Source: an uncultured Eubacteriales bacterium
Lineage (GTDB): Bacteria; Acidobacteriota; Aminicenantia; Aminicenantales; Aminicenantaceae
Assembly: GCA_964429695.1 (NCBI GenBank)
Contig: CAYSCS010000073.1
Span: forward strand, 12,438 to 76,437
Length of the DNA stretch: 64,000 bases
Direction of reading: 5' to 3'
Part shown: positions 1 to 64,000 of the stretch, in pieces
How positions within the stretch are numbered: the stretch's first letter is position 1
Layout: each line of letters opens with the position of its first letter
Notes under the pieces: model-generated
Databases searched by the model: none
What the model was told of the DNA's origin: nothing
Seen by the model: the letters and a program-made list of their open reading frames with translations, nothing else
Position numbers and translations under genes: made by a program

Positions 1-199
1 GTACTCTCGGGGAAGGTGGGGAGCAAGCAATCCCTGATTTGCCAGTTTTTTTATTAGCGAAGGGTCGAATGTTTCCTCGCGCAGGCTTTTTTTGAGCAGA
101 GGTTTTATCTCCTCTTCTGCAAACTTTCTCGCCATATCCCTGAACATCCTCTGTTCTTCGTTAAGTTCAAAATCCATTTCCCCCTCTCTATTCGAAAAT

Positions 200-610
200 T
201 TACTCTCTTTCTTTCTTCTCGACGAGCTCAACCAGAACTCCATGTGTGGCGCTCGGATGGAGAAAGACACTCATTCCCTCCGCTCCTGGGCTTGGTTCAC
301 CCAGAACCTTTATTCCAGAAGCAGTGAGAAAGGAGATTTCTTCCTTTATGTCATCCACTTCAAAGCAGATGTGGTGAAAGCCCTCCCCCCTTTTCTCAAG
401 GAATTTTGCTATTACTCCTTCTTCCTGGGAAGGCTCAAGAAGTTCTATTGAAACTTCACCCACTTTGACCATGCTCACATTTATCGACCCACAAGCGGCA
501 ACAATCGGAGCGCTCGATTCAAGCTTGAAGACCTTGCGGTAGAAATCTCTCGCTTCTTCCAGATTTTTGACTGCAAACCCGAGGTGACTAACTTTTTTTA
601 TCATCCCCAA
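200..610 (-). CDS. VOC/glyoxalase-family protein, methylmalonyl-CoA epimerase-like
   Basis: 136 aa; two-module VOC fold pattern (HLGFAVKNLEEARDFY..., HICFEVDDI..., HPSATHGVLVELVE) typical of methylmalonyl-CoA epimerase. Confidence 0.65.
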   Translation of the reverse strand: MGMIKKVSHLGFAVKNLEEARDFYRKVFKLESSAPIVAACGSINVSMVKVGEVSIELLEPSQEEGVIAKFLEKRGEGFHHICFEVDDIKEEISFLTASGIKVLGEPSPGAEGMSVFLHPSATHGVLVELVEKKERE

Positions 611-968
611 CCTCCAGAATAGGTAGCCTTTGAAAACCTGTAAAAATCCAAAAATAAAGGCTTTCTTCTCAATTGATTTTTTTGTTTTTCCTGAAGAGTC
701 CTAGATTCAAGGCAAAAAAGATATAACACAGCAAACCTTCGATGTCAAAAGGAGAATCCCTGAGTATCTTGAATCCCAAAGACTTTTTTCTTTTAAGAAA
801 TAATTCAGCTTAAGAAAGGGTTTCTCGCGGAGAGTTTAGAGGAAGTAATCTGCCTCTATTCGCGTTTTTTTCATCTTTATCTTCTAAGGTTTGTTGGGGA
901 GAATTTCTTCCTTTAGGAAATTCCTTCATTCAGCTTAGCTTCCATCATTTTAAAAATTTTTAAAAAGC

Positions 969-2423
969 TTAGATTTTTTTTGCTTTCTTTTCTGCCTCTT
1001 CAACTACCTCACGGATTCTTTTTCTTACCTTGAAGGGAAGCGGTTCAGGTCTGCGTGTCTTTAAGATATAATTTATCCTTTCTTTAGCTCGCTCACTGAA
1101 GGGTTTCCCTCCTCGGCTAACCCAGGCCTCATAGTTAGCCCGCTCAAAGGTTGTGGGATACCAGCGCTCGCGGTAGTGTCTGAAGGTATGGTCTGTGTTA
1201 AGGAATTCACCGTCCGGACCTATTTGGGCTATTACTTCAAGGGCAAATGTTTCTTCGTTTACCTCAAATCTTCTCATGTAGGCTTTGATCCAGCTTACAA
1301 TCTCATCGCAGAGGACAAGCTGGGTGAATGAAAATGTCAATCCACTCTCAAGGTATCCAAGGTCATGGATGATGTTGCCTCCTGCAAGGGCTTCGACCAC
1401 AAGAGTCAAAGCTGCTTCGGCTGCTGCCTGCTCATCATTCAGTTTGGATTCAGAGGCTCCTCCGATGGAGAACATGGGGAGGCCATAAAAATGAGCCAGA
1501 GCCTGATTTATGGTCCTTTCCGGCTCAGCATAAGAAGTGACCAAAGTTCTCATATCGAATGTTCCTCCTGGAGGCATCCCGGAGACGATGAGAGGAGCTC
1601 CTTCTCTAACCAGTTGCGAAAGAACTAAGCCTACCAAAACCCCTGCATAATCCAAGGCTACAGACCCTTCAGGAGTGATGGGGCTGGTGAGACCAGCGGT
1701 TGAAGCAGGAATGTAAAGAGAAGGGAGATTTTTTTCAGCGAGAAAAAGAAGCTTCTCCAGAGCTTCTGTGTTATGTCTCAGCCCTGATATAACGTTTATA
1801 TAGCAAGCCAGCATGGGCTTTTCTCTTAACCCTTCCTCACCCTCCCTTACCACTTCAGCCATTTTGATAGCATCCCGACACCCTTCCATTTCATAGGCGA
1901 CAAAGATGATTGGTTTTGTCGTATATGTGAGCATAATCTCCATTTGATGGCGGTCAGCTATAGTCCCATCGACATCAGAGGGAAGCAGCATAGACATCAC
2001 GAAGTCGATATTATGAAGAGCATCACAAAGGATCGCTCCCTCTCTTACATCTTGGAGCAGAGGTTTGCGTCGCTTGAAAGAGCGATGGTCAAGAATGTTG
2101 AGACAATCTGAGCCTGGCCCAAAGAAACAATTGTGTCCTTCTATGGGCATGGCGAGATTTCCCTCTCGGTCATATAAGTCAACTCGCTTTGGGGCAGTTT
2201 TTAAGGCATCTTCTACTAGCTTTGGGGGAATATGCACAAGATTGCCATCTTCAACCTTAGCTCCTGCTTTCTTGATTAGTTCTAAAGCTTCTTCCAAGAA
2301 GAGGCGAACGCCGATTCGTTCTAATATTTCCAGGCTAGCCTCGTGAATTCTCCGGCATTCTTTTTCCGAAAGGCGAGGGAAACGAAATTCTTTTGATGCT
2401 CTGTTTTTCTTTAGATTTTGCAT
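969..2423 (-). CDS. MttB-superfamily methyltransferase (trimethylamine/quaternary amine:corrinoid methyltransferase-like), pyrrolysine-free
   Basis: 484 aa uninterrupted ORF; overall resemblance to MttB TIM-barrel family (length, conserved acidic/aromatic blocks); no in-frame amber codon. Confidence 0.6.
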   Translation of the reverse strand: MQNLKKNRASKEFRFPRLSEKECRRIHEASLEILERIGVRLFLEEALELIKKAGAKVEDGNLVHIPPKLVEDALKTAPKRVDLYDREGNLAMPIEGHNCFFGPGSDCLNILDHRSFKRRKPLLQDVREGAILCDALHNIDFVMSMLLPSDVDGTIADRHQMEIMLTYTTKPIIFVAYEMEGCRDAIKMAEVVREGEEGLREKPMLACYINVISGLRHNTEALEKLLFLAEKNLPSLYIPASTAGLTSPITPEGSVALDYAGVLVGLVLSQLVREGAPLIVSGMPPGGTFDMRTLVTSYAEPERTINQALAHFYGLPMFSIGGASESKLNDEQAAAEAALTLVVEALAGGNIIHDLGYLESGLTFSFTQLVLCDEIVSWIKAYMRRFEVNEETFALEVIAQIGPDGEFLNTDHTFRHYRERWYPTTFERANYEAWVSRGGKPFSERAKERINYILKTRRPEPLPFKVRKRIREVVEEAEKKAKKI

Positions 2424-2519
2424 TCCATTTCTCCTTTCAGATTTTTAACGAAAAGATATCTTCTTAAAGGCTGTTACCAATTACGACCTTAATCTACTCA
2501 CGCCTAGGACCCTCTCGAC

Positions 2520-3743
2520 TCAGAGATTTTTTATTTTTTTATGCATGATGGTCAGGGCTGAGACAAGACCTGAGATGTTCATCATGACCACGAAGGAGAA
2601 GAGATACCTGTATCCCAGACTACCAGGGAATTTATCGAGCAGGACTCCTCCCAAAAGAGGTATAAAGACATCCGGAGTATAACCAATAACAGAAATAATT
2701 CCTGTGGCTGTGCCCGTGACCATAAAGGGAATGCCACCTTCTTCCAACAAGGCGTAATAAATACCCCTCAAGGCGAAGATGGCAAAAGAGGCTAGGGCTG
2801 CGTTAGCGACTAAGATAAACACTAGCCGAGGATTTCCTGGAGTGAATATGAAGATGCTGAAGCTCAAAATTAAAATCAAAAATGACCAGGATGTAGTTTT
2901 AGAAACCCCAACTCTATCGGCAAGAAATCCAGCTGCCACAGCCACTACCGGCTTAAGCCACATTTTCCCTACGCCTATGGCTCCCCCAAAGACAACACTC
3001 ATCAAAAAAACATCTGTAGCATAGGGCGTAAAATAATACGCTCCCCAGTAAGCACAATAAGCTCCAAGAATGACCATTGAAACCAACCACACTACGGGCA
3101 TCTTCAAGACCATGATGATCTGATTTAATCCAATCTTTTGTTTTTTAAGCTTTGTCTCTTCTCGGGTAGAGTCTTTCAGGGTAAACCAGGCCATTATCCC
3201 CATTAAGATATCTATGATGGAAAATATGATTGTGACCCATGAGAGGGCTAATCTCTCGCTTCCCAGGCGAGCGAAGATAGCCAGCAAAGCCGTAGAGCTT
3301 GCTACTTCAGCAATTCCTCTCCCCCCTTCCAAGATTCCGAAAGCTCTTCCCTGTTCGTCACTGGGAGCCCAGTTCCGGGTAGCCTTGATCATGGCTCCCC
3401 AGAAAGTTAAGCTACAGGTTATTCCCCATAAAGCATGGATGGCAAGCGAGATAAGATAGGGAGGAAAGGAGGCAAAATAGAGACCAGAAAAACCTGTTAA
3501 AAGCATGGAGAGGGTGATGAGCTTTCGGGAAGATATGCGGTCGGCAAGCCAGCCTCCTGGGAAATAGGAAACCAAAGCTGTGGTCCCAAAAACACCCATC
3601 ATCACTCCAAATTGAGTGTTGCTAAGGTTCAAAGCCTTCTGCAAAGGAAGGTAATAGACTTCCCTCAGAAAAGGGAGGAGATAGATGATTCCCCCTGAAA
3701 GAGAGAGACAGGCCATCACCAGCCAGCGGCGGATTGAACTCAC
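2520..3743 (-). CDS. MFS transporter
   Basis: 407 aa, about 12 predicted TM helices, MFS signature-like GxLaDRxGxRk segment (GGWLADRISSRK). Confidence 0.75.
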   Translation of the reverse strand: MSSIRRWLVMACLSLSGGIIYLLPFLREVYYLPLQKALNLSNTQFGVMMGVFGTTALVSYFPGGWLADRISSRKLITLSMLLTGFSGLYFASFPPYLISLAIHALWGITCSLTFWGAMIKATRNWAPSDEQGRAFGILEGGRGIAEVASSTALLAIFARLGSERLALSWVTIIFSIIDILMGIMAWFTLKDSTREETKLKKQKIGLNQIIMVLKMPVVWLVSMVILGAYCAYWGAYYFTPYATDVFLMSVVFGGAIGVGKMWLKPVVAVAAGFLADRVGVSKTTSWSFLILILSFSIFIFTPGNPRLVFILVANAALASFAIFALRGIYYALLEEGGIPFMVTGTATGIISVIGYTPDVFIPLLGGVLLDKFPGSLGYRYLFSFVVMMNISGLVSALTIMHKKIKNL

Positions 3744-4520
3744 TCTTTGAATTTCTCTTCCTTATTCCGATTACCACACTCTGAAGCATAACTCAAATAT
3801 TTTTATTTGCGAAGTATAATCTTTATGAAAAGGCATTTAGAATCGAGTTTAAATAAGAAAAATTAAACTTTTATGACTCTTCTCCAAATTAGTTGATTAA
3901 AATATGTATGGGGAAAAAGAAATAGATGCCTTCTCTTATTCTTGAGGCATAAAATTAAAGAGCTAAAGAAGTTATTCTTCCGGCCCTTAATCCCAAGTCA
4001 TGTTGATGATATTTCTTAGTTATTAGGTAGAAAATTAAAATTTTTTTCAATAATCCAGAGATGAACAGGATTTTATGTCTCGAAAAATTTCAGGCAGTTT
4101 TGATTCTTAATCTCTGGTGATGATATCCTGGGAGGTGATTCCTGCTAAAATTAAACGATGTTTTAGGTAATTTATGATAATGAGAGAGAAAATCCTTCTT
4201 TTAATATTTTTTTAACCTTTAAAAATTGAGCTCCTATAGCCTTCTTTTCTCCAAGGAGTATTTTATCTCTCAGGTAAAGGCTTCTAAATGATGTTTTAAA
4301 GGAAAAAGACAAGGAATTAATTGGAGCTTTTAGTAAATTAAAGAAAAGAAGAGCCTAAATAAAGAGGAAAATTGGATTTTTTTTGTGCTCGCTTTTTTTT
4401 TGTAAATCTGGCATAATTCTTTCTCATTCCCTGTGCCTTCAATGCTGAATGAAGATTGGTTCCTTAAGGGGTTTATCCTTCTTTTTTTTGAATCCCACCC
4501 AAAAATAAGAGGTTCAGGCC

Positions 4521-5618
4521 ATGAAGAAATTATTCAGAGAGAATATCACCACAATTAATCAATATGAGCCAGGGCTTCCACTCGAGCTTCTGCGCAAGAA
4601 AATTTCTTTTAGAGGGAAGTTCTCCAAGCTTGCTTCAAATGAGAATCCCCTGGGACCATCGCCTCTTGCCTTGAGAGCGCTCAGGAATTCGCTTAAAGAA
4701 GGAAACTATTATCCCGAAAACACATGTTTTAAATTGAGGGAGAAGCTATCCGAAAATTTAAGGATACCCCCTGCCAATATTTGCGTAGGAAATGGTTCAG
4801 CAGAATTGATTTATCTTCTTGGGCTTGTTTTTTTGAATCCAGAGGATACTCTAGTTACGAGTGAATGTTCTTTCATGATGGGACGAGTTGTCTCTCAAAT
4901 CATGGCTTCAAAATTGGTTGAGGTTCCGCTTAGAGGATTCAAGCATGATTTAGACTCTATTCTGGAGGCCATTACCGAGGAGACCAAGATCATCTACCTC
5001 GATAATCCCATGAATCCCATTGGCACCATGGTAGATAAAAATGAGGTCTCAAGATTCATGTCTCGAATCGATGAAGATGTTGTTGTGGTTTTCGATGAGG
5101 CTTACTATGAATATGCAGAGGGGGAGAATTTTCCTCAAACGGTTGAATATGTGAAGGAAGGGAGAAATGTCATCGTCCTTCGTACCTTTTCAAAATTATA
5201 CGGGCTCGCAGGGCTCAGGATAGGGTACTGTATCGCAAAAGAAGAATTCGTGAAATGCCTCCAGCAGGTAAAGCCCCCCTTCTCAGTCAACAGGCTTGCT
5301 CAAGAAGCAGCTCTGGCTGCTCTTGAAGATGAAAAGCACAAAAAAAAGTCACTCGAAATAAATGCTTCAGGCAAAAAATACTTAACCGAAAAATTTAAGG
5401 AGATGTCTGTTTTTTTCATTCCTTCAGAGACGAATTTCTTGACTATTGATGTTAAAAGAGATGCCAAGCAGATGGCAGAGATGTTGGAAAAAAAGGGGGT
5501 CATCGTCAGGCCCCTCACCATGTACCAAAAACCCACCTTCATCCGCATCACAATCGGAACAGAAAAAGAGAACCAGAGGTTTATCCGGGCTTTTAGGGAA
5601 ATCTGGGAGATGGGGTGA
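4521..5618 (+). CDS. class I/II PLP aminotransferase, histidinol-phosphate/aromatic aminotransferase-like
   Basis: 365 aa; NENPLGPSP motif, SKxY(G)LAGLRIGY PLP-lysine region; sits immediately upstream of iorAB. Confidence 0.8.
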   Translation: MKKLFRENITTINQYEPGLPLELLRKKISFRGKFSKLASNENPLGPSPLALRALRNSLKEGNYYPENTCFKLREKLSENLRIPPANICVGNGSAELIYLLGLVFLNPEDTLVTSECSFMMGRVVSQIMASKLVEVPLRGFKHDLDSILEAITEETKIIYLDNPMNPIGTMVDKNEVSRFMSRIDEDVVVVFDEAYYEYAEGENFPQTVEYVKEGRNVIVLRTFSKLYGLAGLRIGYCIAKEEFVKCLQQVKPPFSVNRLAQEAALAALEDEKHKKKSLEINASGKKYLTEKFKEMSVFFIPSETNFLTIDVKRDAKQMAEMLEKKGVIVRPLTMYQKPTFIRITIGTEKENQRFIRAFREIWEMG

Positions 5619-5641
5619 GGGAGGGGAGGAGGAAGGGGGGA

Positions 5642-7516
5642 ATGACTTCATTGAAGAAAGAGGAGATGAGAGTTCTTTTGGGGAATGTTGCCATAGCGAG
5701 GGGAATTGTAGAGGCGGGATGTCATTTTGTGGCTTCCTATCCCGGCACCCCGAGCTCTGAGATTGTTCCTGGAGTTGTCTCATACAAAAAGGAACTCGAC
5801 CTCAACACTTATATAGAATGGTCAGCGAATGAGAAAATTGCCTTTGACAATGCACTTGCCGCCAGCCTCACGGGAAAGAGGTCGGCTGTGGCCATGAAGC
5901 AGGTCGGACTCAATGTGGCCTCTGATTCCCTGCTTAGCTCTGCCTACACTGGGGTTGTGGGAGGAATGGTCATCATAAGCTGTGATGACCCAGGGCCGCA
6001 TAGCTCACAGACAGAACAGGATTCAAGGTTCTTTGCCATGTTCGCCAAAATTCCTGCCCTTGATCCCTCTTCACCCCAAGAAGCAAAGGATATGGTCAAA
6101 GATGCCTTCGAGCTTTCGGAGGAATTTGAAATCCCAGTTCTTCTCAGGCCGACGATTCGAGTTTCCCATGCCAAGCAGCTCGTTCGACTGGATACTCCGA
6201 AAGTCATTCCCAGAAGAGCAAATTTCAGGAAGAACCCAGAGCGATGGGCAGCAACTCCTCGCTCTAGGCTTCTCCTCCATAAAAGGCTGAACGAGATTCT
6301 GAAGAGGGTGGAGGAAAGATTTGAGGAGGAAAGCAGATGGAATTTCGAGCTTTATTCCTCAAAGAAGGCGGTGTTAGGAATAATAAGCAGCAGTGTGAGC
6401 TTTGCCATAATCAGAGAATTGATTGATGAGTTGAATCTTGGAGAATATGTTTGTCTGTTGAAGATTGGGACTCCTTTTCCTCTTCCTTTAAAGAGGGTTG
6501 AGCGATTCATCCGTCGCCACAGAAGAATCTTGATCATAGAGGAGCCCGGACCATTAATCGAGCTCCAGATAGGAGATAGAAGGCGAGTCTCAGGCAGGAT
6601 GAGCGGCCATGTTCCCCTAGAAGGTGAGCTCACCCCCGAGGTAATCTACGAAATTTTAGCCAGTGTCCTGAGAAGTGAAAACTTGAAGAACTTAGAAAAA
6701 ACAAGAGATGAGGAACTTGAGGAATTGATCGAAGGTCTTTCTCTTCCATCACGTCGTCCCACTTTATGCGCTGGCTGTCCAGAGAGAGCCGCATTTTTCG
6801 CCATTAGAAAGGCCTTCCCCAAGGGAATTTACCCCAGTGACATAGGATGCTATACCTTAGGACTTAACCTCAAGGCTGTGGATACTGTAATCGATATGGG
6901 AGCAGGGATTACCCTTGCCAGCGGATTTTATCATGCCTACGCTCAGGATGGGAAGAGGATTCCAATAATCGCCACAATCGGAGATTCCACCTTCTATCAT
7001 TCAGGACCATCTGGACTCTTGAATGCTGTTTACAACGATTCAAGATTCATCCTGGTTATCCTGGATAATGAAATTACTGCCATGACTGGAATGCAGCCAA
7101 CGCCAGGCCTCGGAGTAAGGGCTGATCAAAGCGCGGGGAAAAGAGTCCCTCTTGAAGACCTGGTCAAAGGATGTGGTGTTGGTTGGCTGAGAGTTATAGA
7201 CCCCTATGATGTTAGAAACATGGTTGAAGTTTTGAAAGAAGCCGATAAATACACGAGAAGAGAGGACGGGGGAATTGCGGTCATCATTGCCCGTCACCCC
7301 TGCCTCATCAATTATCCTGAATCTTTGAAGGGAAAAAAGGTTAGAGTGAAGATAACAGAGGAATGCAATGGCTGTGGATATTGCCTTGAGTTTTTCGAGT
7401 GTCCCGCTTTAAAGATGGATGATGAAGAAAAACGAGTGGAGATTGACCGTGGACTCTGTGTGGATTGTGGAGTCTGTGTGAATTCCTGCCTTAAAGGAGC
7501 AATCATAGAAGCTTAG
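5642..7516 (+). CDS. iorA: indolepyruvate:ferredoxin oxidoreductase alpha subunit
   Basis: TPP-dependent 2-oxoacid:ferredoxin oxidoreductase domains plus C-terminal 2x[4Fe-4S] motif (CNGCGYC...CP, CVDCGVCVNSC); ATG at 5642 with GGAGG-rich RBS (track start at 5615 is GTG). Confidence 0.85.
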   Translation: MTSLKKEEMRVLLGNVAIARGIVEAGCHFVASYPGTPSSEIVPGVVSYKKELDLNTYIEWSANEKIAFDNALAASLTGKRSAVAMKQVGLNVASDSLLSSAYTGVVGGMVIISCDDPGPHSSQTEQDSRFFAMFAKIPALDPSSPQEAKDMVKDAFELSEEFEIPVLLRPTIRVSHAKQLVRLDTPKVIPRRANFRKNPERWAATPRSRLLLHKRLNEILKRVEERFEEESRWNFELYSSKKAVLGIISSSVSFAIIRELIDELNLGEYVCLLKIGTPFPLPLKRVERFIRRHRRILIIEEPGPLIELQIGDRRRVSGRMSGHVPLEGELTPEVIYEILASVLRSENLKNLEKTRDEELEELIEGLSLPSRRPTLCAGCPERAAFFAIRKAFPKGIYPSDIGCYTLGLNLKAVDTVIDMGAGITLASGFYHAYAQDGKRIPIIATIGDSTFYHSGPSGLLNAVYNDSRFILVILDNEITAMTGMQPTPGLGVRADQSAGKRVPLEDLVKGCGVGWLRVIDPYDVRNMVEVLKEADKYTRREDGGIAVIIARHPCLINYPESLKGKKVRVKITEECNGCGYCLEFFECPALKMDDEEKRVEIDRGLCVDCGVCVNSCLKGAIIEA

Positions 7517-7522
7517 GAATTA

Positions 7523-8089
7523 ATGAGATTGAAGATCATTTTTACCGGGATTGGAGGACAGGGAATAATCTTTTCTTCTAGGTTATTCTCCGAGCTGGGA
7601 AGGAAAATGGGGCTGGGAGTGATGGGTTCAGAAACCCATGGAATGAGTCAGAGAGGGGGCTCGGTCATCGCCCATTTGAAGCTCGGTGAATTCTGGAGCC
7701 CTTTGATCCGCAAAGGGACTGCTGATTTCTTGTTTTCCTTTGAAGAGAGTGAGACCTACAGGAACTTGAGCTACCTCAGAAAAGGAGGAGTGTGTTTTAC
7801 AAACCTCATACTTCGCCGTAGATTTAACGAAAAGGTGCTCAATAATCTCAAGAAAAAACGCATAACCTTCGTTGCCTACGACGCAAGTCAAAAGGCTTCA
7901 AGAATTGGTCTGCCGATGTTCTCAAACATGGTTCTTATCGGTTATTCTCTGGGCACAGGGCTTCTTCCCTTCGCTTATCACAAGCTGAGAGCTGTTCTTG
8001 AAGAGATGAGTCCAGCAAAACACAAAGAAATGAACCTTAGGTCCCTTGAGGCAGGCTATAGGGAAGGGAAGAGAAAGTGGAAGCGCTGA
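7523..8089 (+). CDS. iorB: indolepyruvate:ferredoxin oxidoreductase beta subunit
   Basis: 188 aa; GIGGQGI motif of pyruvate/2-ketoisovalerate oxidoreductase gamma-like family; 6 bp after iorA stop. Confidence 0.8.
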   Translation: MRLKIIFTGIGGQGIIFSSRLFSELGRKMGLGVMGSETHGMSQRGGSVIAHLKLGEFWSPLIRKGTADFLFSFEESETYRNLSYLRKGGVCFTNLILRRRFNEKVLNNLKKKRITFVAYDASQKASRIGLPMFSNMVLIGYSLGTGLLPFAYHKLRAVLEEMSPAKHKEMNLRSLEAGYREGKRKWKR

Positions 8090-8777
8090 GAGATGCTCGC
8101 AGACCAAAACTGATTCTCACTTTAAAAAATTCTGGTTACCAAACTTTTATTTTAAAGTAAGATAAAGGCTCAAAGCCTTGAAAGCATCGCCAAAAATTAA
8201 GAAGAAAAATTTTATTCTTCGCAGGATAAAGGAAGATGAGAGTTGGCCAGGAATATAGAGTATTTTCTTGAATCCCAAACAGTCCTTTTGGATTCTTTAA
8301 AAATGATTTTGCTCAAGAAGATGCACGTCTCTAGCTTATTAAGGAGAAGATCTTTAGTAAGGCTAAAGCAGTGATTAAGAGGCGAATCTTAGACCTTTTT
8401 ATCGCCGATTTTTTGCTAGGGTTGTAAAGACTTAAAAGAGAGTCTAAAGAAAAGAGATATACTTTTATCTCCAGTCTTCCCCTTTCCTTTATCAGGCTCA
8501 AGCCTTCGCCGAGGAAATAAATGTTCTTCCCCCCATACAATCGGAATCTTTTTTCTAAAATTGTTGGAAATAAGGTCAAGCCACGATAAAATGCGTGAGG
8601 AGAGATAAAATTTCTACTAAAAGGCTAATGCCACCTGAGTTTTGAAACTTCCCCTCTTAATATGCTGAGCTTGACATAGAGGGGATTTCTATACTATAGA
8701 GAAAATCCATTCACAAGACAGAGGGATTGGATTTAAAGTCTTTAATTTCTCAGAAATAATTAAAGAGGAGGGATTAA

Positions 8778-10799
8778 ATGGCATGGGAAAAATTTGGCAG
8801 AACCATCCGCAAAGTCGGGGTCATTGGCTCAGGGAATATAGGGCCAGATATTGCCCTCTATTTTAGCAAGGTCTTTCATCCTTTCAATGTGGGGGTGGTT
8901 GTGGTCGATATCTCGGAAAAGGCTCTTAAATCAGGTGAGGAGAGAGTGAGTGAAAAAATATCAAGAGGCGTAAAAAGCGGAACTTTTGAGGAAGGGGAGG
9001 CTCAAGCGATGCTTTCCAATATTTCATGGACTACAGATTATTCTCTGCTTGAGTCAACAGACTTGGTAATAGAGGCAGCAACCGAGGATGTAGAAGTTAA
9101 GAGAGGGATATTTTCAAAGCTCGAAGAAATTTGTCCTGATGAAGCAATTCTGGCTTCGAATTCCTCTCATCTTGAGCCAGAAGTCATCTTTGCAAAAGCC
9201 AGGAACAAGAAGCGCTGTTTAGTAATCCATTATTTCTTTCCCGCTGAGAGAAACATCATCGTGGAGATTGTTCCCTCTCAGGAAACCCTCCCAGAGATTA
9301 CAAATTTTCTTCTGCGTTTTTACGAGGAAATCGGGAAGGCACCTCTCAAGGTTAAGAGCCGTTATGGTTATGCGATTGACCCTATCTTCGAGGGGATTTT
9401 CCTCGCATCTGCTTTGATGGTGGAGAAGGGATTTGCTTCTGTGAAGCAAATGGATGCGATGGTTCAAAGAGCACTGGGTTTAGGAGTAGGACCTTTCACT
9501 GCCATGAATCTTACAGGGGGAAATCCCATAACGAGACACGGCGTTTCCCAGATGCATTCCAAGATAATGCCTTGGTTCCATTCTCCCCAAATCCTAGAAA
9601 GACAGATTGCTTCAGGAAAGCCGTGGGAAACTCCAAAAAGAGGGGAAGAAGTGACTTATGACGAGAGAACTTATGAGTTTGTCTCAGAGAGAATCAAGGG
9701 AGCTTACTTCGGGCTGGTCTGTGAAATCCTCGGCTCAGGGATCATCGAACTCGGAGATTTGGAGATGGGGGTCGAAAATGCCTTGGTCATAAACCCTCCT
9801 TTCCAGATGATGAATGAGGAAGGAATAAAAAAGTCTCTCGAGCTTGTCGAGGCTTATGCCAGGGAATGGCCAGGTTTTGTTGTTCCTGAGATTCTCATCA
9901 AGCAGGCTAAATCAGGTGAGCCCTGGGAGATTCCGATGGTTTACAGGGAGGATTGGGAAGAGGTTGCAGTTGTGACCATCAGGAGGCCTAAGTATCTCAA
10001 TGCCCTGAACGTGGCAGTCATGAGTCAGCTTAAAAGAATTTTCTCTGAGATCAGGGATGATAGAAAGATAAAAGCTGCAGTGCTCACCGGATTTGGCAAT
10101 AAAGCTTTCGTTTCAGGCGCCGACATAAATGATATTGCCAGAGTCAGGACTCCTGAGGAGCTCGAGCATTTTGCGCTCAAGGGACAGGAGGTTCTGAGCT
10201 TGATCGAAAACCTGGGCAAGCCGGTGATCTGTGCCCTCAATGGCCTCGCCTTTGGAGGAGGAAATGAGTTGGCTATGGCATGCACGGCAAGAATTTCTCG
10301 CAAGGGATTGAAGTTACTCGCAGCCCAGCCTGAGCCAAAGCTGGGAATAATTCCTGGATTCGGGGGTACTCAGAGATTACCAAGGATTGTGGGTCTTTTA
10401 AATGCCTGGACTCTTCTGCGCACCGGAAGCCCTGTTTCATCTGAAGAGGCTTTGAAGATGGGCTTAATCAGTAAGGAGGTGGAAGGTGACCTCAAAGAAG
10501 CTGCAGTTGAGTTTGCCAGGGATTTAGTTTCGGGGAGAGTGACCGTTGTTCCCATCCGAAAGGAGCCGCTCGAAATCCCCGAATCGCTGCCTGAAGTGGA
10601 GATAGGCCACCTGTCGAGGAAAATTGATGAAATCCTAAAAAGAGCCATACTCGAGGGAGCATCAATGACCCTTGAAGAGGGATTGAAAAACGAAGCAAGA
10701 ATACTCGGGGAATGCATCAAGACCAAGGACATGAGAATAGGGATGGAGAATTTCATCAAATTTGGGCCTAAAAGAAATGCTGAATTTTCTCATGCTTAA
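8778..10799 (+). CDS. bifunctional 3-hydroxyacyl-CoA dehydrogenase / enoyl-CoA hydratase
   Basis: N-terminal NAD-binding VGVIGSGNIG (3-HCDH) and C-terminal crotonase fold (AVLTGFGNKAFVSGADI, oxyanion-hole region GLAFGGGNELAMAC). Confidence 0.8.
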   Translation: MAWEKFGRTIRKVGVIGSGNIGPDIALYFSKVFHPFNVGVVVVDISEKALKSGEERVSEKISRGVKSGTFEEGEAQAMLSNISWTTDYSLLESTDLVIEAATEDVEVKRGIFSKLEEICPDEAILASNSSHLEPEVIFAKARNKKRCLVIHYFFPAERNIIVEIVPSQETLPEITNFLLRFYEEIGKAPLKVKSRYGYAIDPIFEGIFLASALMVEKGFASVKQMDAMVQRALGLGVGPFTAMNLTGGNPITRHGVSQMHSKIMPWFHSPQILERQIASGKPWETPKRGEEVTYDERTYEFVSERIKGAYFGLVCEILGSGIIELGDLEMGVENALVINPPFQMMNEEGIKKSLELVEAYAREWPGFVVPEILIKQAKSGEPWEIPMVYREDWEEVAVVTIRRPKYLNALNVAVMSQLKRIFSEIRDDRKIKAAVLTGFGNKAFVSGADINDIARVRTPEELEHFALKGQEVLSLIENLGKPVICALNGLAFGGGNELAMACTARISRKGLKLLAAQPEPKLGIIPGFGGTQRLPRIVGLLNAWTLLRTGSPVSSEEALKMGLISKEVEGDLKEAAVEFARDLVSGRVTVVPIRKEPLEIPESLPEVEIGHLSRKIDEILKRAILEGASMTLEEGLKNEARILGECIKTKDMRIGMENFIKFGPKRNAEFSHA

Positions 10800-10822
10800 G
10801 GGGTGAATCAAAGGAGGTCAGC

Positions 10823-12031
10823 ATGGCTTTCGAAAAAGCTTACATTCCTTACGATGCTTACTGGTCGACTCCTTTCTGTCGCTGGCAGGGGAGCTTTTCC
10901 AACCTGCATTCCATGGTATTTGCCGCAGAGGTGTGCAGGGGGGCTTTTCCAGCGAGAAGAATCTCTCCTTTCGACCTGGAAGAGATTGTTCTGGGGATAA
11001 CAATTCCCCAGAAACACAGCTTCTATGGGGCGCCATGGCTTGCGGGCATGATAGGAGCACCAGGGGTAACGGGACCAACTATCAGTCAGGCTTGTGCCAC
11101 TTCAGCTAAATGTTTAGCCTATGCAGCAAGTCAGATAGAGCTAGGCCAGAGGAACGCCATCCTTGTCGTCACCTGTGACCGAACGAGCAACGGACCTCAT
11201 ATCTACTATCCTAATCCCATGGGTGTGGGAGGGACAGGCGAGAAAGAGGACTGGGTTTGGGATAATTTTGGCTATGACCCTTATGCCAAGAATGCCATGA
11301 TTGAAACTGCGGAAAATGTTGCTAGGGAAGCAGGAATAACCAAGGAGGAACAGGATGAGCTCACGCTTTTCCGCTACTCCCAATATCAGGACGCCCTGAA
11401 GGATAGAAGCGCCTTTCTTCATCGCTTCATGGTGGTTCCCATCGATGTCAGAGATGCTTCAGGAAGAAAGGTAATAGCCACCGTGAGCGGAGATGAGGGA
11501 GTCTTTCCCACCACGGCTGAAGGACTTTCGAGGTTAAGACCTGTGCTTGAGAATGGGACTGTTACCTACGGCACTCAGACTTATCCTGCCGACGGTAATG
11601 CCAGCATCCTCGTCACTTCAAAGGAAAAAGCAAATGAGCTAACACGTGACCGCGGGGTGGAGATAAAGATACTTTCCTATGCTGAAGCAAGGACAAGAAG
11701 AGGGTACATGGCCAAGGCTGTTGTTCCTGCGGCAAGAAAGGCGCTTTCAGAAGCCGGGATTGAAATCAAAGATGTGACTTCGATAAAGACTCATAATCCA
11801 TTTGCTGTCAACGACATCTATTTTTCCAGAGAAATGGGAATTAAATGGGAGAAGATGAATAACTATGGTTGTTCTCTCATTTGGGGTCATCCTCAAGGAC
11901 CGACAGGAGCTCGATTGATGATAGAGTTGATTGAGGAGCTTGTTCTTAGAGGAGGGGGATATGGGCTTTTTGATGGCTGTGCAGCTGGAGATACCGCAGC
12001 TGCAGTGGTGCTCAAAGTTGAGGTAAAATAA
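10823..12031 (+). CDS. thiolase-family acetyl-CoA C-acyltransferase
   Basis: 402 aa; thiolase-like N- and C-terminal halves (active-site Cys region ...ISQACATSAKCL..., C-terminal GCAAGD); follows the dehydrogenase/hydratase gene by 23 bp. Confidence 0.75.
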   Translation: MAFEKAYIPYDAYWSTPFCRWQGSFSNLHSMVFAAEVCRGAFPARRISPFDLEEIVLGITIPQKHSFYGAPWLAGMIGAPGVTGPTISQACATSAKCLAYAASQIELGQRNAILVVTCDRTSNGPHIYYPNPMGVGGTGEKEDWVWDNFGYDPYAKNAMIETAENVAREAGITKEEQDELTLFRYSQYQDALKDRSAFLHRFMVVPIDVRDASGRKVIATVSGDEGVFPTTAEGLSRLRPVLENGTVTYGTQTYPADGNASILVTSKEKANELTRDRGVEIKILSYAEARTRRGYMAKAVVPAARKALSEAGIEIKDVTSIKTHNPFAVNDIYFSREMGIKWEKMNNYGCSLIWGHPQGPTGARLMIELIEELVLRGGGYGLFDGCAAGDTAAAVVLKVEVK

Positions 12032-12367
12032 TTTATTTGGTTAGTAAACATCCAAAAAAATCTGAAGGAGGTGCCGGCAAAGTCGATTCTAATTGAAACT
12101 GAGATTTATGAGTTGCTGGTCGAGAAGAATTGCTCTTCTCCAGATTAGCTGGAGAAAAGAATGGATGTGGGAGAGAAGAAGATAAATTCTCTTACTTTTA
12201 AATATTTTTAGAGTTGTGATTAATCAAAACTTGGAGAGAAAGGTCTTCCTCTTCCTTGAATTAATATCCTCGCACTTACTCTACTCCTTCCTGCCTGGAT
12301 GCCATTTACCTTCCCCATAAGGGTTAACTTTTCAAAAGAAGAGGGGGATTGAGAAGAACAAAATAAC

Positions 12368-14764
12368 TTAGATTTTAGAGTTTCGCCTTTTCTTTTCTCC
12401 TAGTGCTAGAAGCACTTTCTCAGGCGTAATAGGCAGGTCGCGAATTCTTACCTCTATGGCATCATGGATTGCATTCGAAATCGCGGCTGCAGTAGGAACG
12501 AGTCCAGGCTCAGCTACTCCCTTGGCGCCAAAGGGTCCGAACCTGTCATCTGTCTCCACAAATTCAATTTCAAGGGGGAAATTCATTTCTGTAACACGAG
12601 GTATCTTATAATCTTTAAAACCAGGGTTGAGAATCTTCCCTTCCCTTGATTCAAGCTTCTCATAGAGAGCATAGCCTACTCCCTGAGCAATGGCGCCATA
12701 GATTTGTCCCTTAAGGGCAAGGGGATTGAGAACTTTCCCCACATCATGAACAGCAACCATCCGCAGAATTTTCACCTCTCCTGTCTCGGTGTCGACTTCA
12801 ACTTCGGCTCCCTGGGTTCCAAATGAGTAGGTGGCTGAAATGTTTCCATATCCTCTTTTAAAATCTGGGAGCTCATTTGGAGGGTCATAGAAGAACTCTT
12901 CTGTGAGCATTTTTCCCTCATTCCTGAAGTGAATTGCTCTCAGCAGGCGTCCGAGCTCGACTCTAAGCCATGGCTCTGGAGGTGAACCCTTAAGATATAG
13001 AAATCCTTCACTCAGGTCGAAATTATGGCGGCTGGCTTTTCCCCTGTAATCAAAATCAGGGGGTTTGTAGTGCGGATTTTCCTTGAGATATTTTTCCAGA
13101 TTTTTTTCTACTTCTTGAGGGAAGATTTCTTCGGCAAATTCGAAGAGCCTCTCCCTCAGCTTTTTTGCTGCGGGTATGGCAGCGTTACAAGCCATGAAGG
13201 CTCCCCGGCTTGCATGGGTTCCCACATCCCAAGGGCAGGTGGCGGTATCCACGGGAGTGATAAAAACTTTCTCAGGCCGAACACCCAGAGCTTCCGCAAT
13301 GGCGATGCTGAGCACGGAATGAAGCCCCTGACCCATTTCGACTCCCCCATGGAGAACATACACATTTCCGAAATCGTCAAGTTTCAGGATCAAACCTGTG
13401 GCATCCGAGCGGTAGATCCTTCCCCCTCCTCCCACATGAATCAGAGAGGCCATTCCCACACCTCTCTTCTTCTTCCTCCTTTTTTTCCAATCGAGTTTCT
13501 CGGCCACTCGTGCCATGCACTCTCTCAACCCGCACGTGCTTATCCTCAGTCCCATTGGAGTCGTCTCATGGGGAAGATTTGAGTTGAGAAACCTGAATTC
13601 ATAAGGGTCAATCCCTGCCTTGATGGCAAGCTCATCAAGGTTATTTTCGAGGGCCCAGGTATGTTCGGGGTTTCCATATCCACGCATCGCCTGGCAGTAA
13701 GTATTGTTGGTGTAATAGAGACGGGCCTCGAATGAGACATTCTTCACCCGATAGAGAGAGGTTGCAGGAAGCATCATCACCGTCGGATAGGTAGCTCCCC
13801 ATGAGGTATAGGCACCGTTATCCTGAATTACTTCCACCTCTCGGAAAGTTAGCTTCCCGTTTTCATCACATCCTTGAGAAATCCTTGTCAGGGATGACTG
13901 GCGAGGGGAAAGATAGGAGAATTCTTCCTTTCTTGAATAAACTATTTTTACCGGATGGCCAGTCTCGTAGGCAAGGAGAATGGCGATGTATTCATAGGCA
14001 TGGGTGTCGAGACCACTGCCAAATCCTCCACCAAGGGCGGGGATGATGATTCTTGTGTTCTTTCCTTTGAGTCCCATCTGCTCGAGGGCTCTGTTGAAGT
14101 CTCGCTGGGCGAGGTAGGGAATCTGGGTCTTTGCCCACATGGTGAGGTTGCTGTTCATGTCAAACTCAGCTATACAGCCTGCTGTTCCCATGCAGCATTG
14201 CTGGATGAGGGGGGTGGAGTAGGTGGCTTCTACAATGTGCTTTGAAGCTCTTTTTCCTCCTTCTATGTCTCCTGATTTATGGCCATAACTAAAGGGATGG
14301 AGATTATTTTTCCTCGGCCTTCCCTCTGGGTCCTGTTCATGGACAAGAGGAGCATCTTCTTTCATCGCTTCCTCTATAGAAAAAACACCGGGCAGAGGCT
14401 CATACTCAACCTTGATGAGCTCGATTGCTTCTTCTGCTATTTCAGGATCTATGGCAGCTACGGCTGCAACCTCATCCCTGAACTGGCGAACTTTATCCTT
14501 TTTCAGGGCGAAGTTGTCGTTAAGGAAACCGAAGCGTATCAAAGGAGTGTTAGCTGCAGTGATTATTGCCCTCACTCCCGGCAGCCTTTCTGCCTTTGAG
14601 GTGTCTATGTTTAAGATTTTTGCATGGGCATGTTCACTGAACTTTATCTTTCCATACAGCATCCCGGGTCTAATGAGGTCATGGATGTAAATGGCCTTTC
14701 CCATAGCCTTATCTGGAGCATCAGGTCTGGGGATTTCTTTTCCTATATACTTGAATTCATTCAT
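12368..14764 (-). CDS. molybdopterin-binding large subunit of xanthine dehydrogenase/aldehyde oxidase-family hydroxylase
   Basis: 798 aa; GGGFG(S) motif and overall aldehyde-oxidase/XDH Mo-binding domain organisation; overlaps the upstream FeS-subunit gene by 8 bp. Confidence 0.8.
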
Positions 14765-15239
14765 TCTTTTTCCTCATTTTAATAGAAGCCATCTTAACTG
14801 CTTCGATTATCTGCTCATATCCTGTGCAGCGACAGAGATTACCAAGCAGGGCGTCGCGAATTTCATCCTCGCTGGGGTCTGGATTTTGGTCAAGGAGTGC
14901 TTTCGTTGCCATTACCATGCCTGGAGTGCAGAATCCACACTGGATAGCTCCACTTTCCACGAATGCTTCCTGAATGGGGGAAAGCCTGTTATATTTTTCT
15001 CTCAGTCCCTCAATGGTGAGGACATTCTTCCCTTCCACCTCGAGGGCAGGGAAGAGGCAGGAATTTACGGCAAGTCCATCCACAATCACCGTGCATGCTC
15101 CGCATTCTCCTTCTCCGCATCCTTCTTTTGTGCCTGTAAGTCCCAGTCCATGCCGCAACGCATCGATTAGCGTGTGATATTCTTCCACGGTAACCTTCAC
15201 CCTGGCCCCGTTAAGAAGAAATGAAATTTCCTTCTTCAT
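14757..15239 (-). CDS. [2Fe-2S]-binding small subunit of molybdenum hydroxylase
   Basis: 160 aa; plant-type ferredoxin Cys cluster ([11 protein letters not shown]) and second 2Fe-2S cluster (CGFCTPG...CRCTGY). Confidence 0.85.
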
Positions 15240-15247
15240 TTTTAAAC

Positions 15248-16090
15248 CTAATCAAACAGCTGTTCAAGCGCTCTTTTGAGGAAGACAGAGATGAGCTCCC
15301 TTCTGTACTCCTCGCTTCCTCTTATATCTGAAATCGGCTGGATATTTTTTTGAGCGATCTTTTGGGCCTCAGAAATTAGCCTTTTGGTGATGACCTCTCC
15401 TTCGAGGAGTTCCTCAACCATTCTCAGACGCAAAGGACGGGGCGCAGCGGACCCGGCTGAGATTCTTGCCTTATGGCATTTTTTACCCTCGATTTCGAAA
15501 AGACAGGCAAGACTCACCACAGCAAGGTCCATTTTAACCCTCCCTTTCTTGAGAAAGGCCACCCTAAACCTGAGAGGAGGAGGGCCAAGAATGATTTCTG
15601 TGAGTATCTCATTCTGAGAAAGACAGATTTTCCCCTCTCCCTTGAAGAATTCATCCACGGGAACGAGACGGTCCCCTTGAGGGCTACTGAGTCTCAGAGT
15701 TGCCTCAAGAGTGAGGAGCGCAAGAGCAATATCAGCGCTTGGAGAGGCATTGCAGAGATTTCCCCCTACTGTGGCCACATTCCTGATTTGAACGCAGGCC
15801 ATATTCTTTGCGGCTTCCTTGAGGAGAGGATATTTTTCATGGAGAGGCTCGTTCGCAAGCAGAGAGGTTATCGTCACCAGCGAACCTATCCTTGCCCCGT
15901 TTTGAAGGCCTATTTTTTTTAACTCTTGTAACAGGCGCAAGGAAATCAAGGCTGAGGGCCTGACTTCATTGTTTTTTATTTTCACCAGAATATCAGTACC
16001 TCCAGCAATAAAAGAGGAATCAGCTATCTCGTTTTTCAACTTCCATGCCTCTTCTATTGTTTGTGGTCGGAGGTATCTAAAGCGGATCAT
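15248..16090 (-). CDS. FAD-binding medium subunit of molybdenum hydroxylase (CoxM-like)
   Basis: 280 aa; FAD-binding PCMH-type domain (AGGTDIL...); no extra 4Fe-4S insertion. Confidence 0.8.
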
Positions 16091-17406
16091 GCTACGATTT
16101 TATTTTTCCTCAGCATATTAATCTTTTCAGGGGGAAAGCCTGCCTCTTCAAGAATTCTATTTGTGTGTTCCCCATAGGCAGGAGCGAAGGTGATTTCTCC
16201 TTTACACTTTTCAAGATATTCGGTTAGAACTGGCGGAGGGGGAAGCCTCACCGTTTGTCCCTCAGGAGTTGAAGTCTTGAGGATACGGTCTCTTATAAAT
16301 TCAAGGTCCCATACTTTTTCGATAGGAGTTATAGGAGAATGAGGGATTAGAGCTTCTTCAAGCACCTCCGAGACTTCTGAGGAAGTGTGCTTTTCTGTGA
16401 TTCTTTCAAGCAGAAGATGTAACTCTTTTTTTACCTTCCTCCGTCCTTCATTGGTCGAAAGGCGTTCCTCATTAAGAGAGGAAAACATGGGGCTTTGCAC
16501 AAGACGTGCCCACTGGGCGTCACTGCCAATGGCGATGTAGATGTAGCCGTCGAGAGTCCTGTAGGCGTTTACGGGTATGAACTGGCGGTGTTCATTTCCT
16601 GAGCGCTTGAGCTCAGAGGGTGGGCTCCCCAGGTCAAGCATGGGAAGAAAGGTCTGAAGCCAGGAGATGGCAGCATGGGCCATGGAGATGTCAATCTTTT
16701 TTCCCTTTCCTGTCACCCCTCGTTCGGCAAGCGCAATTATAATCTGGATAAATGCCTCATCTCCAGCCTTGAGGTCGATGAGTGGAGGACCACATTGAAG
16801 AGGAGGACCATTACTCTCCCCTGTGATGTCCATGAAGCCGCAGAGTGCCTGGAGCACAGGGTCATAGCCCGGCACCCCGGGATATTTTAATCCGAGAGCA
16901 GAAATGCTGCACCAGATTAGGTCTTCTTTCACCCCGGAAAGTGTCTCGTAATCTATTCCAAGCCTTTTATGGCGTTCAGGCAGCGTGTTAGTACAGAAGA
17001 CATCGACATTGAGTCTTCGGATTAGCTCTTGGAGGACGTTTTGCCCTTCTTTACTTTTAAGGTCGATGGCAATCGCCTCTTTCCCTACATTCGGCGCGAT
17101 GAAATAACTGTGACGGTCTTCTCCAGCCACTGGTCTTCCTATATAGCGGTTCGGGTCACCTTTGGATTTCAAGCCTTCACTTGGAGTAGGCTCTACTTTA
17201 ATCACGCGCCACCCGAGATGCACAAAGCGCAAGGTGGCATAGGTCATGGTGAGAGCCTGTTCGACGCTAAGAATTATGCGTGAGTTACCAAGGGGAGAGC
17301 TTATTGTTGCGGCTTCTTTTTTAAGATTTTTTTTTAATTCTGATTGCATCACTCTGAACCCGCACTCCCGATTTTCTTTATACACAAAAGAGAGGAATCT
17401 GTCCAT
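16087..17406 (-). CDS. family III CoA-transferase (CaiB/BaiF-like)
   Basis: core ...RFVHLGWRVIKVEPTPSEG... and overall CaiB/BaiF-like organisation; stop overlaps the FAD-subunit start (ATGA); true start is probably an internal Met near 17349. Confidence 0.7.
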   Translation of the reverse strand: MDRFLSFVYKENRECGFRVMQSELKKNLKKEAATISSPLGNSRIILSVEQALTMTYATLRFVHLGWRVIKVEPTPSEGLKSKGDPNRYIGRPVAGEDRHSYFIAPNVGKEAIAIDLKSKEGQNVLQELIRRLNVDVFCTNTLPERHKRLGIDYETLSGVKEDLIWCSISALGLKYPGVPGYDPVLQALCGFMDITGESNGPPLQCGPPLIDLKAGDEAFIQIIIALAERGVTGKGKKIDISMAHAAISWLQTFLPMLDLGSPPSELKRSGNEHRQFIPVNAYRTLDGYIYIAIGSDAQWARLVQSPMFSSLNEERLSTNEGRRKVKKELHLLLERITEKHTSSEVSEVLEEALIPHSPITPIEKVWDLEFIRDRILKTSTPEGQTVRLPPPPVLTEYLEKCKGEITFAPAYGEHTNRILEEAGFPPEKINMLRKNKIVA

Positions 17407-17787
17407 ATTTTGTTTAAATCATAGATTTTGGTTTGAGAGGAATTTTTCTGGCTTGGATGTGGCGGTGGTTTAGCCCTGGCTGAAAATTAGCTCTCGGGCT
17501 TATCGCGAAGGATGCACTCCGCTTTTTTTACAGGCATTTTTACCTCATTTCTTTCTTAATCCTCTTTCCCCATGTTAACAGAGCTTAAAAGGGAGAGGTC
17601 GTGAAGGTAGAAAGTGGAGAGGGAGAAGGACCTTGGCCGCGAGGAGTTAAAAAATATAGGAATCGTGGGGTTAAGCCTTTAAAATGATTTTCTGAGCCCC
17701 TGCTTCACAAAATTCTTTTTAACTTGAAGCGTAAATGAAGTATTATGAAAAAATGTCTCTTTTTCAAGTTTAAATCAAATGATTTCC

Positions 17788-17815
17788 TTGCAAATTGAAT
17801 CTTTTTTTATATAAT
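17788..17815 (+). promoter_or_regulatory. candidate sigma70-like promoter (-35 TTGCAA, 16-nt spacer, -10 TATAAT) upstream of OYE-family gene
   Basis: sequence ttgcaa-N16-tataat about 70 nt upstream of the 17889 start codon. Confidence 0.3.
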
Positions 17816-17888
17816 CTTTTCCATGGAAAGGGAATCAAGATCAATAAGATAGAGATGAATGCTATTTTCCATTTCGAGAAAATAATCA

Positions 17889-19931
17889 TTGAAGGAGAGA
17901 AGAATGTTACCCGGTGAAAAGAAGTATCCCCATATCTTCAGTCCCATAAGAATAGGTAAATTATGGGCAAAAAACAGAATCAAATATGCCTCGACAGAAA
18001 CCAATTTCAATTACAGTGATGGTTTCGTCTCTGATAAGGAACTTGCTTACATCGAGGCTCATGCAAGGGGTGGGTCAGGGATTGTGACCACTCAGGGCGC
18101 CTACACTGACCCTCAGGGAGAGGGGCAGGGCTATGTGGGGATGATGGGTATCTGGGATGATAAGTTCATTCCCGGCCTGAGGAAGATGGCCGATTTGATC
18201 CACAAGGGAGGGGCACTTGCCTGTTTACAGCTCATGCACTGTGGACGGGTGGGAGGAATAAACTTATCCTATACAGTCGGGCCCTCTGTTATTCCTCAGA
18301 GATTGCGGCGTTTCAGACCGCCACGAAAGATGAGCATTCCTGAGATAGAGAAATGTATCGAGGAGCACATAGCTGGCGCAAGAAGGGCGGTTGAGGCAGG
18401 ATTTGATATAATCGAGATTTCAGGCATTGTGGGATACCTCATCTCAAATTTCATTTCTAAATACACTAACTGGAGAAGCGACGAGTATGGAGGAGACATC
18501 CATGGTCGCTCAACTTTCATGAGGAAAATCATTGAGGGAATCCGAAAAGAAGTGGAGCCAGATGTTGCCTTGGGTATCCGTCTTTGTGGCTGGGAAATGC
18601 TCGACGATGTAGGAGGAAATACAGAGGAGGAGAGCCTCGAGTCAATCAGAATCGCAGAGGCAGCCGGCTGCGATTATATAAGCGTAACCGTAGGCTGGCA
18701 GGAGTCACTGGGATCTGTAATCTCTAGGGATATCCCCATGGGAAAATGGCTTTATGTTGCCGAGAGGACGAAAAAAGCAGTCAAGATTCCAGTGAGCATG
18801 GCTTACAGGCTTTTCACTCCCGAAATCCCTGAGAAGGCCATCGCTGAGGGGAAGCTTGACATTTGGGAGATGTGCCGTCCCCAGATTGCAGACCCAGCCC
18901 TTCCCAACAAGATTTTATGGGGTCATGAAGAGGATGTCATACCCTGCCTTGCCTGTCAGGTTTGCCTTGCGCGGCTTTTCCGCGATGCCCCCATCACCTG
19001 CATGGCTCGCCCTTCCTGCGGTCATGAAGGGGAGCCTGAATGGGGATATTATGGGTTTTCGAAGGCAGAAAAAAAGAGGAAAATCATCGTCGCCGGTGCA
19101 GGGATTGCAGGTCTGCAAGCAGCAAAGATAGCTTCTGAAAAGGGACATGAAGTCACAATTTATGAAAAGACTGACCACATAGGCGGTCAGTGGTTTTATG
19201 CCTCAAGAAATCCATATGGTGAGAACTCTGGAAGATACTGGGATGATGAAGAATTCATGCGCTGGGTAAATCACATGAAGTCTCAGTGTGAGAAAAATGG
19301 GGTAAAAATCATCCTTAATACCCCTGTGACCAAGGAGCTTCTTGAAAGAGAAAAGCCAGATTCCTTGGTGATTGCTACGGGAGCGGTGCCTGAAGTAACG
19401 GATATTCCCGGAGTTGATAAGCCTCATGTGGTGACAATGTTTGATGTCTTTTTGGGAAAAGTGAAGCTCGGAAAGAATGTGGTGATAGTTGGCGGCTCCG
19501 GTGCCTCGATTTCACTCGCTCTTTTCGTCATCGGGAAAATGGAGAAAGAGGGAGTTAAGGATTTTTCGCTTGCCATGATTGATTCAGCGCCAAGGTTTGG
19601 ATGGGATGTGAATCCATCTTATATCTGGAGGTATAGATTAAGGCTTAATCAGGCCAATGTCAGGGAGCTTACCAACGGAGTGATAAAAGAAATTAAAGAT
19701 GACCACATCATCGCCGACTGGATTGTTGTTGACCGCAAGACGAAGGAGAGAAAGGAATTCAAAAACCAGAAGGTTCCAGCAGATTCAGTAATCTTAGCTA
19801 AGCTTGTTCCTAATAGAGAACTTGGCTACGGCTCCTTCAAAGGAGATACTGCCATGATTGGTGATTGTCTCTGGGTGAGACGGGGTTTTGATGCCATCCA
19901 GGACGGATATCGTCTGGGGATGAGATTTTGA
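17889..19931 (+). CDS. OYE-family flavin oxidoreductase fused to FAD/NAD(P)-binding domain (2,4-dienoyl-CoA reductase / 2-enoate reductase-like) with Fe-S Cys cluster
   Basis: 680 aa; TIM-barrel OYE N-terminus (HCGRVGG region), Cys-rich linker (CLACQVC...C...C) and C-terminal Rossmann GAGIAGL. Confidence 0.8.
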   Translation: MKERRMLPGEKKYPHIFSPIRIGKLWAKNRIKYASTETNFNYSDGFVSDKELAYIEAHARGGSGIVTTQGAYTDPQGEGQGYVGMMGIWDDKFIPGLRKMADLIHKGGALACLQLMHCGRVGGINLSYTVGPSVIPQRLRRFRPPRKMSIPEIEKCIEEHIAGARRAVEAGFDIIEISGIVGYLISNFISKYTNWRSDEYGGDIHGRSTFMRKIIEGIRKEVEPDVALGIRLCGWEMLDDVGGNTEEESLESIRIAEAAGCDYISVTVGWQESLGSVISRDIPMGKWLYVAERTKKAVKIPVSMAYRLFTPEIPEKAIAEGKLDIWEMCRPQIADPALPNKILWGHEEDVIPCLACQVCLARLFRDAPITCMARPSCGHEGEPEWGYYGFSKAEKKRKIIVAGAGIAGLQAAKIASEKGHEVTIYEKTDHIGGQWFYASRNPYGENSGRYWDDEEFMRWVNHMKSQCEKNGVKIILNTPVTKELLEREKPDSLVIATGAVPEVTDIPGVDKPHVVTMFDVFLGKVKLGKNVVIVGGSGASISLALFVIGKMEKEGVKDFSLAMIDSAPRFGWDVNPSYIWRYRLRLNQANVRELTNGVIKEIKDDHIIADWIVVDRKTKERKEFKNQKVPADSVILAKLVPNRELGYGSFKGDTAMIGDCLWVRRGFDAIQDGYRLGMRF

Positions 19932-19945
19932 TTGGGAGGTGAATC

Positions 19946-20263
19946 ATGATTTTGAATGAGATTCCGAGTGCACGTCCTCATCTTCCCGGAACAAAGATCA
20001 GCGTCTATCCGCACTCATGGTCGAGCCAGAGCAATCTTTATCCCTGGATCGATGCTTTCAGGTGTACGGGATGTGGAGCTTGTGCCAAAGCTTGCCCCCC
20101 TCAGGTCATCGGGATTCACAGAGGGAAGGCGGCCATTGTGCTCGACCTCTGCCAGCAATGCGGGGAATGTTTCGAAGCCTGTCCCGTGGAAGGGGCGATC
20201 ATCTTTAAGCTTCCTCCTGGAGCCCCTGAGACAGGAAACACAACTTATTTCTCGAAGTTTTGA
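19946..20263 (+). CDS. 2x[4Fe-4S] ferredoxin
   Basis: 105 aa; CTGCGACAKACPP and CQQCGECFEACPV motifs. Confidence 0.75.
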   Translation: MILNEIPSARPHLPGTKISVYPHSWSSQSNLYPWIDAFRCTGCGACAKACPPQVIGIHRGKAAIVLDLCQQCGECFEACPVEGAIIFKLPPGAPETGNTTYFSKF

Positions 20264-20318
20264 TTTTACCCATGTTAAGGAGGAAGAAAATTCTTGACTT
20301 AGGGAGAGGAGGGGAGAA

Positions 20319-20741
20319 ATGCCTGAAAAATTAAAGGTTAACTACGTCGACCACATCTGTATAGCGGTCAATGACATCAAGAAGGCAGAGAAGGATTATA
20401 TAGAAAACTTTGGCTGGGAAGTTGCCTACCGGTATGTAGACGAACCAGAAAAGATAAGGGTGACAGGATTCATTGTGGGGCAGACGGCCATAGAGCTGAT
20501 GGAAGACCTTGATGGCACAGGCGAGGTGGCTAAGTTCATCCGTAATCGAGGAGAGGGAGTGATGCTCATTAGCTACAATGTCGACAATTGCGAGGAAGCA
20601 CTCGAGGTGCTGAAGAAGAATAAGGTGAGACTCATAGACCAGAAGCCGAGGTATTTTGCCGCCTATAAAAGAAATTTTGCATTTATCCATCCCGCCTCGA
20701 CTCATGGGGTTTTAACAGAAATAATCGACGGAAAATATTAA
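20319..20741 (+). CDS. VOC/glyoxalase-family protein, methylmalonyl-CoA epimerase-like (paralog of 200..610)
   Basis: 140 aa; same HxxxxV.D / HPASTHGVL pattern as the first epimerase-like ORF. Confidence 0.65.
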   Translation: MPEKLKVNYVDHICIAVNDIKKAEKDYIENFGWEVAYRYVDEPEKIRVTGFIVGQTAIELMEDLDGTGEVAKFIRNRGEGVMLISYNVDNCEEALEVLKKNKVRLIDQKPRYFAAYKRNFAFIHPASTHGVLTEIIDGKY

Positions 20742-20771
20742 CCTAAGAACAGGCGAGGAGCATGTTTTAGG

Positions 20772-21194
20772 TTGAGGAAAGTTTTGAGAAAGAAGAGGAT
20801 AAGAGTCCTCATAGCTAAACCAGGGCTTGATGGTCATGACACTGGAGCGAAGGTTGTGGCTTATGCCTTGAGGGATGCAGGAATGGAAGTAATCTATACG
20901 GGACTCCACAAGAGCGTGGAAGAGATTGCCCGCGCCGCTTTACAGGAAGATGTGGATGTCATAGGGCTTTCAATCTACTCGGGTGCCCATCTTCCTCTCT
21001 GTAAGAAGCTTATGGAAAGGCTCAAAGAGCTCAACATCTCTGAAAAGATGGTGCTTGTGGGCGGCAATATCCCTCCAAAAGATGTAGAAGTACTTCTGAG
21101 TTACGGTGTTTCAGGGGTTTTTCCTGTTGGTTCGCATCTTGAGGAAATAATAAAGTTTATCGAAGAAAGAGTGAGGGTGGAAGATGAGGGATGA
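20772..21194 (+). CDS. cobalamin-binding small subunit of a split acyl-CoA mutase
   Basis: 140 aa; B12-binding DxHxxG motif (LDGHDTGAKVV) and Rossmann-like layout of the MCM C-terminal domain. Confidence 0.85.
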   Translation: MRKVLRKKRIRVLIAKPGLDGHDTGAKVVAYALRDAGMEVIYTGLHKSVEEIARAALQEDVDVIGLSIYSGAHLPLCKKLMERLKELNISEKMVLVGGNIPPKDVEVLLSYGVSGVFPVGSHLEEIIKFIEERVRVEDEG

Positions 21195-22794
21195 GGAAAA
21201 AGAAGAGATCAAGAAGGTGGTGCTTGAGTCGGGGATTGAAGTCAAGCCCGTTTATGGTCCCGAAGATGTCAAGGATATAAATTTTGAAGAAGAGATAGGA
21301 AAACCAGGAGAATATCCTTTCACAAGAGGAATTCATCCTCTGATGTATCGCAAACGCCCCTGGACGATGCGTCAGTACTCGGGTTTTGGAACACCCCGAG
21401 AAACAAACGAACGCTTCAAATGGCTCCTCAAGCAGGGTCAGACAGCGCTCAACGTTGCTTTTGACCTTCCCACTCAGATGGGGCTTGATTCAGATGATCC
21501 TTTTGCCGAAGAAGAAGTGGGAAGAGTAGGGATGGCAATCGATACCTTGAGAGACATGGAGGAGGCATTTGAGGGGATTCCTTTGGAGAGGATAAGCACC
21601 TCCTTGACCATAAACGCGGTTGCTTCTGTGATTTTTGCCATGTATCTTGTTGTTGCTGAGAAGAGAGGGATTCCCTGGGCTGAATTGAGGGGGACAACTC
21701 AGAATGACATCCTGAAGGAGTATATCGGAAGAGGGACCTGGATTTTCCCTGTTGAGCCTTCCCTTCGCTTAATAGCCGACATGGTGGAGTTCTGCACAAA
21801 AGAAGTGCCCAGGTTCAATCCGCTCAGTGTCTGCGGCTACCACATCCGTGAATCAGGAGCAAACCCTGTTCAGGAGATAGCCTATGCCTTCCAGATCGCA
21901 ATCACCTACATCCAGAGGGTCCTTGAACGCGGTCTCCAAGTGGATGACTTTGCTCATGGCATCACTTTCAATTTCGACATTTTCGGGAACTTATTTGAAC
22001 AAGTGGCAAAATTCAGGGCAGCAAGGAGGCTCTGGGCGAAGATTATGAAGCAGAAATTCGGGGCAAAAAACCCTCGCTCGATGACGATGAAGATGATCGC
22101 AGGAGGGGGAGGGGGAGGATTAACCATCCAGCAACCTGAAAATAATATCATTCGCGGGGCATACTATGCTCTTATCTCAGCCCTATCAGGGACACAGACC
22201 ATGGCTCTCTGTTCCTATGATGAGGCCTACACCATACCTTCCAAAAAGGCAGCCCTCCTCAGCTTGAGGACGATGCAGATTCTCGCAGATGAGACAGGGC
22301 TCCGAGACACGGTTGACCCTCTCGGTGGTTCCTATTATATTGAATGGCTGACTCGAGAGATGGAAAAGAAAATCCTCGAATGCATGGAAAAGGTGGATGA
22401 GATGGGAGGGATGGTGAAGGCGATTGAATCGGGTTTGATTCAGAAGGAAGTCAGCCACCAGGCATATCTCCAGCACAAAAAGATACAATCTGGAGAGCTG
22501 GTAAAAGTTGGGGTAAACAAATACGTGATTGAAGAAGAAAGAGCAGAAGTCGAGCTTCATCCCTTCAACCCTCGAGTGGCAGAGGAGCAGAGAAGGAAGC
22601 TGGAGGAGGTAAAGTTCTCAAGGGATGAGCGAAAGGTTCGAGAAGGCCTGGAAAGATTGAGAGAGGCTGCCCTGAGAAATGAAAATCTCATGCCTCATAT
22701 CCTTTGCGCAGTGAGAGCCTATGCCACATTGGGAGAGATAACTAGGGTTTTTAAGGAAGTATTCGGGGAATTCAGGGAGCCATGCTTCTTATGA
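21184..22794 (+). CDS. acyl-CoA mutase (methylmalonyl-CoA mutase family) catalytic large subunit
   Basis: 536 aa; conserved MCM substrate-binding barrel blocks (YPFTRGIHPLMYRKRPWTMRQYSGFG, ALNVAFDLPTQMGLDSD); 11-bp overlap with the B12 subunit gene. Confidence 0.85.
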   Translation: MRDEEKEEIKKVVLESGIEVKPVYGPEDVKDINFEEEIGKPGEYPFTRGIHPLMYRKRPWTMRQYSGFGTPRETNERFKWLLKQGQTALNVAFDLPTQMGLDSDDPFAEEEVGRVGMAIDTLRDMEEAFEGIPLERISTSLTINAVASVIFAMYLVVAEKRGIPWAELRGTTQNDILKEYIGRGTWIFPVEPSLRLIADMVEFCTKEVPRFNPLSVCGYHIRESGANPVQEIAYAFQIAITYIQRVLERGLQVDDFAHGITFNFDIFGNLFEQVAKFRAARRLWAKIMKQKFGAKNPRSMTMKMIAGGGGGGLTIQQPENNIIRGAYYALISALSGTQTMALCSYDEAYTIPSKKAALLSLRTMQILADETGLRDTVDPLGGSYYIEWLTREMEKKILECMEKVDEMGGMVKAIESGLIQKEVSHQAYLQHKKIQSGELVKVGVNKYVIEEERAEVELHPFNPRVAEEQRRKLEEVKFSRDERKVREGLERLREAALRNENLMPHILCAVRAYATLGEITRVFKEVFGEFREPCFL

Positions 22795-22866
22795 AAATTT
22801 ATTAATAATAAATATTAATTAATAATAATTATTAATAAATTGTAAGAAAAATTATGATTTTGTGAG

Positions 22867-24978
22867 ATGGAATACAAGATAGGAATTGACGTGGGGGGAA
22901 CATTCACTGATTTCCTCCTCGCTGCCGAAGATGGAAGTTCGGAAATCTATAAGGTCCTTTCCACACCCGATGACCCCGCCCTGGGATTGATGAATGGACT
23001 AGAGGAGATGGCTTCAAATAAAGGCCTTTACTTGCCAGAATTCATCAAGATGGTTAAACTCATCGTTCACGGCACAACGGTCACCACCAATGCCGTCCTC
23101 ACCCGGAAAGGAGCAAAGACAGGACTTCTCACCACTTATGGTTTAAGAGATGCTCTGGAGATGAGAAGGGGCATCAGAGAAGAACAGTACAACAATCGCT
23201 ATCGTAATGTTGAGCCCCTTGTTCCTCGCTATTTAAGAATAGGGATAAGGGAAAGGCTGGATTATAAAGGAGAGGAGCTCATGCCTCTTAAGAAGGAGGA
23301 TGTCCTTGGGGCAGTAAGGCTTTTTGAGAAGGAGGAAGTAGAGGCAATAGCCATCTGCTTCATGAATTCATTTGCCAACGGAAAGCATGAATCCCAAGCA
23401 GCAAGGATAATTCGCGAAAAACTCCCTTCCGCCTATCTTACCGTTTCTTCTGAATTCCTCCCCAGCATCCGCTTCTATGATAGAATCTCTACCACTGTGC
23501 TCAATTCCTATGTAGGTCCAATCCTCAAGAAGTATCTGATGAGCCTTGTTGAAAAGCTGGAGAATATCGGGTTTGAAGGAGTGCTCCTCATCATGCAATC
23601 AAACGGAGGCGTAGTCTCGCCCCAGATTGCCATGGAAAATGCAGCAGTCACCCTCCTTTCAGGCCCGGCTGCAGGTCCAGTAGCAGGAATTGAATATGCC
23701 TCTATCCAGGGTTCGAGAGACTGCATCACTATCGACATGGGTGGGACAAGCTTTGATGCCTCTCTAATCAAGGACAGGACGCCTCTAGTGACGACTGAAG
23801 GAAGCATAGATCGTCTGCGCATCGCACTTCCCATGCTAGGGATTGTGACCATAGGCGCCGGTGGGGGAAGCATCGGCTGGGTAGATGAAGGGGGTTTGCT
23901 GCGTATGGGACCTCAGAGTGCAGGCTCAAAACCAGGTCCGGCTTGCTACGATAGGGGAGGAGAGGAGCCAACCTGCACAGATGCTGACTTGCTCTTGGGC
24001 TATCTTGATAAGGATTTTTTTGCCGGAGGAAGGATTCCCCTTAATTATGAGAAGGCAGTCAAGGCAGTGAAGGAAAAAATAGCCCAGCCTCTTGGACTCG
24101 ATGTCTACGAAGCCGCAGCAGGAATGTACAGGGTAATAAATGTCAACATGGCTTCGAGTGTGAGGGAAGTGAGTGTCAAGCGAGGGCATGACCCGAGAGA
24201 ATTCCCCCTGATTGCTGCAGGAGGTGCGGGGCCTGTGCATGCCTCGATGATTGCCCTTGAACTTGAAATCCCCCTTATCATCGTCCCCAAAGAATCGTCC
24301 ATCTTCTGCGCAGCGGGGATGTTGATGTCTGACTTAAAACACAATTTCGTCAGGACCTATTCGGTCCTCCTCGAGAAAATAAACCCTGAAAGATTTAAAA
24401 GCCTTTTCCACGAAATGGAGCAAGAGGCGACTCGCTTGCTTGAAGCTGAGCACGTTCCCTGGAGCTCGATTCAGCATTTCTATTCTCTGGATATGAGATA
24501 TATAAGGCAATATCACGAAGTAAATGTTTCCCTGAGAAAAGAGGATGTGGAAAGAGTGGACCTTAAATCTATATCTTCCAAGTTTCATCCCGAACATAAC
24601 CGTCTTTATGGTTACTCGCTTGAGGAAGAAGGCACTCCGATTGAATTGATTAATCTGAGGCTCCTTGCAGTGGGGAAGACCACGAAGCCCAGATTTCAAG
24701 AGGAGGAATATAGAGGGGAAGATGCGACTCATGCCTTCAAGAAAAAGAGACGAGTTTTTATTCCTCTTCGAAATGCATTCGAGGAGGTTCCTGTCTATGA
24801 TGGAGACAGGCTTCGTTTCGGAAATAGAATAGAGGGACCAGCCCTCATTGAACAGATACATACGACAACCTTTGTGGCACCCGAATATGATGTCCTCTGT
24901 GACCGGTATGGAAGCTTTACCCTCTACCTCAAATCAAAAGAGAAGGAAGTGAGCGCAAGAATAAGAGGTGGAGAATGA
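22867..24978 (+). CDS. hydantoinase/oxoprolinase family protein, HyuA-like (acetone/acetophenone carboxylase-related)
   Basis: 703 aa; N-terminal IGIDVGGTFTD actin-like ATPase motif of hydantoinase A family. Confidence 0.85.
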   Translation: MEYKIGIDVGGTFTDFLLAAEDGSSEIYKVLSTPDDPALGLMNGLEEMASNKGLYLPEFIKMVKLIVHGTTVTTNAVLTRKGAKTGLLTTYGLRDALEMRRGIREEQYNNRYRNVEPLVPRYLRIGIRERLDYKGEELMPLKKEDVLGAVRLFEKEEVEAIAICFMNSFANGKHESQAARIIREKLPSAYLTVSSEFLPSIRFYDRISTTVLNSYVGPILKKYLMSLVEKLENIGFEGVLLIMQSNGGVVSPQIAMENAAVTLLSGPAAGPVAGIEYASIQGSRDCITIDMGGTSFDASLIKDRTPLVTTEGSIDRLRIALPMLGIVTIGAGGGSIGWVDEGGLLRMGPQSAGSKPGPACYDRGGEEPTCTDADLLLGYLDKDFFAGGRIPLNYEKAVKAVKEKIAQPLGLDVYEAAAGMYRVINVNMASSVREVSVKRGHDPREFPLIAAGGAGPVHASMIALELEIPLIIVPKESSIFCAAGMLMSDLKHNFVRTYSVLLEKINPERFKSLFHEMEQEATRLLEAEHVPWSSIQHFYSLDMRYIRQYHEVNVSLRKEDVERVDLKSISSKFHPEHNRLYGYSLEEEGTPIELINLRLLAVGKTTKPRFQEEEYRGEDATHAFKKKRRVFIPLRNAFEEVPVYDGDRLRFGNRIEGPALIEQIHTTTFVAPEYDVLCDRYGSFTLYLKSKEKEVSARIRGGE

Positions 24979-26711
24979 AGATAGATAGGATTCTGGTCTC
25001 AGTGCTCCAGAGGAGGTTCAAGTCCATAACCGAGGAGATGAGTATCGTTCTTGAGAAGACGACAAGGTCCCCCATCCTTTGTGAAGCAAAGGATTTTGTC
25101 ACCGGGCTGTATGATGGAAAAGGGAAGATGCTCGAACAGACAGAAAATCTTCCAATCCTTTCTTTCTCTCTAGGTCCTGTGTGTGAGTATATCATCGATT
25201 ATTTTGGAGATGACCTTGCGCCCGGAGATGTGATCTTTCACAACGATGTCTTCTCCATGGGAAATCAGAATAACGACGTTGCTGCCTATAAGCCAATTTT
25301 TTACAGAGATAAACTCGTTGCCTGGTCTGCATCGAAAGGGCATCAAGCCGATGTGGGTGGGGCAGTCGCTGGTGGTTATAATCCTCGGGCCACGGAAGTC
25401 TGGCAGGAGACTTTGCGCATCCCTCCGGTAAAGGTCATAGAAAGAGGGAAGGTGAGGAAGGATGTCTGGAACCTGATCTTTTCCAACATAAGGTTCGATA
25501 TGGTCGAGGCAGATATGAAGGCTCAGATCGGGGCATGTGTCGTGGGTGAACGGGGGATTCTTAAACTTATCGAGAAATACGGGCTCGATACTTTTGAGTC
25601 GCACAAGGAATATCTATTTGATTCAACCGAGAAGATGATGAGAGCCGAAATAAGGAAAATTCCCAACGGAGTCTATCATGGGGAGTCAACCGTCTACTAT
25701 GATGGTCGAACGCCAGGTTCAAAGTACAAGATAAGGGTGAAGATTATGGTTGAGGATGAGGAGATAATCTTCGATTATTCTGAGACAGACCCCCAGACAG
25801 ATGGTTTTGTAAACGGAACCTACACCTCTTCAGCAAGCGCTACTCTGCTCACTTTCCTGCAGATGGTTAATCCCGATATTCCCCATAATGAAGGGATGCT
25901 ACGCCCGATAAAAATCATCATCCCCGAAGGGACAATCCTCAATGCCCGTTTTCCCGCTGCAACCACCTTCGGGAACCACCTCTGCCCTCCTAACGCTGAT
26001 GCCATAATTCGTGCCCTCTCTCAGGCTATCCCTGAAAGGGTGACCGCAGGGTGGAACCAGCTCCTCTGCTATCTGACGAGTGGGTTCGATCCGCGCCGTA
26101 ACTTGAATTACGTGGATATAGGTTTCATGGGACTCAAGGGAGGTTCAGGTGCGACTTTCGGGGTGGATGGATATGACCACATCGGAATGATAGATGCCTC
26201 GGGGGGAGTGCTTGACCAGGATTACGAGATGTTCGAGCAGCAGACACCCCATCTGCTTCTCAAGCATGAATACTGGACGGATTCTTCAGGAGCAGGGAGA
26301 TGGAGAGGGGGATTGGGAATAGAGACTTCTTTCAAGATAGGCGGGTTGAAGACTAAGGTAGTAACCTTTGGCGATGGAGACGTAGAGCCTGCCTTTGGAC
26401 TCTTTGGAGGAAAGAGCGGGACCCTGAACAGGATTGAACTTCGCTACCCTGAGGGGAGAGTCTACAAGACAACGAGTAAAGACCTTATTGAGGATGTTCC
26501 GGAAGGAACAATCCTCTTTCAGCAGGCAGGAGGGGGCGGCGGTTATCAAGACCCCTTTCTTCGCGACCCTTTCAAGGTTGCTCAGGAAGTCCGCGACGGA
26601 ATAATAAGCATAGAGAGAGCAAGGGAAGATTACGGGGTTATCATCGACCCTAAAACGTTTAGACTTGACCTCGAAAACACGAAACGTCTGAGAGAGAAGA
26701 GAGAGAAATAG
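24975..26711 (+). CDS. hydantoinase B/oxoprolinase family protein, HyuB-like
   Basis: 578 aa; HyuB-type N-terminus (D.ILVSVLQRRFKSITEEM), ATGA overlap with HyuA-like gene. Confidence 0.85.
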   Translation: MKIDRILVSVLQRRFKSITEEMSIVLEKTTRSPILCEAKDFVTGLYDGKGKMLEQTENLPILSFSLGPVCEYIIDYFGDDLAPGDVIFHNDVFSMGNQNNDVAAYKPIFYRDKLVAWSASKGHQADVGGAVAGGYNPRATEVWQETLRIPPVKVIERGKVRKDVWNLIFSNIRFDMVEADMKAQIGACVVGERGILKLIEKYGLDTFESHKEYLFDSTEKMMRAEIRKIPNGVYHGESTVYYDGRTPGSKYKIRVKIMVEDEEIIFDYSETDPQTDGFVNGTYTSSASATLLTFLQMVNPDIPHNEGMLRPIKIIIPEGTILNARFPAATTFGNHLCPPNADAIIRALSQAIPERVTAGWNQLLCYLTSGFDPRRNLNYVDIGFMGLKGGSGATFGVDGYDHIGMIDASGGVLDQDYEMFEQQTPHLLLKHEYWTDSSGAGRWRGGLGIETSFKIGGLKTKVVTFGDGDVEPAFGLFGGKSGTLNRIELRYPEGRVYKTTSKDLIEDVPEGTILFQQAGGGGGYQDPFLRDPFKVAQEVRDGIISIERAREDYGVIIDPKTFRLDLENTKRLREKREK

Positions 26712-26804
26712 TTTATTAGGTAGAGCCCTTGTTTAGGAAGTTTCTGAGTGAATGAATTTTTTAATAAAATGAGCTAAATTTATCTTCTATGGAAAAAGGA
26801 GGGA

Positions 26805-29492
26805 ATGATGAGAATCCGTCAATTCCTTTATTTGGGACTCATTCTTTTTAATTTTTTCCTTATCCACCCTCTTTTTGCCAAAGAATCAGGGGTGGAGAAG
26901 GATTGGGTGCCGGATGATGTCCTGAGGCTAGAAAGAGCAAGTTCATTCCACATCTCCCCCTGCGGTAAGTGGGTAGTGTGGGTGAAGGCAAGCCCGGATA
27001 AAGAGGAAAACAAATACCTGACCCACATTTTTCTCTCTTCGCTTGAAGAGAAAAGAGAAATCCAACTTACGCGGGGGAAGTCATCTGAGAGCTCCCCAAA
27101 ATTTTCACCTGATGGAAAGAAGATTGCATTTCTCTCCGACAGGGAAAAGAAGAACCAGATCTATGTCATCGAGCTCCCTGGTGGGGAACCGCTGAAGCTT
27201 ACAGAGATGGAGAAAGGAGTAAATTCCTGGGACTGGGTAGATGAGAAGACAATTTTTTTCACTGCCCCAGAAGATAAGACGCATAGAGAGAAAAAGCTAG
27301 AAAAGGAGAAGGATGACACTGTGGTCGTAGCCGACCAGGAGCACTACGGCCCAGTGAGGCTTTTCAAGCTCGAGCTGGAGACAAAAAAAATCACCCGTCT
27401 TACTTCAAACGATTATGTCATCACGGAATTTGCGGTCTCCCCTTGCCGAAGGTTTGTGGTTACCAATGAAAGTCAATCTGTAGACTGGGAATTTGATATG
27501 AAGGTTCCGCCAAAGCAGTTTCTTTATGATCTTGACACAGGATTGCGAGAGGAAATATTCCCTGAACCCCGCATTTACCCCTTCGGCTTCCAGTGGACAA
27601 GAGACGGGAAGGGGTTTTATTGTTTCCGCGCCCTCTCTTCAGACCCTGAAGATACATTTGTCTCTGTCATGACCCTTGTTTATTACGACTTTGAGGAAAG
27701 AAACTGGGTAGATGTTAATCTCGATTGGGAGAGGTACCTGAGTTTCTTCGGCAGCCATATCACCGAAGAGGGAATCCTTGTCTCCCTGGCAAATGGAGTG
27801 AAAGTTAAATGGGCCATCTACCGCAAGACGGGTCCCAAAACATGGTCGCGCTCCTTCCTCGAGAATGAAAAGGCGGATAACTTTAACATCCTCGCTCTTC
27901 AAGAAAAGGGTCAGAGGGTAATCTATGCATACTCCACGGCCTCAACCCCGGAAAAGTACTCCTGGGGAGAGCTTCAAGGAAACAGGATTTCAGAGGGAAG
28001 TGAATTTTTAGAGCTCAATGGATTCTTGAAACATAAGAATATTGCAAAGACAGAGATAATACGCTGGAAAGGGGCAAGAGGAGATGAGGTGGAAGGCATC
28101 CTATATTACCCTCATGATTATCAAGCAGGGAAGAAATATCCCCTTGTTCCCATCATTCATGGAGGGCCGGCAGGAACAGACATGGACAGGTTTGAAGAAC
28201 ATTACATCAACTATCCTAACCTCCTTGCGAGTAAAGGGGCTTTCTCCTTGATGGTGAATTATCATGGGAGTGCTGGCTATGGACTGGAGTGGGTGGAATC
28301 AATCAAGAAGCGCTACTATGAGTACGAGGTTCCTGATATCCTCAGCGGAATAGATTATCTTATCCAAAGGGGGTTGGTCGATCCGGAGAGGGTGGGAATA
28401 ATGGGCTGGAGCAACGGGTCAATCCTTTCCATAGCCTGTTGCCTGGAAAGACCGAATTTTTTCAAAGCTCTCTGTGCTGGAGCGGGTGATGTCAACTGGA
28501 TTTCAGACTATGGTAATGTTTCTTTCGGGCATGCCTGGGGCGTTGCGTATTTTGGAGGTCCCCCCTGGGAAAACCTCGACTACTTCATCAAGATTTCTCC
28601 TCTTTTCCGCTTAAAGGAAAACACGACTCCAACTATAATCTTTTTTGGGAGCGAAGACGTGAATGTTCCCACTGAACAGGGCTGGGAACATTTTCGGGCC
28701 CTGCAACAGATTGGAAAGGTTCCCGTGCGTTTTCTCCTTTTCCCCGGAGAACCTCATGTTTTTGAAAAACTAAGCCACATGAAGCGTAAGATAGAAGAGG
28801 AGATGGCCTGGTTTGATAAGTATCTTTTTAAAATCGAAAAGAAAGAAAACGAGGCCTTCAATCCTGATTCCCCTCTTGCCCTGGCCCTAAAGAAAGCAAG
28901 GGCATCAAGATGGGGCGAACTCCTTGGTGAGAGAAAGAATGGGGTTCTCATTCCTGAGGTAGTCAGGTTCAAGAATCTGATGGTGGGAAGATTCGAAGTC
29001 ACGAGGGCTCAATTTAAGGAGTTTAAAAAAGACTATCCCTTTGACCCAGCGAGGGCAAACTTCCCTGCCAGCAATGTTTCTTACGAGGAGGCAACGAAAT
29101 ACTGTCAGTGGTTAGAGAGAAAAACTGGGAAAAAATTCAGATTGCTTAAAGAAAAAGAAATGGCAGAGCTTCTGGAACTGGCCGAAGGGAAAAAGGAGAA
29201 TAACCTTGACTACTGGGCAGGCTACAGCCCGACTCCTGATGAAGTAAGATTACTCGAGGAAAAAATCTTTGAGCTTGAAAAACAGGGAAGCCTGCTCAGG
29301 GAAGTGGGGAGCATGGAACCAGAAGGAGAGTTCTATGACTTCGGAGGAAATGTCTCAGAGTGGTGCACTACTGAAAAGGGAGAGAAGAAAATAATGGGGC
29401 TGTGCGCCATTTCCCCCGGCGACCCTAAAGCACGTTTCACTCCCCCATGTCAAAACTATGTAGGTTTCAGAGTGTGTTATGAGGAAAGGTAG
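26805..29492 (+). CDS. secreted S9-family serine peptidase (beta-propeller + alpha/beta hydrolase) with C-terminal FGE-sulfatase/SUMF1-like domain
   Basis: signal peptide; GWSNGS nucleophile elbow; C-terminal residues about 700-895 carry FGE-like blocks (VSYEEATKYCQWL, YDFGGNVSEWC, GFRVCYEE). Confidence 0.7.
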   Translation: MMRIRQFLYLGLILFNFFLIHPLFAKESGVEKDWVPDDVLRLERASSFHISPCGKWVVWVKASPDKEENKYLTHIFLSSLEEKREIQLTRGKSSESSPKFSPDGKKIAFLSDREKKNQIYVIELPGGEPLKLTEMEKGVNSWDWVDEKTIFFTAPEDKTHREKKLEKEKDDTVVVADQEHYGPVRLFKLELETKKITRLTSNDYVITEFAVSPCRRFVVTNESQSVDWEFDMKVPPKQFLYDLDTGLREEIFPEPRIYPFGFQWTRDGKGFYCFRALSSDPEDTFVSVMTLVYYDFEERNWVDVNLDWERYLSFFGSHITEEGILVSLANGVKVKWAIYRKTGPKTWSRSFLENEKADNFNILALQEKGQRVIYAYSTASTPEKYSWGELQGNRISEGSEFLELNGFLKHKNIAKTEIIRWKGARGDEVEGILYYPHDYQAGKKYPLVPIIHGGPAGTDMDRFEEHYINYPNLLASKGAFSLMVNYHGSAGYGLEWVESIKKRYYEYEVPDILSGIDYLIQRGLVDPERVGIMGWSNGSILSIACCLERPNFFKALCAGAGDVNWISDYGNVSFGHAWGVAYFGGPPWENLDYFIKISPLFRLKENTTPTIIFFGSEDVNVPTEQGWEHFRALQQIGKVPVRFLLFPGEPHVFEKLSHMKRKIEEEMAWFDKYLFKIEKKENEAFNPDSPLALALKKARASRWGELLGERKNGVLIPEVVRFKNLMVGRFEVTRAQFKEFKKDYPFDPARANFPASNVSYEEATKYCQWLERKTGKKFRLLKEKEMAELLELAEGKKENNLDYWAGYSPTPDEVRLLEEKIFELEKQGSLLREVGSMEPEGEFYDFGGNVSEWCTTEKGEKKIMGLCAISPGDPKARFTPPCQNYVGFRVCYEER

Positions 29493-29769
29493 ACTAATTT
29501 CCTTTTTCTTTAAGTGGGTAAATATAGAAATTGTTCAAGTCTTTCCTCTAAGAAAAAAAATCCCCTTGGATTTAAAACTGAAGATATGTTGAGCGTTTTT
29601 TGAAATGAGAAGAAGTCTTAATAAGACATTCAATCTTTAATAAAGAATTAAAGGGTTGAGATAAATTAAAAAAGCTTAAGGCGAGAAAATTAAAAGCACT
29701 GAAAAGTATGTAATGTGCTTGAGTTCAAAGATGAGGCTCATAAGTTTAAACCAAAAAGGAGGGTGATAA

Positions 29770-30912
29770 ATGATGAACAAAGCCTCGATTTCAAGAAGAA
29801 ATTTTATGAAAGTCGTGCTTTCATCCACGGCTTTTCTTCCTCTTCAAGGTTATCGATTGAGAGGATATCAGAGAGAAAATGCTTCTTCGGAAAAGCAAAT
29901 CGATTGGGGATATCCTCAAGGAGCCATCCGCTTGAATTCAAACGAAAACCCACTCGGCCCTTCTCCCCTGGCAATCTCGGCCATGGAAAAAGCCCTCTCC
30001 TTCGCGCATCGTTATTCAACCCCAAATCAGCTCCTGAAAGAGCTGGCATCCTTTCATCAGGTGCCACAGGATACTGTTCTTGCTGGCTGCGGGTCTACAG
30101 AATTTTTAAAAATAGCTCCCTGGACATTTCTTCGAGAGGGAGGGGAACTCATAATCTCCTTACAGACTTATAAGACTCTGGGGAGAGAGGCAGAGAAAAT
30201 AGGAGCGAAGGTGAAGTGGGTCCCTTTGCGCAAGGACTTCACTCCTGACCTTGATTCCATGAGAAAGGCAATCACCTCGAAGACCAAAATGATTTACCTT
30301 GCCAATCCGAATAACCCTACGGGAACCTTTCTCTCTTTCGAGGATGTAAAAAAGTTCTGTTCCTCGCTTCCTGCAGAAATAATAGTCTTTATCGATGAGG
30401 CATATTCTCATTTTCTTGAGGATGCGAAAGATGGGATTACTCTCGTCAAAGAAGGCTATAATGTAATCATCAGTCGTACCTTTTCTAAAGCCTATGGTCT
30501 CGCAGGGATGCGTTTGGGTTATGTTATTTCTAAGCCCTCAATCATAAAGGCGCTTGAGGCCTTTGGCTTCAGAGACATGGGCATAAATCAGGCGGTCTAT
30601 GCGGCAGCGGTGAACTCTCTTGAAGATGAGAATCACATCCAAAATTATAAAAAGCTGATGAAAGAAGAAAGGGAATTCTACTCTCAACAATTTCGCTCCA
30701 TGGGTTTAGAATACATCATGGGAATAGCTCCTTTCTTGATGGTCAAGGTTACGACCGACTCCAAGGCTCTTCAGAAGAAGCTGGCTCGGAGACATGTCTT
30801 CGTTCGCAAAGGCGAAGATTGGCAGATGCCGGGTTATCTTCGCATCTCTATCGGTCTTCCCGAAGAAAACAGAGCCTGTATTAGGGCGCTGAAGGAAACC
30901 TTGAATATATAA
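29770..30912 (+). CDS. class I/II PLP aminotransferase (HisC/CobD-like) with twin-arginine signal peptide
   Basis: 380 aa; N-terminus SRRNFMKVVLSSTAFLPL (Tat motif S-R-R-x-F-x-K); NENPLGPSP and SKAYGLAGMRLGY blocks. Confidence 0.7.
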   Translation: MMNKASISRRNFMKVVLSSTAFLPLQGYRLRGYQRENASSEKQIDWGYPQGAIRLNSNENPLGPSPLAISAMEKALSFAHRYSTPNQLLKELASFHQVPQDTVLAGCGSTEFLKIAPWTFLREGGELIISLQTYKTLGREAEKIGAKVKWVPLRKDFTPDLDSMRKAITSKTKMIYLANPNNPTGTFLSFEDVKKFCSSLPAEIIVFIDEAYSHFLEDAKDGITLVKEGYNVIISRTFSKAYGLAGMRLGYVISKPSIIKALEAFGFRDMGINQAVYAAAVNSLEDENHIQNYKKLMKEEREFYSQQFRSMGLEYIMGIAPFLMVKVTTDSKALQKKLARRHVFVRKGEDWQMPGYLRISIGLPEENRACIRALKETLNI

Positions 30913-31192
30913 TCCCCTTAAAAATAATGGCTTCCTTTCTTTTTTTGAGGGAGAAGAAGAATTTTTGCATGAAGAATACTTTTCCAAGCTAAAAATTTCT
31001 CAGAGAGCTAGGGAAGATGAGAAAGTTTTTAGAGTTGGGAAGCGATGAGATTTAGTTTCTCGAAGGAGAAATTATTTTTAGATGATTTTTTTAATCTAAA
31101 TAAGATATTATGAAGCAAGTCCAAAAAAATAGGGAGAAATTTGAGAAAAGCTCTGGAAATGAAAAACGATTGAGAAAAGGGAGACGGTTATA

Positions 31193-32308
31193 ATGCCTGC
31201 TGAAAATAAGAAAAAATATCGAGCAGAAAGGATCATAGCCTATGTGGTTGAGATATTAAAGAGACATGGTGTTCCAGAAAAGAAAGCGAGCCTGACTGCT
31301 TCTGTTCTGGTGGAGGCAGACTTGAGGGGAATATTTTCCCACGGCATAAATACCCTCGACCTTTTAATCCTCCCCTCCCTTAGGGAAGGGGGAGCAGACC
31401 CTCTAGCTTTGCCCGAGGATAGGACAAGGAACAAGAAATACCCGATCCGTCACATAGACGCCCACGGAGATTTAGGTCACCCTGTGGCTTTTCAGGCAGT
31501 AGAGATGGTAAAGGATCTTGCGAGAGAATATGGTCTGGGCAAAGTCTACGTTTTTAACGCCAATCATTTTGGAATCGCTGCAGTTTATTCTGAGAAAATC
31601 TGTGCAGAAAAAGACCTTGCAGGCAGGGTTACCTGCACCACACCAGCCGTTGTCATACCTTATGGGGGGAAAAAGGCAAGGCTGGGAACAAATCTCGTTT
31701 GCTGGTCGATTCCTCATCAAAAGGGAGTAGTTACCATCGATATGGCCACCACAATCCATGCTGTAAGCGGAATACTTAAAGCCCTAGTCGAAGGGAAGAC
31801 TTTACCTTTCCCTGTGTTAGATAAAGGAAGAAAAGAAACTGTAGATCCCAGAAAATTTAAGGACCCAGATGATTTTCTAAGGAAGGGAGCGATGATTCCT
31901 CTAGGGGGGATAGGGAAAGGTGGTGCCGATGCCGGGTACAAAGGCACGGGATTGGCAATGTTGATAGAACTGGATAGCGTGATAGGAGGAGGTTTCTCAG
32001 GATATGTGAACCCTACAGTCCATGACAAGAGGCGATGGATAAGACAGAGCTTCGAAGCCTGGCGCATAGATACCTACTCAAAAAGGAAAGATGTGCTTAA
32101 ACACATCACAGAGACTATAGAAGAGATTAGAAAGAATCAGGGAAGCGGGATGCTTCTTCCTGGCGAAATGGAGATTAGAAAGAGAGAAGTTTCTTTACGA
32201 GAGGGGATTCCCTATTTGCCAGAGATGATAAAGAGATTGGAGATAATAGGAAAAGCAGCCGGCTTAGAGGGCATAGAGAAAATTAACAAAAAAATAAGCT
32301 TCAGATGA
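31193..32308 (+). CDS. Ldh_2-family malate/L-lactate/sulfolactate dehydrogenase-like oxidoreductase
   Basis: 371 aa; characteristic GIFSHGIN motif and length of Ldh_2 family. Confidence 0.7.
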   Translation: MPAENKKKYRAERIIAYVVEILKRHGVPEKKASLTASVLVEADLRGIFSHGINTLDLLILPSLREGGADPLALPEDRTRNKKYPIRHIDAHGDLGHPVAFQAVEMVKDLAREYGLGKVYVFNANHFGIAAVYSEKICAEKDLAGRVTCTTPAVVIPYGGKKARLGTNLVCWSIPHQKGVVTIDMATTIHAVSGILKALVEGKTLPFPVLDKGRKETVDPRKFKDPDDFLRKGAMIPLGGIGKGGADAGYKGTGLAMLIELDSVIGGGFSGYVNPTVHDKRRWIRQSFEAWRIDTYSKRKDVLKHITETIEEIRKNQGSGMLLPGEMEIRKREVSLREGIPYLPEMIKRLEIIGKAAGLEGIEKINKKISFR

Positions 32309-32584
32309 GAATAGAGATAATTGGGGAGAAGCTTCTTTCTGAAACTTCCCCCTTAAAGACCGAGGAGGCTAAAAGAAGAATCTCGAAGCACAGGGGAGGA
32401 AGGCATACCTATCTTTTTTGAATCTATTTAGAGGAAGTCTTCAATCTTGTTTCGTTGACTTGACTTTCTATTCTTTCCAAACTATCCTTCAGCCAAATAA
32501 AAACAGAAACTTAGGAGAGTAAAATCGTTTTCTTCAAGCGGAGGGTAAACTTGATGAGTTAAAAATAATTTATAAGGAGGCAAG

Positions 32585-34144
32585 ATGAGAAGGAGAGGAG
32601 CCTATATTTTTTTATTGATTTCTTTAGGTTTCCTGGGCCATATCCTGAACGACAACAAGGGATTTGGAAAAGAAGCTGGGCAAATTTCGAGAGAGGAATT
32701 GATTTACAAACTTCCTCCTGGCTGGCTTATCGACCCGATCCAGGCAGGCCCTACTTTGATTGCTCATTATACTTATTATCAGAGCGGCAAGCCCTATGCA
32801 GAATTATATATCATGAAAGAATCCCGAGGAGGAGAGAAGAGCTTGACTCAGGTTTTTGAGGAAGCCTTGGAAAAAGGAAAACCCAGTCTTCCCTATTATC
32901 AACCCCAGGGAACGCAGAGGATTATGGTTGCAGGTGCGGAGGCTATTCTTCACGATTTTACTTACCTTGTCGGAGGCAATGTTCTCTTTTATGGTCGAGT
33001 GTATGTCATGATTGTCGATGACATGGTCTATTCCTTCTTTTTCAACACCCCAAATTCTCATTTCAGCTGGGTTCAAAACTCATTCTCTGAGGTCATGAAT
33101 TCTGTTCAGATCTCTAAGAGCCTTCAGGAAGCAAGAGGAATAAAACCCGAGCCAGAAAAACCTCTAATTTGCGAGGAGTATGGGCTTATTTTTGAGCTTC
33201 CTCAAGGATGGAGCCTTTCTTCTGCTTCAGAGGGGGCAAAATATAGATATTATTCACCACAGGGAATGCTTCTCTGTTCCCTGTCAGTCTCCAAACTTGA
33301 GGAAATGAGTTCTTTGTTTGCAGTCTTCGAAAGTCCCTCATCCCAGCTTGAAAGAGCCCTTGAAAAGAGAAAGAATGAAACCTATTCAAAATTCCAAGGT
33401 TATTCACCCTTGGCTACAATTAAATCCCAGGTAGCTGGATTCGAATCCTTAATCCATGATTTTAATTTTCAGGACCAAAATTTGAAAGGCTTTTATAGAG
33501 CAGTCTTCATTGCCGTCAAAGAAAAAGATGATACACGAGAAAAGCGTTATTTTCCTGTTGTTCATGAGTTCGCTTTCATGTCGCTGAGGGAAGATAGGTT
33601 AGAAGGGATGAAGGCTCAAATGGATGAGATCATAAGGTCAATCAGGCTCAAAGGTTCTCTCCCACCTCAGAGTTCCCCTAAAGAAACAAGCGATTTTTCA
33701 AAGCCTTCAAAACCTGAATTTCCTCTATTAGTCTACATCGATGATAAAGGACGCTTTCAAATTCCCCTCCCCCCAGAAACAGAATTATTTCGCAGGGAAG
33801 GAAAAATGACTTCATACAAGATTAGAAGTAAAAAAGGATATTTTCAAATCTGGAATTTGGATTCCTTTGATGAAATGGAAAAAATAGATTTAATCAACAG
33901 AGATTTATACAAGGTAGAAAAAGGGCCTTTCTCTGAGGCAATTTCAACGAATCTCGAAGGGAAAGAATTTTTATTCCACGCTTACTCAGGTAAAGACCCT
34001 CTTGATCGAGATATTGCCTTCATTTCAGCCTGGTATTCTGAAATCTATCTTCTCATCATCATCACTGTTCCTCTCGATGAATATGAGAGTTCCCTCAACT
34101 GGATTAATGATTTCTTAAAGGGTGTGGATTATCTTAAGGAATGA
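32585..34144 (+). CDS. secreted hypothetical protein with three tandem LP(P)GW-containing modules
   Basis: signal peptide; internal repeats beginning YKLPPGWLIDP / FELPQGWSLS / FQIPLPPETELF. Confidence 0.45.
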   Translation: MRRRGAYIFLLISLGFLGHILNDNKGFGKEAGQISREELIYKLPPGWLIDPIQAGPTLIAHYTYYQSGKPYAELYIMKESRGGEKSLTQVFEEALEKGKPSLPYYQPQGTQRIMVAGAEAILHDFTYLVGGNVLFYGRVYVMIVDDMVYSFFFNTPNSHFSWVQNSFSEVMNSVQISKSLQEARGIKPEPEKPLICEEYGLIFELPQGWSLSSASEGAKYRYYSPQGMLLCSLSVSKLEEMSSLFAVFESPSSQLERALEKRKNETYSKFQGYSPLATIKSQVAGFESLIHDFNFQDQNLKGFYRAVFIAVKEKDDTREKRYFPVVHEFAFMSLREDRLEGMKAQMDEIIRSIRLKGSLPPQSSPKETSDFSKPSKPEFPLLVYIDDKGRFQIPLPPETELFRREGKMTSYKIRSKKGYFQIWNLDSFDEMEKIDLINRDLYKVEKGPFSEAISTNLEGKEFLFHAYSGKDPLDRDIAFISAWYSEIYLLIIITVPLDEYESSLNWINDFLKGVDYLKE

Positions 34145-34553
34145 TAACACTTTCTCTGCCCTGCAATCACTCCCTCAGTCCGCAGGATAAATGATAATCA
34201 TCCCGGAATTGAGTGTCGGTATGAAGCAATATTTACTTCACTCAGGGTGAAAAGAATTTTAAAAATTTAGATTCCTCCGGATTCATGGTGGGCAAAAAAA
34301 GATACTTTCAGAGGACTAAAAATGGACTCAGACTAGTTGAGTTCATTATGGATAAGGCTAATTGGATGAAAGTCAATAAAATAAGAAGCATTCATTCTCA
34401 ATTTTTCTCTCAAAAGACCTCATCTAAAGTATCTCTTGATTTTTTTAGGTTGGACTTACCGGGTTTACTCAAAAAAATAAAGGGATATAAATTTCTAAAG
34501 GAATTTAGACCGACTTTCTCCTCGGGCAAGGAAGAAAAAAGATTTCATCAAAT

Positions 34554-36638
34554 TTAATTGAAAAAGCGCTCAATTTTCTCCTTCCATTCTTTGCGGCGCA
34601 GAAATTTTTCATTCTCATAAATCTCCCTTGTGAAGGTCACATAGAAATATTTACTATCAGAGCTAATTTCAGCCTTGGTGAGAAGATAAATCGTTCGTCC
34701 TGGGAGCTCAATTCGGTTGCTTGCCTCTCCAAGGAAGAGTGAGCGAGCAGGGTCCTTTTCGTTTGTCTGGTAGTAATTCTTTTCAGTCGAATGGTAGCGG
34801 CGGTTTTCTATTTCGTAACTACTCCATCCTCTCCATTCCACGCTGACAACGCCCTTCCAGAGGTCCCTTCTCCATTCATAGAATCCTTTTGGCCAAGCCC
34901 CGCCACCTAGGTCTCGACAGTCTGGGCGTGCCTCTCTCGGTTCAGGCGGGAGTAGGGAAGGTTTCTTATGACCGTGAGAAGGGATAACAGGCAATTCAAT
35001 ACGGGTATTTTCTGTTCCCAGGTATAATTTTGTCGTCATTTGGTGGGGAGTTGGCCAGATCATGGGAAAGAGGGAGTTGCTCACAGAAACACGGATTCGG
35101 TGCCCTTTCTTGAAGGTCCAGGTGGTAAAATGCATCTCAAACTCAAGGTCATATTCTTGGAAGGGTTTAAGGGGCTCTGGTTCAAGCCTTGAGTTGCGTT
35201 GGGAGGAATTGAGTAAGGCACCGGTGACAAGGGAGACCCTCCCATCTGGCCAGACATCCTCGAGCCTGGCTACCCAGTGAGCAAGAGGAGCATCAGCCGA
35301 GACACGGAGGAAGACTCGAGGAAAACCGGCAATCACGAACTCTTCTTCGAGGATCTGGCTTGAAAAGACAAGGCTTCCTGCATCGTCAGGACGCATGTCG
35401 TCTGTAGCCTCCCCCCACCATAGTCCGGTGGCTATGCCATAAGTCGGGATGTAGCGAAGGCTTTCAATCCCTTCTTTACCTAGACCTTCAAGGAGCTGAG
35501 AATTTTGGGATGGATAGAACTTTTTCCAGGTTGTTTCCGGAATCGGCCACTCTCCAGATATCCAGTATCCAGGTGTAATTTCGAGTTCGGGGTCGGGTGG
35601 ATGGGCTTCACGGATGAAAAGGATAAAGCGGGGTTCATCGAGGATTCCTGTCTCCTTTCCCTTCAACCACTGGTCCCACCAGCGCACGGCTTCATGCCGC
35701 CATTCATAATTCGGACCGGGCACCCCATCATCGGGCCAAGAGTGATTGTAAGGTCCCATCACCGCTTTTAGAGGAACTTTCATCTTCTCCAGCATCCGGG
35801 GAATGCTATCTCTATAACCATCGAGCAAGCCTCCGATTAGATAACAGGGAATCTGAATTCTATCATACTGCCAGCGCAGCGAATTTTTTCTCCAGAAATC
35901 ACCGTCTTTTTGTTGCTTGAGATAGGTAAGAAGACCGGGGTAGGAATTGAATCGATTCTCAAAATATTCATCATTAAGGAGGTAGTCAGGGGTAGCAGGT
36001 AGAGCCTTGGCATGGTCAAACCAGAATGCCCATTCATCCACATGGAAAGCACCATCGATGTAGTGAATGTCGTCGTGGAAGAGGTCGTCAGTGGCCATTG
36101 CCGCCAGGATTGCCTTGAGAGCAGGAGGCCTTCTCATTGCCACTTGAATCGAGTTGAATCCTCCCCAGGATATACCCCACATTCCTACGTTGCCGTTAGA
36201 TTCTGGGAGTTTTGAGAGTTGGTCGATGACCTCAAGAGCATCCTCAAGCTCTTCTTCTGAATATTCGCGGAGAGGGAAAGTTCCTTCAGAAGAGCCCGTG
36301 CCTCGAATGTCTACTGAAGCCATGATGAATCCCCGACGGACAAAGTAGGTGTATTTTGCATAAGTTCCTGAATAGCTTTCATCATCCTTCCGGTAAGGAA
36401 GATACTCAAGGATGACAGGGAATTTTTCTTGAGGGATACGTGGCACAGGCTTGTAGAGGGTGGCAGAGAGGCGGATGCCATCTTTCATCGTTAACCAGGT
36501 GGTCTCAATCACAAAATCATAAACAGGCTGAGAAAGCTCGGGATTAGCCTTTTGGAAGGAAAAAAGAGGAAGAAAGAAATAGCCAAAAAGGAAGATAATG
36601 AGAATAGACCGAACTTCAGCCTTCGATTTTTTTTGCAT
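34554..36638 (-). CDS. secreted CocE/NonD-family (S15 X-Pro dipeptidyl-peptidase-like) hydrolase
   Basis: 694 aa; signal peptide; alpha/beta-hydrolase nucleophile GISWGG and long C-terminal beta-sandwich typical of CocE/NonD. Confidence 0.75.
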   Translation of the reverse strand: MQKKSKAEVRSILIIFLFGYFFLPLFSFQKANPELSQPVYDFVIETTWLTMKDGIRLSATLYKPVPRIPQEKFPVILEYLPYRKDDESYSGTYAKYTYFVRRGFIMASVDIRGTGSSEGTFPLREYSEEELEDALEVIDQLSKLPESNGNVGMWGISWGGFNSIQVAMRRPPALKAILAAMATDDLFHDDIHYIDGAFHVDEWAFWFDHAKALPATPDYLLNDEYFENRFNSYPGLLTYLKQQKDGDFWRKNSLRWQYDRIQIPCYLIGGLLDGYRDSIPRMLEKMKVPLKAVMGPYNHSWPDDGVPGPNYEWRHEAVRWWDQWLKGKETGILDEPRFILFIREAHPPDPELEITPGYWISGEWPIPETTWKKFYPSQNSQLLEGLGKEGIESLRYIPTYGIATGLWWGEATDDMRPDDAGSLVFSSQILEEEFVIAGFPRVFLRVSADAPLAHWVARLEDVWPDGRVSLVTGALLNSSQRNSRLEPEPLKPFQEYDLEFEMHFTTWTFKKGHRIRVSVSNSLFPMIWPTPHQMTTKLYLGTENTRIELPVIPSHGHKKPSLLPPEPREARPDCRDLGGGAWPKGFYEWRRDLWKGVVSVEWRGWSSYEIENRRYHSTEKNYYQTNEKDPARSLFLGEASNRIELPGRTIYLLTKAEISSDSKYFYVTFTREIYENEKFLRRKEWKEKIERFFN

Positions 36639-36663
36639 TTTCCCTCCCTTCGATAAGCGATAA

Positions 36664-37056
36664 TTATTTTATCCGATAAAACCACATGAGAGGTAGCCAG
36701 AGTTGATGTCCATAGGGAATTCTCTTGTGATTAACTAGAATTTCTGTGCTTTCCCAATCGTGAACGAAGTTGAAGAGTTGGAAGAGGTCCTCAACCTCCT
36801 CAGGAGTATAGGTGGCAGAATGACGAATCCATTCGCCACTTCCTGTTTCTTCATATGTGGGGTTTTTTTTCGCTAGGCTAACAGCTGTCTCATAGTTAGG
36901 AGAACTCTTATAACCGAAGCTCACCGTAATCTTGAAGCATTTCGCGCGAGTGCTTGGGTTTAAAATGTTCTCCAATTTTTCTTCTGTTATTTCATCCATC
37001 TCGTTCAAGTCTGAAGGCATCCTTCTCTTTCTTTTTTCTGAGTTACTCATCCTCAT
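36664..37056 (-). CDS. hypothetical protein
   Basis: 130 aa ORF with good coding periodicity between two confident genes; no recognisable motif. Confidence 0.4.
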   Translation of the reverse strand: MRMSNSEKRKRRMPSDLNEMDEITEEKLENILNPSTRAKCFKITVSFGYKSSPNYETAVSLAKKNPTYEETGSGEWIRHSATYTPEEVEDLFQLFNFVHDWESTEILVNHKRIPYGHQLWLPLMWFYRIK

Positions 37057-37110
37057 TCACTTCATTCGCTAAATTTTCACTGCCTTTTATAAGCCATAGA
37101 TTACCTTTTG

Positions 37111-38142
37111 TCAAATGATGAACATGCAATCGCCGTAGCTGTAGAACCTGTATTTTCTCTCGATAGCTTCTCTGTATGCTTCCTTGATGAGCTCAAGACC
37201 GGCAAAGGCTGCCACAAGCATCAGGAGGGTAGATCGAGGAAGATGAAAATTTGTGAGGAGCCTATCTATAACTTTGAACTCATATCCTGGATAGATGAAG
37301 AGCTCTGTTGTTTTTTTCCCTGGAACAATCTTATTTTCCGCGAAAGCACTTTCTAAGGTTCGTACACATGTGGTCCCTACTGCGACTATCGGTTTCGCCT
37401 CTTTCTTTGCTCGATTTATGCGCTCGGCTGCTTTCTCCTCTATCATATAAGTCTCAGGAAGAATCTTATGTTTTTCGACATACTCACTTCTTATGGGTTG
37501 GAAAGTGGCCAGGCCTATGTCGAGGGTAATTAAGGTAATTAAAACTCCTTTTTTTTCAATCGATTCCAAGAGCTCAGGTGTGAAATGTAGTCCAGCCGTC
37601 GGGGCAGCAATGGCACCTTCTTTCTGTGCGTATACAGTCTGATATCTCTTTAGGTCTACCTCTCTCATCTTTTGATTTTCTCTATCTCTCTTGATATATG
37701 GGGGGAGGGGAGCAAAGCCCTTTTCCTTGAGGAAAGGAAGCAAATCAGGGGAGGAAAAGGAGATGACCCTTATCCCTTCTCCGCCCGTTTTGATGATTTT
37801 TCCCTTTAAGTTAGAATCAAAGTAAATCGTATCGCCCGTCTTTATTCTCTTTGCTGGCCGGGAGAGTGCTTCCCATACTCCCTTTTCAATCTCTCTCAGG
37901 AGCAGAAATTCAATCTTCTTCCCTTCTTTCTCACCCCAAATCTTTCCAGGAATGACCTTGGCGTTGTTGAGAACAAGAACATCCCCTGGGGATAGAAATT
38001 CTACAAATTCTGAGAAGTGGGTATGGAAAAACTTACCTGTTTTTCGCTCCACAACCATCAATCTTGATTGATCTCTGCGAGCCAGGGGCTCCTGAGCGAT
38101 AAGAGAAGGCGGAAGCTCATAGTCAAAATCAGAGACCCTCAT
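37111..38142 (-). CDS. queA: S-adenosylmethionine:tRNA ribosyltransferase-isomerase
   Basis: MRVSDFDYELPPSLIAQEP N-terminus typical of QueA; start moved to ATG at 38142. Confidence 0.85.
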   Translation of the reverse strand: MRVSDFDYELPPSLIAQEPLARRDQSRLMVVERKTGKFFHTHFSEFVEFLSPGDVLVLNNAKVIPGKIWGEKEGKKIEFLLLREIEKGVWEALSRPAKRIKTGDTIYFDSNLKGKIIKTGGEGIRVISFSSPDLLPFLKEKGFAPLPPYIKRDRENQKMREVDLKRYQTVYAQKEGAIAAPTAGLHFTPELLESIEKKGVLITLITLDIGLATFQPIRSEYVEKHKILPETYMIEEKAAERINRAKKEAKPIVAVGTTCVRTLESAFAENKIVPGKKTTELFIYPGYEFKVIDRLLTNFHLPRSTLLMLVAAFAGLELIKEAYREAIERKYRFYSYGDCMFII

Positions 38143-38242
38143 CTTTTCTTTGCCCATTAATCTTCTCCTCAGGGGCTGCATTTATTATATCAGAAGGAAG
38201 AAATTTTGAGAGAAGCTCTAAAAGCAAGGATTCTTTATGTCT

Positions 38243-39280
38243 TCAGAAGAGCTTCTTCTGCAGGGAGGGTGAAGACTTAAACCCGAGATGTTCGTACGCT
38301 TTTTGGGTAACTTTCCTCCCTCTAAGGGTTCTTTCCAGGAAACCAATCCTCATCAGAAACGGCTCATAGATTGACTCTATGGTATCCTTTTCTTCGTCTA
38401 TTGAGGCCGAGAGGGTGTTGATGCCAACAGGACCTCCATTGAAATTTTCGATGATTGTCAAGAGGATTTTTCTATCCACATCATCGAGCCCCACGGAGTC
38501 TACCTCCATCATGTCCAGGGCTTCCTTTGCTTCCTTTAAGGTTATTCTTCCCTCTCCTTTTACTTCCGCATAGTCTCTTACCCTTCTCAAAAGCCTGTTG
38601 GCTACTCTTGGAGTTCCTCGCGAACGCTCTGCAATCTGTTGTGCTCCTTTCTCATCTATGGAAATGTGGAGGATGGAAGAAGACCTCTTGATGATTTTTT
38701 TTAGCTCTTCTTCACTGTAGTAATCCAGTCGATGGATGATTCCAAACCTTCCCCGCAAGGGAGGGGTAATCCTTCCTGCACGTGTTGTTGCTCCAATCAA
38801 AGTGAATTTTTTTAGTTGTAACTTATGAGTCCGTGCGCTCGGCCCCTGTCCAATCATGATGTCAAGGCTGAAATCTTCCATTGCCGAATAAAGTATTTCT
38901 TCTACCGATGGAGGCAGGCGATGAATTTCATCTATGAACAGGATTTCTTTATGCTGCAGGTTCGAGAGAATCGCAGAGAGGTCTCCTGTCCTTTCAATCA
39001 CAGGGCCTGAAGTGGGTTTAATCCCCACTCCCATTTCCTTGGCGATGAGGTAGGCAAGGCTTGTTTTCCCCAAGCCTGGTGGCCCGTAGAGCAGAACATG
39101 GTCGAGTTGTTCTCCCCTTTTTTTTGCAGCCTGGATGAAGATTTTCAGATTTGTCTTTACCGTCTTCTGCCCCACAAACTCATCGAATGTCTTTGGCCTG
39201 AGGCTATCTTCAAAAAGGATGTCTTCCTTTGTTCTCACAGGGGTGAGGACTGCTTCGCGGGGTGAATTCATCTTTGTCAT
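38243..39280 (-). CDS. ruvB: Holliday junction branch-migration helicase RuvB
   Basis: Walker [18 protein letters not shown]+ layout, RuvB C-terminal winged helix. Confidence 0.9.
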
Positions 39281-39431
39281 CTCTTATCTTTCAGCTCCGA
39301 TTTCCCCAGTTTCCTGCCTTCGAAAGTCATTATTTTGAGCCTTTATGGCACGCGGTTCGAAGCTTTTCTTCCTCTGGCTTAAAAGCCATAGTTTTTACTT
39401 TCACTCTTGAGGCAACTTTCATCCAGCTTAT

Positions 39432-40019
39432 CTAAACCTTAGCCAATCTCCTCAAGCTCTCCCTGAGGAGGTCTTCAAATCCTGCCTCTTGGCTGAGCTC
39501 CCTCAATGTTTCTTCAACGACGGGCACAATTTCTTTTCGTTTAAAGCCGAGATTCATAAGCGCCGAGATGAGGTCATCTCTTTCTCTTGTGGTCTTTGCC
39601 TTTAGCAGTTTTTCTTTTTCCTCGAGCTTTTCCTGAAGCTCGAGCACAATGCGTGAGGCTATTTTTTTTCCTATCCCAGGAATGAGTGTCATTCGGGTCA
39701 CATCCCCTCTTTTTATGGATTCCTTGAGGTCAGACACTTCTATTCCTGAAAGCACATTGAGAGCTATCTTCGGTCCTATTCCTGAAATTCCTATGAGTTT
39801 TAAAAATATCTCTCTCTCATCTTCGTTAGAAAAACCATAAAGGTTCAACGCATTGTCAGTGAGGTGGGTATAAACAAAAATTTCAACGGCTTCCCCGCAT
39901 TCGCCGAGCTTGAGATATGTTGAAAGGGGAATCCCCAGGCAATAGCCCACACCTCCGGTGTCAACCACGATTTGGTTAGGTGATTTCTGAATTAAAATCC
40001 CTTTTAGATAAGCAATCAT
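39432..40019 (-). CDS. ruvA: Holliday junction DNA helicase subunit RuvA
   Basis: MIAYLKG...DTGGVGY N-terminus and HhH region (GIGPKIA) typical of RuvA. Confidence 0.85.
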   Translation of the reverse strand: MIAYLKGILIQKSPNQIVVDTGGVGYCLGIPLSTYLKLGECGEAVEIFVYTHLTDNALNLYGFSNEDEREIFLKLIGISGIGPKIALNVLSGIEVSDLKESIKRGDVTRMTLIPGIGKKIASRIVLELQEKLEEKEKLLKAKTTRERDDLISALMNLGFKRKEIVPVVEETLRELSQEAGFEDLLRESLRRLAKV

Positions 40020-40522
40020 CGATTTTCCTCAATTTTACTCCGATAACCCCTATTATTGAGATGACAGAAGGCAGCCGCGAGCGCGTCCGAAGCATCTGTA
40101 GAGAGCCTTTCATCTTTTATGCTCAGGAGAGTTTTAATCATTGTTCTCACCTGGTTTTTATCAGCCTGGCCATATCCTGTTACAGCTTTTTTTATTTCAA
40201 GAGGAGAATACTCATAAAGGGTACATTTACTGGAGGCAATCGCAACGAGGGTGGCTCCTCTTACCTGACCGAGGGTGATGGCCGTCTTTATGTTCTGAGC
40301 ATAGAAGGGGTTTTCAATGGCCACTTCATCTGGTTTGAAGCATTGGATGAGTTCTTCGAGCTGGGACCTTATCTCGTTTATTTTTTGATGGAAGAGAAGT
40401 CGAGGAGCTGGTTTTATGACTCCATAATGAATTGCCTTATAATTTTTTTCATCGAATTCGATTATCCCGTAACCTGTTGAATTAATGCTTGGGTCGATTC
40501 CGAGAACCCTCATCAAACTCAT
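40016..40522 (-). CDS. ruvC: crossover junction endodeoxyribonuclease RuvC
   Basis: RVLGIDPS...GYG RNase-H-like N-terminus; ATGA overlap with ruvA; start may be the internal Met at 40513. Confidence 0.85.
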   Translation of the reverse strand: MSLMRVLGIDPSINSTGYGIIEFDEKNYKAIHYGVIKPAPRLLFHQKINEIRSQLEELIQCFKPDEVAIENPFYAQNIKTAITLGQVRGATLVAIASSKCTLYEYSPLEIKKAVTGYGQADKNQVRTMIKTLLSIKDERLSTDASDALAAAFCHLNNRGYRSKIEENR

Positions 40523-40524
40523 TT

Positions 40525-41274
40525 TTAAGTGGAGTATGTGGTGATTTCTTCTTCCTCGATGTCGAAGTTAGCCCACACATTCTGAACATCGTCGTGGTCC
40601 TCCAGTTCTTCCATCAGCCTCAGAAGTTGCTGTGCTTGTTTTCCTTGAAGCTTTACATAATTCTGAGGAATAAACCCAATGTTATTTGCGGCGATTTCGA
40701 CATTATGTTGTTTTAAGGCGCTCAAAACAGATTCATATTTATCAAGAGGAGTGAGGATTTCATAGTTTGAGCCATCCTCGCGGAGGTCTTCGGCTCCTGC
40801 TTCAAGGGCTATGTTGAGAAGTTCATCCTCCTGTGCCTTAGATTTTTCTACCACTATGTAACCTTTCCTCTTGAACATCCATGAGACACATCCCGTTTCT
40901 CCGAGGTGTCCGCCATTCTTGGAGAAGATATGCCTCAGCTCTGAGACTGTTCTATTTCGATTATCAGAAAGGGCCTCTACGTAGATAGCAACCCCTCCTG
41001 GTCCATAACCTTCGTAGGCGACTTCTTCATATGTCGACCCCTCAAGTTGTCCTGTACCCTTCATGATTGCCCTTTTGATGTTATCTGAAGGCATGTTCAC
41101 TGCTTTGGCATCGGCTATAGCCTTTCTGAGCCTCGGATTGGCTTCTGGATCTCCTCCTCCAATTCGAGCAGCAACCGATATTTCACGGATTATCTTGGTG
41201 AATATCTTGCCTTTTTTAGCATCCATCGCCGCTTTTTTATGCTTGATTGAATGCCATTTTGAATGTCCTGACAT
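40525..41274 (-). CDS. YebC/PmpR-family probable transcriptional regulator
   Basis: [15 protein letters not shown]-terminus diagnostic of YebC family. Confidence 0.9.
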
Positions 41275-41584
41275 TTTAACTCCTTGGGATTTTTCATTTG
41301 AATTTTATCACAATTAAAGAAAGAAAAAAAGATGGGCAAAAACAGAAGTAAGAGCTGCTTTCAATTTGTAATTTGAGCCAATTGGGGTTTTTCCTCTAAT
41401 ATTCGGGATTCCATCTGAAGCTTAGCTCAAGCGAATTCTTCAATTTATCCCCCCGAAAATTGAAGATTGAACCCAAGATGGGTAAGAAATAATGAGAATC
41501 AAAAAAGCAAAAACTCATTTTGATTTCGGAGGATATGTGTGCTATATGTATCTGAAAAATTTTGAGAATTCTTGGTAAGGTAGG

Positions 41585-42652
41585 ATGATGAAGAGGATCG
41601 AATTAATTCTCGAAGATGGCTCAAGCTATCAGGGTTTTTCTTTCGGCGCAAAAAGAAGTACCTCGGGTGAAGTGGTGTTCAATACGGGAATGGTCGGTTA
41701 CTGTGAGACACTCACAGACCCAAGCTACAGAGGTCAGATTCTCGTCTTTACTTATCCCCTGGTAGGGAACTACGGAGTTCCCAAGGAAGAAATGGAGTTT
41801 GGAGTTTTAAAAAACTTCGAGTCATCAAGGATTCATGTCTCAGCGCTTGTGGTCTCAGATTATTCATTCTCGCCAAGCCACTGGAATGCAGCAAAGAGTC
41901 TTTCTGATTGGCTTAAGGAACAGAATGTTCCTGGGATGTATGGAGTGGATACGCGAGCCCTGACGAAGAAGCTAAGAGAAAAAGGAACCATGTTGGGGAA
42001 GGTGATTTTTGAAGAGGAAGTCGATTTTTTCGACCCTAATGTGGAAAAGATGGTTGAGCTAGTTTCTACGGGTGAACCCATAATATATAATACCGGTCGA
42101 AACACTAAGATAATTGTGATTGATTGTGGCCTAAAATTTAACATTCTTCGCTCGCTATTGAAGAGAGGCTGTACGGTGATTCGAGTTCCATTTGATTATG
42201 ATTTTTTTGATTTATCCTTTGATGCCGTTGTTGTTTCTAATGGCCCTGGAAACCCCAAGATGTGTCCAGAGGTAATCGAAAGGCTAAAGAAATGCTTTGA
42301 AGAAGGAATTCCAACTTTCGGAATCTGTCTTGGAAATCAGCTCATGGCTCTTGCCGCTGGCGCAAAAACCTACAAGCTTAAATACGGACATCGAAGCCAG
42401 AACCAACCCTGCCTTGAACTTGGGACAAAGCGCTGTTTCATAACCTCTCAGAATCACGGATATGCTGTCGAGGCAAGAACCCTCCCCTCAGATTGGGAGC
42501 CGTGGTTTGTGAACGCCAATGATGGAACGAACGAAGGAATAAGGCACATAAGGAAACCCTTTTGGGCTGTTCAATTCCATCCAGAACATTCTCCTGGCCC
42601 TCGAGATACTGAATTTTTGTTTGACCTCTTCCTGGGAGAGATTAGGAAATGA
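41585..42652 (+). CDS. carA: carbamoyl-phosphate synthase small (glutaminase) subunit
   Basis: class I glutamine amidotransferase triad region (GICLGNQ), CarA N-terminal domain. Confidence 0.9.
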   Translation: MMKRIELILEDGSSYQGFSFGAKRSTSGEVVFNTGMVGYCETLTDPSYRGQILVFTYPLVGNYGVPKEEMEFGVLKNFESSRIHVSALVVSDYSFSPSHWNAAKSLSDWLKEQNVPGMYGVDTRALTKKLREKGTMLGKVIFEEEVDFFDPNVEKMVELVSTGEPIIYNTGRNTKIIVIDCGLKFNILRSLLKRGCTVIRVPFDYDFFDLSFDAVVVSNGPGNPKMCPEVIERLKKCFEEGIPTFGICLGNQLMALAAGAKTYKLKYGHRSQNQPCLELGTKRCFITSQNHGYAVEARTLPSDWEPWFVNANDGTNEGIRHIRKPFWAVQFHPEHSPGPRDTEFLFDLFLGEIRK

Positions 42653-45600
42653 AAAAGGTGATTCTTCTGGGAAGTGGAGCCCTTAGGATAGGACAAGCAG
42701 GTGAATTTGATTACTCAGGAAGCCAGGCAATCAAGGCTCTCAAAGAAGAAGGGCTAAGAGTCATCCTTTTGAATCCGAATATTGCCACCATCCAGACTTC
42801 TGAGGCATTTGCAGATAAGGTATATTTCCTTTCCCTCGATGCTTATTTTGTGGAAAGGGTAATAGAAAAGGAAAAACCTGAGGGTATTCTCTTGGGGTTT
42901 GGAGGACAGACAGCCCTCAATTGTGGGGTCGAGCTTGCTAATAAAGGGGTTCTCAAAAAGCATGGAGTAAGAGTGCTGGGAACCCCAGTCGAAGCCATCA
43001 AAAATTGTGAAGATAGGGGGATGTTCGTCTCCAAATTGAAAGAGATAGGTTTGAAGGTTCCAAGGAGTGTGGCGGTTAATTCAGTGGAAGAGGCTCTCGA
43101 GGCTGCTCAAAGAATAGGCTATCCCGTGATTGCGAGGGTGGCCTATGCCCTAGGTGGCCTTGCCTCGGGAATCATCCTAAATAGAGAGAGCCTCTCTTCA
43201 AGAGTAAGAAGAGCCTTGGCCTTTGCGAACCAGGTCTTAATCGAAGAGTATCTAGAAGGATGGAAGGAGATTGAATATGAAGTGATGAGGGATAGCTATG
43301 ATAACTGTATCACGGTCTGCAACATGGAGAATCTTGACCCCATGGGAATTCACACCGGAGAAAGCATTGTCGTTGCTCCCTCCCAGACTCTCTCAAACGA
43401 GGAATACCACAAACTAAGAGACATCTCCCTAAAAGTCATCAGACATCTGGGGATTGTCGGCGAATGTAACATTCAATTTGCCCTTGACTCGAGAAGCGAT
43501 GATTACCGGATAATCGAAGTTAACCCCAGACTCTCCAGGAGCAGCGCCCTGGCTTCAAAGGCGACAGGATATCCCTTGGCTTTCATTGCGGCCAAGCTTG
43601 CTCTGGGATATGGGTTGTTTGAGTTGCCAAATTCCATAACGAAAATAACAAAATCCTGCTTCGAGCCAGCCCTTGATTATGTGGTAGTGAAGATTCCTCG
43701 CTGGGATTTGACGAAATTCAGGAGAGCATCCCGAAAGATTGGAACAGAAATGAAGAGCGTGGGAGAGGTAATGGCTATAGGCAGGAAATTTGAGGAAGCC
43801 CTCCAGAAGGCAATAAGGATGCTTCAGGTCGGGATGCACGGAGTAGTCTGTAATGACATTTCTTTCGAAGATTTAGAAAGAGAGCTTCTCAATCCGACTG
43901 ATAAGAGAATCTTTGCGGTTGCCGAAGCCCTCAGACATATGTCTGTAGAGAAGATTCATGAATTCACCCGAATCGATAAGTGGTTCCTGCACAAGATAAA
44001 AAATATCGTTTTGATTGAGGAAGAACTGAGGAGAGGGAAATACGAAAGCCTTGACAGAGATTTGCTTCTTCGGGCCAAGCAGCATGGCTTTTCTGATAAA
44101 CAGCTTGCTCTAATTTTCGAAAAGGAAGAGCTTGAGGTGAGGGAGTTAAGGAAGAAAAATGGAATCGAACCTTGGGTAAAGCAGATTGATACTCTGGCTG
44201 CTGAATATCCGGCCAGAACGAATTATCTTTACCTGACATACAACGGGATTGAGGATGATGTTGATTTTTCAGGAGAGAATAAAGTCATGGTCCTTGGATC
44301 AGGGTCTTATCGCATCGGTTCCTCAGTTGAGTTTGATTGGTGTTGTGTCAATTCTGCGCTTACTCTCGAAAAACTAGGTTACAGGACGATAATGGTCAAT
44401 TACAACCCGGAGACAGTAAGCACCGATTACGATCTGTGCGATAGGCTTTATTTTGAAGAATTGAGTTTTGAGAGAGTTGCCGATATCTATGAGAAAGAAC
44501 GTCCCCTAGGTCTTATCATTGCCATGGGAGGACAGATTCCCAACAACCTGGCTCTGAAGTGTCATCGGTATGAAATGAAGATTCTCGGTACCTCTGCACT
44601 TGATATAGACAGGGCTGAGGACAGGCATAAGTTTTCAACTATGCTCGATTCACTCGGAATTGACCAACCAGAATGGAAAGAACTCACTGACCTCGATTCG
44701 GCAGTTGAGTTTGCCTCAAAAGTTGGATACCCGGTTTTAGTGAGGCCGAGCTATGTTCTGAGCGGTGCAGCCATGTCTGTGGCCCTAAATGATTCAGAAC
44801 TCATAAATTATTTGGAGAAAGCATCTCGCATAAGCCCTGAATACCCGGTTGTCATCAGTAAGTTCATAGAAAACGCGAAAGAAATAGAAATGGACGCTGT
44901 GGCTAAACGAGGTGAGCTTTTTGTCTATGCAATCTGTGAGCACGTTGAAAATGCAGGCGTGCATTCAGGAGATGCAACCATGGTTCTTCCTCCCCAAAGG
45001 ACTTACTTGGAGACGACAAGAAAGATGAAGAGAATAGCGAGACAGATTGCAAGAGAGCTCTCTATCCATGGTCCTTTCAACATTCAGTTTATTGCCAAAG
45101 ATAATGAGGTGAAAGTAATCGAATGCAACCTCCGTGCCTCGAGGTCATTTCCCTTTGTTTCAAAAATATTTAAACTCAATTTCATCGACCTTGCCACAAA
45201 AATCATGATGGATATCGACGTTCCCAGAATAGATAAATCATGTTTCGAACTCGAGTATGTGGGGGTAAAGGCTCCTCAATTTTCTTTTACCAGGATTGAA
45301 GGGGCAGATCCTGTGCTGAGTGTGGAGATGACCTCTACAGGAGAAGTCGCTTGCTTGGGAGACAGTTTTGAAGAGGCATTCTTGAAAGCCATTCTTTCTG
45401 TGGGTTACAGATTTCCAGAAAAAAACATCCTTCTTTCCACAGGACCTTTTGAGAGCAAGGCTCTCTTTCTTCCTCAGGCAAAGAGACTCAAAGACCTTGG
45501 CTTCACACTCTATGCTACTCGAGGCACAGCCGACTTCATGAGATACCATGGCATCGACTCTCACCTTCTTTACTGGCCTCTGGAGAAGAAAGAGCCAAAC

Positions 45601-45819
45601 ATTCTTACCTATATAGAGGAAAGAAGGCTCGACCTCATCATCAACATTCCCAAGAGTATTGAGGAAGAGGAACTCACCAACGATTATATCGTCAGGAGAA
45701 AGGCTGTGGATTTCGGCATTCCCCTCATTACCAACCTTCAGTTTGCTGAAAGATTCATTGATGCCATTTCAAAGAAGAGGCTTGAAGATTTGAGCATAAA
45801 ATCCTGGGATGAATACTAA
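42649..45819 (+). CDS. carB: carbamoyl-phosphate synthase large subunit
   Basis: 1056 aa; duplicated ATP-grasp halves and MGS-like C-terminus; ATGA overlap with carA. Confidence 0.9.
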   Translation: MKKVILLGSGALRIGQAGEFDYSGSQAIKALKEEGLRVILLNPNIATIQTSEAFADKVYFLSLDAYFVERVIEKEKPEGILLGFGGQTALNCGVELANKGVLKKHGVRVLGTPVEAIKNCEDRGMFVSKLKEIGLKVPRSVAVNSVEEALEAAQRIGYPVIARVAYALGGLASGIILNRESLSSRVRRALAFANQVLIEEYLEGWKEIEYEVMRDSYDNCITVCNMENLDPMGIHTGESIVVAPSQTLSNEEYHKLRDISLKVIRHLGIVGECNIQFALDSRSDDYRIIEVNPRLSRSSALASKATGYPLAFIAAKLALGYGLFELPNSITKITKSCFEPALDYVVVKIPRWDLTKFRRASRKIGTEMKSVGEVMAIGRKFEEALQKAIRMLQVGMHGVVCNDISFEDLERELLNPTDKRIFAVAEALRHMSVEKIHEFTRIDKWFLHKIKNIVLIEEELRRGKYESLDRDLLLRAKQHGFSDKQLALIFEKEELEVRELRKKNGIEPWVKQIDTLAAEYPARTNYLYLTYNGIEDDVDFSGENKVMVLGSGSYRIGSSVEFDWCCVNSALTLEKLGYRTIMVNYNPETVSTDYDLCDRLYFEELSFERVADIYEKERPLGLIIAMGGQIPNNLALKCHRYEMKILGTSALDIDRAEDRHKFSTMLDSLGIDQPEWKELTDLDSAVEFASKVGYPVLVRPSYVLSGAAMSVALNDSELINYLEKASRISPEYPVVISKFIENAKEIEMDAVAKRGELFVYAICEHVENAGVHSGDATMVLPPQRTYLETTRKMKRIARQIARELSIHGPFNIQFIAKDNEVKVIECNLRASRSFPFVSKIFKLNFIDLATKIMMDIDVPRIDKSCFELEYVGVKAPQFSFTRIEGADPVLSVEMTSTGEVACLGDSFEEAFLKAILSVGYRFPEKNILLSTGPFESKALFLPQAKRLKDLGFTLYATRGTADFMRYHGIDSHLLYWPLEKKEPNILTYIEERRLDLIINIPKSIEEEELTNDYIVRRKAVDFGIPLITNLQFAERFIDAISKKRLEDLSIKSWDEY

Positions 45820-45859
45820 AAATAATTTTTCAAAGATATCCAAGGAGAAGGAGAACGCT

Positions 45860-46429
45860 ATGAGATGTACCTGGGCAGAGGAAGATGAGCTTATTTTAAA
45901 TTATCATGACCAAGAATGGGGAGTGCCTCTTCACGATGACCATAAATTATTTGAATTTCTTGTGCTAGAAGGGGCTCAGGCAGGGTTGAGCTGGAAAACA
46001 ATCCTGAAGAGGAGAGAGGCTTACCGTAGAGCCTACAGTAACTTTGACCCCGCGGAAGTCGCAAAATACGATAAAAAAAAGATAAAGGATCTTTTGTTTG
46101 ATCCAGGCATAATCAGAAACAGAAAGAAAATTGAATCATCGATACACAATGCTCGAAGATTTTTGGAAATCCAGAGAGAATTCGGGAGTTTTGACCATTA
46201 TCTATGGGGCTTTGTGAATAATAAGCCTGTGGTGATGGCAAGGAAATCCCTTTCTGAAATTCCATCTAAGACTGAACTCTCAGACCTGATAAGCAGTGAT
46301 TTGAAAAAGAGGGGATTTTCGTTTGTAGGCTCAACCATAATCTATGCTTACCTTCAAGCTGTAGGAGTCGTGAATGACCACCTGGTGACTTGCTTTCGTT
46401 ACCGCCAGTTGACTGAGGGAGAGAAGTGA
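45860..46429 (+). CDS. tag: DNA-3-methyladenine glycosylase I
   Basis: RCTWAEEDELILNYHDQEWGVP and LEGAQAGLSW blocks typical of Tag; start moved to ATG at 45860 (RBS aaggagaagga). Confidence 0.8.
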   Translation: MRCTWAEEDELILNYHDQEWGVPLHDDHKLFEFLVLEGAQAGLSWKTILKRREAYRRAYSNFDPAEVAKYDKKKIKDLLFDPGIIRNRKKIESSIHNARRFLEIQREFGSFDHYLWGFVNNKPVVMARKSLSEIPSKTELSDLISSDLKKRGFSFVGSTIIYAYLQAVGVVNDHLVTCFRYRQLTEGEK

Positions 46430-46509
46430 GGAGTGAAGGTAAAAAAAGAAAAGAGATTTTCCTCCTCATCTTGTCATTGATCGGTGAGATTGAAGGAATC
46501 CTGTCTCCC

Positions 46510-47136
46510 TCAGGAAGTGAAGTGAATGTCTTTGGCTTCCTTCACCACCTCTCCGTTGTAAAGGGATGAAACCTGACGGAGGGTCAGCGCCTGGTCGAAT
46601 TCATTCAGGGCCGAAATGCAATCAGCAGGGATGACGATGTGGAACCAGCGTATCCCGGCCGAGGCAGCAGTGTGGAGGACACAGATGTTGGAGACAGTTC
46701 CTACGATGACCAGATGCTCCACTTTCCATACATGAGAAAGAAAATGGTCAAGCCATGTTCCGTAGAAGCCATCGTAGCGATTCTTCTGGCAGATTAAGTC
46801 TTCAGGCAGTGGTTTTAACTCAGGAATAATTTCCCATCCCCAGGTATTAACCCTGCAATGCTCAGGCCAGATTTTCCATTCAGGGTCATTTTCAAATCCC
46901 GTGTCTTGGGTAAAAGCTATGTAACCCCCAGAGAGGCGTGCTCTTTCAATGAGCCCTTGAATTCTGGGAACTGTTTCTGAGGCTGCAGGAACGACAAGAG
47001 AACCGCCGGATTTTATGAAATCGTTCTGCATGTCAACCACAATCAGAGCAGTCTTCTTTGCGGGAAGAATGACTTTTTCTTTAAAGGGGATATCAGGGAC
47101 TTCGACGGTTTTTCCGGGAATTGCTTTAAATTCCAA
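46510..47136 (-). CDS. isochorismatase-family cysteine hydrolase (nicotinamidase/pyrazinamidase-like)
   Basis: ALIVVDMQNDF motif, catalytic Cys region GTVSNICV. Confidence 0.75.
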   Translation of the reverse strand: MEFKAIPGKTVEVPDIPFKEKVILPAKKTALIVVDMQNDFIKSGGSLVVPAASETVPRIQGLIERARLSGGYIAFTQDTGFENDPEWKIWPEHCRVNTWGWEIIPELKPLPEDLICQKNRYDGFYGTWLDHFLSHVWKVEHLVIVGTVSNICVLHTAASAGIRWFHIVIPADCISALNEFDQALTLRQVSSLYNGEVVKEAKDIHFTS

Positions 47137-47668
47137 TTTTCATCCTCCTCAATAATAACTTTAACCTAAGAAAAAATGTTTAACATAAGGATTGCATTGA
47201 TGCAAATCGATGATGAAGGATAAATTCCCTGCTCAATCATTTCTTATGATGGGTGCTGAGGTTATTTTGGGATGATAAATGAAGAGAACACACCTATTTG
47301 GAGTTCAGTAAAGGCGCTTGTTTTTAGCAAGAATTAGGAAGAGATTAATTCATCTGGGAACGCAATCTTTAAACCGAGATGAAAACCTCAAGGTCCAAAG
47401 GTTGAGGAAGGATGCGATGCCTTTAAAGAAAGCAGCGGTCTTTCATAACGAGTTTTCTCTCTTCTCAATCTTTTTCTCAACCTTTGACTGGGGAAGAAAA
47501 GAAGATTTCCCCAGGACCCCTTTTCAAGACTGAGGTTTGCCCGAGAAGGAATAACCTCAAGTTGGGACTCAGAGTCTGACCGATGCAGGGTTTTTATCCT
47601 CTCCAAGGTCAGTTGTGGAGGTTGACCCCTCTCAGGACTATAAATATAATTCTCTATCGATTAAGGAA

Positions 47669-48760
47669 ATGAGGAAGGAGAAGGTTGTCGTAGCCATGAG
47701 TGGGGGAGTGGATTCTTCCGTAGCAGCGGCCCTTCTCAAAGACAGGGGGCATGAAGTTTTTGGGGTGACGATGAAACTCTTCTCCCTGCCTCCTAGACTC
47801 TGCCGCGACGAGGAGTTAAGGAGCTGTTGCGGATGGAAGGCAGTGGAAGATGCGTATCGCGTGGCCCTCATCCTGGGAATTCCCCATTATGTTTTAGATT
47901 TAAGAGAAGAATTTGAAAAAGAGGTAATCTCAGATTTCTGCAGGGAATATGCTCGAGGAAGGACTCCGAATCCCTGTATCCGCTGCAACGAGAGGATTAA
48001 ATTTAAGGCCCTGATGGAAAAGGCAAGAAACCTTGGAGCCGAACGCATTGCCACGGGTCATCATGCGCGCATCTTACATGAGGATAAAGACGGGAATTAC
48101 TATCTTAAGAAAGGGAAGGATGGAGGAAAGGACCAGTCTTATTTTCTTTACTCGCTGAGTCAAGAGCAACTTTCTCGTTCGATTTTTCCCGTAGGAGAAT
48201 ATAAGAAGGAAAAGGTGAGAGGAATCGCTCGAAGTTTAAAACTTCCCGTAGCTGAGAGGATTGAGAGCCAGGAAATATGCTTTGTCTCTGGGCAAGGCTA
48301 TACTCAATTCCTAAGGAAGAGAATTCCAGAAGCCTTCCGCCCCGGTCTTATCCTCTCGGAAGATGGCAAACCCATCGGCGAGCATAAGGGAATTGCTAAC
48401 TACACCATCGGTCAGCGCAGGGGTCTGGGAATCGCATCCTCTCTGCCGATGTATGTTCTCGAAATAAGAGAAGCTGAGAATGTGATTGTCGTTGGGCCGG
48501 AGGAAAGGTTATATAAGAAGATTCTTCTTGCCTCCAGGGTTAACCTGAGCAGAGAGCATAAAGTGGGGGAGATTCTTAAAGTAAAGGCCAGGATTAGATA
48601 TAAGCACAAGGAGGCTGCGGCGAAGGTTTCCCTTCGAGAGGGAGGCTCTGCTCTAGTTGAATTTGAGAAGCCGCAGAGAGCGATTACACCTGGTCAGTCA
48701 GTAGTCTTCTATCAGGGTGAGATTGTGTTAGGTGGAGGGATCATCGAAAGGGCATTTTAG
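47669..48760 (+). CDS. mnmA: tRNA-specific 2-thiouridylase
   Basis: PP-loop VVAMSGGVDSS, MnmA catalytic Cys region; track start at 47615 is GTG, ATG at 47669. Confidence 0.85.
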   Translation: MRKEKVVVAMSGGVDSSVAAALLKDRGHEVFGVTMKLFSLPPRLCRDEELRSCCGWKAVEDAYRVALILGIPHYVLDLREEFEKEVISDFCREYARGRTPNPCIRCNERIKFKALMEKARNLGAERIATGHHARILHEDKDGNYYLKKGKDGGKDQSYFLYSLSQEQLSRSIFPVGEYKKEKVRGIARSLKLPVAERIESQEICFVSGQGYTQFLRKRIPEAFRPGLILSEDGKPIGEHKGIANYTIGQRRGLGIASSLPMYVLEIREAENVIVVGPEERLYKKILLASRVNLSREHKVGEILKVKARIRYKHKEAAAKVSLREGGSALVEFEKPQRAITPGQSVVFYQGEIVLGGGIIERAF

Positions 48761-48766
48761 AGGAAA

Positions 48767-48790
48767 GAGGATAGGCTTCATCCTTATTTT
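48767..48790. terminator. possible bidirectional intrinsic terminator between convergent mnmA and MTH1187-family gene
   Basis: short hairpin aggat-aggcttc-atcct followed by TATTTTCC; weak 5-bp stem. Confidence 0.2.
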
Positions 48791-49074
48791 CCTACTGCCT
48801 TGAGCTTGGACTCGATAGAGGCTTCTTTGTCCAGGCGGTGGTCAACACGAAGGTCAATATGGATTCTTCGCACACCCATCTCGAGGAGGGCTTCATGTGT
48901 TTTTTCAATCACCCTGAAAAGAGTGGGAAGGTCTGGGGCTTCGATAGTGGTTGACATTCCACCTGTGAAATTTTTTAACCCGGAAGTTTCGATAATCTCG
49001 ATGGCCCTTTTTACATACTTGCTCACTGAGACTCCTTCACTCGTGGGAAAAATAGCAAATTCTGCGATAATCAT
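48784..49074 (-). CDS. MTH1187/YkoF-family (DUF77) small protein
   Basis: 96 aa; ferredoxin-like fold family pattern (IAEFAIFP...GVSVS, GMSTTIE). Confidence 0.65.
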   Translation of the reverse strand: MIIAEFAIFPTSEGVSVSKYVKRAIEIIETSGLKNFTGGMSTTIEAPDLPTLFRVIEKTHEALLEMGVRRIHIDLRVDHRLDKEASIESKLKAVGK

Positions 49075-49352
49075 CTCTTCCTCCTTGATGATAATTTATT
49101 TTTCGCTACTTTAAGTGAACTGTCAAGAACGCGAAATCTTTCCGCTTAAGCCACCTCAAGTTTATGAGCTTCGCCAGAGAGGAATTTTCAAGCCCTTGCT
49201 GAGTGAGGTTTGAGATGAGGAGAAATTTTTCGCTTAATTATTTTTCTCTTTCTGAGCTATCTTTAAACTTAAGAAAGCTGTCTTCCTTGTCTTCCCTGAT
49301 TAAATCTCCTCTGCTAACCATTCTTTGCCTTTGGACATCAGGCTGAATTAAA

Positions 49353-50690
49353 TCACCCCATTTTAATTTTCATCAAAATTATCTTTATCGTATGGAGAAA
49401 GATGAGAATTTGGAGTTTTAAATTGAGTAGAGACATGAATATCTGTTTATAAGACATATTTCCCGTGAATAGATTCCACAGAATTGAGCGCAGTATACCC
49501 CCCTGTTTATTTTTTTTCTGAGCAAGGTCGAGATGGACTTGGGAGAAAAGATTTGAGGAAGAGATAAAGTCATTCAGAAAGAAGATGAAGCGGCCGTAGG
49601 CATTGTCTCGGATCAATCGTTTCTTTGCCCTCTTGTAGTAATGAAATAAAAAACTTTCTCCATCAATGCCGTACAAGAAGGCTGCTTCAGCGGCAAGTTT
49701 GGCAGTAAAAAATGCAGATTCTATGCCGTTTTTGTAGTGACGGGAAAAACTTGCGTCGCCAATGATTACCAGTCTATCGCTAAAAGGTTTTTTTGCAGGA
49801 GTCACAGGAATTTTTGGGTAACAGAGACAACAGGGTCTTAAAGAAGTGAAGGCATCTATTTCTTTGAGATTGAAGAACTCTTTAATCATCTCTGGTGAGG
49901 CGTCTTTCCTCCCCACCAGAGTCACAGTCAGATATTCTCCCTTGGGGATAAGAGTTCCGTATTTCAATATTCTTGATTTTGGCAAATAGACATGAATGGA
50001 AGAGCCGAATTTTTTTTCTATTACCTCAGAGCCAAGTTTGAATTCTGCCTGATAGGTAGTTAGAGTAGAGGGGGGTTGATAACCGAAGCCGAGGCTCTGA
50101 ACCTTTTCCAAGAGGCGGGTGTTCACTCCAAAGGCACCCACGACTAAATCTGCCTCGAATTTTTCGGACTTTTGTTTTTGGCCAAAATATAGAAGAAGGG
50201 GGTCGTGCCTCCTCTGAGGTAGTGTTATCTCCCACACAGGCAAAGCTATGACCTTAGCTCCACAATCTTGGGCGTAGCTGAGAAGGAAATCGTCAAAACT
50301 GATTATCTGCGGAAAATGAGAATAACGAGGCCCGTTTCCCCTGAAGACAGTCGATATCTTATTCTTTTTTTGCTCCTCACAAGAAAGAGAGAGGGAATCT
50401 TCACCTACATGAAGAAAATAACCTTCCAACCTGCTGATGATTCTCCTTTCGGGTAAGAAGATTCCTTCTTCCTTAAGGCTCTGGAGAAGTGTCTCAGATA
50501 AAACTCCTGCGCAGAGGTTGCATCCTCGAGGTCCTCGCTCGAGGAAATCTTTGCCGTCGAAGATTGTAAGCGAGAGGTTTATTCCCTCCCTTTTCGCAAA
50601 CTTCTGGATGAAATGGACGGAGAAAGAACCAGCTGGTCCCCCTCCGATGATTGCAATTCTTGAACCTTCTTTAAGCCTGAATTCTCTCAT
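49353..50690 (-). CDS. FAD-dependent oxidoreductase (geranylgeranyl-reductase/halogenase-like)
   Basis: Rossmann IAIIGGGPAGS near the N-terminus; start moved to the internal Met (MREFRLKEG). Confidence 0.55.
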   Translation of the reverse strand: MREFRLKEGSRIAIIGGGPAGSFSVHFIQKFAKREGINLSLTIFDGKDFLERGPRGCNLCAGVLSETLLQSLKEEGIFLPERRIISRLEGYFLHVGEDSLSLSCEEQKKNKISTVFRGNGPRYSHFPQIISFDDFLLSYAQDCGAKVIALPVWEITLPQRRHDPLLLYFGQKQKSEKFEADLVVGAFGVNTRLLEKVQSLGFGYQPPSTLTTYQAEFKLGSEVIEKKFGSSIHVYLPKSRILKYGTLIPKGEYLTVTLVGRKDASPEMIKEFFNLKEIDAFTSLRPCCLCYPKIPVTPAKKPFSDRLVIIGDASFSRHYKNGIESAFFTAKLAAEAAFLYGIDGESFLFHYYKRAKKRLIRDNAYGRFIFFLNDFISSSNLFSQVHLDLAQKKNKQGGILRSILWNLFTGNMSYKQIFMSLLNLKLQILIFLHTIKIILMKIKMG

Positions 50691-51009
50691 CCTTAGGTTA
50701 TTATATTCAAATATTCTTATTAATTCTATAGAATCTATATAAATAATAATAAACAATTTTTTAAGCTTGAGAAAAAGACAAAGAAAAAGATATTTTAAAT
50801 GCTTGGAGAAGAGTTGAGCAAAGATAAGGAGGAAACTAAATTTAAATTCACTTAGGGGTGTTTAGCCTTATCTTAGGAAGTGATTTTCTCCTTTGTGTCT
50901 ATCTTTTAAAGGAGTTTTTTATTTAAAAAAGCAGTGAAGATTTTGCTTCTAATCTGCCCTTGTTTATACATTTATAATGACTCTACCATAAATTCTCGAA
51001 GAGAAGGGC

Positions 51010-51516
51010 TTACTCTTCGGGTTTGGGATGTTTTATTTTTTCCCATGAAGAGGCAAAATCAAAAGGCTTATCGTGGGCATTTTGATGACAGGTTAAACAA
51101 TGTTTTTCAATCGCAGCCATACTCTCATACAAGATAAGGCCGTTTCTTACAGCTTCTTCTCTATTTTTCATCACATTCAAACTCTTGTAGTTACTTCCGG
51201 GACCGTGGCACACTTCGCATGAAACTCCTTCTTCTTTAAGAAAAGGTTCTTTTTCGTGGAGCGGAGCATGACATTTAAGACAGGCAGGATTTTCTGCAGC
51301 GTTCTCAGCAAGCGCCATTGCTTCTTCAGAGAGGAGGGCTGTATAGGATTTTGCGTGCTTGCTTTCTTCCCAGATAGGATGCTGTTTTCCCTGTTTTTCA
51401 GTCCTGTGGCAGATCTTGCATTTATCCGCCCCCACATACAGGAATTCCTGACTGAGAAGACTCATGGAGCACAAAAAGCCTGTAACAAGGATGACAAGGA
51501 ATGAGACTTTTTTCAT
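51010..51516 (-). CDS. tetrahaem c-type cytochrome, secreted
   Basis: signal peptide; four CXXCH (CKICH, CLKCH, CEVCH, CLTCH). Confidence 0.8.
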   Translation of the reverse strand: MKKVSFLVILVTGFLCSMSLLSQEFLYVGADKCKICHRTEKQGKQHPIWEESKHAKSYTALLSEEAMALAENAAENPACLKCHAPLHEKEPFLKEEGVSCEVCHGPGSNYKSLNVMKNREEAVRNGLILYESMAAIEKHCLTCHQNAHDKPFDFASSWEKIKHPKPEE

Positions 51517-52269
51517 TTTTACTCCTTTTCAAAAAATATTAAGCAATCAATTTACGCCTGTCAACACAAAAATCCTCCTCTTATTTTTCGTTTAAATTAA
51601 TATCCATTTCTTTCTTATTTGTAGCCGAAGAGCAAGCTCCAGAGGATGAGAGGAATCAAAGAAATTCCAAGAAGAAGGAAGAAAGAGCCAAAAATTTTAA
51701 ACGCAAGTAACTTTTTTAAATCCACCTCTTTCAAGATAACCTCTTTCTTTAATTTTTCCCTTCCTTTGAGGTAATGATACTCTGCAGATCCTCCTCTTAA
51801 TATTCAGCAAAAGGCTCTAGCCTCGTGAGAATGACCGGGTCCATGAGGAAGTATTTCTCAAAGCAAAAGGGTCTCCCTCAAATCCAACTCAGGCTCTCAG
51901 GTATTTTCTTTAGATTAAGCTAGGAGAGGTTTCTAAGACTTTGGTTTTTATCTAGGAGCTTTTTCGAAGGAGATATCCAATTAAAATAAAAATGAAGCCA
52001 TATTATAGTTTATACATTGTCTAAATTAGTTTATCGCTAGATTAGTTGATAAAAATTTTTGAGCCTCGCACCAGTAATTGAAAGTAAAAAGTTATATGCA
52101 TTTCTTTTCTTTTTTCTCTATGGGTCTTTACCAACCAGTTTGGAGAAGAGCCATAAGTTTTATAAAATTAAAATTTTTTTTAAGGATGGAATTCTCTTTC
52201 AAAATGAGGCAGGAATATTGAAAATTGATATAGTAGTTGATATTTCTCCATTAAAAAAACTGAGATTCT

Positions 52270-53535
52270 TTAGCGCTCTATCTTTTTCTCGATTTTTTTT
52301 ATCTTTAAAAAAATTGCAGTTGCTAGAAGGAAGATGAAAATGGTGGCAATAATCAAGCCTCTTTTCCTGAATTTCGCCTCATTGAGCGCTTTTTCTCCTT
52401 TCTCCTGAACGCTGGAAAGAATCTCTTCTCCTTCATTTATTTTTTTTTCGAAGTCATCGACGTTGAGGCTATGGGTGAGGTTCCTGACCATTACCAGAAG
52501 ATTCTGAGCCTCTCTCAAATCAAACTTCGACTCACTCACCTCAACACCTTTTCTTTCCGCCGTTTCAAGAATTTCTTCCATTTTTTTTATTTTATTTTTG
52601 AAAGATTCGATTCTATTTCTATAGAGGGAAGAGACTTCAAAGCCTTTTGATCCTTGTTCATGGCAATTCAAACAAACGGATTCTTCTCCTGTGCCGAGCA
52701 TTTCATCTCGGGGAGGAAGTATTCTGTGGTTTTCATGGCAAGCCTCGCATTCTGAAATTCCCATTTCTCCAAAAGCCTCTTTATGCGGACTTTGAGAAAA
52801 TAGTTCACTTGCAGAAGGGTGACATTGATGGCAGACAAAGGCAATCGCTGAGACTCCAGGTGGCATTGCCCCATGATTTCCATGACAGTCGTTGCAGACA
52901 GCGGCGGAAAGGTCCTTTTTTTCGAAAAGAGCCCTGGCATGCACACTCTCTCGATAGTCTTTCTCCTGAGTAATGGGAATTGAATATTCCCTCATGTATT
53001 CTTTATCAGAATGACAACGGCCGCACATAGACGGCAAATTCCAGGGGAAAACAAGAGATTTGGGGTGAGAAGCCTCCAGGATGCCGTGAGAACCGTGACA
53101 ATCAATACAGACAGCTACCTTTATGTCTCCCTTTTTTAGCAACTTTCCATGTTGACTTGTCCAGTAGAGCCCAAGCTGGTCGATTCTGAGGCTGGGGTTA
53201 TATTTTCTGATGTAATCAGAATCCTGATGACAGTCCCCGCAGAAAGCAGGAATTTGTTTTCTCCCTGGGGTTCCTTTGAAGGATGAATCCTTCGCACTTT
53301 CAAGGTCATCTTCCTTTTCATTTCCACCGTGACAGGACACACAGGTGAGGCCGAACTTCTGGTGAATGTCGTTTTTAAAAGCCTCGACAGGGGCACGAAG
53401 CCCGTCTTCAAGCTCTCTATGGCATTCAAGGCAACTGTTCTGAGCCTCAGCTTCTGTTACCTGAAGAAGAAAAAGGGAGAGAATCATCAATCCCAAAAAA
53501 ATAAAATAAAATTTATTGAACTTCATTTCCTTCAT
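52270..53535 (-). CDS. nonahaem c-type cytochrome with N-terminal signal and C-terminal transmembrane anchor
   Basis: nine CXXCH motifs; C-terminal hydrophobic helix GLIIATIFIFLLATAIF; start at 53535 (MKEMKF) overlaps the cytochrome b stop. Confidence 0.8.
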   Translation of the reverse strand: MKEMKFNKFYFIFLGLMILSLFLLQVTEAEAQNSCLECHRELEDGLRAPVEAFKNDIHQKFGLTCVSCHGGNEKEDDLESAKDSSFKGTPGRKQIPAFCGDCHQDSDYIRKYNPSLRIDQLGLYWTSQHGKLLKKGDIKVAVCIDCHGSHGILEASHPKSLVFPWNLPSMCGRCHSDKEYMREYSIPITQEKDYRESVHARALFEKKDLSAAVCNDCHGNHGAMPPGVSAIAFVCHQCHPSASELFSQSPHKEAFGEMGISECEACHENHRILPPRDEMLGTGEESVCLNCHEQGSKGFEVSSLYRNRIESFKNKIKKMEEILETAERKGVEVSESKFDLREAQNLLVMVRNLTHSLNVDDFEKKINEGEEILSSVQEKGEKALNEAKFRKRGLIIATIFIFLLATAIFLKIKKIEKKIER

Positions 53536-54617
53536 AGCCTTGGATGAAGATAGGTGTAGAGAGTGATGAGAATTATGTAGAGGAGGATTATCAGCCCTGC
53601 AATCGAGAAAAAGGGACTTTTTTTCTCCCTTGATGCCCTCCTGTCTAAATAGGGAACGAGCATCCAGAGAAGAGCGCCGAAGATGAATCCCACAATGGCG
53701 AGGACCTCTCCTTTGATGGTAAAAACGTGAGAAGGGATTAATTTTAAAGTTGTAAACATGAAGATAAAATACCACTCAGGTTTTATTCCCAGGGGAGTGG
53801 GAGAAAACATGTCCGCCTTTTTTCCTATTTCCCAGGGAAAAAAGACGCATAAAATCCCTATCAAAGAAAGAATGAGTATCCAACCGAGAGAGTCCTTGAG
53901 GATGAAATTGGGGAAAAATGGCACTTCTTTTATTTGCTTTTCTTTAAGCCCTATGGGTTTACTCATTCCCAGGATTTGAACCAGGAGGATATGGAGCCCG
54001 AGAACAAAGACTGTGATTAAAGGGAGGACGATTACATGAAACCAGAAGAACCTCTGCAGCGTGAACTCTGAGACATCCGGGCCCCCGAGGATGAAATTCT
54101 TGAGCTGCTTCCCGATGAGGGGAATTGTGCCTGCAATGTCAGTTCCCACTCTTGTGGCGAAAAAGGAGAGTTCATTCCAAGGCAGGAGATAACCACTGAA
54201 GCCAAAGGCGAGGAAAATAAGAAGGAGTAAAAATCCGCTTACCCAGGTTAGTTCTCGAGGATTGCGGTAAGCCTTGAGAAAAAAGGTACTGAACATGTGG
54301 ATGAAGATGGTGCCGATGAGGATGTTGGCTGTCCAGGAGTGAAAAGAGCGGATGAGCCAGCCAAACCTTACTTCACCCATAATGAATTTAACGCTTTCAT
54401 AGGCGCCGTCGACAGTGGGTTTATAATAAAGGGCTAACATGATTCCTGTCACGACTTGGATGAAGAAAAGAAAAAGACAGATTCCTCCGAAATAATACCA
54501 GAAGGAGAATTTGTGTTCGGGGACCTTTTTCTTTTTGGCCATTTCGATGAGGGAGGAGAGCCTTAATCTTTGGTCAAGGTGAGAGTAGATTACTCTACCT
54601 ATCTTTTTCATTCTCAT
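53532..54617 (-). CDS. full-length cytochrome b (b6 + subunit-IV-like) of a Rieske/cytb quinol oxidoreductase
   Basis: 361 aa, 7-8 TM helices, N-terminal alignment to cytochrome b6 (FGGICLFLFFIQVVTG...), conserved His pairs in helices. Confidence 0.85.
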   Translation of the reverse strand: MRMKKIGRVIYSHLDQRLRLSSLIEMAKKKKVPEHKFSFWYYFGGICLFLFFIQVVTGIMLALYYKPTVDGAYESVKFIMGEVRFGWLIRSFHSWTANILIGTIFIHMFSTFFLKAYRNPRELTWVSGFLLLLIFLAFGFSGYLLPWNELSFFATRVGTDIAGTIPLIGKQLKNFILGGPDVSEFTLQRFFWFHVIVLPLITVFVLGLHILLVQILGMSKPIGLKEKQIKEVPFFPNFILKDSLGWILILSLIGILCVFFPWEIGKKADMFSPTPLGIKPEWYFIFMFTTLKLIPSHVFTIKGEVLAIVGFIFGALLWMLVPYLDRRASREKKSPFFSIAGLIILLYIILITLYTYLHPRL

Positions 54618-55036
54618 GTCCTGGAAACTATGATCTCTTCACCTGAAATCTCTACCTTGTAAGACCTGAGGGGTGAGGGTGGGGGACCTGAGATCACTCT
54701 TCCGCTCAGGTCGAATTTTCCATTATGGCAGGGGCAGAGGATTATTCCTTCTTCACTTTGATAGATAACTGAACAACTAAGATGAGTACATACAGCCGAA
54801 AAAGCAAGAAGTTCACCTTCTTGAGTCTTGATTAAGATGGCAGGTTCTTCGCCGAACTTGAAAATCTTGTGGGTGTTGGGTGGAATTTCTCGAGCCTTTC
54901 CGACAACGACTTTTTTGGCTGTCACCTTGGCTTTCTTAGGAGGAATAAGGTAACGGATAAGGGGATACAGAAAAGAAGCTATCGTTCCCGTCAGGCTCAA
55001 AAAAAGAAAAATATCAATGAAACTTCTTCTTTTCAT
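54614..55036 (-). CDS. Rieske [2Fe-2S] protein
   Basis: CTHLSC...CPCHNGKF boxes; N-terminal KRRSFID Tat-like anchor. Confidence 0.85.
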   Translation of the reverse strand: MKRRSFIDIFLFLSLTGTIASFLYPLIRYLIPPKKAKVTAKKVVVGKAREIPPNTHKIFKFGEEPAILIKTQEGELLAFSAVCTHLSCSVIYQSEEGIILCPCHNGKFDLSGRVISGPPPSPLRSYKVEISGEEIIVSRT

Positions 55037-57023
55037 CTCTACTTTTCTGGATTGATTCTAACTTTTTTTTCAACGCTGTCAAGCTTTCTTCAGTGAAATT
55101 AAAGTTATGTACCCCGAGGCTTCCATCAAGTTCGAATTTTTCGATCAATTTGTGGGCCTCATTGAGTTTAAGGTTTATATATTCTCCCCCCAGCCCCTTT
55201 TCTTTCTTTTCTTTTAATAAAAAGCGACAGGAGTTTAGAAGGGTCCGGGTTGTGGATTGCCATTCATCAAAGATTTCCTTGTATCTATCTTCATGACACT
55301 CTCCACACTTATTCCGGTCAGAGCGATAAACGAGATTGTTTCTTTCCAGGTGGCAGTCGGAGCATCCTACCCCGGCGCTTGCCATCCTATCCTCTGGAAT
55401 TATAAATTCATCTTCCTTGCCTCCTTGATAAAAAGTCTTCTGGAGGAGGTGGCACTCTTCGCACCTTCTTGAGTTTTTCTCATGGTGGCAGGGAGCACAG
55501 CTCTTTTTTGTGGTCACGAGCTCCCCATGTCTTCTGAGATTTAAGTGACAGGAATCGCAGCCAATTTTACTTCCCAGAACATGCGTCTTATGGGAGAAAG
55601 TTAAGCCAAATATGGAGGAGCTGATTTCTTCGATTCCTTCATGACAGGTTATACACTGAGAGGGTATCTCCCCTCCCAAAACCTCGAAGGAAGGAGGAGT
55701 AAAGGGAGATTCGATGAGACGCAGAGCATCCACCATCATTTTATAAGCTGCAGAGAGTAGCTCCAGGGAATAACTCATGTTGTGAACACTCTTCCCCTTT
55801 TCAACGAGTTCGATGTTGAAGAGAGCATCTTCGAGAAGAGATTCAGCATTTTTCTTCTGCGGATGTTTAGTCATTTTTAATTCCTGAAGAATATTGAGGT
55901 ATAGGGAACGAATTTCTCCTATTTTCTTATTCGTGGAAAGCTCCCACTCCTTCAATATCCTTGAGAATCCCTTTCCGTGACATGAGGAGCATGCTTCACT
56001 CCCTGAAACGAGAGTTTCACTCTTGATTTTCTTTCTCCCTTCTTCTTCGTGGAGAAAGTGGCAACCCTTGCAGCTTAACCCCTTTTCGAGCATGAGGTTT
56101 GGTTTTGGATGAGGGATCCCTTTTCCTCCTTCTCCAGTAAAGAGAATTTTCTGGGCAAGATGATGGCCAGCATGGCAAGAGGTGCATTCGGCAATGGCTT
56201 CAATATTTTTCACAATCTTGTGCTGGATTTCTAAGTGGCATTGATTGCACTCGACCTTGTGAAGATAGATATGGGTTTCGTGCATCAAATCTGTATCATC
56301 GTATCTTTTTAACCTCTCTTCTTCCCAGTGACATTTGTAGCAATTTTCTCTGGGTACCTCACCTTCTCCTAGGATGGTATTAGTATGGCATTTCTCACAG
56401 GAAATTCCGTTTTCGATGACCAGAGCATGCTTAAAAGAAGAACTCCCCTCTTCACTAAGAGACTCTCTTTGGTGACAGTGCAGACAATTATCGATTTGAG
56501 GATAGTGTTCACTTCTCTTGAAATGACAGATGAAGCATGAGCTTTCGGTGACGGTGATGTGTTCGCCCTGGACTATCTGAGAATGACAGCTTGTGCACTG
56601 TAGCCTCTTTCCTCTCTTGAGGTCAGAGAAATGGACTCTATGGTCAAAGATAATTTTCTTGAATCTTACCTTCCCCTCTAGAAGCCTCTTCTCATGACAG
56701 CCTTGGCGAAGACAACTTTCGTCTCTTATTTCCGCCCATGGCTTTGATTTGAGGTAGAGCTTTGTCCAGTAGCGTCCCACCATCACCAGCCCTTCCACCT
56801 TCTTCCTGAGTTTGCTCTTCACCCCACCTCCTGGAGGGTAGTGACAGAGGCTGCATTCGAATTTGTTATGGGAGGAAGTTTTCCAGCTTTCAAAGAAAGG
56901 TTTCATGTAATGACACATAGCACAGAAACGAGAGTGGGAGGTGAATTCGATTGAGCCGAAAAGAAAAAGGATGAAAATAGAGGCGATAACGACGGCTACA
57001 ATTAAGCCTTTCTTTCTTTTCAT
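55014..57023 (-). CDS. membrane-anchored multihaem (17 CXXCH + 1 CX4CH) c-type cytochrome with NapC/NrfH-like N-terminus
   Basis: N-terminal TM helix followed immediately by CAMCH; 17 canonical haem-binding motifs across 669 aa. Confidence 0.8.
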   Translation of the reverse strand: MKRKKGLIVAVVIASIFILFLFGSIEFTSHSRFCAMCHYMKPFFESWKTSSHNKFECSLCHYPPGGGVKSKLRKKVEGLVMVGRYWTKLYLKSKPWAEIRDESCLRQGCHEKRLLEGKVRFKKIIFDHRVHFSDLKRGKRLQCTSCHSQIVQGEHITVTESSCFICHFKRSEHYPQIDNCLHCHQRESLSEEGSSSFKHALVIENGISCEKCHTNTILGEGEVPRENCYKCHWEEERLKRYDDTDLMHETHIYLHKVECNQCHLEIQHKIVKNIEAIAECTSCHAGHHLAQKILFTGEGGKGIPHPKPNLMLEKGLSCKGCHFLHEEEGRKKIKSETLVSGSEACSSCHGKGFSRILKEWELSTNKKIGEIRSLYLNILQELKMTKHPQKKNAESLLEDALFNIELVEKGKSVHNMSYSLELLSAAYKMMVDALRLIESPFTPPSFEVLGGEIPSQCITCHEGIEEISSSIFGLTFSHKTHVLGSKIGCDSCHLNLRRHGELVTTKKSCAPCHHEKNSRRCEECHLLQKTFYQGGKEDEFIIPEDRMASAGVGCSDCHLERNNLVYRSDRNKCGECHEDRYKEIFDEWQSTTRTLLNSCRFLLKEKKEKGLGGEYINLKLNEAHKLIEKFELDGSLGVHNFNFTEESLTALKKKLESIQKSRDEKKKFH

Positions 57024-57086
57024 CTTAGAATCAACACGGGCCGTTTTGGCGATTCAAGAAGAGAGGTTTCAAGCTCATCCTTTTTA

Positions 57087-57905
57087 TCAGGCATAGGAAT
57101 GGAGACCGGAGATTAAGTAATTCACACCGAAGTAAGTAAACATGGCTGTGAGAAATCCAATGATGGCAATCCATGCTGAACGTCTTCCTCTCCATCCCAT
57201 GAGGAGCCGGGTATGGAGATAAAGGGCGAAGACAAACCAAGTGATCAGGCTCCAGGTCTCCTTTGGATCCCAGCTCCAGTAGCTTCCCCAGGCTTTGTGA
57301 GCCCAGACCATGCCGAAGACAAGTGCTCCCAGAGTAAACAGGGGGAAACCTACGGCAATACACCTGTAACTTATCCAATCCAGCTTCAGGGAAGAGAGAG
57401 AAGATTTAAGTTTCTTTCCTTTTTTCTCTCTTCTCTCTGTGGTTAAATACATGATGCTCGTGATGAAAGCCAAAGCGAAGAAAGCCTCTCCCAGCAGAGT
57501 CACCGAGACATGGAGCCACAACCAGTAACTCTGGAGTGCTGGAACAAGAGGAGTGTGATCTTTGGGCATGAGAGGAGAGGAGGCAAGAGCCATTACTGCC
57601 ATGACGATGAGCAGGAAATAGGGACCAACGTTACGAAATTTGTATTTTTTTTCCATGATGAGATAAGCCAGGATGGAAGACCAGGCTAGAAAGGAGAGTG
57701 ATTCATACATGTTGGTAAAGGGAGCATGACCACTCTCAATGGTGCGCAGGATGAGAGCTAGGGTATGAAGAATGAGACCACCTGCGGCGAAAAAATAGGC
57801 AATTTTTCCCACGGTTTCTCTTTTAGAAAAGAGAAAAGAAAAATAAAAAAAACAAGAGAGGATGTAGGCTAAAAAGGTCACTGAAAATAGAATCGATTCA
57901 TTCAA
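57087..57905 (-). CDS. ccsA: cytochrome c biogenesis (system II) protein CcsA/ResC
   Basis: polytopic; W-rich WGSYWSWDPKETW motif. Confidence 0.8.
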   Translation of the reverse strand: MNESILFSVTFLAYILSCFFYFSFLFSKRETVGKIAYFFAAGGLILHTLALILRTIESGHAPFTNMYESLSFLAWSSILAYLIMEKKYKFRNVGPYFLLIVMAVMALASSPLMPKDHTPLVPALQSYWLWLHVSVTLLGEAFFALAFITSIMYLTTERREKKGKKLKSSLSSLKLDWISYRCIAVGFPLFTLGALVFGMVWAHKAWGSYWSWDPKETWSLITWFVFALYLHTRLLMGWRGRRSAWIAIIGFLTAMFTYFGVNYLISGLHSYA

Positions 57906-59260
57906 CTCCGCCTCCTTAAAGAATCGAATATTTTGTTGAGTTCAGCCTCAAGCGCTTCTTTATTCTTTGAGCTCAAGGCGCCGACTGCAATTTCTGTTGA
58001 TTTTTCTTCTTGCTCGAGGATTGCCTTTATTTCCCTTATAGGCCAGTAGAAGGCAAGCATCAGTCCCATCATCAAAAAGGCACATCCCGTCCAGATGAGA
58101 GGGGTGCCGGGGTCGCGAGCTACCTGAATGACCGAAAATTGCCTTGCCCGTATCTCGGTGATTTCAATTTTTAAATCATCTTTATTCTTCTGGTGAAGAG
58201 AGGCGAAATCTGGAAACCTTGAGAAAACCCATCCTGAGAAAATTCTTTGACCATCTTTCCATCCTTCTATGAAAGCCGCTGGATTATTCGGTTGGAGAGA
58301 GCGCGTCCTTATTTGCTTGTTTTCGTCAATCATGAAATCAGGGACAAAGCGAGTGACTTTAATTTCTATCTCTCCTCCCCAAAGCCTTACTCTTTCACCA
58401 ACCTCCAATGAAATTCTTTCAGGTCCCTCAGTTGATTTATTGTTTGAGATTAGAAGTTCAAGAGAGGGGCTCTCCCAATCCAAGCCATAACTTGATTGAT
58501 AGAAAAGCAAGCCTTTGTAAGATAAGGGATGATTGACTTCAATCACTTTATTAAGTTGGGGCGCTCCTTTTTCTAATACCGTGAGAGTACTCTTCCAGTC
58601 TTTTACGCTTCCGTTAGCATAGAATTCAGTCTCGAATTTTTCCAACCTGATTTTGAAATCAGCTCTAGGAACAGGAATTACTTCTTGTTCGTAGAGGATG
58701 AGGTTTTCACGAAAACCACCCAGACCGCTCAGAATTCCTCCAGCGAGGATGATAAGCAGACCCAAATGCACAATGTCCGAACCGAAGGCACCCAGCAACC
58801 TTTTTCTACCTATAATAAATATTTTCCCTTCACCTTCCCTTTCTCTTACTCGATAGTGTCTGAGTCGGAGCTCCCCTCTCAATTCTTCTTTTGCCTTAAG
58901 CACGCTCCAGTTTTTTCTAATTTTTTTTGAAATTTTTAGAAGCTGGAGATTTTTTTGTTCTGTTTCAAATTGGGGGTTAAGAATCCTTCTTAATTTCGGC
59001 ATGAGGCGAATCAGGGTACAGGTGATGATGTTTAGGGAGAAGATGAAGAGAAGCCCTATGAACCAGAAGGAGTGATAGAGATTTGTAATTTTAAGCCGGA
59101 TTAGAAGCTGAGCAAGAGAGCCATAACGAGCAAAATATTCGGCAGGGGGTCTCTGCTGAGGAACAAGAGTTCCAAATACCGAGGAGATTGTGATGAGGGA
59201 GATGATTACAAGAGCAAGCTTGATGCTCTTAAAAAAATTTAATAATCTTTGCATCAGCAA
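57902..59260 (-). CDS. ccsB: cytochrome c biogenesis (system II) protein ResB/CcsB
   Basis: 452 aa; ResB-like N-terminal TM segments and large periplasmic domain; ATGA overlap with ccsA. Confidence 0.75.
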   Translation of the reverse strand: MLMQRLLNFFKSIKLALVIISLITISSVFGTLVPQQRPPAEYFARYGSLAQLLIRLKITNLYHSFWFIGLLFIFSLNIITCTLIRLMPKLRRILNPQFETEQKNLQLLKISKKIRKNWSVLKAKEELRGELRLRHYRVREREGEGKIFIIGRKRLLGAFGSDIVHLGLLIILAGGILSGLGGFRENLILYEQEVIPVPRADFKIRLEKFETEFYANGSVKDWKSTLTVLEKGAPQLNKVIEVNHPLSYKGLLFYQSSYGLDWESPSLELLISNNKSTEGPERISLEVGERVRLWGGEIEIKVTRFVPDFMIDENKQIRTRSLQPNNPAAFIEGWKDGQRIFSGWVFSRFPDFASLHQKNKDDLKIEITEIRARQFSVIQVARDPGTPLIWTGCAFLMMGLMLAFYWPIREIKAILEQEEKSTEIAVGALSSKNKEALEAELNKIFDSLRRRS

Positions 59261-59519
59261 ACTTCACCTCAATTTTTATTAATTTTATAGAATTAATAGA
59301 TTTATTTCAATCTTAAATGTCTCTATTTTAGATAAAATTTAAACTCAAAGAAATGGCTCCTCCTTCCTGTCCTACCTTCTTCTTCCCAAGAACTTCCAAA
59401 GAAGCGAAGGATGAGATTATTCTCTTTTATTTCTTCTTTTGCTCTTGAGTCTCTCTTTAAAAACAAGTTTTAGGGAGGCGAATTTTCGCAACTTAAGATA
59501 CGGGAAGGTTGAATCGGGC

Positions 59520-60755
59520 TCATTTCCTGGAGCTTCTGAGCTCCTCGGCCCTTTCCTTTATCTCGGTGAGACTTCGCCTCATCTCACTCCACCCGTACCA
59601 GAGGGCATAATCAGGATTAGCGTGGAATGTACCCTGGAAAGTCCTCATCCTGTGCTCGAGAAACATGACAAAAAGCTTCTGCTCTATGGCAGTTGGGGCA
59701 TCGTGGAAAGTAAGTAAATCAGGGAAGGGAGAGGAATATGATTCTGGTTTGACGAGTATTCCATCTTTGTAGAGTGAAGCAACAATCCTAATTGCCTCTG
59801 CCATCAGCCTGTCTGCTTCGCGGATTATCTGGTCTCCTTTTTCGAGTTCGGCCTTGGCAAAATTGCGGGAGTGACACTGGTTGCAGGTGGTAAGCATCTT
59901 TTCTCTTTCTTTCTCCCATTCATCTTGAGTAAGGCGGGCTACCCTTGCTTGTTTTACAACATCTAATCTTGGGGTTGGATTCCCTTTCGGGTCGAGTACA
60001 CCCAGGGCCTGGAGGATTGTTACTCTATCCGCTGCCCACTGTTTGTCATCCGGCAGGGGAAGGCGGACTGCCAGGAATCCCCATGAAGTAAGAACATTGT
60101 GGTCTCCCTTAACCATGTGACAGGTCTGACAGGTTGGAGCAGCCACAGTCTCAGGCAAGGTTCTGTTTTGCTTCAAGAGAAACCTGACCCCATGCTTTGA
60201 ACCTGAATACATCTCCCATTGAGGATGATCAAACCCCATGTGGCAGGTCTGGCAGGCCTGAGGCTGACGGGCTTCTTGCACAGAAAAGACATGGCGGGTG
60301 TGACAGGCATCGCAGGAAGCAACGCCAAATCCTGGACCATGTTTCTTCAAGTGCTTAATCTCTTCTTCGGATTTCAAACCTATTTTGTGGCATCCACCGC
60401 ACCCCTTCATTCCTTCCATGAGCGCCATGGGCTGCCAGTGCGCAGTGGGCATGGCTTTCATTGCTGCCCATGCGGCTGCGTGCTTTCCTGACTTGAATTG
60501 TTCCACCCTTTCTGGATGACAATTGGCACAAGTCTCGGGTTGGGGAATCTGAGCCCTTTCCACATCCTGCGAACCCTTATGCATATCGCCATGGCAAATG
60601 GAGCAAGTTACTTCATTCTGGCTATGTTTACTGAGCTGCCAATCATTGACGATGTTGGGAGTCGACTTTTTATGACAATCCACACATTCTTGGGAAAATA
60701 GAAGAACTGAAAAACCAAGACTCAAGAAAAAGGAAAAGAAAACCTTCCCTTTCAA
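59520..60755 (-). CDS. octahaem c-type cytochrome, secreted (HAO-like or OmaB-like)
   Basis: signal peptide; eight CXXCH; C-terminal helical region (NPDYALWYGW). Confidence 0.8.
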   Translation of the reverse strand: MKGKVFFSFFLSLGFSVLLFSQECVDCHKKSTPNIVNDWQLSKHSQNEVTCSICHGDMHKGSQDVERAQIPQPETCANCHPERVEQFKSGKHAAAWAAMKAMPTAHWQPMALMEGMKGCGGCHKIGLKSEEEIKHLKKHGPGFGVASCDACHTRHVFSVQEARQPQACQTCHMGFDHPQWEMYSGSKHGVRFLLKQNRTLPETVAAPTCQTCHMVKGDHNVLTSWGFLAVRLPLPDDKQWAADRVTILQALGVLDPKGNPTPRLDVVKQARVARLTQDEWEKEREKMLTTCNQCHSRNFAKAELEKGDQIIREADRLMAEAIRIVASLYKDGILVKPESYSSPFPDLLTFHDAPTAIEQKLFVMFLEHRMRTFQGTFHANPDYALWYGWSEMRRSLTEIKERAEELRSSRK

Positions 60756-61109
60756 TTAAACCTCCCTTTTTTACAAAATTTAGGTTTTATTTTAATTTTC
60801 ATGAAAATTTTCCTCGAAAGACCCTTTCTCTTCTTTATCTTATCGACCTATATATAAGCAATCAGGTTCGAATTTTCAACATATTTTTAAGCTCTCAAGG
60901 CTCATCTCTAAGCAAAAAAAATTAACTGAAGATTAAAAACTTCAAAATGCCGAGGAGTGATAGAAAAGGGGTTCGATATAAGGAGAGGAATGAAAGATAG
61001 ACTTTTTTGTGCTTTTCTTTCCATAACCCTCAAAATTAAAAGAAGATATCTTTTTCTTTTCCTTTTTCCTTTATATTTTCTTACCAACTGATTTCTACTT
61101 TTTCTTCCC

Positions 61110-63266
61110 CTAACGCCATTCGAATCTCTGCCTCTTGCCCCCGAGATGTTCGATGGAATCCACCAGGAGCTGGGCAATGTAACGTGAATTGTGGATGTAT
61201 CCACCTGGCTCTTTTTTACTGAGCTGGAAGTTGTATGCGGCTTTGAGGAGAGCAGGGTCAAAGGAATTGTAACCATTGGGATAGATGTTTTCTCCTGGGT
61301 CTACTTTCCCGTTTGCGTTGAGGTCATAGAAGAAATAGGGATAAGTGTGTCCATCATACACTAGCGCTGCTTTGAGTACCTCGAGAGCATATTTTCGGAT
61401 CTCAGCATAGAGGAGCTTTTCCAGTCCCTTCAACTCTTCTCTTATGGATTCAGAGATGTCGCCGTCTCCATCATAGTCTGGAATGGTGGCAGGACGGATG
61501 CCTCTGAAATGAAATTTTCTCGGGTCAGTCCCTTTTTGTGGCTGGGAAATATCATTTCCATGGCAGAAGACACAGTCTGCTGGGTCAGGACTCTGAACAT
61601 TGTGGAGGTGTCCTGTGATATCATAGGGCGCATTTTCGCTTTTTGTTCCCATGTGGCATTCGACGCAAGTTTGGAATTTCCCTTGGTGGCTGAGGAAAGG
61701 TGTGCGGGTAGCGTAATTTCTATTTGGGAATTCGAAGCCTGCCTTGACTTCACTTCCGAAAAGCACGGCTGCTGCAGGGTAGTAATGGATGTTGATGAAT
61801 GAGTAAGGACCAGGAGAAGAGGAGATGGTTTCCTTGACAGTGAATTTTGAGGCTCGGCCCTGATGACAGTTTAGGCACAGATTGCTTGAATCTCCCATAT
61901 CCTTGCTTATCCCCGAGGGAAATCTTACTGCCCCTGCTTTTCTCATCCCAGGAGGAGTGGTATGACATGTTATACAGAGGAGACCATTTGAAGGTTCTTC
62001 GCTTACAGTTTTTCCCTGCTCAAGGAAAGAGGAAAGGCCTTGGGAACTATGACATTTGGAACATGAAGCTGGGACTTTCCCTTCTTCGTCCCAGTGCCTC
62101 CATGCTTCGGCTGAGCCATTGAAATGTCCCTCATCTTCCCTGTAGATACCGGCCAAGAGATGAGAATCTTCGAGTTTTCGATTGAGGTCTTCGAGGGAAT
62201 CGAAGAGGAGCTCGATGATGTATTTTCCACCGTGTGCATAGGAGTTGGGGTCTTTCTGAGCTACCTGGTAATTGTAGGCAGCCTTGAGAAGACGCGGGGT
62301 AAAGGTAATATATCTATTGGCAAAATTAATCTCATTCTCATCCGCTTGGCCATTATCGTTTAAGTCATTGAAGAAATAAGGATAAGTATGTGAGTCATAG
62401 ACTATGGGGTTTAAGACTATTTCGCGCGCATATTTTTTTATCCCTAGGTAGAGTCTTTCCTTTAAATCTTCGATCTCATAATAGATGCCTTCAACCATGT
62501 CCCCATCGCCATCATAATCAACGAATGAGCCATAAAAACGGATGTCTTTGGGGTCCTTTATTCCCGTGTGGCAAGTGTTGCAGGAGTTAATGTCAATCTT
62601 GAGGGAGTGAGGATTGTGGCATGTGGTGCAAGCGTTGTAGCCAGTTAAGTGAGAGAATCTAGAGTCATAGGATTTTCCCGAATATTCGTAGCCCCCTCTT
62701 ACGAAAGTTCCAAATTGGGTGACAGCAGCGGCATAATAATGGATGTTGATGAAACCGAGGGCTTGGCTGACAACATCCTCTTCCACCGAAGCTCTTGCGA
62801 TTGCTTCATTCACAGAATTCGTGGATGCCCTTCCCTGGTGACATTCTATACATAAGGCTTCTGGACCGAGATTTTCAACAGTTTTTCCAGAAGGGAAAGT
62901 CACTGCGCTACGTTCATGAGTTAAGCCTGATTTATAATCTGAATGGCAGGCTTCACATTCTATGGTTGTTCCTGTTTTAGCGCTTGAGTCAACCTTTTCA
63001 GGAGTAGAGCCATCTACACCGAGAAAGTCCCTAAAACCAGGAGTTGAATGACATTTGGCGCAGGTGGGGGGTATCTCACCTTCTTCATTCCAGTGAGTGA
63101 ATGCCTCTGCAGATGAGTCTGCATGCCCTGAGGTTTCCCACAGTTTTCTGGCGTGTGATTCTTTTGACTGGATGGAAGACTCTTCATCTGGTTTTGCCTT
63201 CAGGGCAAGAAGGACAAGGCAGAATAAAGCCCCCAGCGTGGCCACTATTCTAAGGTATTTCCCCAT
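61110..63266 (-). CDS. decahaem c-type cytochrome built from two tandem pentahaem modules
   Basis: signal peptide; 10 CXXCH; two about 305-aa repeats each ending in DYDGDGD and LLKAAYN(Y/F)Q blocks. Confidence 0.8.
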   Translation of the reverse strand: MGKYLRIVATLGALFCLVLLALKAKPDEESSIQSKESHARKLWETSGHADSSAEAFTHWNEEGEIPPTCAKCHSTPGFRDFLGVDGSTPEKVDSSAKTGTTIECEACHSDYKSGLTHERSAVTFPSGKTVENLGPEALCIECHQGRASTNSVNEAIARASVEEDVVSQALGFINIHYYAAAVTQFGTFVRGGYEYSGKSYDSRFSHLTGYNACTTCHNPHSLKIDINSCNTCHTGIKDPKDIRFYGSFVDYDGDGDMVEGIYYEIEDLKERLYLGIKKYAREIVLNPIVYDSHTYPYFFNDLNDNGQADENEINFANRYITFTPRLLKAAYNYQVAQKDPNSYAHGGKYIIELLFDSLEDLNRKLEDSHLLAGIYREDEGHFNGSAEAWRHWDEEGKVPASCSKCHSSQGLSSFLEQGKTVSEEPSNGLLCITCHTTPPGMRKAGAVRFPSGISKDMGDSSNLCLNCHQGRASKFTVKETISSSPGPYSFINIHYYPAAAVLFGSEVKAGFEFPNRNYATRTPFLSHQGKFQTCVECHMGTKSENAPYDITGHLHNVQSPDPADCVFCHGNDISQPQKGTDPRKFHFRGIRPATIPDYDGDGDISESIREELKGLEKLLYAEIRKYALEVLKAALVYDGHTYPYFFYDLNANGKVDPGENIYPNGYNSFDPALLKAAYNFQLSKKEPGGYIHNSRYIAQLLVDSIEHLGGKRQRFEWR
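61154..63089 (-). repeat. intragenic tandem duplication (about 915 bp x 2) inside the decahaem cytochrome gene
   Basis: DNA-level similarity between 61310-61360 and 62350-62400 and parallel protein motifs; units approximately 61154-62069 and 62174-63089. Confidence 0.6.
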
Positions 63267-63281
63267 TTCACCCTCCTTCGT

Positions 63282-64000
63282 CTATTCCCATCTGTAAGAG
63301 AAAGAAATCTCCAATATGTTCGCTCCGTAATCATTAAACCCAGAGAGCCTCTCTTTAAATTTGAGATAACGATAACCGGCCGAAGCAGAAATACCATTGG
63401 GAAAGAGATATTCAAGATATGCTTTAATCAAATTCCTGGAAATTTCCCAGAAACCCAGATTCCAGTAGAGATTTCCCGAGGCACCGATTTTCAAGCGCTC
63501 TGTTAGATTCAACAGAAGTGAGGAATCAAGAAGGTTCGATCTTCCTTCATAAAGAATTTCCCAGAGAAATGTGCCTCCTGGTCCGCTAAACGAAGGAGGA
63601 TAGGCAATGTTTCGCTTCCCTTCATGTCTCTGATCAATCAAGGAATATCCGCCCGAAACCAAAATTGCTTTGCTCCTGTATGAAGCCTGAAGGCTGAGCT
63701 GATTCCTTCGCGACTGCCAGAGATTTAAAAAGACCTCACTCTCTGAGCCTTTCCAGAGATAGGAACCTAAGAGGTTTATTTTTTCGAAACGAGTCCTGAA
63801 GCTCACTCTGAAACGAGAGAAGCTTGTGGGAGAAATTAGGGTAAAGGGCTCGTCCAGGAATCCATTTTCATAATCGAGATTTATTACGAGGCGAGAAATT
63901 GGTTCGATTCTAAAGTTGCCAAAAATTCCCTTCTTCGTGCTTCTTTCTTCATAGGTTATTGTTTCAAATGGAGAAGTAACTCTTTGAGAAGAAGCTAAGC
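63282..64000 (-). CDS. outer-membrane beta-barrel (porin-like) protein, 5'-partial (continues beyond window end)
   Basis: frame is open from 64000 down to the stop at 63282; amphipathic beta-strand pattern (GANILEISFSYRW, ASAGYRYLKF, GASGNLYWNLGFWEIS); 15 bp upstream of the decahaem gene. Confidence 0.5.
   Translation of the reverse strand, partial: LASSQRVTSPFETITYEERSTKKGIFGNFRIEPISRLVINLDYENGFLDEPFTLISPTSFSRFRVSFRTRFEKINLLGSYLWKGSESEVFLNLWQSRRNQLSLQASYRSKAILVSGGYSLIDQRHEGKRNIAYPPSFSGPGGTFLWEILYEGRSNLLDSSLLLNLTERLKIGASGNLYWNLGFWEISRNLIKAYLEYLFPNGISASAGYRYLKFKERLSGFNDYGANILEISFSYRWE

Follow-up and report, generated by a model that had tools for sequence, protein, structure and literature searches.

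In MtrCAB of Shewanella (6R2Q) and its two-component relatives MtoAB and PioAB, a periplasmic decahaem cytochrome of about 300 aa belonging to the MtrA/DmsE family is encoded directly before an outer-membrane barrel of about 26 strands and about 630 aa. Gram-positive metal reducers carry cytochromes on the cell surface, among them OcwA of Thermincola and the S-layer cytochrome of Carboxydothermus. In anammox bacteria (Kuenenia) the genes of a Rieske/cytochrome b core have multihaem cytochromes and an octahaem of the HAO family close by, and no anammox complex is known to include an outer-membrane conduit. The ext cluster of Geobacter combines a porin with a Rieske/cytochrome b complex (PMC5877670). 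Here we describe a gene cluster of the Aminicenantes in which an MtrA/MtrB-type gene pair occurs together with a Rieske/cytochrome b core, multihaem cytochromes and an octahaem of the HAO family. We consider it likely that the MtrAB conduit and a haem-rich Rieske/cytochrome b complex form a route for electrons from quinol to the cell exterior; the partner proteins of this pairing have not been described before.

The window, which is the whole 64,000-nucleotide stretch of DNA that was analysed, comes from an uncultured member of the Aminicenantes (Acidobacteriota, class Aminicenantia). Ten ORFs were found on the minus strand between 51010 and 64000 (Table 1), and the five cytochromes among them carry 4 + 9 + 17 + 8 + 10 = 48 canonical CXXCH motifs, both counts being exactly those of a first-pass annotation. 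The family calls of that annotation were all borne out by profile matches (PF00355, PF00033, PF05140, TIGR03144, PF03264, PF13447, PF13435), its spacing of 15 bp between the barrel and 718-aa decahaem genes was re-measured at the same value, and a check for signal peptides found an N-terminal hydrophobic signal or anchor in every cytochrome of the cluster. Its description of the genes as tightly spaced holds for four overlapping pairs (ResB–CcsA, 17-haem–Rieske, Rieske–cytochrome b, cytochrome b–nonahaem) and for the 63 bp between CcsA and the 17-haem gene, but not for gaps of 354, 259 and 753 bp, which interrupt the block and suggest several transcription units. Most of the cluster lies in the window; it extends upstream past position 64000, where the window edge cuts the barrel ORF, and an identical public contig (L001) supplies the missing part: an Rrf2 regulator, a 306-aa MtrA/DmsE-type decahaem and the full-length barrel gene (L001 8078-9985, 635 aa). 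The genes around the cluster serve heterotrophic and housekeeping functions (beta-oxidation, 2-oxoacid:ferredoxin oxidoreductase, peptidases, carAB), which is consistent with an electron-sink role, and no carbon-fixation genes were found within the 64-kb window.

Table 1. Genes of the cluster within the window, from lowest to highest position
Feature	Position	Strand	Motifs, profile matches and remarks
168-aa c554-like tetrahaem cytochrome c	51010..51516	-	4 CXXCH; PF13435, 48 bits; signal peptide
421-aa nonahaem cytochrome c, signal peptide, coiled region, C-terminal transmembrane anchor	52270..53535	-	9 CXXCH
361-aa cytochrome b, fused b6 + subunit-IV type	53532..54617	-	PF00033, 175 bits; PF13631; PF00032
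140-aa Rieske [2Fe-2S] subunit, Tat-type N-terminus, membrane anchor	54614..55036	-	PF00355, 64.5 bits
669-aa membrane-anchored cytochrome c, NrfH-type N-terminal head	55014..57023	-	17 CXXCH + one CX4CH
CcsA, System II haem-handling subunit	57087..57905	-	TIGR03144, 277 bits (cut-off 188); PF01578
ResB/CcsB, System II cytochrome c maturation	57902..59260	-	PF05140, 254 bits
411-aa HAO-family octahaem cytochrome c	59520..60755	-	8 CXXCH; PF13447, 105 bits
718-aa decahaem cytochrome c, tandem NrfA-fold pentahaem modules	61110..63266	-	10 CXXCH
MtrB/PioB-type outer-membrane beta-barrel, C-terminal 239 codons of 635 aa	63282..64000	-	ORF open to window end

The barrel scored 21.2 bits against MtrB_PioB (PF11854), near the threshold and under the cut-off of 23, and its homologues carry the name MtrB/PioB family. 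Fold analysis was performed on a homologue (P0001) that is 52% identical to the window's barrel. The AlphaFold2 model of this homologue (pLDDT 85) has about 26-27 strands, and a fold search returned MtrB (6R2Q_B) as the top match (E 8e-17, TM 0.65), seven orders of magnitude ahead of the next matches, TonB-dependent transporters at E 8e-10; identity between the barrel and solved MtrB is about 11%. The upstream decahaem (10 CXXCH), which lies beyond position 64000 and was read on the identical contig, matched the DmsE-family profile TIGR03508 over the entire model (E 6e-52) and MtrA (6R2Q_A) at E 1.9e-26. Scores of the MtrA-like and MtrB-like proteins both fall slightly under the curated family cut-offs. 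The barrel is linked to cytochromes at all related loci, with the MtrA-like gene before it in 74 of 74. An unrelated outer-membrane protein as the barrel's identity was ruled out by the match to 6R2Q_B and by this constant linkage, and the barrel is of the porin-cytochrome type that had been proposed. The 718-aa decahaem had been taken for the barrel's hallmark partner, and here the earlier view has to be revised, since an MtrA-type cytochrome lies instead upstream of the barrel, outside the window. Given its invariant position and the MtrB fold match, the MtrA-like protein, and not the 718-aa decahaem, is most likely the cytochrome inside the porin.

The two halves of the 718-aa decahaem are 38% identical to each other (E 1e-76), indicating a tandem duplication. 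Its AlphaFold2 model (pLDDT 83.5, pTM 0.78) gave OcwA as the best Foldseek match, the fold being common to OcwA and the Carboxydothermus S-layer cytochrome, and EF-hand-like loops (D-x-N-x-N-G-x-x-D-x-x-E) occur at residues 301 and 648. The protein has no sequence relative among solved structures and no match to MtrC-family models, and its haem motifs are CXXCH only, the NrfA-type CXXCK active-site motif being absent. An MtrA- or MtrC-like identity was ruled out by the NrfA/OcwA-like fold. In 52 of 64 loci its gene comes after that of the barrel, and the protein is a candidate for a partner of the MtrAB conduit on its outer (or periplasmic) side. No conserved lipobox cysteine was found in 58 homologues and the NrfA-type fold also occurs in periplasmic enzymes, so that a placing on the outer surface is tentative.

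On the inner-membrane side, the ResB gene shares 4 nt with the start of ccsA. The 17-haem protein matched PF03264 with 31.4 bits (cut-off 24.1), TIGR03153 at E 8e-12 and NrfH (2J7A_C) at E 2.4e-5; it has one N-terminal transmembrane helix, and its first motif is CXXCHxM. In 21 homologues every one of the 18 motifs, and CXXCH[YF]M, is kept, and 'cytochrome c3 family' is the sole annotation among 876 homologues. Its gene overlaps the Rieske gene by 23 nt and is translationally coupled to it. PetC-type NCBIfam matches of the Rieske protein fell below cut-off; its cluster boxes are CTHLSC at residue 83 and CPCH at 101, and a Tat motif, KRRSF, was read directly from the translation. Cytochrome b, with seven hydrophobic segments, matched cytochrome b6 (NF002990, E 1e-64) and ExtP (NF040969, E 9e-62) and carries H-x13-H at residue 93, H-x14-H at 194 and PEWY at 280; the haem ci position, also read directly, is Tyr and not Cys. 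With both cluster boxes, four haem-ligand histidines, PEWY and the Tat motif in place, the Rieske/b complex is predicted to be intact. The nonahaem gene overlaps the cytochrome b gene by 4 nt, with 53535, rather than 53775, as its most likely start; the gene call on the identical contig is 421 aa. Two segments of its product resemble transmembrane helices (residues 9-27 and 394-412); the product matches ExtM and ExtN weakly and is a likely stand-in for cytochrome c1/f. The tetrahaem, a candidate soluble periplasmic carrier, also follows the nonahaem at three other loci, and a promoter-like site by its gene (51564-51536) is not above chance.

The best solved relative of the octahaem is the Kuenenia HAO-like reductase 6H5L (E 1.5e-32 with the single sequence, 1.4e-36 with a profile), and for this protein the proposed likeness to anammox holds. 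Leu occupies the column of the NeHAO cross-link residue Tyr467, and the octahaem probably belongs to the reductive type, without a tyrosine cross-link. Its TTG start is backed by a signal peptide and a first CXXCH that are both kept in homologues. No other protein of the cluster is as strongly conserved, with identities of 73-82% across genomes compared to 41-54% for the barrel. It was found in only 20 of 46 loci; we regard it as a periplasmic and optional member.

The cluster can be grouped into two putative modules, one with the Rrf2 regulator, the MtrA-like decahaem, the MtrB-like barrel, the 718-aa decahaem and often the octahaem, and the other with ResB, CcsA, the 17-haem protein with its additional CX4CH, the Rieske protein, the b6-type cytochrome b, the nonahaem and the tetrahaem. 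At ten loci the block ResB-CcsA-17-haem-Rieske-cytochrome b(-nonahaem) neighbours mtrAB in the same orientation, at four more divergently, and Rieske/cytochrome b genes adjoin mtrAB at two loci of more distant Acidobacteriota. The expected co-conservation of Rieske/cytochrome b with multihaem genes is thus seen beside the barrel in many genomes and in both orientations. Of 27 loci with full flanks, only 10 have Rieske/cytochrome b genes within 10 kb, and in the complete genome CP070825 about 30 kb separate the modules. We conclude that the gene cluster is real and is conserved among the Aminicenantes, an uncultured phylum of sediments, where the two modules are separable yet repeatedly linked.

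The central claim of the first-pass annotation, that the Rieske/cytochrome b and porin-cytochrome genes make up a quinol-to-outer-membrane route, is supported by these identities, folds and linkages, from which we infer its function and direction. Menaquinol would be oxidised at the inner membrane, at the Qo site of cytochrome b/Rieske, and the NrfH-type head of the 17-haem subunit may be a second site of oxidation. The Rieske cluster would pass electrons to the membrane-anchored multihaem subunits, in place of cytochrome c1/f, and the tetrahaem, perhaps with the octahaem or the 718-aa decahaem, would carry them across the periplasm. The MtrA-like decahaem inside its barrel would then take them out of the cell, the 718-aa decahaem most likely being the outer partner, and ResB/CcsA would supply haem attachment for the cytochrome load. 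The acceptor would be insoluble or extracellular, for example Fe(III), Mn(IV), humics or a partner cell. A Rieske/b complex requires an acceptor well above the menaquinol potential, a demand that is marginal for many Fe(III) minerals and so counts against this reading. Marker-gene surveys place Aminicenantia among putative iron reducers (PMC12740246).

Electrons could instead move inward, as in MtoAB/PioAB, with extracellular Fe(II), a mineral, a cathode or a partner cell donating through the MtrAB-like conduit. The Rieske/b complex, reversed by the proton-motive force, would then reduce menaquinone, a use for which iron oxidation in Acidithiobacillus, with its uphill electron flow through Rieske/b complexes, offers a precedent; alternatively, electrons would end on the periplasmic HAO-like reductase, although over half of the loci have no such sink. 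An N-terminal CXXC motif, a mark of metal-reducing gammaproteobacterial MtrB, is absent from the barrel as it is from MtoB and PioB, whereas the large extra decahaem directly downstream of the barrel resembles the arrangement of reducers. Iron-oxidation markers have been flagged in Aminicenantes MAGs, but work on Lake Towuti MAGs puts Aminicenantia mainly in iron reduction, and the heterotrophic neighbours and missing carbon-fixation genes in the window also speak against an inward route. Conduits of the MtrA/MtoA/PioA type are reversible and their roles are not separable by sequence (PMC7005843). On balance we regard inward flow as unlikely.

It has also been suggested that the genes mainly form a periplasmic module for reduction of an N-oxide (nitrite, NO or hydroxylamine). 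In it the Rieske/b complex would feed the HAO-like octahaem, and the NrfA-fold decahaem might be fed as well, a scheme proposed for those anammox bc complexes that have HAO-like subunits; MtrAB would be an accessory or unrelated neighbour. N-oxides are high-potential acceptors that would suit a Rieske/b complex, and the upstream regulator belongs to the Rrf2 family, which includes NsrR. The octahaem's nearness to 6H5L, its non-Tyr cross-link column and its high conservation point the same way, but it is optional, is flanked by the 354 and 259 bp gaps, and is absent from five loci that keep both mtrAB and the bc module. Similarly, the 718-aa protein has the nitrite-reductase fold but no CXXCK, and a decahaem in a 26-strand barrel, invariant across the related loci, has no role with soluble periplasmic substrates. 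We therefore consider N-oxide reduction improbable. That unrelated genes of a cytochrome-rich genome came to lie side by side by chance, with no common pathway, would fit the long intergenic gaps and the genomes in which the modules lie apart; it is very improbable, because the same families are linked across dozens of species-level genomes, in two relative orientations and reaching other Acidobacteriota classes.

Compared to described systems, the 718-aa protein differs from OcwA, the Carboxydothermus S-layer undecahaem (6I5B, 6QVM) and the NrfA pentahaems in being a tandem duplication with 10 haems, in lacking CXXCK and detectable sequence similarity, and in occurring in a diderm beside an MtrAB conduit. 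Like its best solved relative, 6H5L of Kuenenia (kustc0457/0458), the octahaem apparently lacks the cross-link tyrosine; its identity to 6H5L is only about 25-35%, judged by eye over aligned stretches, and it lacks the N-terminal extension of about 55 residues; unlike in anammox, it is optional and is set apart from the bc genes by ResB/CcsA. The closest described analogue of the inner-membrane part is ExtMNOPQS of Geobacter, and the match to ExtP and the pairing of a porin with a Rieske/b complex make the earlier comparison with Geobacter Cbc complexes apt. None of the cluster's proteins reached an Ext equivalog cut-off, and the extHIJKLMNOPQS cluster of G. sulfurreducens (Cbc6-type Rieske/cytochrome b) has an ExtI-type porin where this one is MtrB-type, separate ExtP and ExtQ where cytochrome b is here fused with subunit IV, different haem counts and gene order, and a rhodanese and a selenoprotein cytochrome that are absent here. 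The NrfH-headed 17-haem subunit, ResB/CcsA and the HAO-like octahaem are in turn found here and not in the ext cluster. The likeness to MtrCAB lies in the conduit, whose solved MtrA and MtrB chains are matched in sequence and fold, and in a further decahaem alongside, MtrC there and the 718-aa protein here, the latter without MtrC's beta-barrel domains, lipobox or family match. The gene order is C-A-B in Shewanella and A-B-decahaem here, and where Shewanella uses the tetrahaem CymA as inner-membrane partner, this cluster has a Rieske/b complex and an NrfH-headed 17-haem protein.

All ten minus-strand open reading frames described in the first-pass annotation are present in the cluster, and its count of 48 CXXCH motifs was reproduced as 4 + 9 + 17 + 8 + 10 over the tetrahaem, nonahaem, 17-haem, octahaem and 718-aa decahaem proteins, with one CX4CH motif in the 17-haem protein besides. 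Pfam and NCBIfam confirmed each of the proposed families (Rieske, cytochrome b, ResB, CcsA, NapC/NrfH head, HAO octahaem and c554-like tetrahaem), and all the cytochromes begin with a signal peptide or anchor, to which the nonahaem adds a C-terminal helix. The genes had also been called tightly spaced, which holds for those that overlap (17-haem/Rieske by 23 nt; Rieske/cytochrome b, cytochrome b/nonahaem and ResB/CcsA by 4 nt each) and fails at gaps of 354, 259 and 753 bp, which set apart the decahaem, octahaem, ResB and tetrahaem units. At the window edge the barrel ORF is still open.

To one side of the barrel, the cluster could be followed into public DNA. Exact protein matches led to three public contigs that carry the same DNA; one of them agrees with the window at 100% identity over 11.7 kb and is, in the upstream region, identical to a 159-kb contig. 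On these contigs the full-length barrel is 635 aa, an MtrA-like gene (306 aa, 10 CXXCH) lies 10 bp upstream of it, outside the window and on the identical contig, and an Rrf2-family regulator lies further upstream. The 306-aa protein aligned with the DmsE/MtrA family TIGR03508 over model positions 3-257 of 258 (E 6e-52; 176.7 bits, under the 192.2 cut-off) and with the solved MtrA chain 6R2Q_A (E 1.9e-26), and its length and motif count are those of MtrA/DmsE decahaems of about 300-350 aa with 10 CXXCH. The barrel scored 21.2 bits against PF11854 (MtrB_PioB; cut-off 23), which several of its homologues pass, and NCBIfam gave no match for it; in Aminicenantales genomes its homologues are named "MtrB/PioB family" by NCBI. 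A 52%-identical homologue, modelled with AlphaFold2 (pLDDT 85), has about 26-27 strands, and a fold search with this model returned MtrB itself first (6R2Q_B, E 8e-17, TM 0.65), followed by 22-strand TonB-dependent transporters (E 8e-10), so that the structural part of the assignment to large, ~26-strand MtrB/PioB-type barrels was made on that homologue. The MtrA-like decahaem and the barrel are adjacent and co-conserved in every locus with enough upstream DNA. From the matches to the MtrA family, 6R2Q_A, MtrB_PioB and the MtrB fold we conclude that the outer-membrane module is an MtrAB-type conduit. The porin's cytochrome had been taken to be the decahaem downstream of the barrel, and this did not hold, since the MtrA-family match belongs to the upstream 306-aa protein; the putative cytochrome inside the porin is most likely this MtrA-like protein and not the 718-aa decahaem.

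In the Rrf2 protein, five clustered cysteines (CC-x3-C-x7-C-x5-C) suggest that the conduit is under the control of an Fe-S-based sensor of iron, NO or redox state. Between the Rrf2 and MtrA-like genes lies an AT-rich intergenic region of about 820 bp, and many related loci have two tandem Rrf2 genes at that site. About 6 kb upstream of the MtrA-like gene there is a Transposase_20 (IS110-family) fragment.

What, then, is the 718-aa decahaem? It gave no usable sequence match among solved structures (all E above 0.4), and it belongs to a very large family (4,712 matches) that always has 10 CXXCH and has no conserved lipobox cysteine. Its halves are 38% identical to each other (E 1e-76), each with a DYDGDGD stretch and a canonical EF-hand-like loop, and its model (pLDDT 83.5, pTM 0.78) is helical, without the beta-barrel domains of MtrC. 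As modelled, the protein is a tandem NrfA-fold pentahaem module. The set of features that marks MtrC/OmcA (a lipoprotein signal, a staggered-cross decahaem that includes two beta-barrel domains, and similarity to an MtrC-family model) was not found, and we rejected an MtrC-type identity on the unconserved lipobox, the missing beta-barrel domains and the NrfA-type fold. By analogy the protein may correspond to MtrC in role, though it is no member of that family; it is likely the putative outer partner of the conduit, with the cell surface and the periplasm both compatible as its location. Three homologues in the family (P0127, P0128 and P0227) are about 1,030-1,080 aa, a length that would fit a third NrfA-fold module (15 haems) and a family extendable by modules.

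At the inner membrane, the Rieske protein (PF00355, 64.5 bits) has both cluster-binding boxes, CTHLSC and CPCH, and an N-terminal membrane anchor in which a KRRSF Tat-type motif is followed by a hydrophobic segment. Cytochrome b (PF00033 at 175 bits, and PF00032) is b6-like, matches ExtP at E 9e-62, and has the features of bc1/b6f-type cytochromes, with four haem-ligand histidines of helices B and D in H-x13-H and H-x14-H and the Qo motif PEWY; its seven hydrophobic segments indicate a fused b6 and subunit IV. By direct reading it has WYYFGG where cytochrome b6 has FYCLGG, and a haem ci and b6f-type identity was rejected on this tyrosine at the position of the haem-ci cysteine. No homologue of monohaem cytochrome c1 or cytochrome f was found in the cluster, and the c1/f position is filled by the C-anchored nonahaem and the N-anchored 17-haem protein. 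The latter has one N-terminal helix and a tetrahaem head with CXXCHxM, as in NrfH/NapC/CymA, at about four times the length of NrfH; this NrfH-like head scored 31.4 bits against PF03264 (cut-off 24.1) and matched NrfH 2J7A_C at E 2.4e-5, with TIGR03153 below its cut-off. All 18 of its haem motifs, including the first, CXXCH[YF]M, are kept in 21/21 homologues. ResB (PF05140, 254 bits; no match in NCBIfam) and CcsA (TIGR03144, 277 bits against a cut-off of 188) are adjacent, which gives the cluster its own System II maturation pair.

The octahaem, with 8 CXXCH, belongs to the HAO/octahaem family (PF13447, 105 bits against a cut-off of 21.9). Its best solved relative is the reductive HAO-like protein of Kuenenia, 6H5L (E 1.5e-32 by single sequence, 1.4e-36 by profile), and further solved relatives are 4N4J, 1FGJ, 6HIF and 4QO5 (oxidative HAOs, hydrazine dehydrogenase and the Ignicoccus octahaem). 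Tyr467 of NeHAO falls on Leu385 in the profile alignment, with an indel at the site and invariant Tyr383 and Tyr387 two residues to either side; because of these tyrosines, the alignment makes absence of the HAO cross-link tyrosine likely but not certain. The octahaem is the most conserved protein of the cluster (73-82% identity), yet it is optional. In all homologues a signal peptide is followed at once by the first CXXCH, which supports a TTG start at 60755. Public calls of 387 or 354 aa lose both the signal peptide and the first haem motif, and in a JGI record the call for the 17-haem protein is 630 aa long, without its membrane anchor and first haem motif, while the MtrA-like gene is left uncalled. 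With such gene calls, marker-gene surveys would undercount octahaem, 17-haem and MtrA-like proteins.

We next considered conservation, taking one genome per species and scoring gene presence by ORF-level BLAST. The scan gave 80 loci, mostly in Aminicenantes MAGs, with a few in other Acidobacteriota, Thermoanaerobaculia, or bins labelled Calditrichaceae and Gemmatimonadota. The bc module (ResB-CcsA-17haem-Rieske-cytb, with or without the nonahaem) lies downstream of mtrAB on the same strand in ten loci and divergently upstream in four others, and two Acidobacteriota outside Aminicenantes also have it next to mtrAB. CP070825, a complete genome, keeps the order ResB-CcsA-17haem-Rieske-cytb-nonahaem-tetrahaem intact, about 30 kb from mtrAB. 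The linkage recurs in many genomes, and the modules are separable. Two separable modules repeatedly brought together argue for a functional link, though not an obligate one. CP070825 has two further genes after the bc module, for a 409-aa multihaem cytochrome and for a dihaem cytochrome b of Ni_hydr_CYTB type, both absent from the window; together they could be a second quinone-interacting unit on the same module.

Positions of cluster genes and other features, with the occurrence of cluster genes among related loci (denominators are loci with enough flanking DNA; L001, public contig identical to the window DNA; L002, another public contig; L084, CP070825)
Feature	Sequence	Position	Strand	Loci
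Transposase_20 fragment	L001	663-1016		
Rrf2 regulator, upstream				35/63
Rrf2 to MtrA-like intergenic region	L001	6324-7146		
MtrA-like decahaem, directly before barrel	L002	7147-8067		74/74
MtrB-like barrel, C-terminal part	window	63282-64000	minus	
718-aa decahaem, after barrel	window	61110-63266	minus	52/64; absent where barrel identity <=35%
Octahaem	window	59520-60755	minus	20/46
ResB	window	57902-59260	minus	16/27 fully flanked, with CcsA
CcsA	window	57087-57905	minus	16/27 fully flanked, with ResB
17-haem protein	window	55014-57023	minus	12/27 fully flanked
Rieske	window	54614-55036	minus	10/27 fully flanked, with cytochrome b
Cytochrome b	window	53532-54617	minus	10/27 fully flanked, with Rieske
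Nonahaem	window	52270-53535	minus	
Nonahaem-tetrahaem spacer	window	51517-52269		
39-aa hydrophobic ORF	window	51615-51734	minus	
Promoter-like site	window	51564-51536		
Tetrahaem	window	51010-51516	minus	
467-aa ORF	window	49353-50756	minus	
519-aa ORF	window	32585-34144	plus	
MttB-family gene and MFS transporter	window	969-3743		
409-aa cytochrome and Ni_hydr_CYTB gene	L084	15645-17680		

The 753-bp spacer before the tetrahaem gene is AT-rich (32% GC) and gene-free, contains a promoter-like site, and is far shorter in related loci (about 285 bp in CP070825). A 39-aa hydrophobic ORF within it was rejected as a small bc subunit because other loci conserve neither this ORF nor the surrounding spacer DNA. 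Promoter-like and terminator-like sites were no commoner than in shuffled sequence, so no transcription units can be defined from them, and an Rfam scan of 49000-64000 returned sub-threshold chance matches only. The tetrahaem gene is closely followed by a 467-aa ORF that has a dinucleotide-binding motif, GGGPAGS, and gave no Pfam match at E 1e-5; its relatives lie in CP070825 (29% identical, ~5 kb downstream of the bc module) and, at a different position, in locus L019 (60% identical). Given the lack of a Pfam match and the loose, inconsistent linkage, we left this FAD-like ORF out of the cluster. The rest of the window encodes carAB, mnmA, peptidases, beta-oxidation enzymes, 2-oxoacid:ferredoxin oxidoreductase, a xanthine-dehydrogenase-family enzyme and an MttB-family methyltransferase, functions that are housekeeping and heterotrophic. 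GC content is even (about 40-49%), and no sign of a mobile element was seen within the window. The MttB-family (trimethylamine methyltransferase-like) gene adjoins an MFS transporter and with it may form a methylamine or betaine demethylation system, and a 519-aa ORF had no Pfam match at E 1e-5.

The quinol-to-outer-membrane route put forward at first pass is the best-supported reading of the cluster, on the MtrAB-type conduit and the intact Rieske/cytochrome b motifs. The Rieske/b complex, perhaps together with the NrfH-type head of the 17-haem protein, would oxidise menaquinol; electrons would then travel via the anchored multihaem subunits and periplasmic carriers to MtrA-in-MtrB, from which an extracellular acceptor would be reduced, and the likely outer partner would be the 718-aa decahaem. 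The sequence is compatible with either direction of flow, and we judge an outward direction roughly three times as probable as an inward, MtoAB-like role. A cluster centred on N-oxides, in which the octahaem would be the key enzyme, is a weakened alternative, because that protein is optional and the MtrAB pair is invariant.

A quinol-to-exterior route could also be drawn more boldly, as one trans-envelope machine in which a proton-motive Rieske/b Q-cycle is wired directly to MtrAB, the 17-haem (plus one CX4CH) subunit joins an NrfH-type quinol site to the Rieske/b complex, and the NrfA-fold tandem decahaem is catalytically competent outside; aided by the HAO-like reductase, such a machine could link the oxidation of extracellular Fe(II) or minerals to nitrite/NO reduction as well. 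We regard this scheme as unlikely. If it is true, Aminicenantes would possess a form of extracellular respiration that conserves energy and differs from the CymA, ImcH and CbcL routes.

Anoxic sediments, aquifers and subseafloor crust harbour abundant Aminicenantes (OP8), a group generally portrayed as fermentative and not known to have a cultured representative. The presence of the cluster in about 80 species-level genomes offers a concrete molecular basis for marker-gene claims of iron or extracellular respiration in this group. It also suggests that an MtrAB conduit can have a partner of NrfA/OcwA fold in place of MtrC, and a Rieske/cytochrome b quinol oxidase in place of CymA; both combinations bear on the energy conserved by extracellular respiration and on the modular assembly of such pathways in evolution. 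The interest lies mainly in the abundance of the phylum and in the consequences that extracellular respiration driven by a Rieske/b complex would have for energy conservation.

MtrAB-type conduits outside Proteobacteria are already known. MtrAB/MtoAB homologues have been reported from Acidobacteria (PMC10654088) and Mtr-like clusters from peat Acidobacteriota (bioRxiv 10.64898/2026.05.27.727921), and surveys that used FeGenie place Aminicenantia among the putative iron reducers or oxidisers. For the cluster in Aminicenantes, our literature search returned marker-gene surveys only and no description, and public records name its three large cytochrome families only "cytochrome c3 family" or "hypothetical". 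The earlier remark that the subunit combination matches no described complex proved correct for the literature found, in which MtrAB with an NrfA-fold tandem decahaem, an NrfH-headed 17-haem Rieske/b module and a dedicated System II is undescribed. The closest described analogue of the inner-membrane module is Geobacter extHIJKLMNOPQS, a cluster with a porin-like protein, Rieske (ExtO), cytochrome b (ExtP) and 12-, 10- and 4-haem cytochromes (PMC5877670). Compared with Geobacter ExtMNOPQS (Cbc6), no Ext equivalog cut-off was reached (ExtP, 208.5 bits against 290; ExtM, ExtN and ExtO, 19-22 bits only). The replacement of cytochrome c1/f by multihaem subunits matches the Geobacter and anammox variants of Rieske/b complexes.

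Follow-up and report, generated by a model that had tools for sequence, protein, structure and literature searches.

An 18-haem membrane-anchored cytochrome with an NrfH-type head, encoded beside Rieske and cytochrome b genes in Aminicenantes

The window analysed here, a stretch of DNA of 64,000 nucleotides, carries an intact gene for a membrane-anchored multihaem cytochrome, named NNT18, whose family probably takes up electrons from quinones in the membrane and passes them into the periplasm. With moderate confidence we regard NNT18 as an 18-haem quinol dehydrogenase of the inner membrane combined with a haem wire, that is, as a portable module working in parallel to the Rieske/cytochrome b complex and not as an obligate subunit of a bc complex. 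The features of the gene and of its neighbours are collected in Table 1.

Table 1. Features of NNT18 and its neighbouring genes (positions in the window).
Feature	Position	Strand	Basis
Gene for 669-aa, 18-haem membrane-anchored cytochrome (NNT18)	55014..57023	minus	ORF and full-length homologues
N-terminal transmembrane anchor (residues 7-28), preceded by MKRKKG	56940..57005	minus	Hydrophobic; AF2 helix 2-28, pLDDT 82-95; aligned with NrfH TM helix
NapC/NrfH-type tetrahaem module (residues 29-155; haems 1-4 at C34, C57, C104, C143)	56559..56939	minus	PF03264, TIGR03153, PDB NrfH, Foldseek
Haem-1 motif CAMCHYM (NrfH CXXCHXM; Met40)	56904..56924	minus	Motif and Met40 conservation
CX4CH haem site 3 (CLRQGCH, residues 104-110)	56694..56714	minus	Invariant Cys/Cys/His
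c3/c7-like multihaem region, haems 5-12 (residues 156-352)	55968..56558	minus	Pfam Cytochrome_C7, Cytochrom_c3_2, Cytochrom_CIII; all motifs conserved
First three-helix bundle (residues 353-436), invariant V-H414-N415	55716..55967	minus	AF2 helices 353-384, 390-410, 416-436, pLDDT >90; conservation; similar to OcwA 6i5b
Second multihaem region, haems 13-18 (residues 437-579)	55287..55715	minus	Conserved motifs; duplicate of residues 259-352
Second three-helix bundle (residues 580-669), invariant V-H639-N640	55017..55286	minus	AF2 helices 580-608, 614-633, 641-668; internal repeat
Rieske 2Fe-2S protein (140 aa, RR signal)	54614..55036	minus	Pfam Rieske 64.5 bits; start overlaps NNT18 stop by 23 bp
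Fused cytochrome b (361 aa, b6 and subunit IV-like)	53532..54617	minus	Pfam Cytochrome_B 175 bits, Cytochrom_B_C; NCBIfam b6/ExtP
9-haem cytochrome MHC9 (signal peptide, C-terminal TM helix)	52270..53535	minus	Homologous to haem domain of CbcL-like fusions
c554-like tetrahaem periplasmic cytochrome	51010..51516	minus	Pfam Cytochrome_C554 48 bits
ResB (57902-59260) and CcsA (57087-57905), System II cytochrome c maturation	57087..59260	minus	Pfam ResB 254 bits, Cytochrom_C_asm 187 bits; immediately upstream of NNT18

The gene and its haem sites

The open reading frame starts with ATG and runs from 57023 to 55014 free of frameshifts. The preliminary description had delimited a real and intact gene, but the strand had to be corrected to minus, the plus-strand translation being full of stops. 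A split or frameshifted gene, considered there as a possible objection, was rejected, since the frame is unbroken and full-length homologues (658-690 aa) are plentiful. A scan for promoters and terminators revealed no enrichment over shuffles and was uninformative. The AF2 model of the whole protein reached a pLDDT of 86, while a model of the N-terminal domain alone (pLDDT 50) was too poor for use.

On recounting, the 17 CXXCH motifs and the single CX4CH motif (C104-L-R-Q-G-C109-H110) described earlier were found again; 36 of the 37 cysteines fall inside haem motifs, and the chance expectation for CXXCH in a protein of this length is about 0.001. All 18 haem sites are conserved in 72 homologues (28-63% identity). 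The column of haem site 3 holds CX4CH in 59 of these and plain CXXCH in 13, which is why we take the motif for a genuine 18th haem site. A chance pair of cysteines was rejected, as the motif is invariant, swaps with CXXCH at one column and has an aligning CX4CH counterpart in cytochrome c3. What had been listed as a possible site thus appears from the sequences to be a real one, and NNT18, previously entitled a 17-haem cytochrome, is best counted as having 18. At haem site 13, CXXCH and CX3CH alternate among the homologues; together with the alternation at site 3, and beside System II maturation genes, this natural variation at fixed sites offers a ready test of how much tolerance there is in the haem-attachment motif.

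Fifteen conserved histidines outside the motifs, together with Met40, Met311 and Met547, provide 18 candidate sixth ligands for the 18 haems, and they partition 4/8/6 along the protein in the same way as the haems do. This equality of conserved ligands and haems suggests that NNT18 transfers electrons and is not an enzyme. Neither CXXCK nor another active-site motif was found in NNT18.

The NrfH-type head and the proposed multihaem wire

The hydrophobic residues 7-28 are followed six residues on by C34 of the first CXXCH, which bears out the single transmembrane helix seen earlier directly before CAMCH. The NapC/NrfH-type N-terminus proposed on that occasion was recovered by profile search as well: Pfam PF03264 (Cytochrom_NNT) matched residues 7-151 over profile positions 12-168 of 174, its score of 31.4 bits exceeding the gathering cut-off (24.1), and it is matched by 66 of the 72 family members with a best E-value of 2.7e-17. 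The NrfH profile TIGR03153 aligned with residues 8-150 (profile positions 5-136 of 138), its score of 45.4 bits missing the equivalog cut-off of 134.2. The best sequence match in the PDB was NrfH (2j7a; E 1.4e-8 with the family profile), spanning the transmembrane helix, CxxCHxM, the conserved His and haem 2. Foldseek comparison of the AF2 model with NrfH (2vr0_F) gave a TMt of 0.56 and a probability of 1.0, but a weak E-value of 0.07. The His-to-His spacings of the four head haems are 23/49/37 in NNT18 versus 23/50/20 in NrfH.

In NrfH, the Met of CXXCHXM is the ligand of haem 1, and the essential Lys is Lys82 in D. vulgaris and Lys83 in W. succinogenes (10.1101/2023.05.03.539133). Met40 of NNT18 is kept in 66/72 homologues. 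Lys75, present in 59/72, lies at H61+12 to +14 compared with H70+12 in NrfH, its match to Lys82 being one of spacing and not of residue-level structural alignment. Two further residues of the head, Pro42 (68/72) and Trp47 (72/72), are also kept. An equivalent of NrfH Asp89 was not identified in NNT18, phmmer yielded no residue-level alignment of NNT18 with NrfH for the region of haems 3 and 4, and no NrfA gene was found in the NNT18 cluster.

The 14 haems after the head belong to an internally duplicated module of haems plus a three-helix bundle, and the two halves of NNT18 resemble each other with an E-value of 1e-7 in an internal BLASTP comparison. The Pfam profiles Cytochrome_C7 (72.5 bits; GA 24.8), Cytochrom_c3_2 (58.9; GA 25) and Cytochrom_CIII (39.8; GA 22.9) match here, as they do in 72/72 members.

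Gene neighbourhoods and family distribution

The stop codon of NNT18 (55016-55014) lies behind the ATG of the Rieske gene (55036), confirming the 23-bp overlap, with cytochrome b next, that had been reported for this locus. The Rieske and cytochrome b genes overlap by 4 bp, and those for cytochrome b and MHC9 by an ATGA. With its position after cytochrome b and its C-terminal anchor, MHC9 is likely the equivalent of a c1/f subunit. The same cluster encodes an HAO-like octahaem protein that is closest to the reductive, nitrite-reducing Kustc0458 and carries Leu at the aligned position of the cross-linking Tyr467 of Nitrosomonas HAO; both features point to a reductive enzyme.

Neighbourhoods were counted over 4.5-8 kb to either side at 44 well-flanked loci, 26 of them Aminicenantes-like and 18 others. 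The order ResB-CcsA-NNT18-Rieske-cytochrome b-MHC9-c554 is conserved in Aminicenantes. Among the small partners of NNT18, the c554-like tetrahaem cytochrome is the most constant (39/44 loci). ResB/CcsA adjoin NNT18 in 26/26 Aminicenantes-like loci versus 0/18 others. A dedicated lyase function of ResB/CcsA for the CX4CH site is therefore unsupported, the adjacency being restricted to Aminicenantes-like loci while CX4CH is family-wide. HAO is absent from most NNT18 loci outside Aminicenantes. Rieske/cytochrome b genes are found near NNT18 in 29 loci and are absent within 4.5-8 kb in the other 15; loci with and without them interleave among close orthologues, even orthologues 71% identical to each other being different in this respect. 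The position of NNT18 relative to these genes varies too, as it may stand before them, after them or separated from them by c554. Where they are absent, NNT18 lies beside CbcL-like MHC-cytochrome b561 fusions, NrfC/NrfD, cytochromes with 10-20 haems and putative porins, the latter assigned by the character of their sequences. On account of the 15 interleaved loci, an obligate subunit of a bc complex was rejected as a property of the family.

Little is known of how bacteria other than Proteobacteria pass electrons from menaquinone to the multihaem cytochromes of the periplasm and outer membrane, and CymA, ImcH, CbcL and CbcBA are the only inner-membrane links known to have been studied. The NNT18 family is a strong candidate for this missing link, because of its rigidly conserved architecture (18 haem sites behind a single transmembrane helix, with the haem/helix-bundle module present twice), because of its spread across Acidobacteriota (Aminicenantes) and the FCB group, with at least 592 species genomes as counted from a related-locus search with a narrow alignment, and because of its clustering with putative porins, 10-20-haem cytochromes and interchangeable quinol modules. 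The carriers include Aminicenantes, Ignavibacteria, Zixibacteria, Marinimicrobia, Calditrichota, Gemmatimonadota and others. A description of an 18-haem NNT18 family was not found in the literature searched. Characterised NapC/NirT members contain 4-9 haems (10.1101/2023.05.03.539133); relative to them the haem count is as unusually high as the preliminary description had held, but with this distribution the family itself is common.

Function and comparison with known systems

The first ~150 residues of NNT18 would act as a NapC/NrfH-type menaquinol dehydrogenase head, with quinol being oxidised at the periplasmic surface of the membrane, beside haem 1 with its CXXCHXM motif and the conserved Lys75. 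The protons from quinol would be released to the periplasm, and the oxidation step would therefore be electroneutral. Electrons would then pass along 17 further six-coordinate haems, through the c3/c7-like stretch and the two copies of the haem and three-helix-bundle module, to periplasmic recipients from the same cluster, for which the c554-like tetrahaem, the HAO-like octahaem reductase and the multihaem cytochromes of a putative porin-cytochrome conduit are the candidates. Most likely NNT18 would run parallel to the Rieske/cytochrome b complex and give the quinol pool a second outlet that involves no Q-cycle, comparable to ImcH versus CbcL in Geobacter. The earlier suggestion of a second quinol entry point or a haem wire bolted onto a bc-type complex is supported insofar as the head is of the NrfH type, but the bc link proved not to be obligate.

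That NNT18 belongs to the Rieske/cytochrome b complex as a structural subunit, with the NrfH-like end serving only for anchoring or docking and the 18 haems carrying Rieske electrons across the periplasm via or alongside MHC9, appears rather unlikely to us. The gene overlaps, starting with the 23 bp shared with Rieske and running on through cytochrome b and MHC9, fit such a subunit and argue for stoichiometric co-production with NNT18; the gene order is the same in 22/26 Aminicenantes-like loci and also in loci L001-L003, and in other phyla NNT18 again adjoins a quinol-reactive membrane module. As many neighbourhoods hold another such module (Rieske/cytochrome b in 29/44, CbcL-like or NrfCD in others examined), NNT18 as no more than an anchored wire that collects electrons from that module would fit equally well. 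Against a structural subunit stand the 15 loci without nearby Rieske/cytochrome b, the difference in their presence between orthologues of 71% identity and the varying gene order, and it is MHC9 and not NNT18 that has the c1/f-like position and the C-terminal anchor. Moreover, the conservation of the hallmarks of a quinol site (Met40, Lys75, Pro42 and Trp47) would be unexpected for a mere anchor. We give little credence to a supercomplex of NNT18, Rieske, cytochrome b and MHC9, in which the Qo site of a Q-cycle and an electroneutral NrfH-type site would share a wire of ~27 haems to outer-membrane porin-cytochromes. If it did exist, one machine could switch between energy-conserving and bypass oxidation of quinol in response to the external acceptor's redox potential, and in other phyla NNT18 would serve as an adaptor to CbcL-like or NrfCD modules. 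An NrfH-type site and Rieske/cytochrome b within one overlapping run of genes constitute a concrete test system for potential-dependent branching of quinol oxidation.

It also seems distinctly improbable that NNT18 works in reverse as a quinone reductase, with periplasmic or extracellular electrons passing through the wire to reduce menaquinone at the NrfH-type site and Rieske/cytochrome b handling onward or reverse flow. Possible donors would be HAO-type oxidation via c554, as in the HAO-c554-cM552 pathway of nitrifiers, or uptake from Fe(II) or an electrode via porin-cytochromes, and the cluster does contain all three types of nitrifier components, namely an HAO-family octahaem, a c554-family tetrahaem and a NapC/NrfH-type cytochrome. 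In principle, proteins of the NapC/NrfH kind can run in both directions. For Fe(II) oxidisers, CymA has been suggested to act as a quinone reductase (PMC6295460). However, the HAO-like protein of the cluster is closest to Kustc0458 and has Leu at the Tyr467 position, HAO is missing from most loci outside Aminicenantes, and a cursory look at the window revealed no autotrophy or oxidase context. Highly improbable, finally, is the reading of NNT18 as a multihaem enzyme of the type that reduces nitrite, sulfite or hydroxylamine, with a quinol dehydrogenase of its own attached. The haem and helix-bundle modules resemble MccA, TvNiR, OcwA and OmhA in Foldseek and phmmer searches, but all these similarities are weak (E 6.5e-3 to 0.5, TM about 0.15), as expected from shared multihaem packing and long helices, a candidate sixth ligand is conserved for each of the haems, and active-site motifs such as CXXCK are missing from the protein.

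Among known proteins, NrfH of Desulfovibrio vulgaris (2J7A/2VR0) shares with the head of NNT18 the single N-terminal transmembrane helix with CXXCHXM at once after it, the conserved His 14 residues on, followed by haem 2 and an amphipathic helix with a conserved Lys, and the four haem sites within the first ~150 residues. NNT18 differs from it in having 18 haems instead of 4, a third site that is CX4CH in most members and a 17-residue insertion before haem 4. This insertion carries the invariant His128 and His131, so that haem 4 of NNT18 probably has a ligand of its own and need not rely on the Lys of a partner enzyme. Class III tetrahaem cytochrome c3 of Desulfovibrio is another point of comparison, as CLRQGCH was aligned, though weakly (E 0.07), with its CGSSGCH motif (1i77), and the next CxxCH-S-x-V-x-G of NNT18 aligns as well; here, however, the module sits inside a membrane-anchored 18-haem protein.

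With the multihaem and c1/f-type subunits of Rieske/cytochrome b complexes, NNT18 has in common that its gene overlaps the Rieske gene in an overlapping run with cytochrome b. In the anammox R/b complexes an HAO-like octahaem is found in the same cluster. The same likeness, an HAO-like octahaem clustered with Rieske/cytochrome b, exists to Caldithrix abyssi, where Rieske/cytochrome b is located next to an epsilon-Hao (PMC5317091). In contrast to the C-terminal anchor of c1/f-type subunits, that of NNT18 is N-terminal and NrfH-like, and NNT18 occurs in many genomes, CP070750.1 among them, without adjacent Rieske/cytochrome b, MHC9 being better suited to the c1-like role.

ImcH of Geobacter and CymA of Shewanella combine a NapC/NrfH-like quinol-reactive head with extra haems and feed periplasmic and outer-membrane multihaem cytochromes, as is proposed for NNT18. 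A second, b-haem quinol oxidase stands alongside in both settings, CbcL in Geobacter and, here, Rieske/cytochrome b-MHC9 or CbcL-like fusions. CymA has 4 haems compared with the 18 of NNT18. ImcH is described as having 3 transmembrane helices, 7 haems (5-9 in homologues) and a His/Gln-coordinated haem 1 (10.1101/2023.05.03.539133), a description that sets NNT18 apart with its one transmembrane helix, 18 haems, NrfH-type Met and two three-helix bundles.

An intact 18-site cytochrome with a NrfH-type head

NNT18, the 669-aa membrane-anchored multihaem cytochrome, is an intact and conserved 18-site protein combining a NrfH-type head with a duplicated haem/helix module. The coordinates of the preliminary description, 55014-57023, hold, and the strand is minus (57023→55014), where the gene forms a single ORF of 669 codons with an ATG start; a plus-strand reading was ruled out, its translation being full of stops. 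Nor is the gene split by a frameshift, as its homologues are full length: 876 of 5.8 billion proteins searched match at E≤1e-5, and the best 120 of them are nearly all 658-693 aa long, cover 94-100% of the query and show 57-63% identity, the named sequences among them belonging to Candidatus Aminicenantes. A further database match, the JGI gene call P0001, is 100% identical yet only 630 aa long; the missing 39 residues fit a start at Met40, which would drop the membrane anchor along with haem motif 1, and with such a start automated annotation would understate the NapC/NrfH character of the protein.

The reported count of 17 CXXCH motifs and one CX4CH (C104-LRQG-C109-H110) was reproduced. These motifs take up 36 of the 37 cysteines, and all 18 sites are conserved in an alignment of 72 homologues (28-63% identity). 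The CX4CH site, initially proposed as possible, reads CX4CH in 59/72 and plain CXXCH in 13/72 sequences, an alternation which is the strongest available evidence for the predicted haem binding at this position. A weak alignment (E 0.07) also matches the segment CLRQGCH to CGSSGCH, the CX4CH motif of Desulfovibrio cytochrome c3, and the motif that comes next, CxxCHS-x-V-x-G, lines up as well. Site 13 (residue C457; nt 55641-55655) alternates too, with CXXCH in 41 and CX3CH in 31 of the 72 homologues.

Outside the motifs, His 52, 128, 131, 155, 199, 248, 251, 268, 288, 414, 478, 481, 499, 514 and 639 are conserved, as are three methionines able to ligate haem, namely Met 40 (66/72), Met 311 (69/72) and Met 547 (59/72). 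There are 18 candidate ligands for 18 haems, split 4/8/6 over three regions exactly like the haems, from which we infer an 18-haem electron-transfer protein rather than an enzyme; two of its haems are probably His/Met-ligated, and haem 1 is probably of NrfH type.

The proposed NapC/NrfH-type N-terminus was borne out by profile: residues 7-151 match positions 12-168 of 174 of Pfam Cytochrom_NNT with 31.4 bits (gathering score 24.1), and the domain is found in 66/72 family members. NNT18 spans the whole NCBIfam NrfH model (positions 5-136 of 138) at 45 bits, far short of the equivalog cut-off of 134, and is therefore a family member and not a NrfH orthologue. The best PDB sequence match is D. 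vulgaris NrfH (2J7A; E 2.4e-5 by single sequence, E 1.4e-8 by family profile), with an alignment taking in the TM helix, F-C-x-x-C-H-x-M, a conserved His and haem 2. In an AlphaFold2 model (pLDDT 86, pTM 0.69), residues 2-28 form a helix and residues 67-87, behind haem 2, a long one; Foldseek superimposes the model on NrfH 2VR0_F over 157 columns (TM 0.56, NrfH-normalised; probability 1.0; weak E 0.07). In NrfH, the haem at the quinol site has the CXXCHXM methionine as its proximal ligand, and Lys82/83 is essential (10.1101/2023.05.03.539133); in the NNT18 family, Met40 and Lys75 are both conserved, the latter at a spacing matching Lys82/83. His-to-His spacings of 23/49/37, versus 23/50/20 in NrfH, place the CX4CH at the haem-3 position, the difference from NrfH being a 17-residue insertion before haem 4 bearing the invariant His128/His131.

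In the remainder of the protein, a BLASTP alignment (E 1e-7) joins residues 259-440 to 489-669; in it Met311 falls on Met547, and the invariant V-H-N at 414 on that at 639. NNT18 therefore carries a "haems + helix bundle" module that is duplicated internally. These modules weakly resemble OcwA, OmhA, MccA and TvNiR.

The surrounding gene cluster

Regions of NNT18 and genes of its cluster, the latter in 5'→3' order
Feature	Position	Strand	Remark
Haems 5-12 region	residues 156-352		c3/c7 Pfam domains
First three-helix bundle	residues 353-436		AlphaFold2 model
Haems 13-18 region			between the two bundles
Second three-helix bundle	residues 580-668		AlphaFold2 model
Barrel-like protein, C-terminal part	63282-64000	-	cut by window end; full-length homologue in L084
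10-haem cytochrome	61110-63266	-	718 aa
HAO-family protein, 8 haems	59520-60755	-	411 aa
ResB and CcsA		-	between HAO-like gene and NNT18
NNT18	55014-57023	-	
Rieske protein		-	
Fused cytochrome b	53532-54617	-	
MHC9, 9-haem cytochrome	52270-53535	-	signal peptide, C-terminal TM helix
c554-like tetrahaem		-	between MHC9 and FAD protein
FAD protein	49353-50756	-	467 aa, geranylgeranyl-reductase family; downstream of cluster

The 23-bp overlap with the Rieske gene was found as first described, the NNT18 stop (55016-55014) lying inside the Rieske gene, which starts with an ATG at 55036. As the Rieske and cytochrome b genes overlap by 4 bp, and those of cytochrome b and MHC9 by an ATGA at 53535-53532, the four genes run without any gap. 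A GTG at 53775 was rejected as the MHC9 start in favour of the ATG at 53535, within the overlap with the cytochrome b stop. The fused cytochrome b carries the PEWY Qo motif ("KPEWYF"); where b6f has its haem-ci cysteine it shows, by eye, Tyr and not Cys ("WYYFGG"). Of the NCBIfam models, those for cytochrome b6 (218 bits) and for Geobacter ExtP (208 bits) fit it best.

The full-length homologue of the barrel-like protein (619 aa) has a signal peptide, a beta-barrel-like sequence and only a faint DUF2490 match. In relatives (locus L084, 1282-6252) a cytochrome of ~300 aa with about 10 haems is encoded upstream of the barrel-like gene and the 718-aa decahaem downstream, a layout which, with the barrel-like protein as putative porin, resembles a porin-cytochrome conduit. 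For the HAO-like protein, the best PDB match is Kuenenia Kustc0458 (6h5l), an HAO without tyrosine cross-link; in the alignment Leu takes the place of Nitrosomonas HAO Tyr467, with Tyr at -2 and +2, and the Asp-His pair is present in "CHMGFDHPQWE". The closeness to Kustc0458 and the Leu suggest a reductive (nitrite/hydroxylamine) enzyme, probably fed by this electron-transfer cluster. In several Aminicenantes-like loci (L008, L014, L021 and L022) an FAD protein 56-61% identical to this one again lies a few kb downstream.

Spread of the family and exchange of its neighbours

When 1.84 billion 50%-identity representatives were searched exhaustively with HMMER, 364 NNT18-related clusters emerged at E≤1e-30, many of them full length with 28-50% identity; in GTDB, sampled at one genome for each species, at least 592 genomes encode a relative. 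Among the matches listed, Aminicenantes relatives show 50-63% identity, and those from Calditrichota, Gemmatimonadota, Marinimicrobia, Zixibacteria, Ignavibacteria, Kryptonia, Bacteroidota and Glassbacteria 39-43%. Loci L052, L055, L064, L065 and L080 (Bacteroidota, Kryptonia, Ignavibacteria) carry two tandem paralogues, one of each pair with 17-20 CXXCH motifs.

Neighbours were surveyed by tblastn of the window proteins against 83 loci and by clustering of all ORFs there, and counted in the 44 loci that have 4.5 kb or more on each side (26 Aminicenantes-like, 18 from other phyla). With frequencies that are not unbiased, since the loci surveyed (about 80) are the closest of the at least 592 relatives, Rieske and cytochrome b accompany NNT18 in 22/26 Aminicenantes-like loci and 7/18 of the others, the c554-like cytochrome in 25/26 and 14/18, and ResB, with CcsA beside it, in 26/26 and 0/18. 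Gene order varies (NNT18-Rieske-cytb-MHC9; Rieske-cytb-MHC9-NNT18; NNT18-c554-Rieske-cytb-MHC9), and among orthologues up to 71% identical, loci with and without Rieske/cytochrome b are interleaved, "without" referring to the fetched flanks and not to the whole genome. In the latter loci NNT18 is adjoined by CbcL-type multihaem-cytochrome b561 fusions or NrfC/NrfD pairs, with putative porins and 8-20-haem cytochromes also among the neighbours; MHC9 itself, at 26-31% identity, is a homologue of the haem domain found in CbcL-like fusions of other phyla. In a Marinimicrobia locus (L071, 9992-12743), the genes that come after NNT18 encode an 8-haem cytochrome, an NrfC-like 4Fe-4S protein bearing a twin-arginine signal and an NrfD-like membrane protein, the NrfC/NrfD-like identities being Pfam-confirmed; this predicted NrfCD-type quinol module differs from the Rieske/cytochrome b module in the window. 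A Zixibacteria locus (L059, 10885-12918) has similar-sized ORFs at the same positions as L071. NNT18 is a portable module of multihaem, putative-porin clusters with interchangeable quinol-reactive membrane modules.

Quinol oxidation or an anchored wire

We propose that menaquinol would be oxidised at haem 1 and electrons wired from there to periplasmic partners (c554-like, HAO-like, porin-cytochromes), with NNT18 working parallel to the Rieske/cytochrome b-MHC9 complex, an arrangement like that of ImcH and CbcL, which coexist in Geobacter. The main rival holds that the NrfH-like head is merely an anchor and NNT18 a wire bolted to the bc complex, as the gene run overlapping Rieske, cytochrome b and MHC9 would allow; it is weakened by the dispensability of an adjacent Rieske/cytochrome b across the family and by the conserved quinol-site hallmarks. 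Compared with menaquinol oxidation, operation in reverse, with NNT18 reducing quinone, is less likely, as is a catalytic role.

Outside Proteobacteria, NNT18 is a candidate for a general link at the inner membrane that serves periplasmic and extracellular electron transfer, and it gains further interest from its pairing with a Rieske/cytochrome b complex. Databases give its homologues generic names ("cytochrome c3 family protein", "nitrate/TMAO reductase-like tetraheme cytochrome c subunit"), and full-text literature searches found no description of the 18-haem family. Characterised NapC/NirT members have 4-9 haems (10.1101/2023.05.03.539133). NNT18 can be classified as a putative NapC/NrfH-type quinol dehydrogenase lengthened by 14 haems, widespread and ordinary in principle.

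Follow-up and report, generated by a model that had tools for sequence, protein, structure and literature searches.

A decahaem cytochrome of two NrfA-like modules, encoded beside MtrA-like and porin-like genes in Aminicenantes

The window analysed here, a 64,000-nucleotide stretch of an Aminicenantaceae contig, carries near its end the gene for a 718-aa multihaem c-type cytochrome (Table 1). A sequence-only reading of the window had described this open reading frame without giving its strand; the frame is real, it lies on the minus strand, and the identical protein is present on five public contigs. The 15-bp spacing to the porin-like gene upstream, also noted in that reading, was confirmed from the position of the upstream stop. 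In the 426-nt gap downstream of the decahaem gene, neither a terminator nor a convincing promoter was found. The respiratory cluster beyond this gap encodes, in addition to the proteins listed in Table 1, a c554-like protein. The high conservation of its HAO-like gene hints at nitrogen-oxide chemistry more than at metal reduction, a point against the conduit reading proposed below.

Table 1. Features of the decahaem gene and its surroundings, in positions of the window.
Feature	Residues	Position	Strand	Basis or remark
Decahaem c-type cytochrome gene, including stop codon	718 aa	61110..63266	-	ORF list and translation
Sec-type signal peptide MGKYLRIVATLGALFCLVLLALKA, without lipobox	1-24	63195..63266	-	read from sequence
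Module 1, NrfA-like pentahaem unit with helical subdomain	40-370	62157..63149	-	self-alignment, AlphaFold2, Foldseek, colinear motifs
Module 2, second NrfA-like pentahaem unit	376-718	61113..62141	-	self-alignment, module HMM
Haem 1, CAKCH	69-73	63048..63062	-	aligns with NrfA active-site motif CWSCK
Haem 2, CEACH	104-108	62943..62957	-	
Haem 3, CIECH	139-143	62838..62852	-	conserved QGR(A/E)S after motif; R146 aligns with NrfA Tyr216
Haem 4, CTTCH	213-217	62616..62630	-	
Haem 5, CNTCH	229-233	62568..62582	-	
Haem 6, CSKCH	402-406	62049..62063	-	
Haem 7, CITCH	431-435	61962..61976	-	
Haem 8, CLNCH	464-468	61863..61877	-	
Haem 9, CVECH	534-538	61653..61667	-	
Haem 10, CVFCH	565-569	61560..61574	-	
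Acidic loop 1 of module 1, DYDGDGDMVE	250-259	62490..62519	-	DxDxDGxxxE type, just before first long helix
EF-hand-like loop 2 of module 1, DLNDNGQADENE	301-312	62331..62366	-	after beta-hairpin
Acidic loop 1 of module 2, DYDGDGDISE	597-606	61449..61478	-	
EF-hand-like loop 2 of module 2, DLNANGKVDPGE	648-659	61290..61325	-	
Signature helix pair of module 1, LLKAAYNYQ...YAHGGKY	326-349	62220..62291	-	conserved H345
Signature helix pair of module 2, LLKAAYNFQ...YIHNSRY	673-696	61179..61250	-	with H692
Upstream 635-aa outer-membrane beta-barrel gene, 3' part	C-terminal 239 codons	63282..64000	-	contig extension
Downstream HAO-like octahaem cytochrome, 8 CxxCH		59520..60683	-	most conserved cluster gene
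Rest of respiratory cluster		52270..59260	-	ResB, CcsA, 669-aa NapC/NirT-type (17-18 haems), Rieske, cytochrome b, membrane-anchored 9-haem cytochrome

The remainder of the barrel gene, and an MtrA/DmsE-type decahaem gene upstream of it, lie past the end of the window. The latter encodes a 308-aa protein with 10 CxxCH motifs, which aligns with positions 3-257 of the 258 of TIGR03508 (DmsE family, E 6e-52; 176.6 bits, just under the curated cutoff of 192.2) and with MtrA in the Mtr complex structure (6r2q_A, E 1.6e-26), and is clearly homologous in sequence to the MtrA/DmsE decahaems. The barrel protein reaches 21.2 bits against Pfam MtrB_PioB (PF11854, cutoff 23), a model matched by two of its 15 orthologues, while generic OMP_b-brl matches are found in 11 of the 15; neither the protein nor its 15-member profile recovered a solved homologue among PDB sequences. 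The marginal MtrB_PioB score and the lack of a PDB match count against the conduit reading. The order MtrA/DmsE-type decahaem, barrel of 620-650 aa, twin-module gene recurs in 57 of 60 species genomes, mostly Aminicenantes, the 60 being loci with enough upstream sequence that came from a close-homologue query and are biased toward two-module Aminicenantes genes. As the decahaem gene directly follows the MtrA/DmsE-type and barrel genes in these 57, it occupies the MtrC position of the conduit.

An AxA-type cleavage site is present in most of 120 close homologues of the protein, and a lipobox in two. In a diderm, a Sec signal leads by default to the periplasm. MtrC and OmcA are lipoproteins, and the absence of a lipobox, unlike in those two proteins, speaks against a surface role.

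All ten CxxCH motifs given in the sequence-only reading are exact in the translated protein, and the low haem density remarked on there is borne out, with one haem per 72 aa, whereas the neighbouring MtrA-like decahaem has one per 31 aa. The tandem pentahaem repeat that it proposed was recovered by self-alignment (residues 44-366 against 377-713, 38% identity over 352 columns, BLASTP E 2e-76); Smith-Waterman alignment of the two halves gave 44% identity over 306 aligned pairs, and an HMM of the module placed a domain at residues 378-711 of the protein with 308 bits. In module 2, 15 extra residues are inserted between haem 4 and haem 5. The 718-aa protein is thus, as predicted from its sequence, a decahaem cytochrome derived from tandem duplication of a pentahaem module of ~330 aa. 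The further claim that the duplication is visible at the DNA level was borne out only marginally, the best blastn match spanning 176 nt at 69% identity (E 2e-11). Codon alignment of the halves gives 53% identity at the nucleotide level and 39% at third positions, and in a comparison of modules, module 1 is closest to module 1 of other proteins and module 2 to their module 2. A recent in-place duplication was rejected because the third codon positions are saturated and the modules are positionally orthologous; judged by these alignments, the duplication is ancient.

The AlphaFold2 model of a single module has a pLDDT of 90.1 and a pTM of 0.91, while in the full-length model (pLDDT 70.8, pTM 0.57) the packing between modules is uncertain. 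Helices 261-284, 324-337 and 342-362 of the module 1 model (pLDDT 93-98) are the three long C-terminal helices of the NrfA type. In a Foldseek search of one module against the PDB, the best match was OcwA (6i5b_A, probability 1.00, E 1.2e-3, TM 0.44/0.31), with NrfA entries next and no MtrC, OmcA, MtrF or UndA structure among the matches. Searching the full protein against the PDB with phmmer gave nothing significant, and NrfA was revealed only by the family profile, which found NrfA chains by sequence (3ubr, 3.5e-8; 1fs7, 4.9e-6; 6v0a, 1e-4). By hmmalign, E. coli NrfA C122/C125/K126, 160-164, 209-213, 282-286 and 314-318 fall onto module residues 69-73, 104-108, 139-143, 213-217 and 229-233, and His275, Tyr216 and Tyr242 onto H206, R146 and H176, in an alignment that is unreliable between haems 3 and 4 and does not allow the catalytic His264 to be mapped onto H176. 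An hhalign comparison of the family with the single E. coli NrfA sequence was less informative and covered only the haem 1-2 region (probability 57%). Pfam Cytochrom_C552 (PF02335) matches 11 of 28 family members at E <=1 (best 4e-10), and the module from the window scores 8.8 bits, below the cutoff of 24.1. No equivalent of the NrfA catalytic Arg/Tyr/His triad could be aligned in the module, and the NrfA-type CxxCK lysine haem is absent, haem 1 being CAKCH or CSKCH.

Each module belongs to the NrfA/OcwA superfamily and is distantly related to the pentahaem nitrite reductase NrfA. MtrA, with which the protein had been compared in the sequence-only reading, is the wrong comparator; the appropriate ones are NrfA and OcwA for fold and MtrC for operon position. 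The large non-haem domains suspected from the haem density are not separate domains; they correspond to the three-helix subdomain typical of the superfamily, which supplies the conserved H345/H692.

The paired DYDGDGD loops begin at residues 250 and 597, equivalent positions in the two modules, and each module has its LLKAAYN(Y/F)Q helix (LLKAAYNYQ, 326-334; LLKAAYNFQ, 673-681), as described before. The loop had been taken for the end of the module, but it opens a C-terminal helical subdomain of ~120 residues. At least two DxDxDG motifs occurred in a fraction of 5e-05 of 20,000 composition-preserving shuffles. Over 200 modules, conservation is 91% for D250, 86% for D252, 78% for D254 and 80% each for G255 and E259, and since the acidic loops are kept in homologues, single-module ones included, the sequence-only reading holds on this point. 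Each module also has a second loop, DxNxNGxxDxxE, which that reading had overlooked and which is nearer to the canonical EF-hand; both acidic loops are ~60-90% conserved over the 200 modules.

Neither loop type strictly matches PROSITE PS00018; of 28 family members, five match Pfam EF-hand_5 and two EF-hand_1, and no dockerin or Excalibur Pfam match was seen. The Excalibur motif of bacterial Ca2+ loops is DxDxDGxxCE, with which loop 1, DxDxDGxxxE, shares the Glu at position 10; loop 2 has the same ligand pattern as the canonical EF-hand, whereas the usual helix-loop-helix flanks are absent around the module loops. Binding of Ca2+ by the loops is probable and would make the helical subdomain more rigid. 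A dockerin identity was not adopted: the loops are also kept in stand-alone single-module proteins, and in the sole cohesin association found, the cohesin is fused into the cytochrome polypeptide and is no partner of its loops. Five histidines outside the haem motifs are 90-98% conserved over the 200 modules, and in the signature helices N332, H345 and Y349 reach 96%, 97% and 95%.

The module family comprises ~1,400 clusters at 50% identity, in proteins with one, two and three modules. Neither Pfam nor NCBIfam has a model dedicated to it, and a full-text literature search found no description of it or of the DYDGDG motif. Single-module homologues, which the sequence-only reading had proposed to look for, do exist and have ~360 aa. 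Among the relatives are fusions to two to four Big_2 domains and proteins with lipoprotein signals, and one with an N-terminal cohesin domain adjoins a cohesin-bearing 28-haem cytochrome with Thr-rich linkers; these Big_2, cohesin and lipoprotein features speak for a surface role. Other fusion partners of the module are a Ser/Thr kinase, an MCP and a membrane domain of the cytochrome b561 type. The alphaproteobacterium Limimaricola has a lone single-module homologue beside an nqr operon with no conduit nearby, and the module is therefore not intrinsically extracellular.

We suggest, with moderate confidence, that the twin-module decahaem is an extracellular electron-exchange partner and the third component of a porin-cytochrome conduit. 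Made together with the MtrA/DmsE-type periplasmic decahaem and the 635-aa barrel, with which we infer that it forms a complex, it would have an MtrC-like role as in Shewanella. Electrons of the quinol pool would exit via the adjacent Rieske/cytochrome b complex and the membrane-anchored multihaem cytochromes and would be carried through the outer membrane by the MtrA-like haem wire inside the barrel; the cytochrome, presumably at the surface, would then give electrons to, or with the flow reversed take them from, insoluble or extracellular redox partners. The modules probably pack via their helical subdomains, like the subunits of the NrfA homodimer, which would produce one continuous ten-haem chain.

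It is possible, though we think it less probable, that the protein is a periplasmic decahaem wire or shuttle leading from the inner-membrane Rieske/cytochrome b and multihaem complex to the periplasmic end of the MtrA-like cytochrome. This is consistent with its Sec signal, which has an AxA-type site, with the lack of a lipid anchor and with the gene order. In pioABC, the partner gene that follows the porin gene encodes the periplasmic PioC. A like precedent for the order A-B-X with a periplasmic X is the Mto cluster, where mtoD encodes a putative periplasmic carrier (PMC8805035). The Limimaricola homologue, with no porin nearby, is most simply periplasmic, and the b561-type, Ser/Thr kinase and MCP fusions put the module just outside the cytoplasmic membrane. 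However, a further 80-kDa carrier is not obviously needed, because the cluster has large membrane-anchored periplasmic cytochromes with 17-18 and 9 haems as well as the c554-like protein, and the known periplasmic partners of MtrA-type conduits are small. A complex of fixed stoichiometry is suggested by the close coupling (15 bp) to the barrel gene and by the order kept in 57 of 60 genomes, the closest solved fold is that of a surface reductase, and relatives bear Big_2 and cohesin surface modules, all of which argues against a periplasmic carrier.

Either location, that of an extracellular partner or that of a periplasmic wire, could be combined with retention of an NrfA-like reactive haem, which we regard as rather unlikely. 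Haem 1 of one or both modules would then be five-coordinate, like its NrfA and OcwA counterparts, and carry out small-molecule redox chemistry on, for example, nitrite, hydroxylamine, NO or a sulfur oxyanion, maybe with the HAO-like enzyme and with electrons supplied or taken up by the conduit. The haem 1 motif does align with the catalytic CWSCK of NrfA, a strictly conserved CH-QGR-S follows haem 3 in place of the NrfA CH-VEY (catalytic Tyr and Ca2+ ligand), and no other gene of the cluster is as conserved as that of the HAO-like neighbour. The module also has exactly five conserved non-motif histidines; in E. coli NrfA the five such histidines are four distal ligands and a non-bonding catalytic histidine. 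A precedent for open haems is provided by OcwA and OmhA, which function in extracellular electron transfer although they retain two open haems, along with distal histidines that are conserved but non-bonding (PMC6703420, PMC9250108). On the other hand, the motif is CxxCH and not CxxCK, an Arg occupies the position of NrfA Tyr216, no triad is alignable, and the scores of the protein against Cytochrom_C552 fall far short of the threshold. Elimination leaves H176 (98% conserved) as an available sixth ligand of haem 1, which would make all haems bis-His, and the reuse of the module as a sensor or anchor domain, in kinases, MCPs and fusions with b-type cytochromes, is more in keeping with generic electron transfer than with a single specific chemistry. 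Distinctly unlikely, in our view, is a double-active-site reductase with NrfA/OcwA-type open haems, wired to the outside via the MtrAB-type conduit, that with the HAO-like enzyme would tie the uptake or discharge of electrons outside the cell to the chemistry of nitrogen oxides (nitrite, hydroxylamine or NO), its four Ca2+ loops providing dockerin-like surface attachment of an anchor-less protein.

Membership in the MtrC family, for which one could cite the ten haems in ~700 aa as two pentahaem halves, the adjacent MtrA-like and porin genes, and sub-threshold or short Pfam Mtrc-MtrF_II-IV_dom matches in 26 of 28 family members, was rejected as highly improbable on fold, lipobox and HMM evidence, in that those matches cover only CxxCH-rich stretches, MtrC, OmcA, MtrF and UndA are absent from the Foldseek matches, the predicted structure, helical with a single hairpin in each module, lacks beta-barrel domains I and III, the lipobox is lacking, and no MtrC-type NCBIfam model matches at E <=0.01.

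If the twin-module decahaem is the extracellular partner of the conduit, marker-gene surveys that seek MtrC would miss organisms with such an NrfA/OcwA-type third component. Anoxic sediments and the deep subsurface harbour Aminicenantes (OP8) in abundance, and published genome studies have for the most part portrayed these bacteria as fermenters (e.g. PMC5569505). The presence in dozens of their genomes of the complete proposed electron route, from Rieske/cytochrome b complex and multihaem cytochromes through the MtrA-like wire in its barrel to the twin-module decahaem, argues that many can trade electrons with minerals, humics or partner cells. The module itself represents a large uncharacterised family, reused in surface proteins, quinol-linked membrane cytochromes, kinases and chemoreceptors, and a covalently fused NrfA-like pseudo-dimer would bear on evolution between enzyme-type and wire-type multihaem cytochromes.

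Among known proteins, OcwA of Thermincola potens (6I5B) is the best structural match. It is a proven cell-surface terminal reductase with an NrfA-like core and a three-helix bundle (PMC6703420). In both OcwA and the module, an NrfA-type haem core is followed by the three-helix bundle, and CxxCH, in place of CxxCK, is the motif of the haem that corresponds to NrfA haem 1. OcwA and OmhA are surface terminal reductases of Gram-positive bacteria, and a role toward extracellular acceptors is proposed for both OcwA and the decahaem. OcwA differs in having nine haems, in a c554-like tetrahaem unit and one NrfA-like pentahaem unit, whereas the twin-module protein carries two NrfA-like pentahaem units and lacks a c554-like part; more generally, the OcwA/OmhA class has nine or eleven haems, an N-terminal c554-like module and two open haems, as against five haems in each module here. 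Sequence identity between OcwA and the module is 15% and the TM-score 0.31-0.44, and a sequence search with the family profile misses OcwA. The OcwA host is a monoderm without a porin, and the OcwA paper does not mention calcium. NrfA shares with the module the order of the five motifs at similar spacing (70-74 residues separate haem 3 from haem 4), a histidine seven residues before the haem 4 motif, and a conserved histidine in the C-terminal long helices, and its ten-haem homodimer may be imitated by the tandem protein in one chain. The module is ~110 residues shorter than NrfA and has a hairpin and two acidic loops inserted in the helical subdomain; its gene sits in a porin-cytochrome conduit cluster, whereas NrfA operons are nrfHA or nrfABCD.

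With MtrC/OmcA of the Shewanella MtrCAB system (6R2Q), the twin-module decahaem shares ten haems in ~700 aa, two pentahaem halves, an accompanying MtrA-family decahaem and large barrel, and presumably the same job, but MtrC/OmcA have split-barrel domains, a lipoprotein signal and an unrelated fold, and the gene order is C-A-B there versus A-B-X here. In DmsEFAB, PioABC and MtoAB(CD), too, the gene for an MtrA/DmsE-family decahaem is followed by one for a barrel and this by one for a partner, the partners being a molybdoenzyme (DmsAB), a HiPIP (PioC) and a monohaem cytochrome (MtoD), none of them an NrfA-like decahaem. From these gene orders it follows that the MtrAB core has been reused with different third components, and as the third component here is of NrfA/OcwA type and not MtrC-like, the core would in this case be joined to a structurally unrelated partner.

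The decahaem protein is encoded by a single ORF and carries ten CxxCH motifs, five in each half, the same set that an earlier sequence-only reading had listed. That reading had also proposed a tandem duplication of a pentahaem module, and a BLASTP self-comparison bears it out, with residues 1–370 and 371–718 aligning at 38% identity over 352 columns (E 2e-76). The paired signatures it described are in place, DYDGDGD at the equivalent positions 250 and 597, and LLKAAYNYQ at 326 with LLKAAYNFQ at 673; at least two DxDxDG motifs occur in only 5e-05 of composition-preserving shuffles. Its further claim, that the duplication is visible in the DNA, held only marginally: the best blastn match within the gene spans 176 nt at 69% identity, but codon-aligned nucleotide identity between the halves is 53%, falling to 39% at third positions. 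The repeat is thus scarcely detectable as DNA, and the duplication is therefore old. Module 1 has its closest counterparts in single-module proteins and in module 1 of other two-module proteins, and module 2 is most like the second modules of other proteins, which places the duplication before the spread of the two-module form. The alignment of family proteins (A2) also shows that an arginine is conserved at module ends: most single-module proteins finish with "...RP", the linker between the modules of the decahaem protein has an invariant R376-x-D-E-G-H, and its C-terminus is an invariant W717-R718.

Pfam and NCBIfam gave only generic, CxxCH-driven matches to the decahaem protein, and a full-text literature search found no description of the family, whose members are named in databases only as "hypothetical", "multiheme c-type cytochrome" or "polyheme membrane-associated cytochrome C". 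Module 1, searched against 1.84 billion cluster representatives, matched 1,400 clusters (E ≤1e-3). Among the best 150 of these plus the decahaem protein itself, 76 proteins have one near-complete module, which supplies the single-module homologues that had been sought, 58 have two and one has three; 178 of 195 near-complete modules hold five CxxCH. The full-length model was mediocre (pLDDT 70.8); for module 1, with single-module homologues as the input alignment, the model reached pLDDT 90.1 and pTM 0.91, and in it a haem-binding region leads into a long helix, then a beta-hairpin and two more helices. In a Foldseek comparison of one module with the PDB, the top match was OcwA from Thermincola potens (probability 1.00, E 1.2e-3) and NrfA entries came weakly after it, with no MtrC, OmcA, MtrF or UndA structure among the matches. 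A family profile likewise picks NrfA chains from the PDB (3ubr, 3.5e-8; 1fs7, 4.9e-6; 6v0a, 1e-4), Escherichia coli NrfA aligns to the family HMM with all five haem motifs on the five of the module, and Pfam Cytochrom_C552 matches 11 of 28 family members.

The acidic loops are kept in homologues, as the sequence-only reading had required of them. Over 200 near-complete modules, the first loop, DYDGDGDxxE, which lies immediately ahead of the first long helix, is conserved family-wide (D250 91%, D252 86%, D254 78%, G255 80%, E259 80%). A second loop past the hairpin, absent from that reading (DLNDNGQADENE in module 1 and DLNANGKVDPGE in module 2), has the canonical EF-hand ligand pattern DxNxNGxxDxxE and is conserved at D301 (82%), N/D303 (77%), N/D305 (76%), G306 (80%), D309 (58%) and E312 (66%). 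Neither loop gives a strict match to PROSITE PS00018, and EF-hand Pfam models match few family members only. The loops may reasonably be regarded as putative Ca2+ sites, four per decahaem protein.

As first read, the gene starts 15 bp past a porin-like gene, whose ORF ends at 63282. Public contigs, the longest of 159 kb, encode identical decahaem proteins, and on one of these (L001) the porin-like ORF, truncated by the window end, is seen to encode a 635-aa beta-barrel protein with generic OMP_b-brl matches and a Pfam MtrB_PioB score of 21.2 bits against a cutoff of 23. In the window this barrel is listed as a 174-aa ORF from an internal GTG (63282–63806, minus strand), because the true ORF continues beyond the window end. 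The barrel gene is preceded by that of a 308-aa cytochrome with ten CxxCH, which matches the DmsE/MtrA model TIGR03508 over its full length (E 6e-52; 176.6 bits against a cutoff of 192.2) and MtrA of the Shewanella baltica Mtr complex 6R2Q (E 1.6e-26).

Coordinates of the decahaem gene and its neighbours (L001, public contig that extends past the window end)
Feature	Position	Strand	Remarks
Decahaem gene, single ORF	61110..63266	minus	718 aa
C-terminal and linker arginine positions	61113-61118 and 62139-62141	minus	C-termini in alignment A2
HAO-like octahaem cytochrome	59520-60683	minus	8 CxxCH; Pfam Multi-haem_cyto; weak match to hydrazine dehydrogenase model
ResB, CcsA, 669-aa NapC/NirT-type cytochrome (17-18 haem motifs), Rieske, cytochrome b, C-terminally anchored 9-haem cytochrome	52270-59260	minus	
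Barrel gene	L001:8078-9985		extension of the truncated ORF
Rrf2-family regulator and ~800-nt unannotated gap before MtrA-like gene	L001:5865-7140		upstream of window end

Downstream on the same strand come the HAO-like gene, after 426 nt, as well as genes for ResB and CcsA, which serve in haem attachment, and for a c554-like tetrahaem protein. The Rieske, cytochrome b, NapC/NirT-type and 9-haem cytochromes, together with ResB/CcsA, make up a probable quinol-oxidising module, and the whole cluster, conduit genes included, holds close to 60 haem-binding sites. Rrf2 regulators are often sensors of Fe-S cluster status, iron or NO; the Rrf2-type gene upstream of the conduit operon is kept in many loci (57–78% identity), and its sensing type could point to the operon's inducer. 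The other three quarters of the window (1–49000) carry fermentative, amino-acid and fatty-acid catabolism and housekeeping genes (among them 2-oxoacid:ferredoxin oxidoreductase, beta-oxidation enzymes, a xanthine-dehydrogenase-type molybdoenzyme, methylmalonyl-CoA mutase, hydantoinases, S9/S15 peptidases, RuvABC and carbamoyl-phosphate synthase), which fits the customary view of Aminicenantes.

Scanning a single genome for each species yielded 75 loci, most titled Candidatus Aminicenantes, many generically (such as "uncultured Eubacteriales"), and a few as Desulfobacterota-type MAGs or Anaerolineales. Sixty of the loci include at least 3.2 kb of upstream sequence, and in 57 of these the MtrA-like and barrel genes directly precede the decahaem gene on its own strand. 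HAO-like, ResB, CcsA and NapC-type genes commonly come next, and no protein of the cluster is better conserved than the HAO-like one (73–82% identity between genomes). Our preferred description makes the decahaem protein the proposed third component of a porin-cytochrome conduit of MtrAB type in Aminicenantes.

Relatives in other lineages vary in their setting. One- or two-module units (P0122, P0126, P0191 and P0128/P0134/P0137 of the cluster-representative search) are fused to a cytochrome b561-type membrane domain, a cytoplasmic Ser/Thr protein kinase, a methyl-accepting chemotaxis signalling domain or 2–4 Big_2 domains, and the module therefore also serves as an extracytoplasmic redox-sensing or surface-displayed unit. 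In a MAG labelled "uncultured delta proteobacterium" (MFD04716.bin.2.301; L075:6311-13453), a signal peptide and a cohesin domain (Pfam PF00963, E 9e-13 and 1.6e-10) stand at the start of three successive genes, which encode a two-module family member (frameshifted in the assembly), a Thr-rich protein of 406 aa and a cytochrome of 970 aa with Thr-rich linkers between its 28 CxxCH; the arrangement suggests that extracellular cytochromes may be assembled here through cohesins. The marine alphaproteobacterium Limimaricola soesokkakensis has a lone single-module homologue divergent from its Na+-NQR (nqr) operon (L079/L080:8001-9089; WP_ RefSeq accessions, NCBI name "polyheme membrane-associated cytochrome C"), and, if a culture is obtainable, could offer a tractable experimental way into the family.

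For the role of the decahaem protein we prefer surface-exposed electron exchange, a choice that we make with about even confidence. That it is instead a periplasmic wire seems less likely. The surface is favoured by the close coupling of its gene to the barrel gene, the almost universal three-gene order, the kinship to OcwA, the relatives that pair Big_2 domains with lipoprotein signals and the deltaproteobacterial relative that has an N-terminal cohesin domain and lies beside two more cohesin proteins. The periplasm is nevertheless the default destination of the Sec signal peptide found at its N-terminus, and the lone gene next to nqr in Limimaricola, the relatives fused to b561-type, kinase and chemoreceptor domains, and the mtoD product of the Mto cluster, a putative periplasmic carrier (PMC8805035), all speak for that location.

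The module has five near-invariant histidines outside its haem motifs (H48 90%, H176 98%, H206 94%, H220 98% and H345 97% of the 200 modules); H58 is only 60% conserved. We take four of the five to match, in order, the distal ligands H94, H275, H301 and H393 of the E. coli NrfA structure. The family HMM alignment itself places only one such pairing, H206 on H275, and sets the catalytic CWSCK of NrfA on CAKCH and its Tyr216 on R146. By elimination, H176 would be placed close to haem 1. Bound to the iron there, it would make every haem bis-His and turn the protein into a pure wire; alternatively, it could stay unbound over an open site, as do the catalytic histidine of NrfA and the conserved non-bonding histidines of OcwA (PMC9250108). 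Retention of an NrfA-like reactive haem, which would fit surface or periplasm alike, appears improbable.

Unlike MtrC, the decahaem protein has no lipid anchor, a lipobox being present in only two of 120 close homologues and AxA-type cleavage sites in most, and so it may lie on either side of the outer membrane. In the module, as in NrfA, about 70 residues separate haem 3 from haem 4. OcwA combines an NrfA-like pentahaem core and three-helix bundle with a c554-like tetrahaem unit (PMC6703420, PMC9250108), whereas the module is the counterpart of the NrfA-like part only, and the decahaem protein, whose single chain contains that part twice, can best be seen as two fused pentahaem units of the NrfA/OcwA type.
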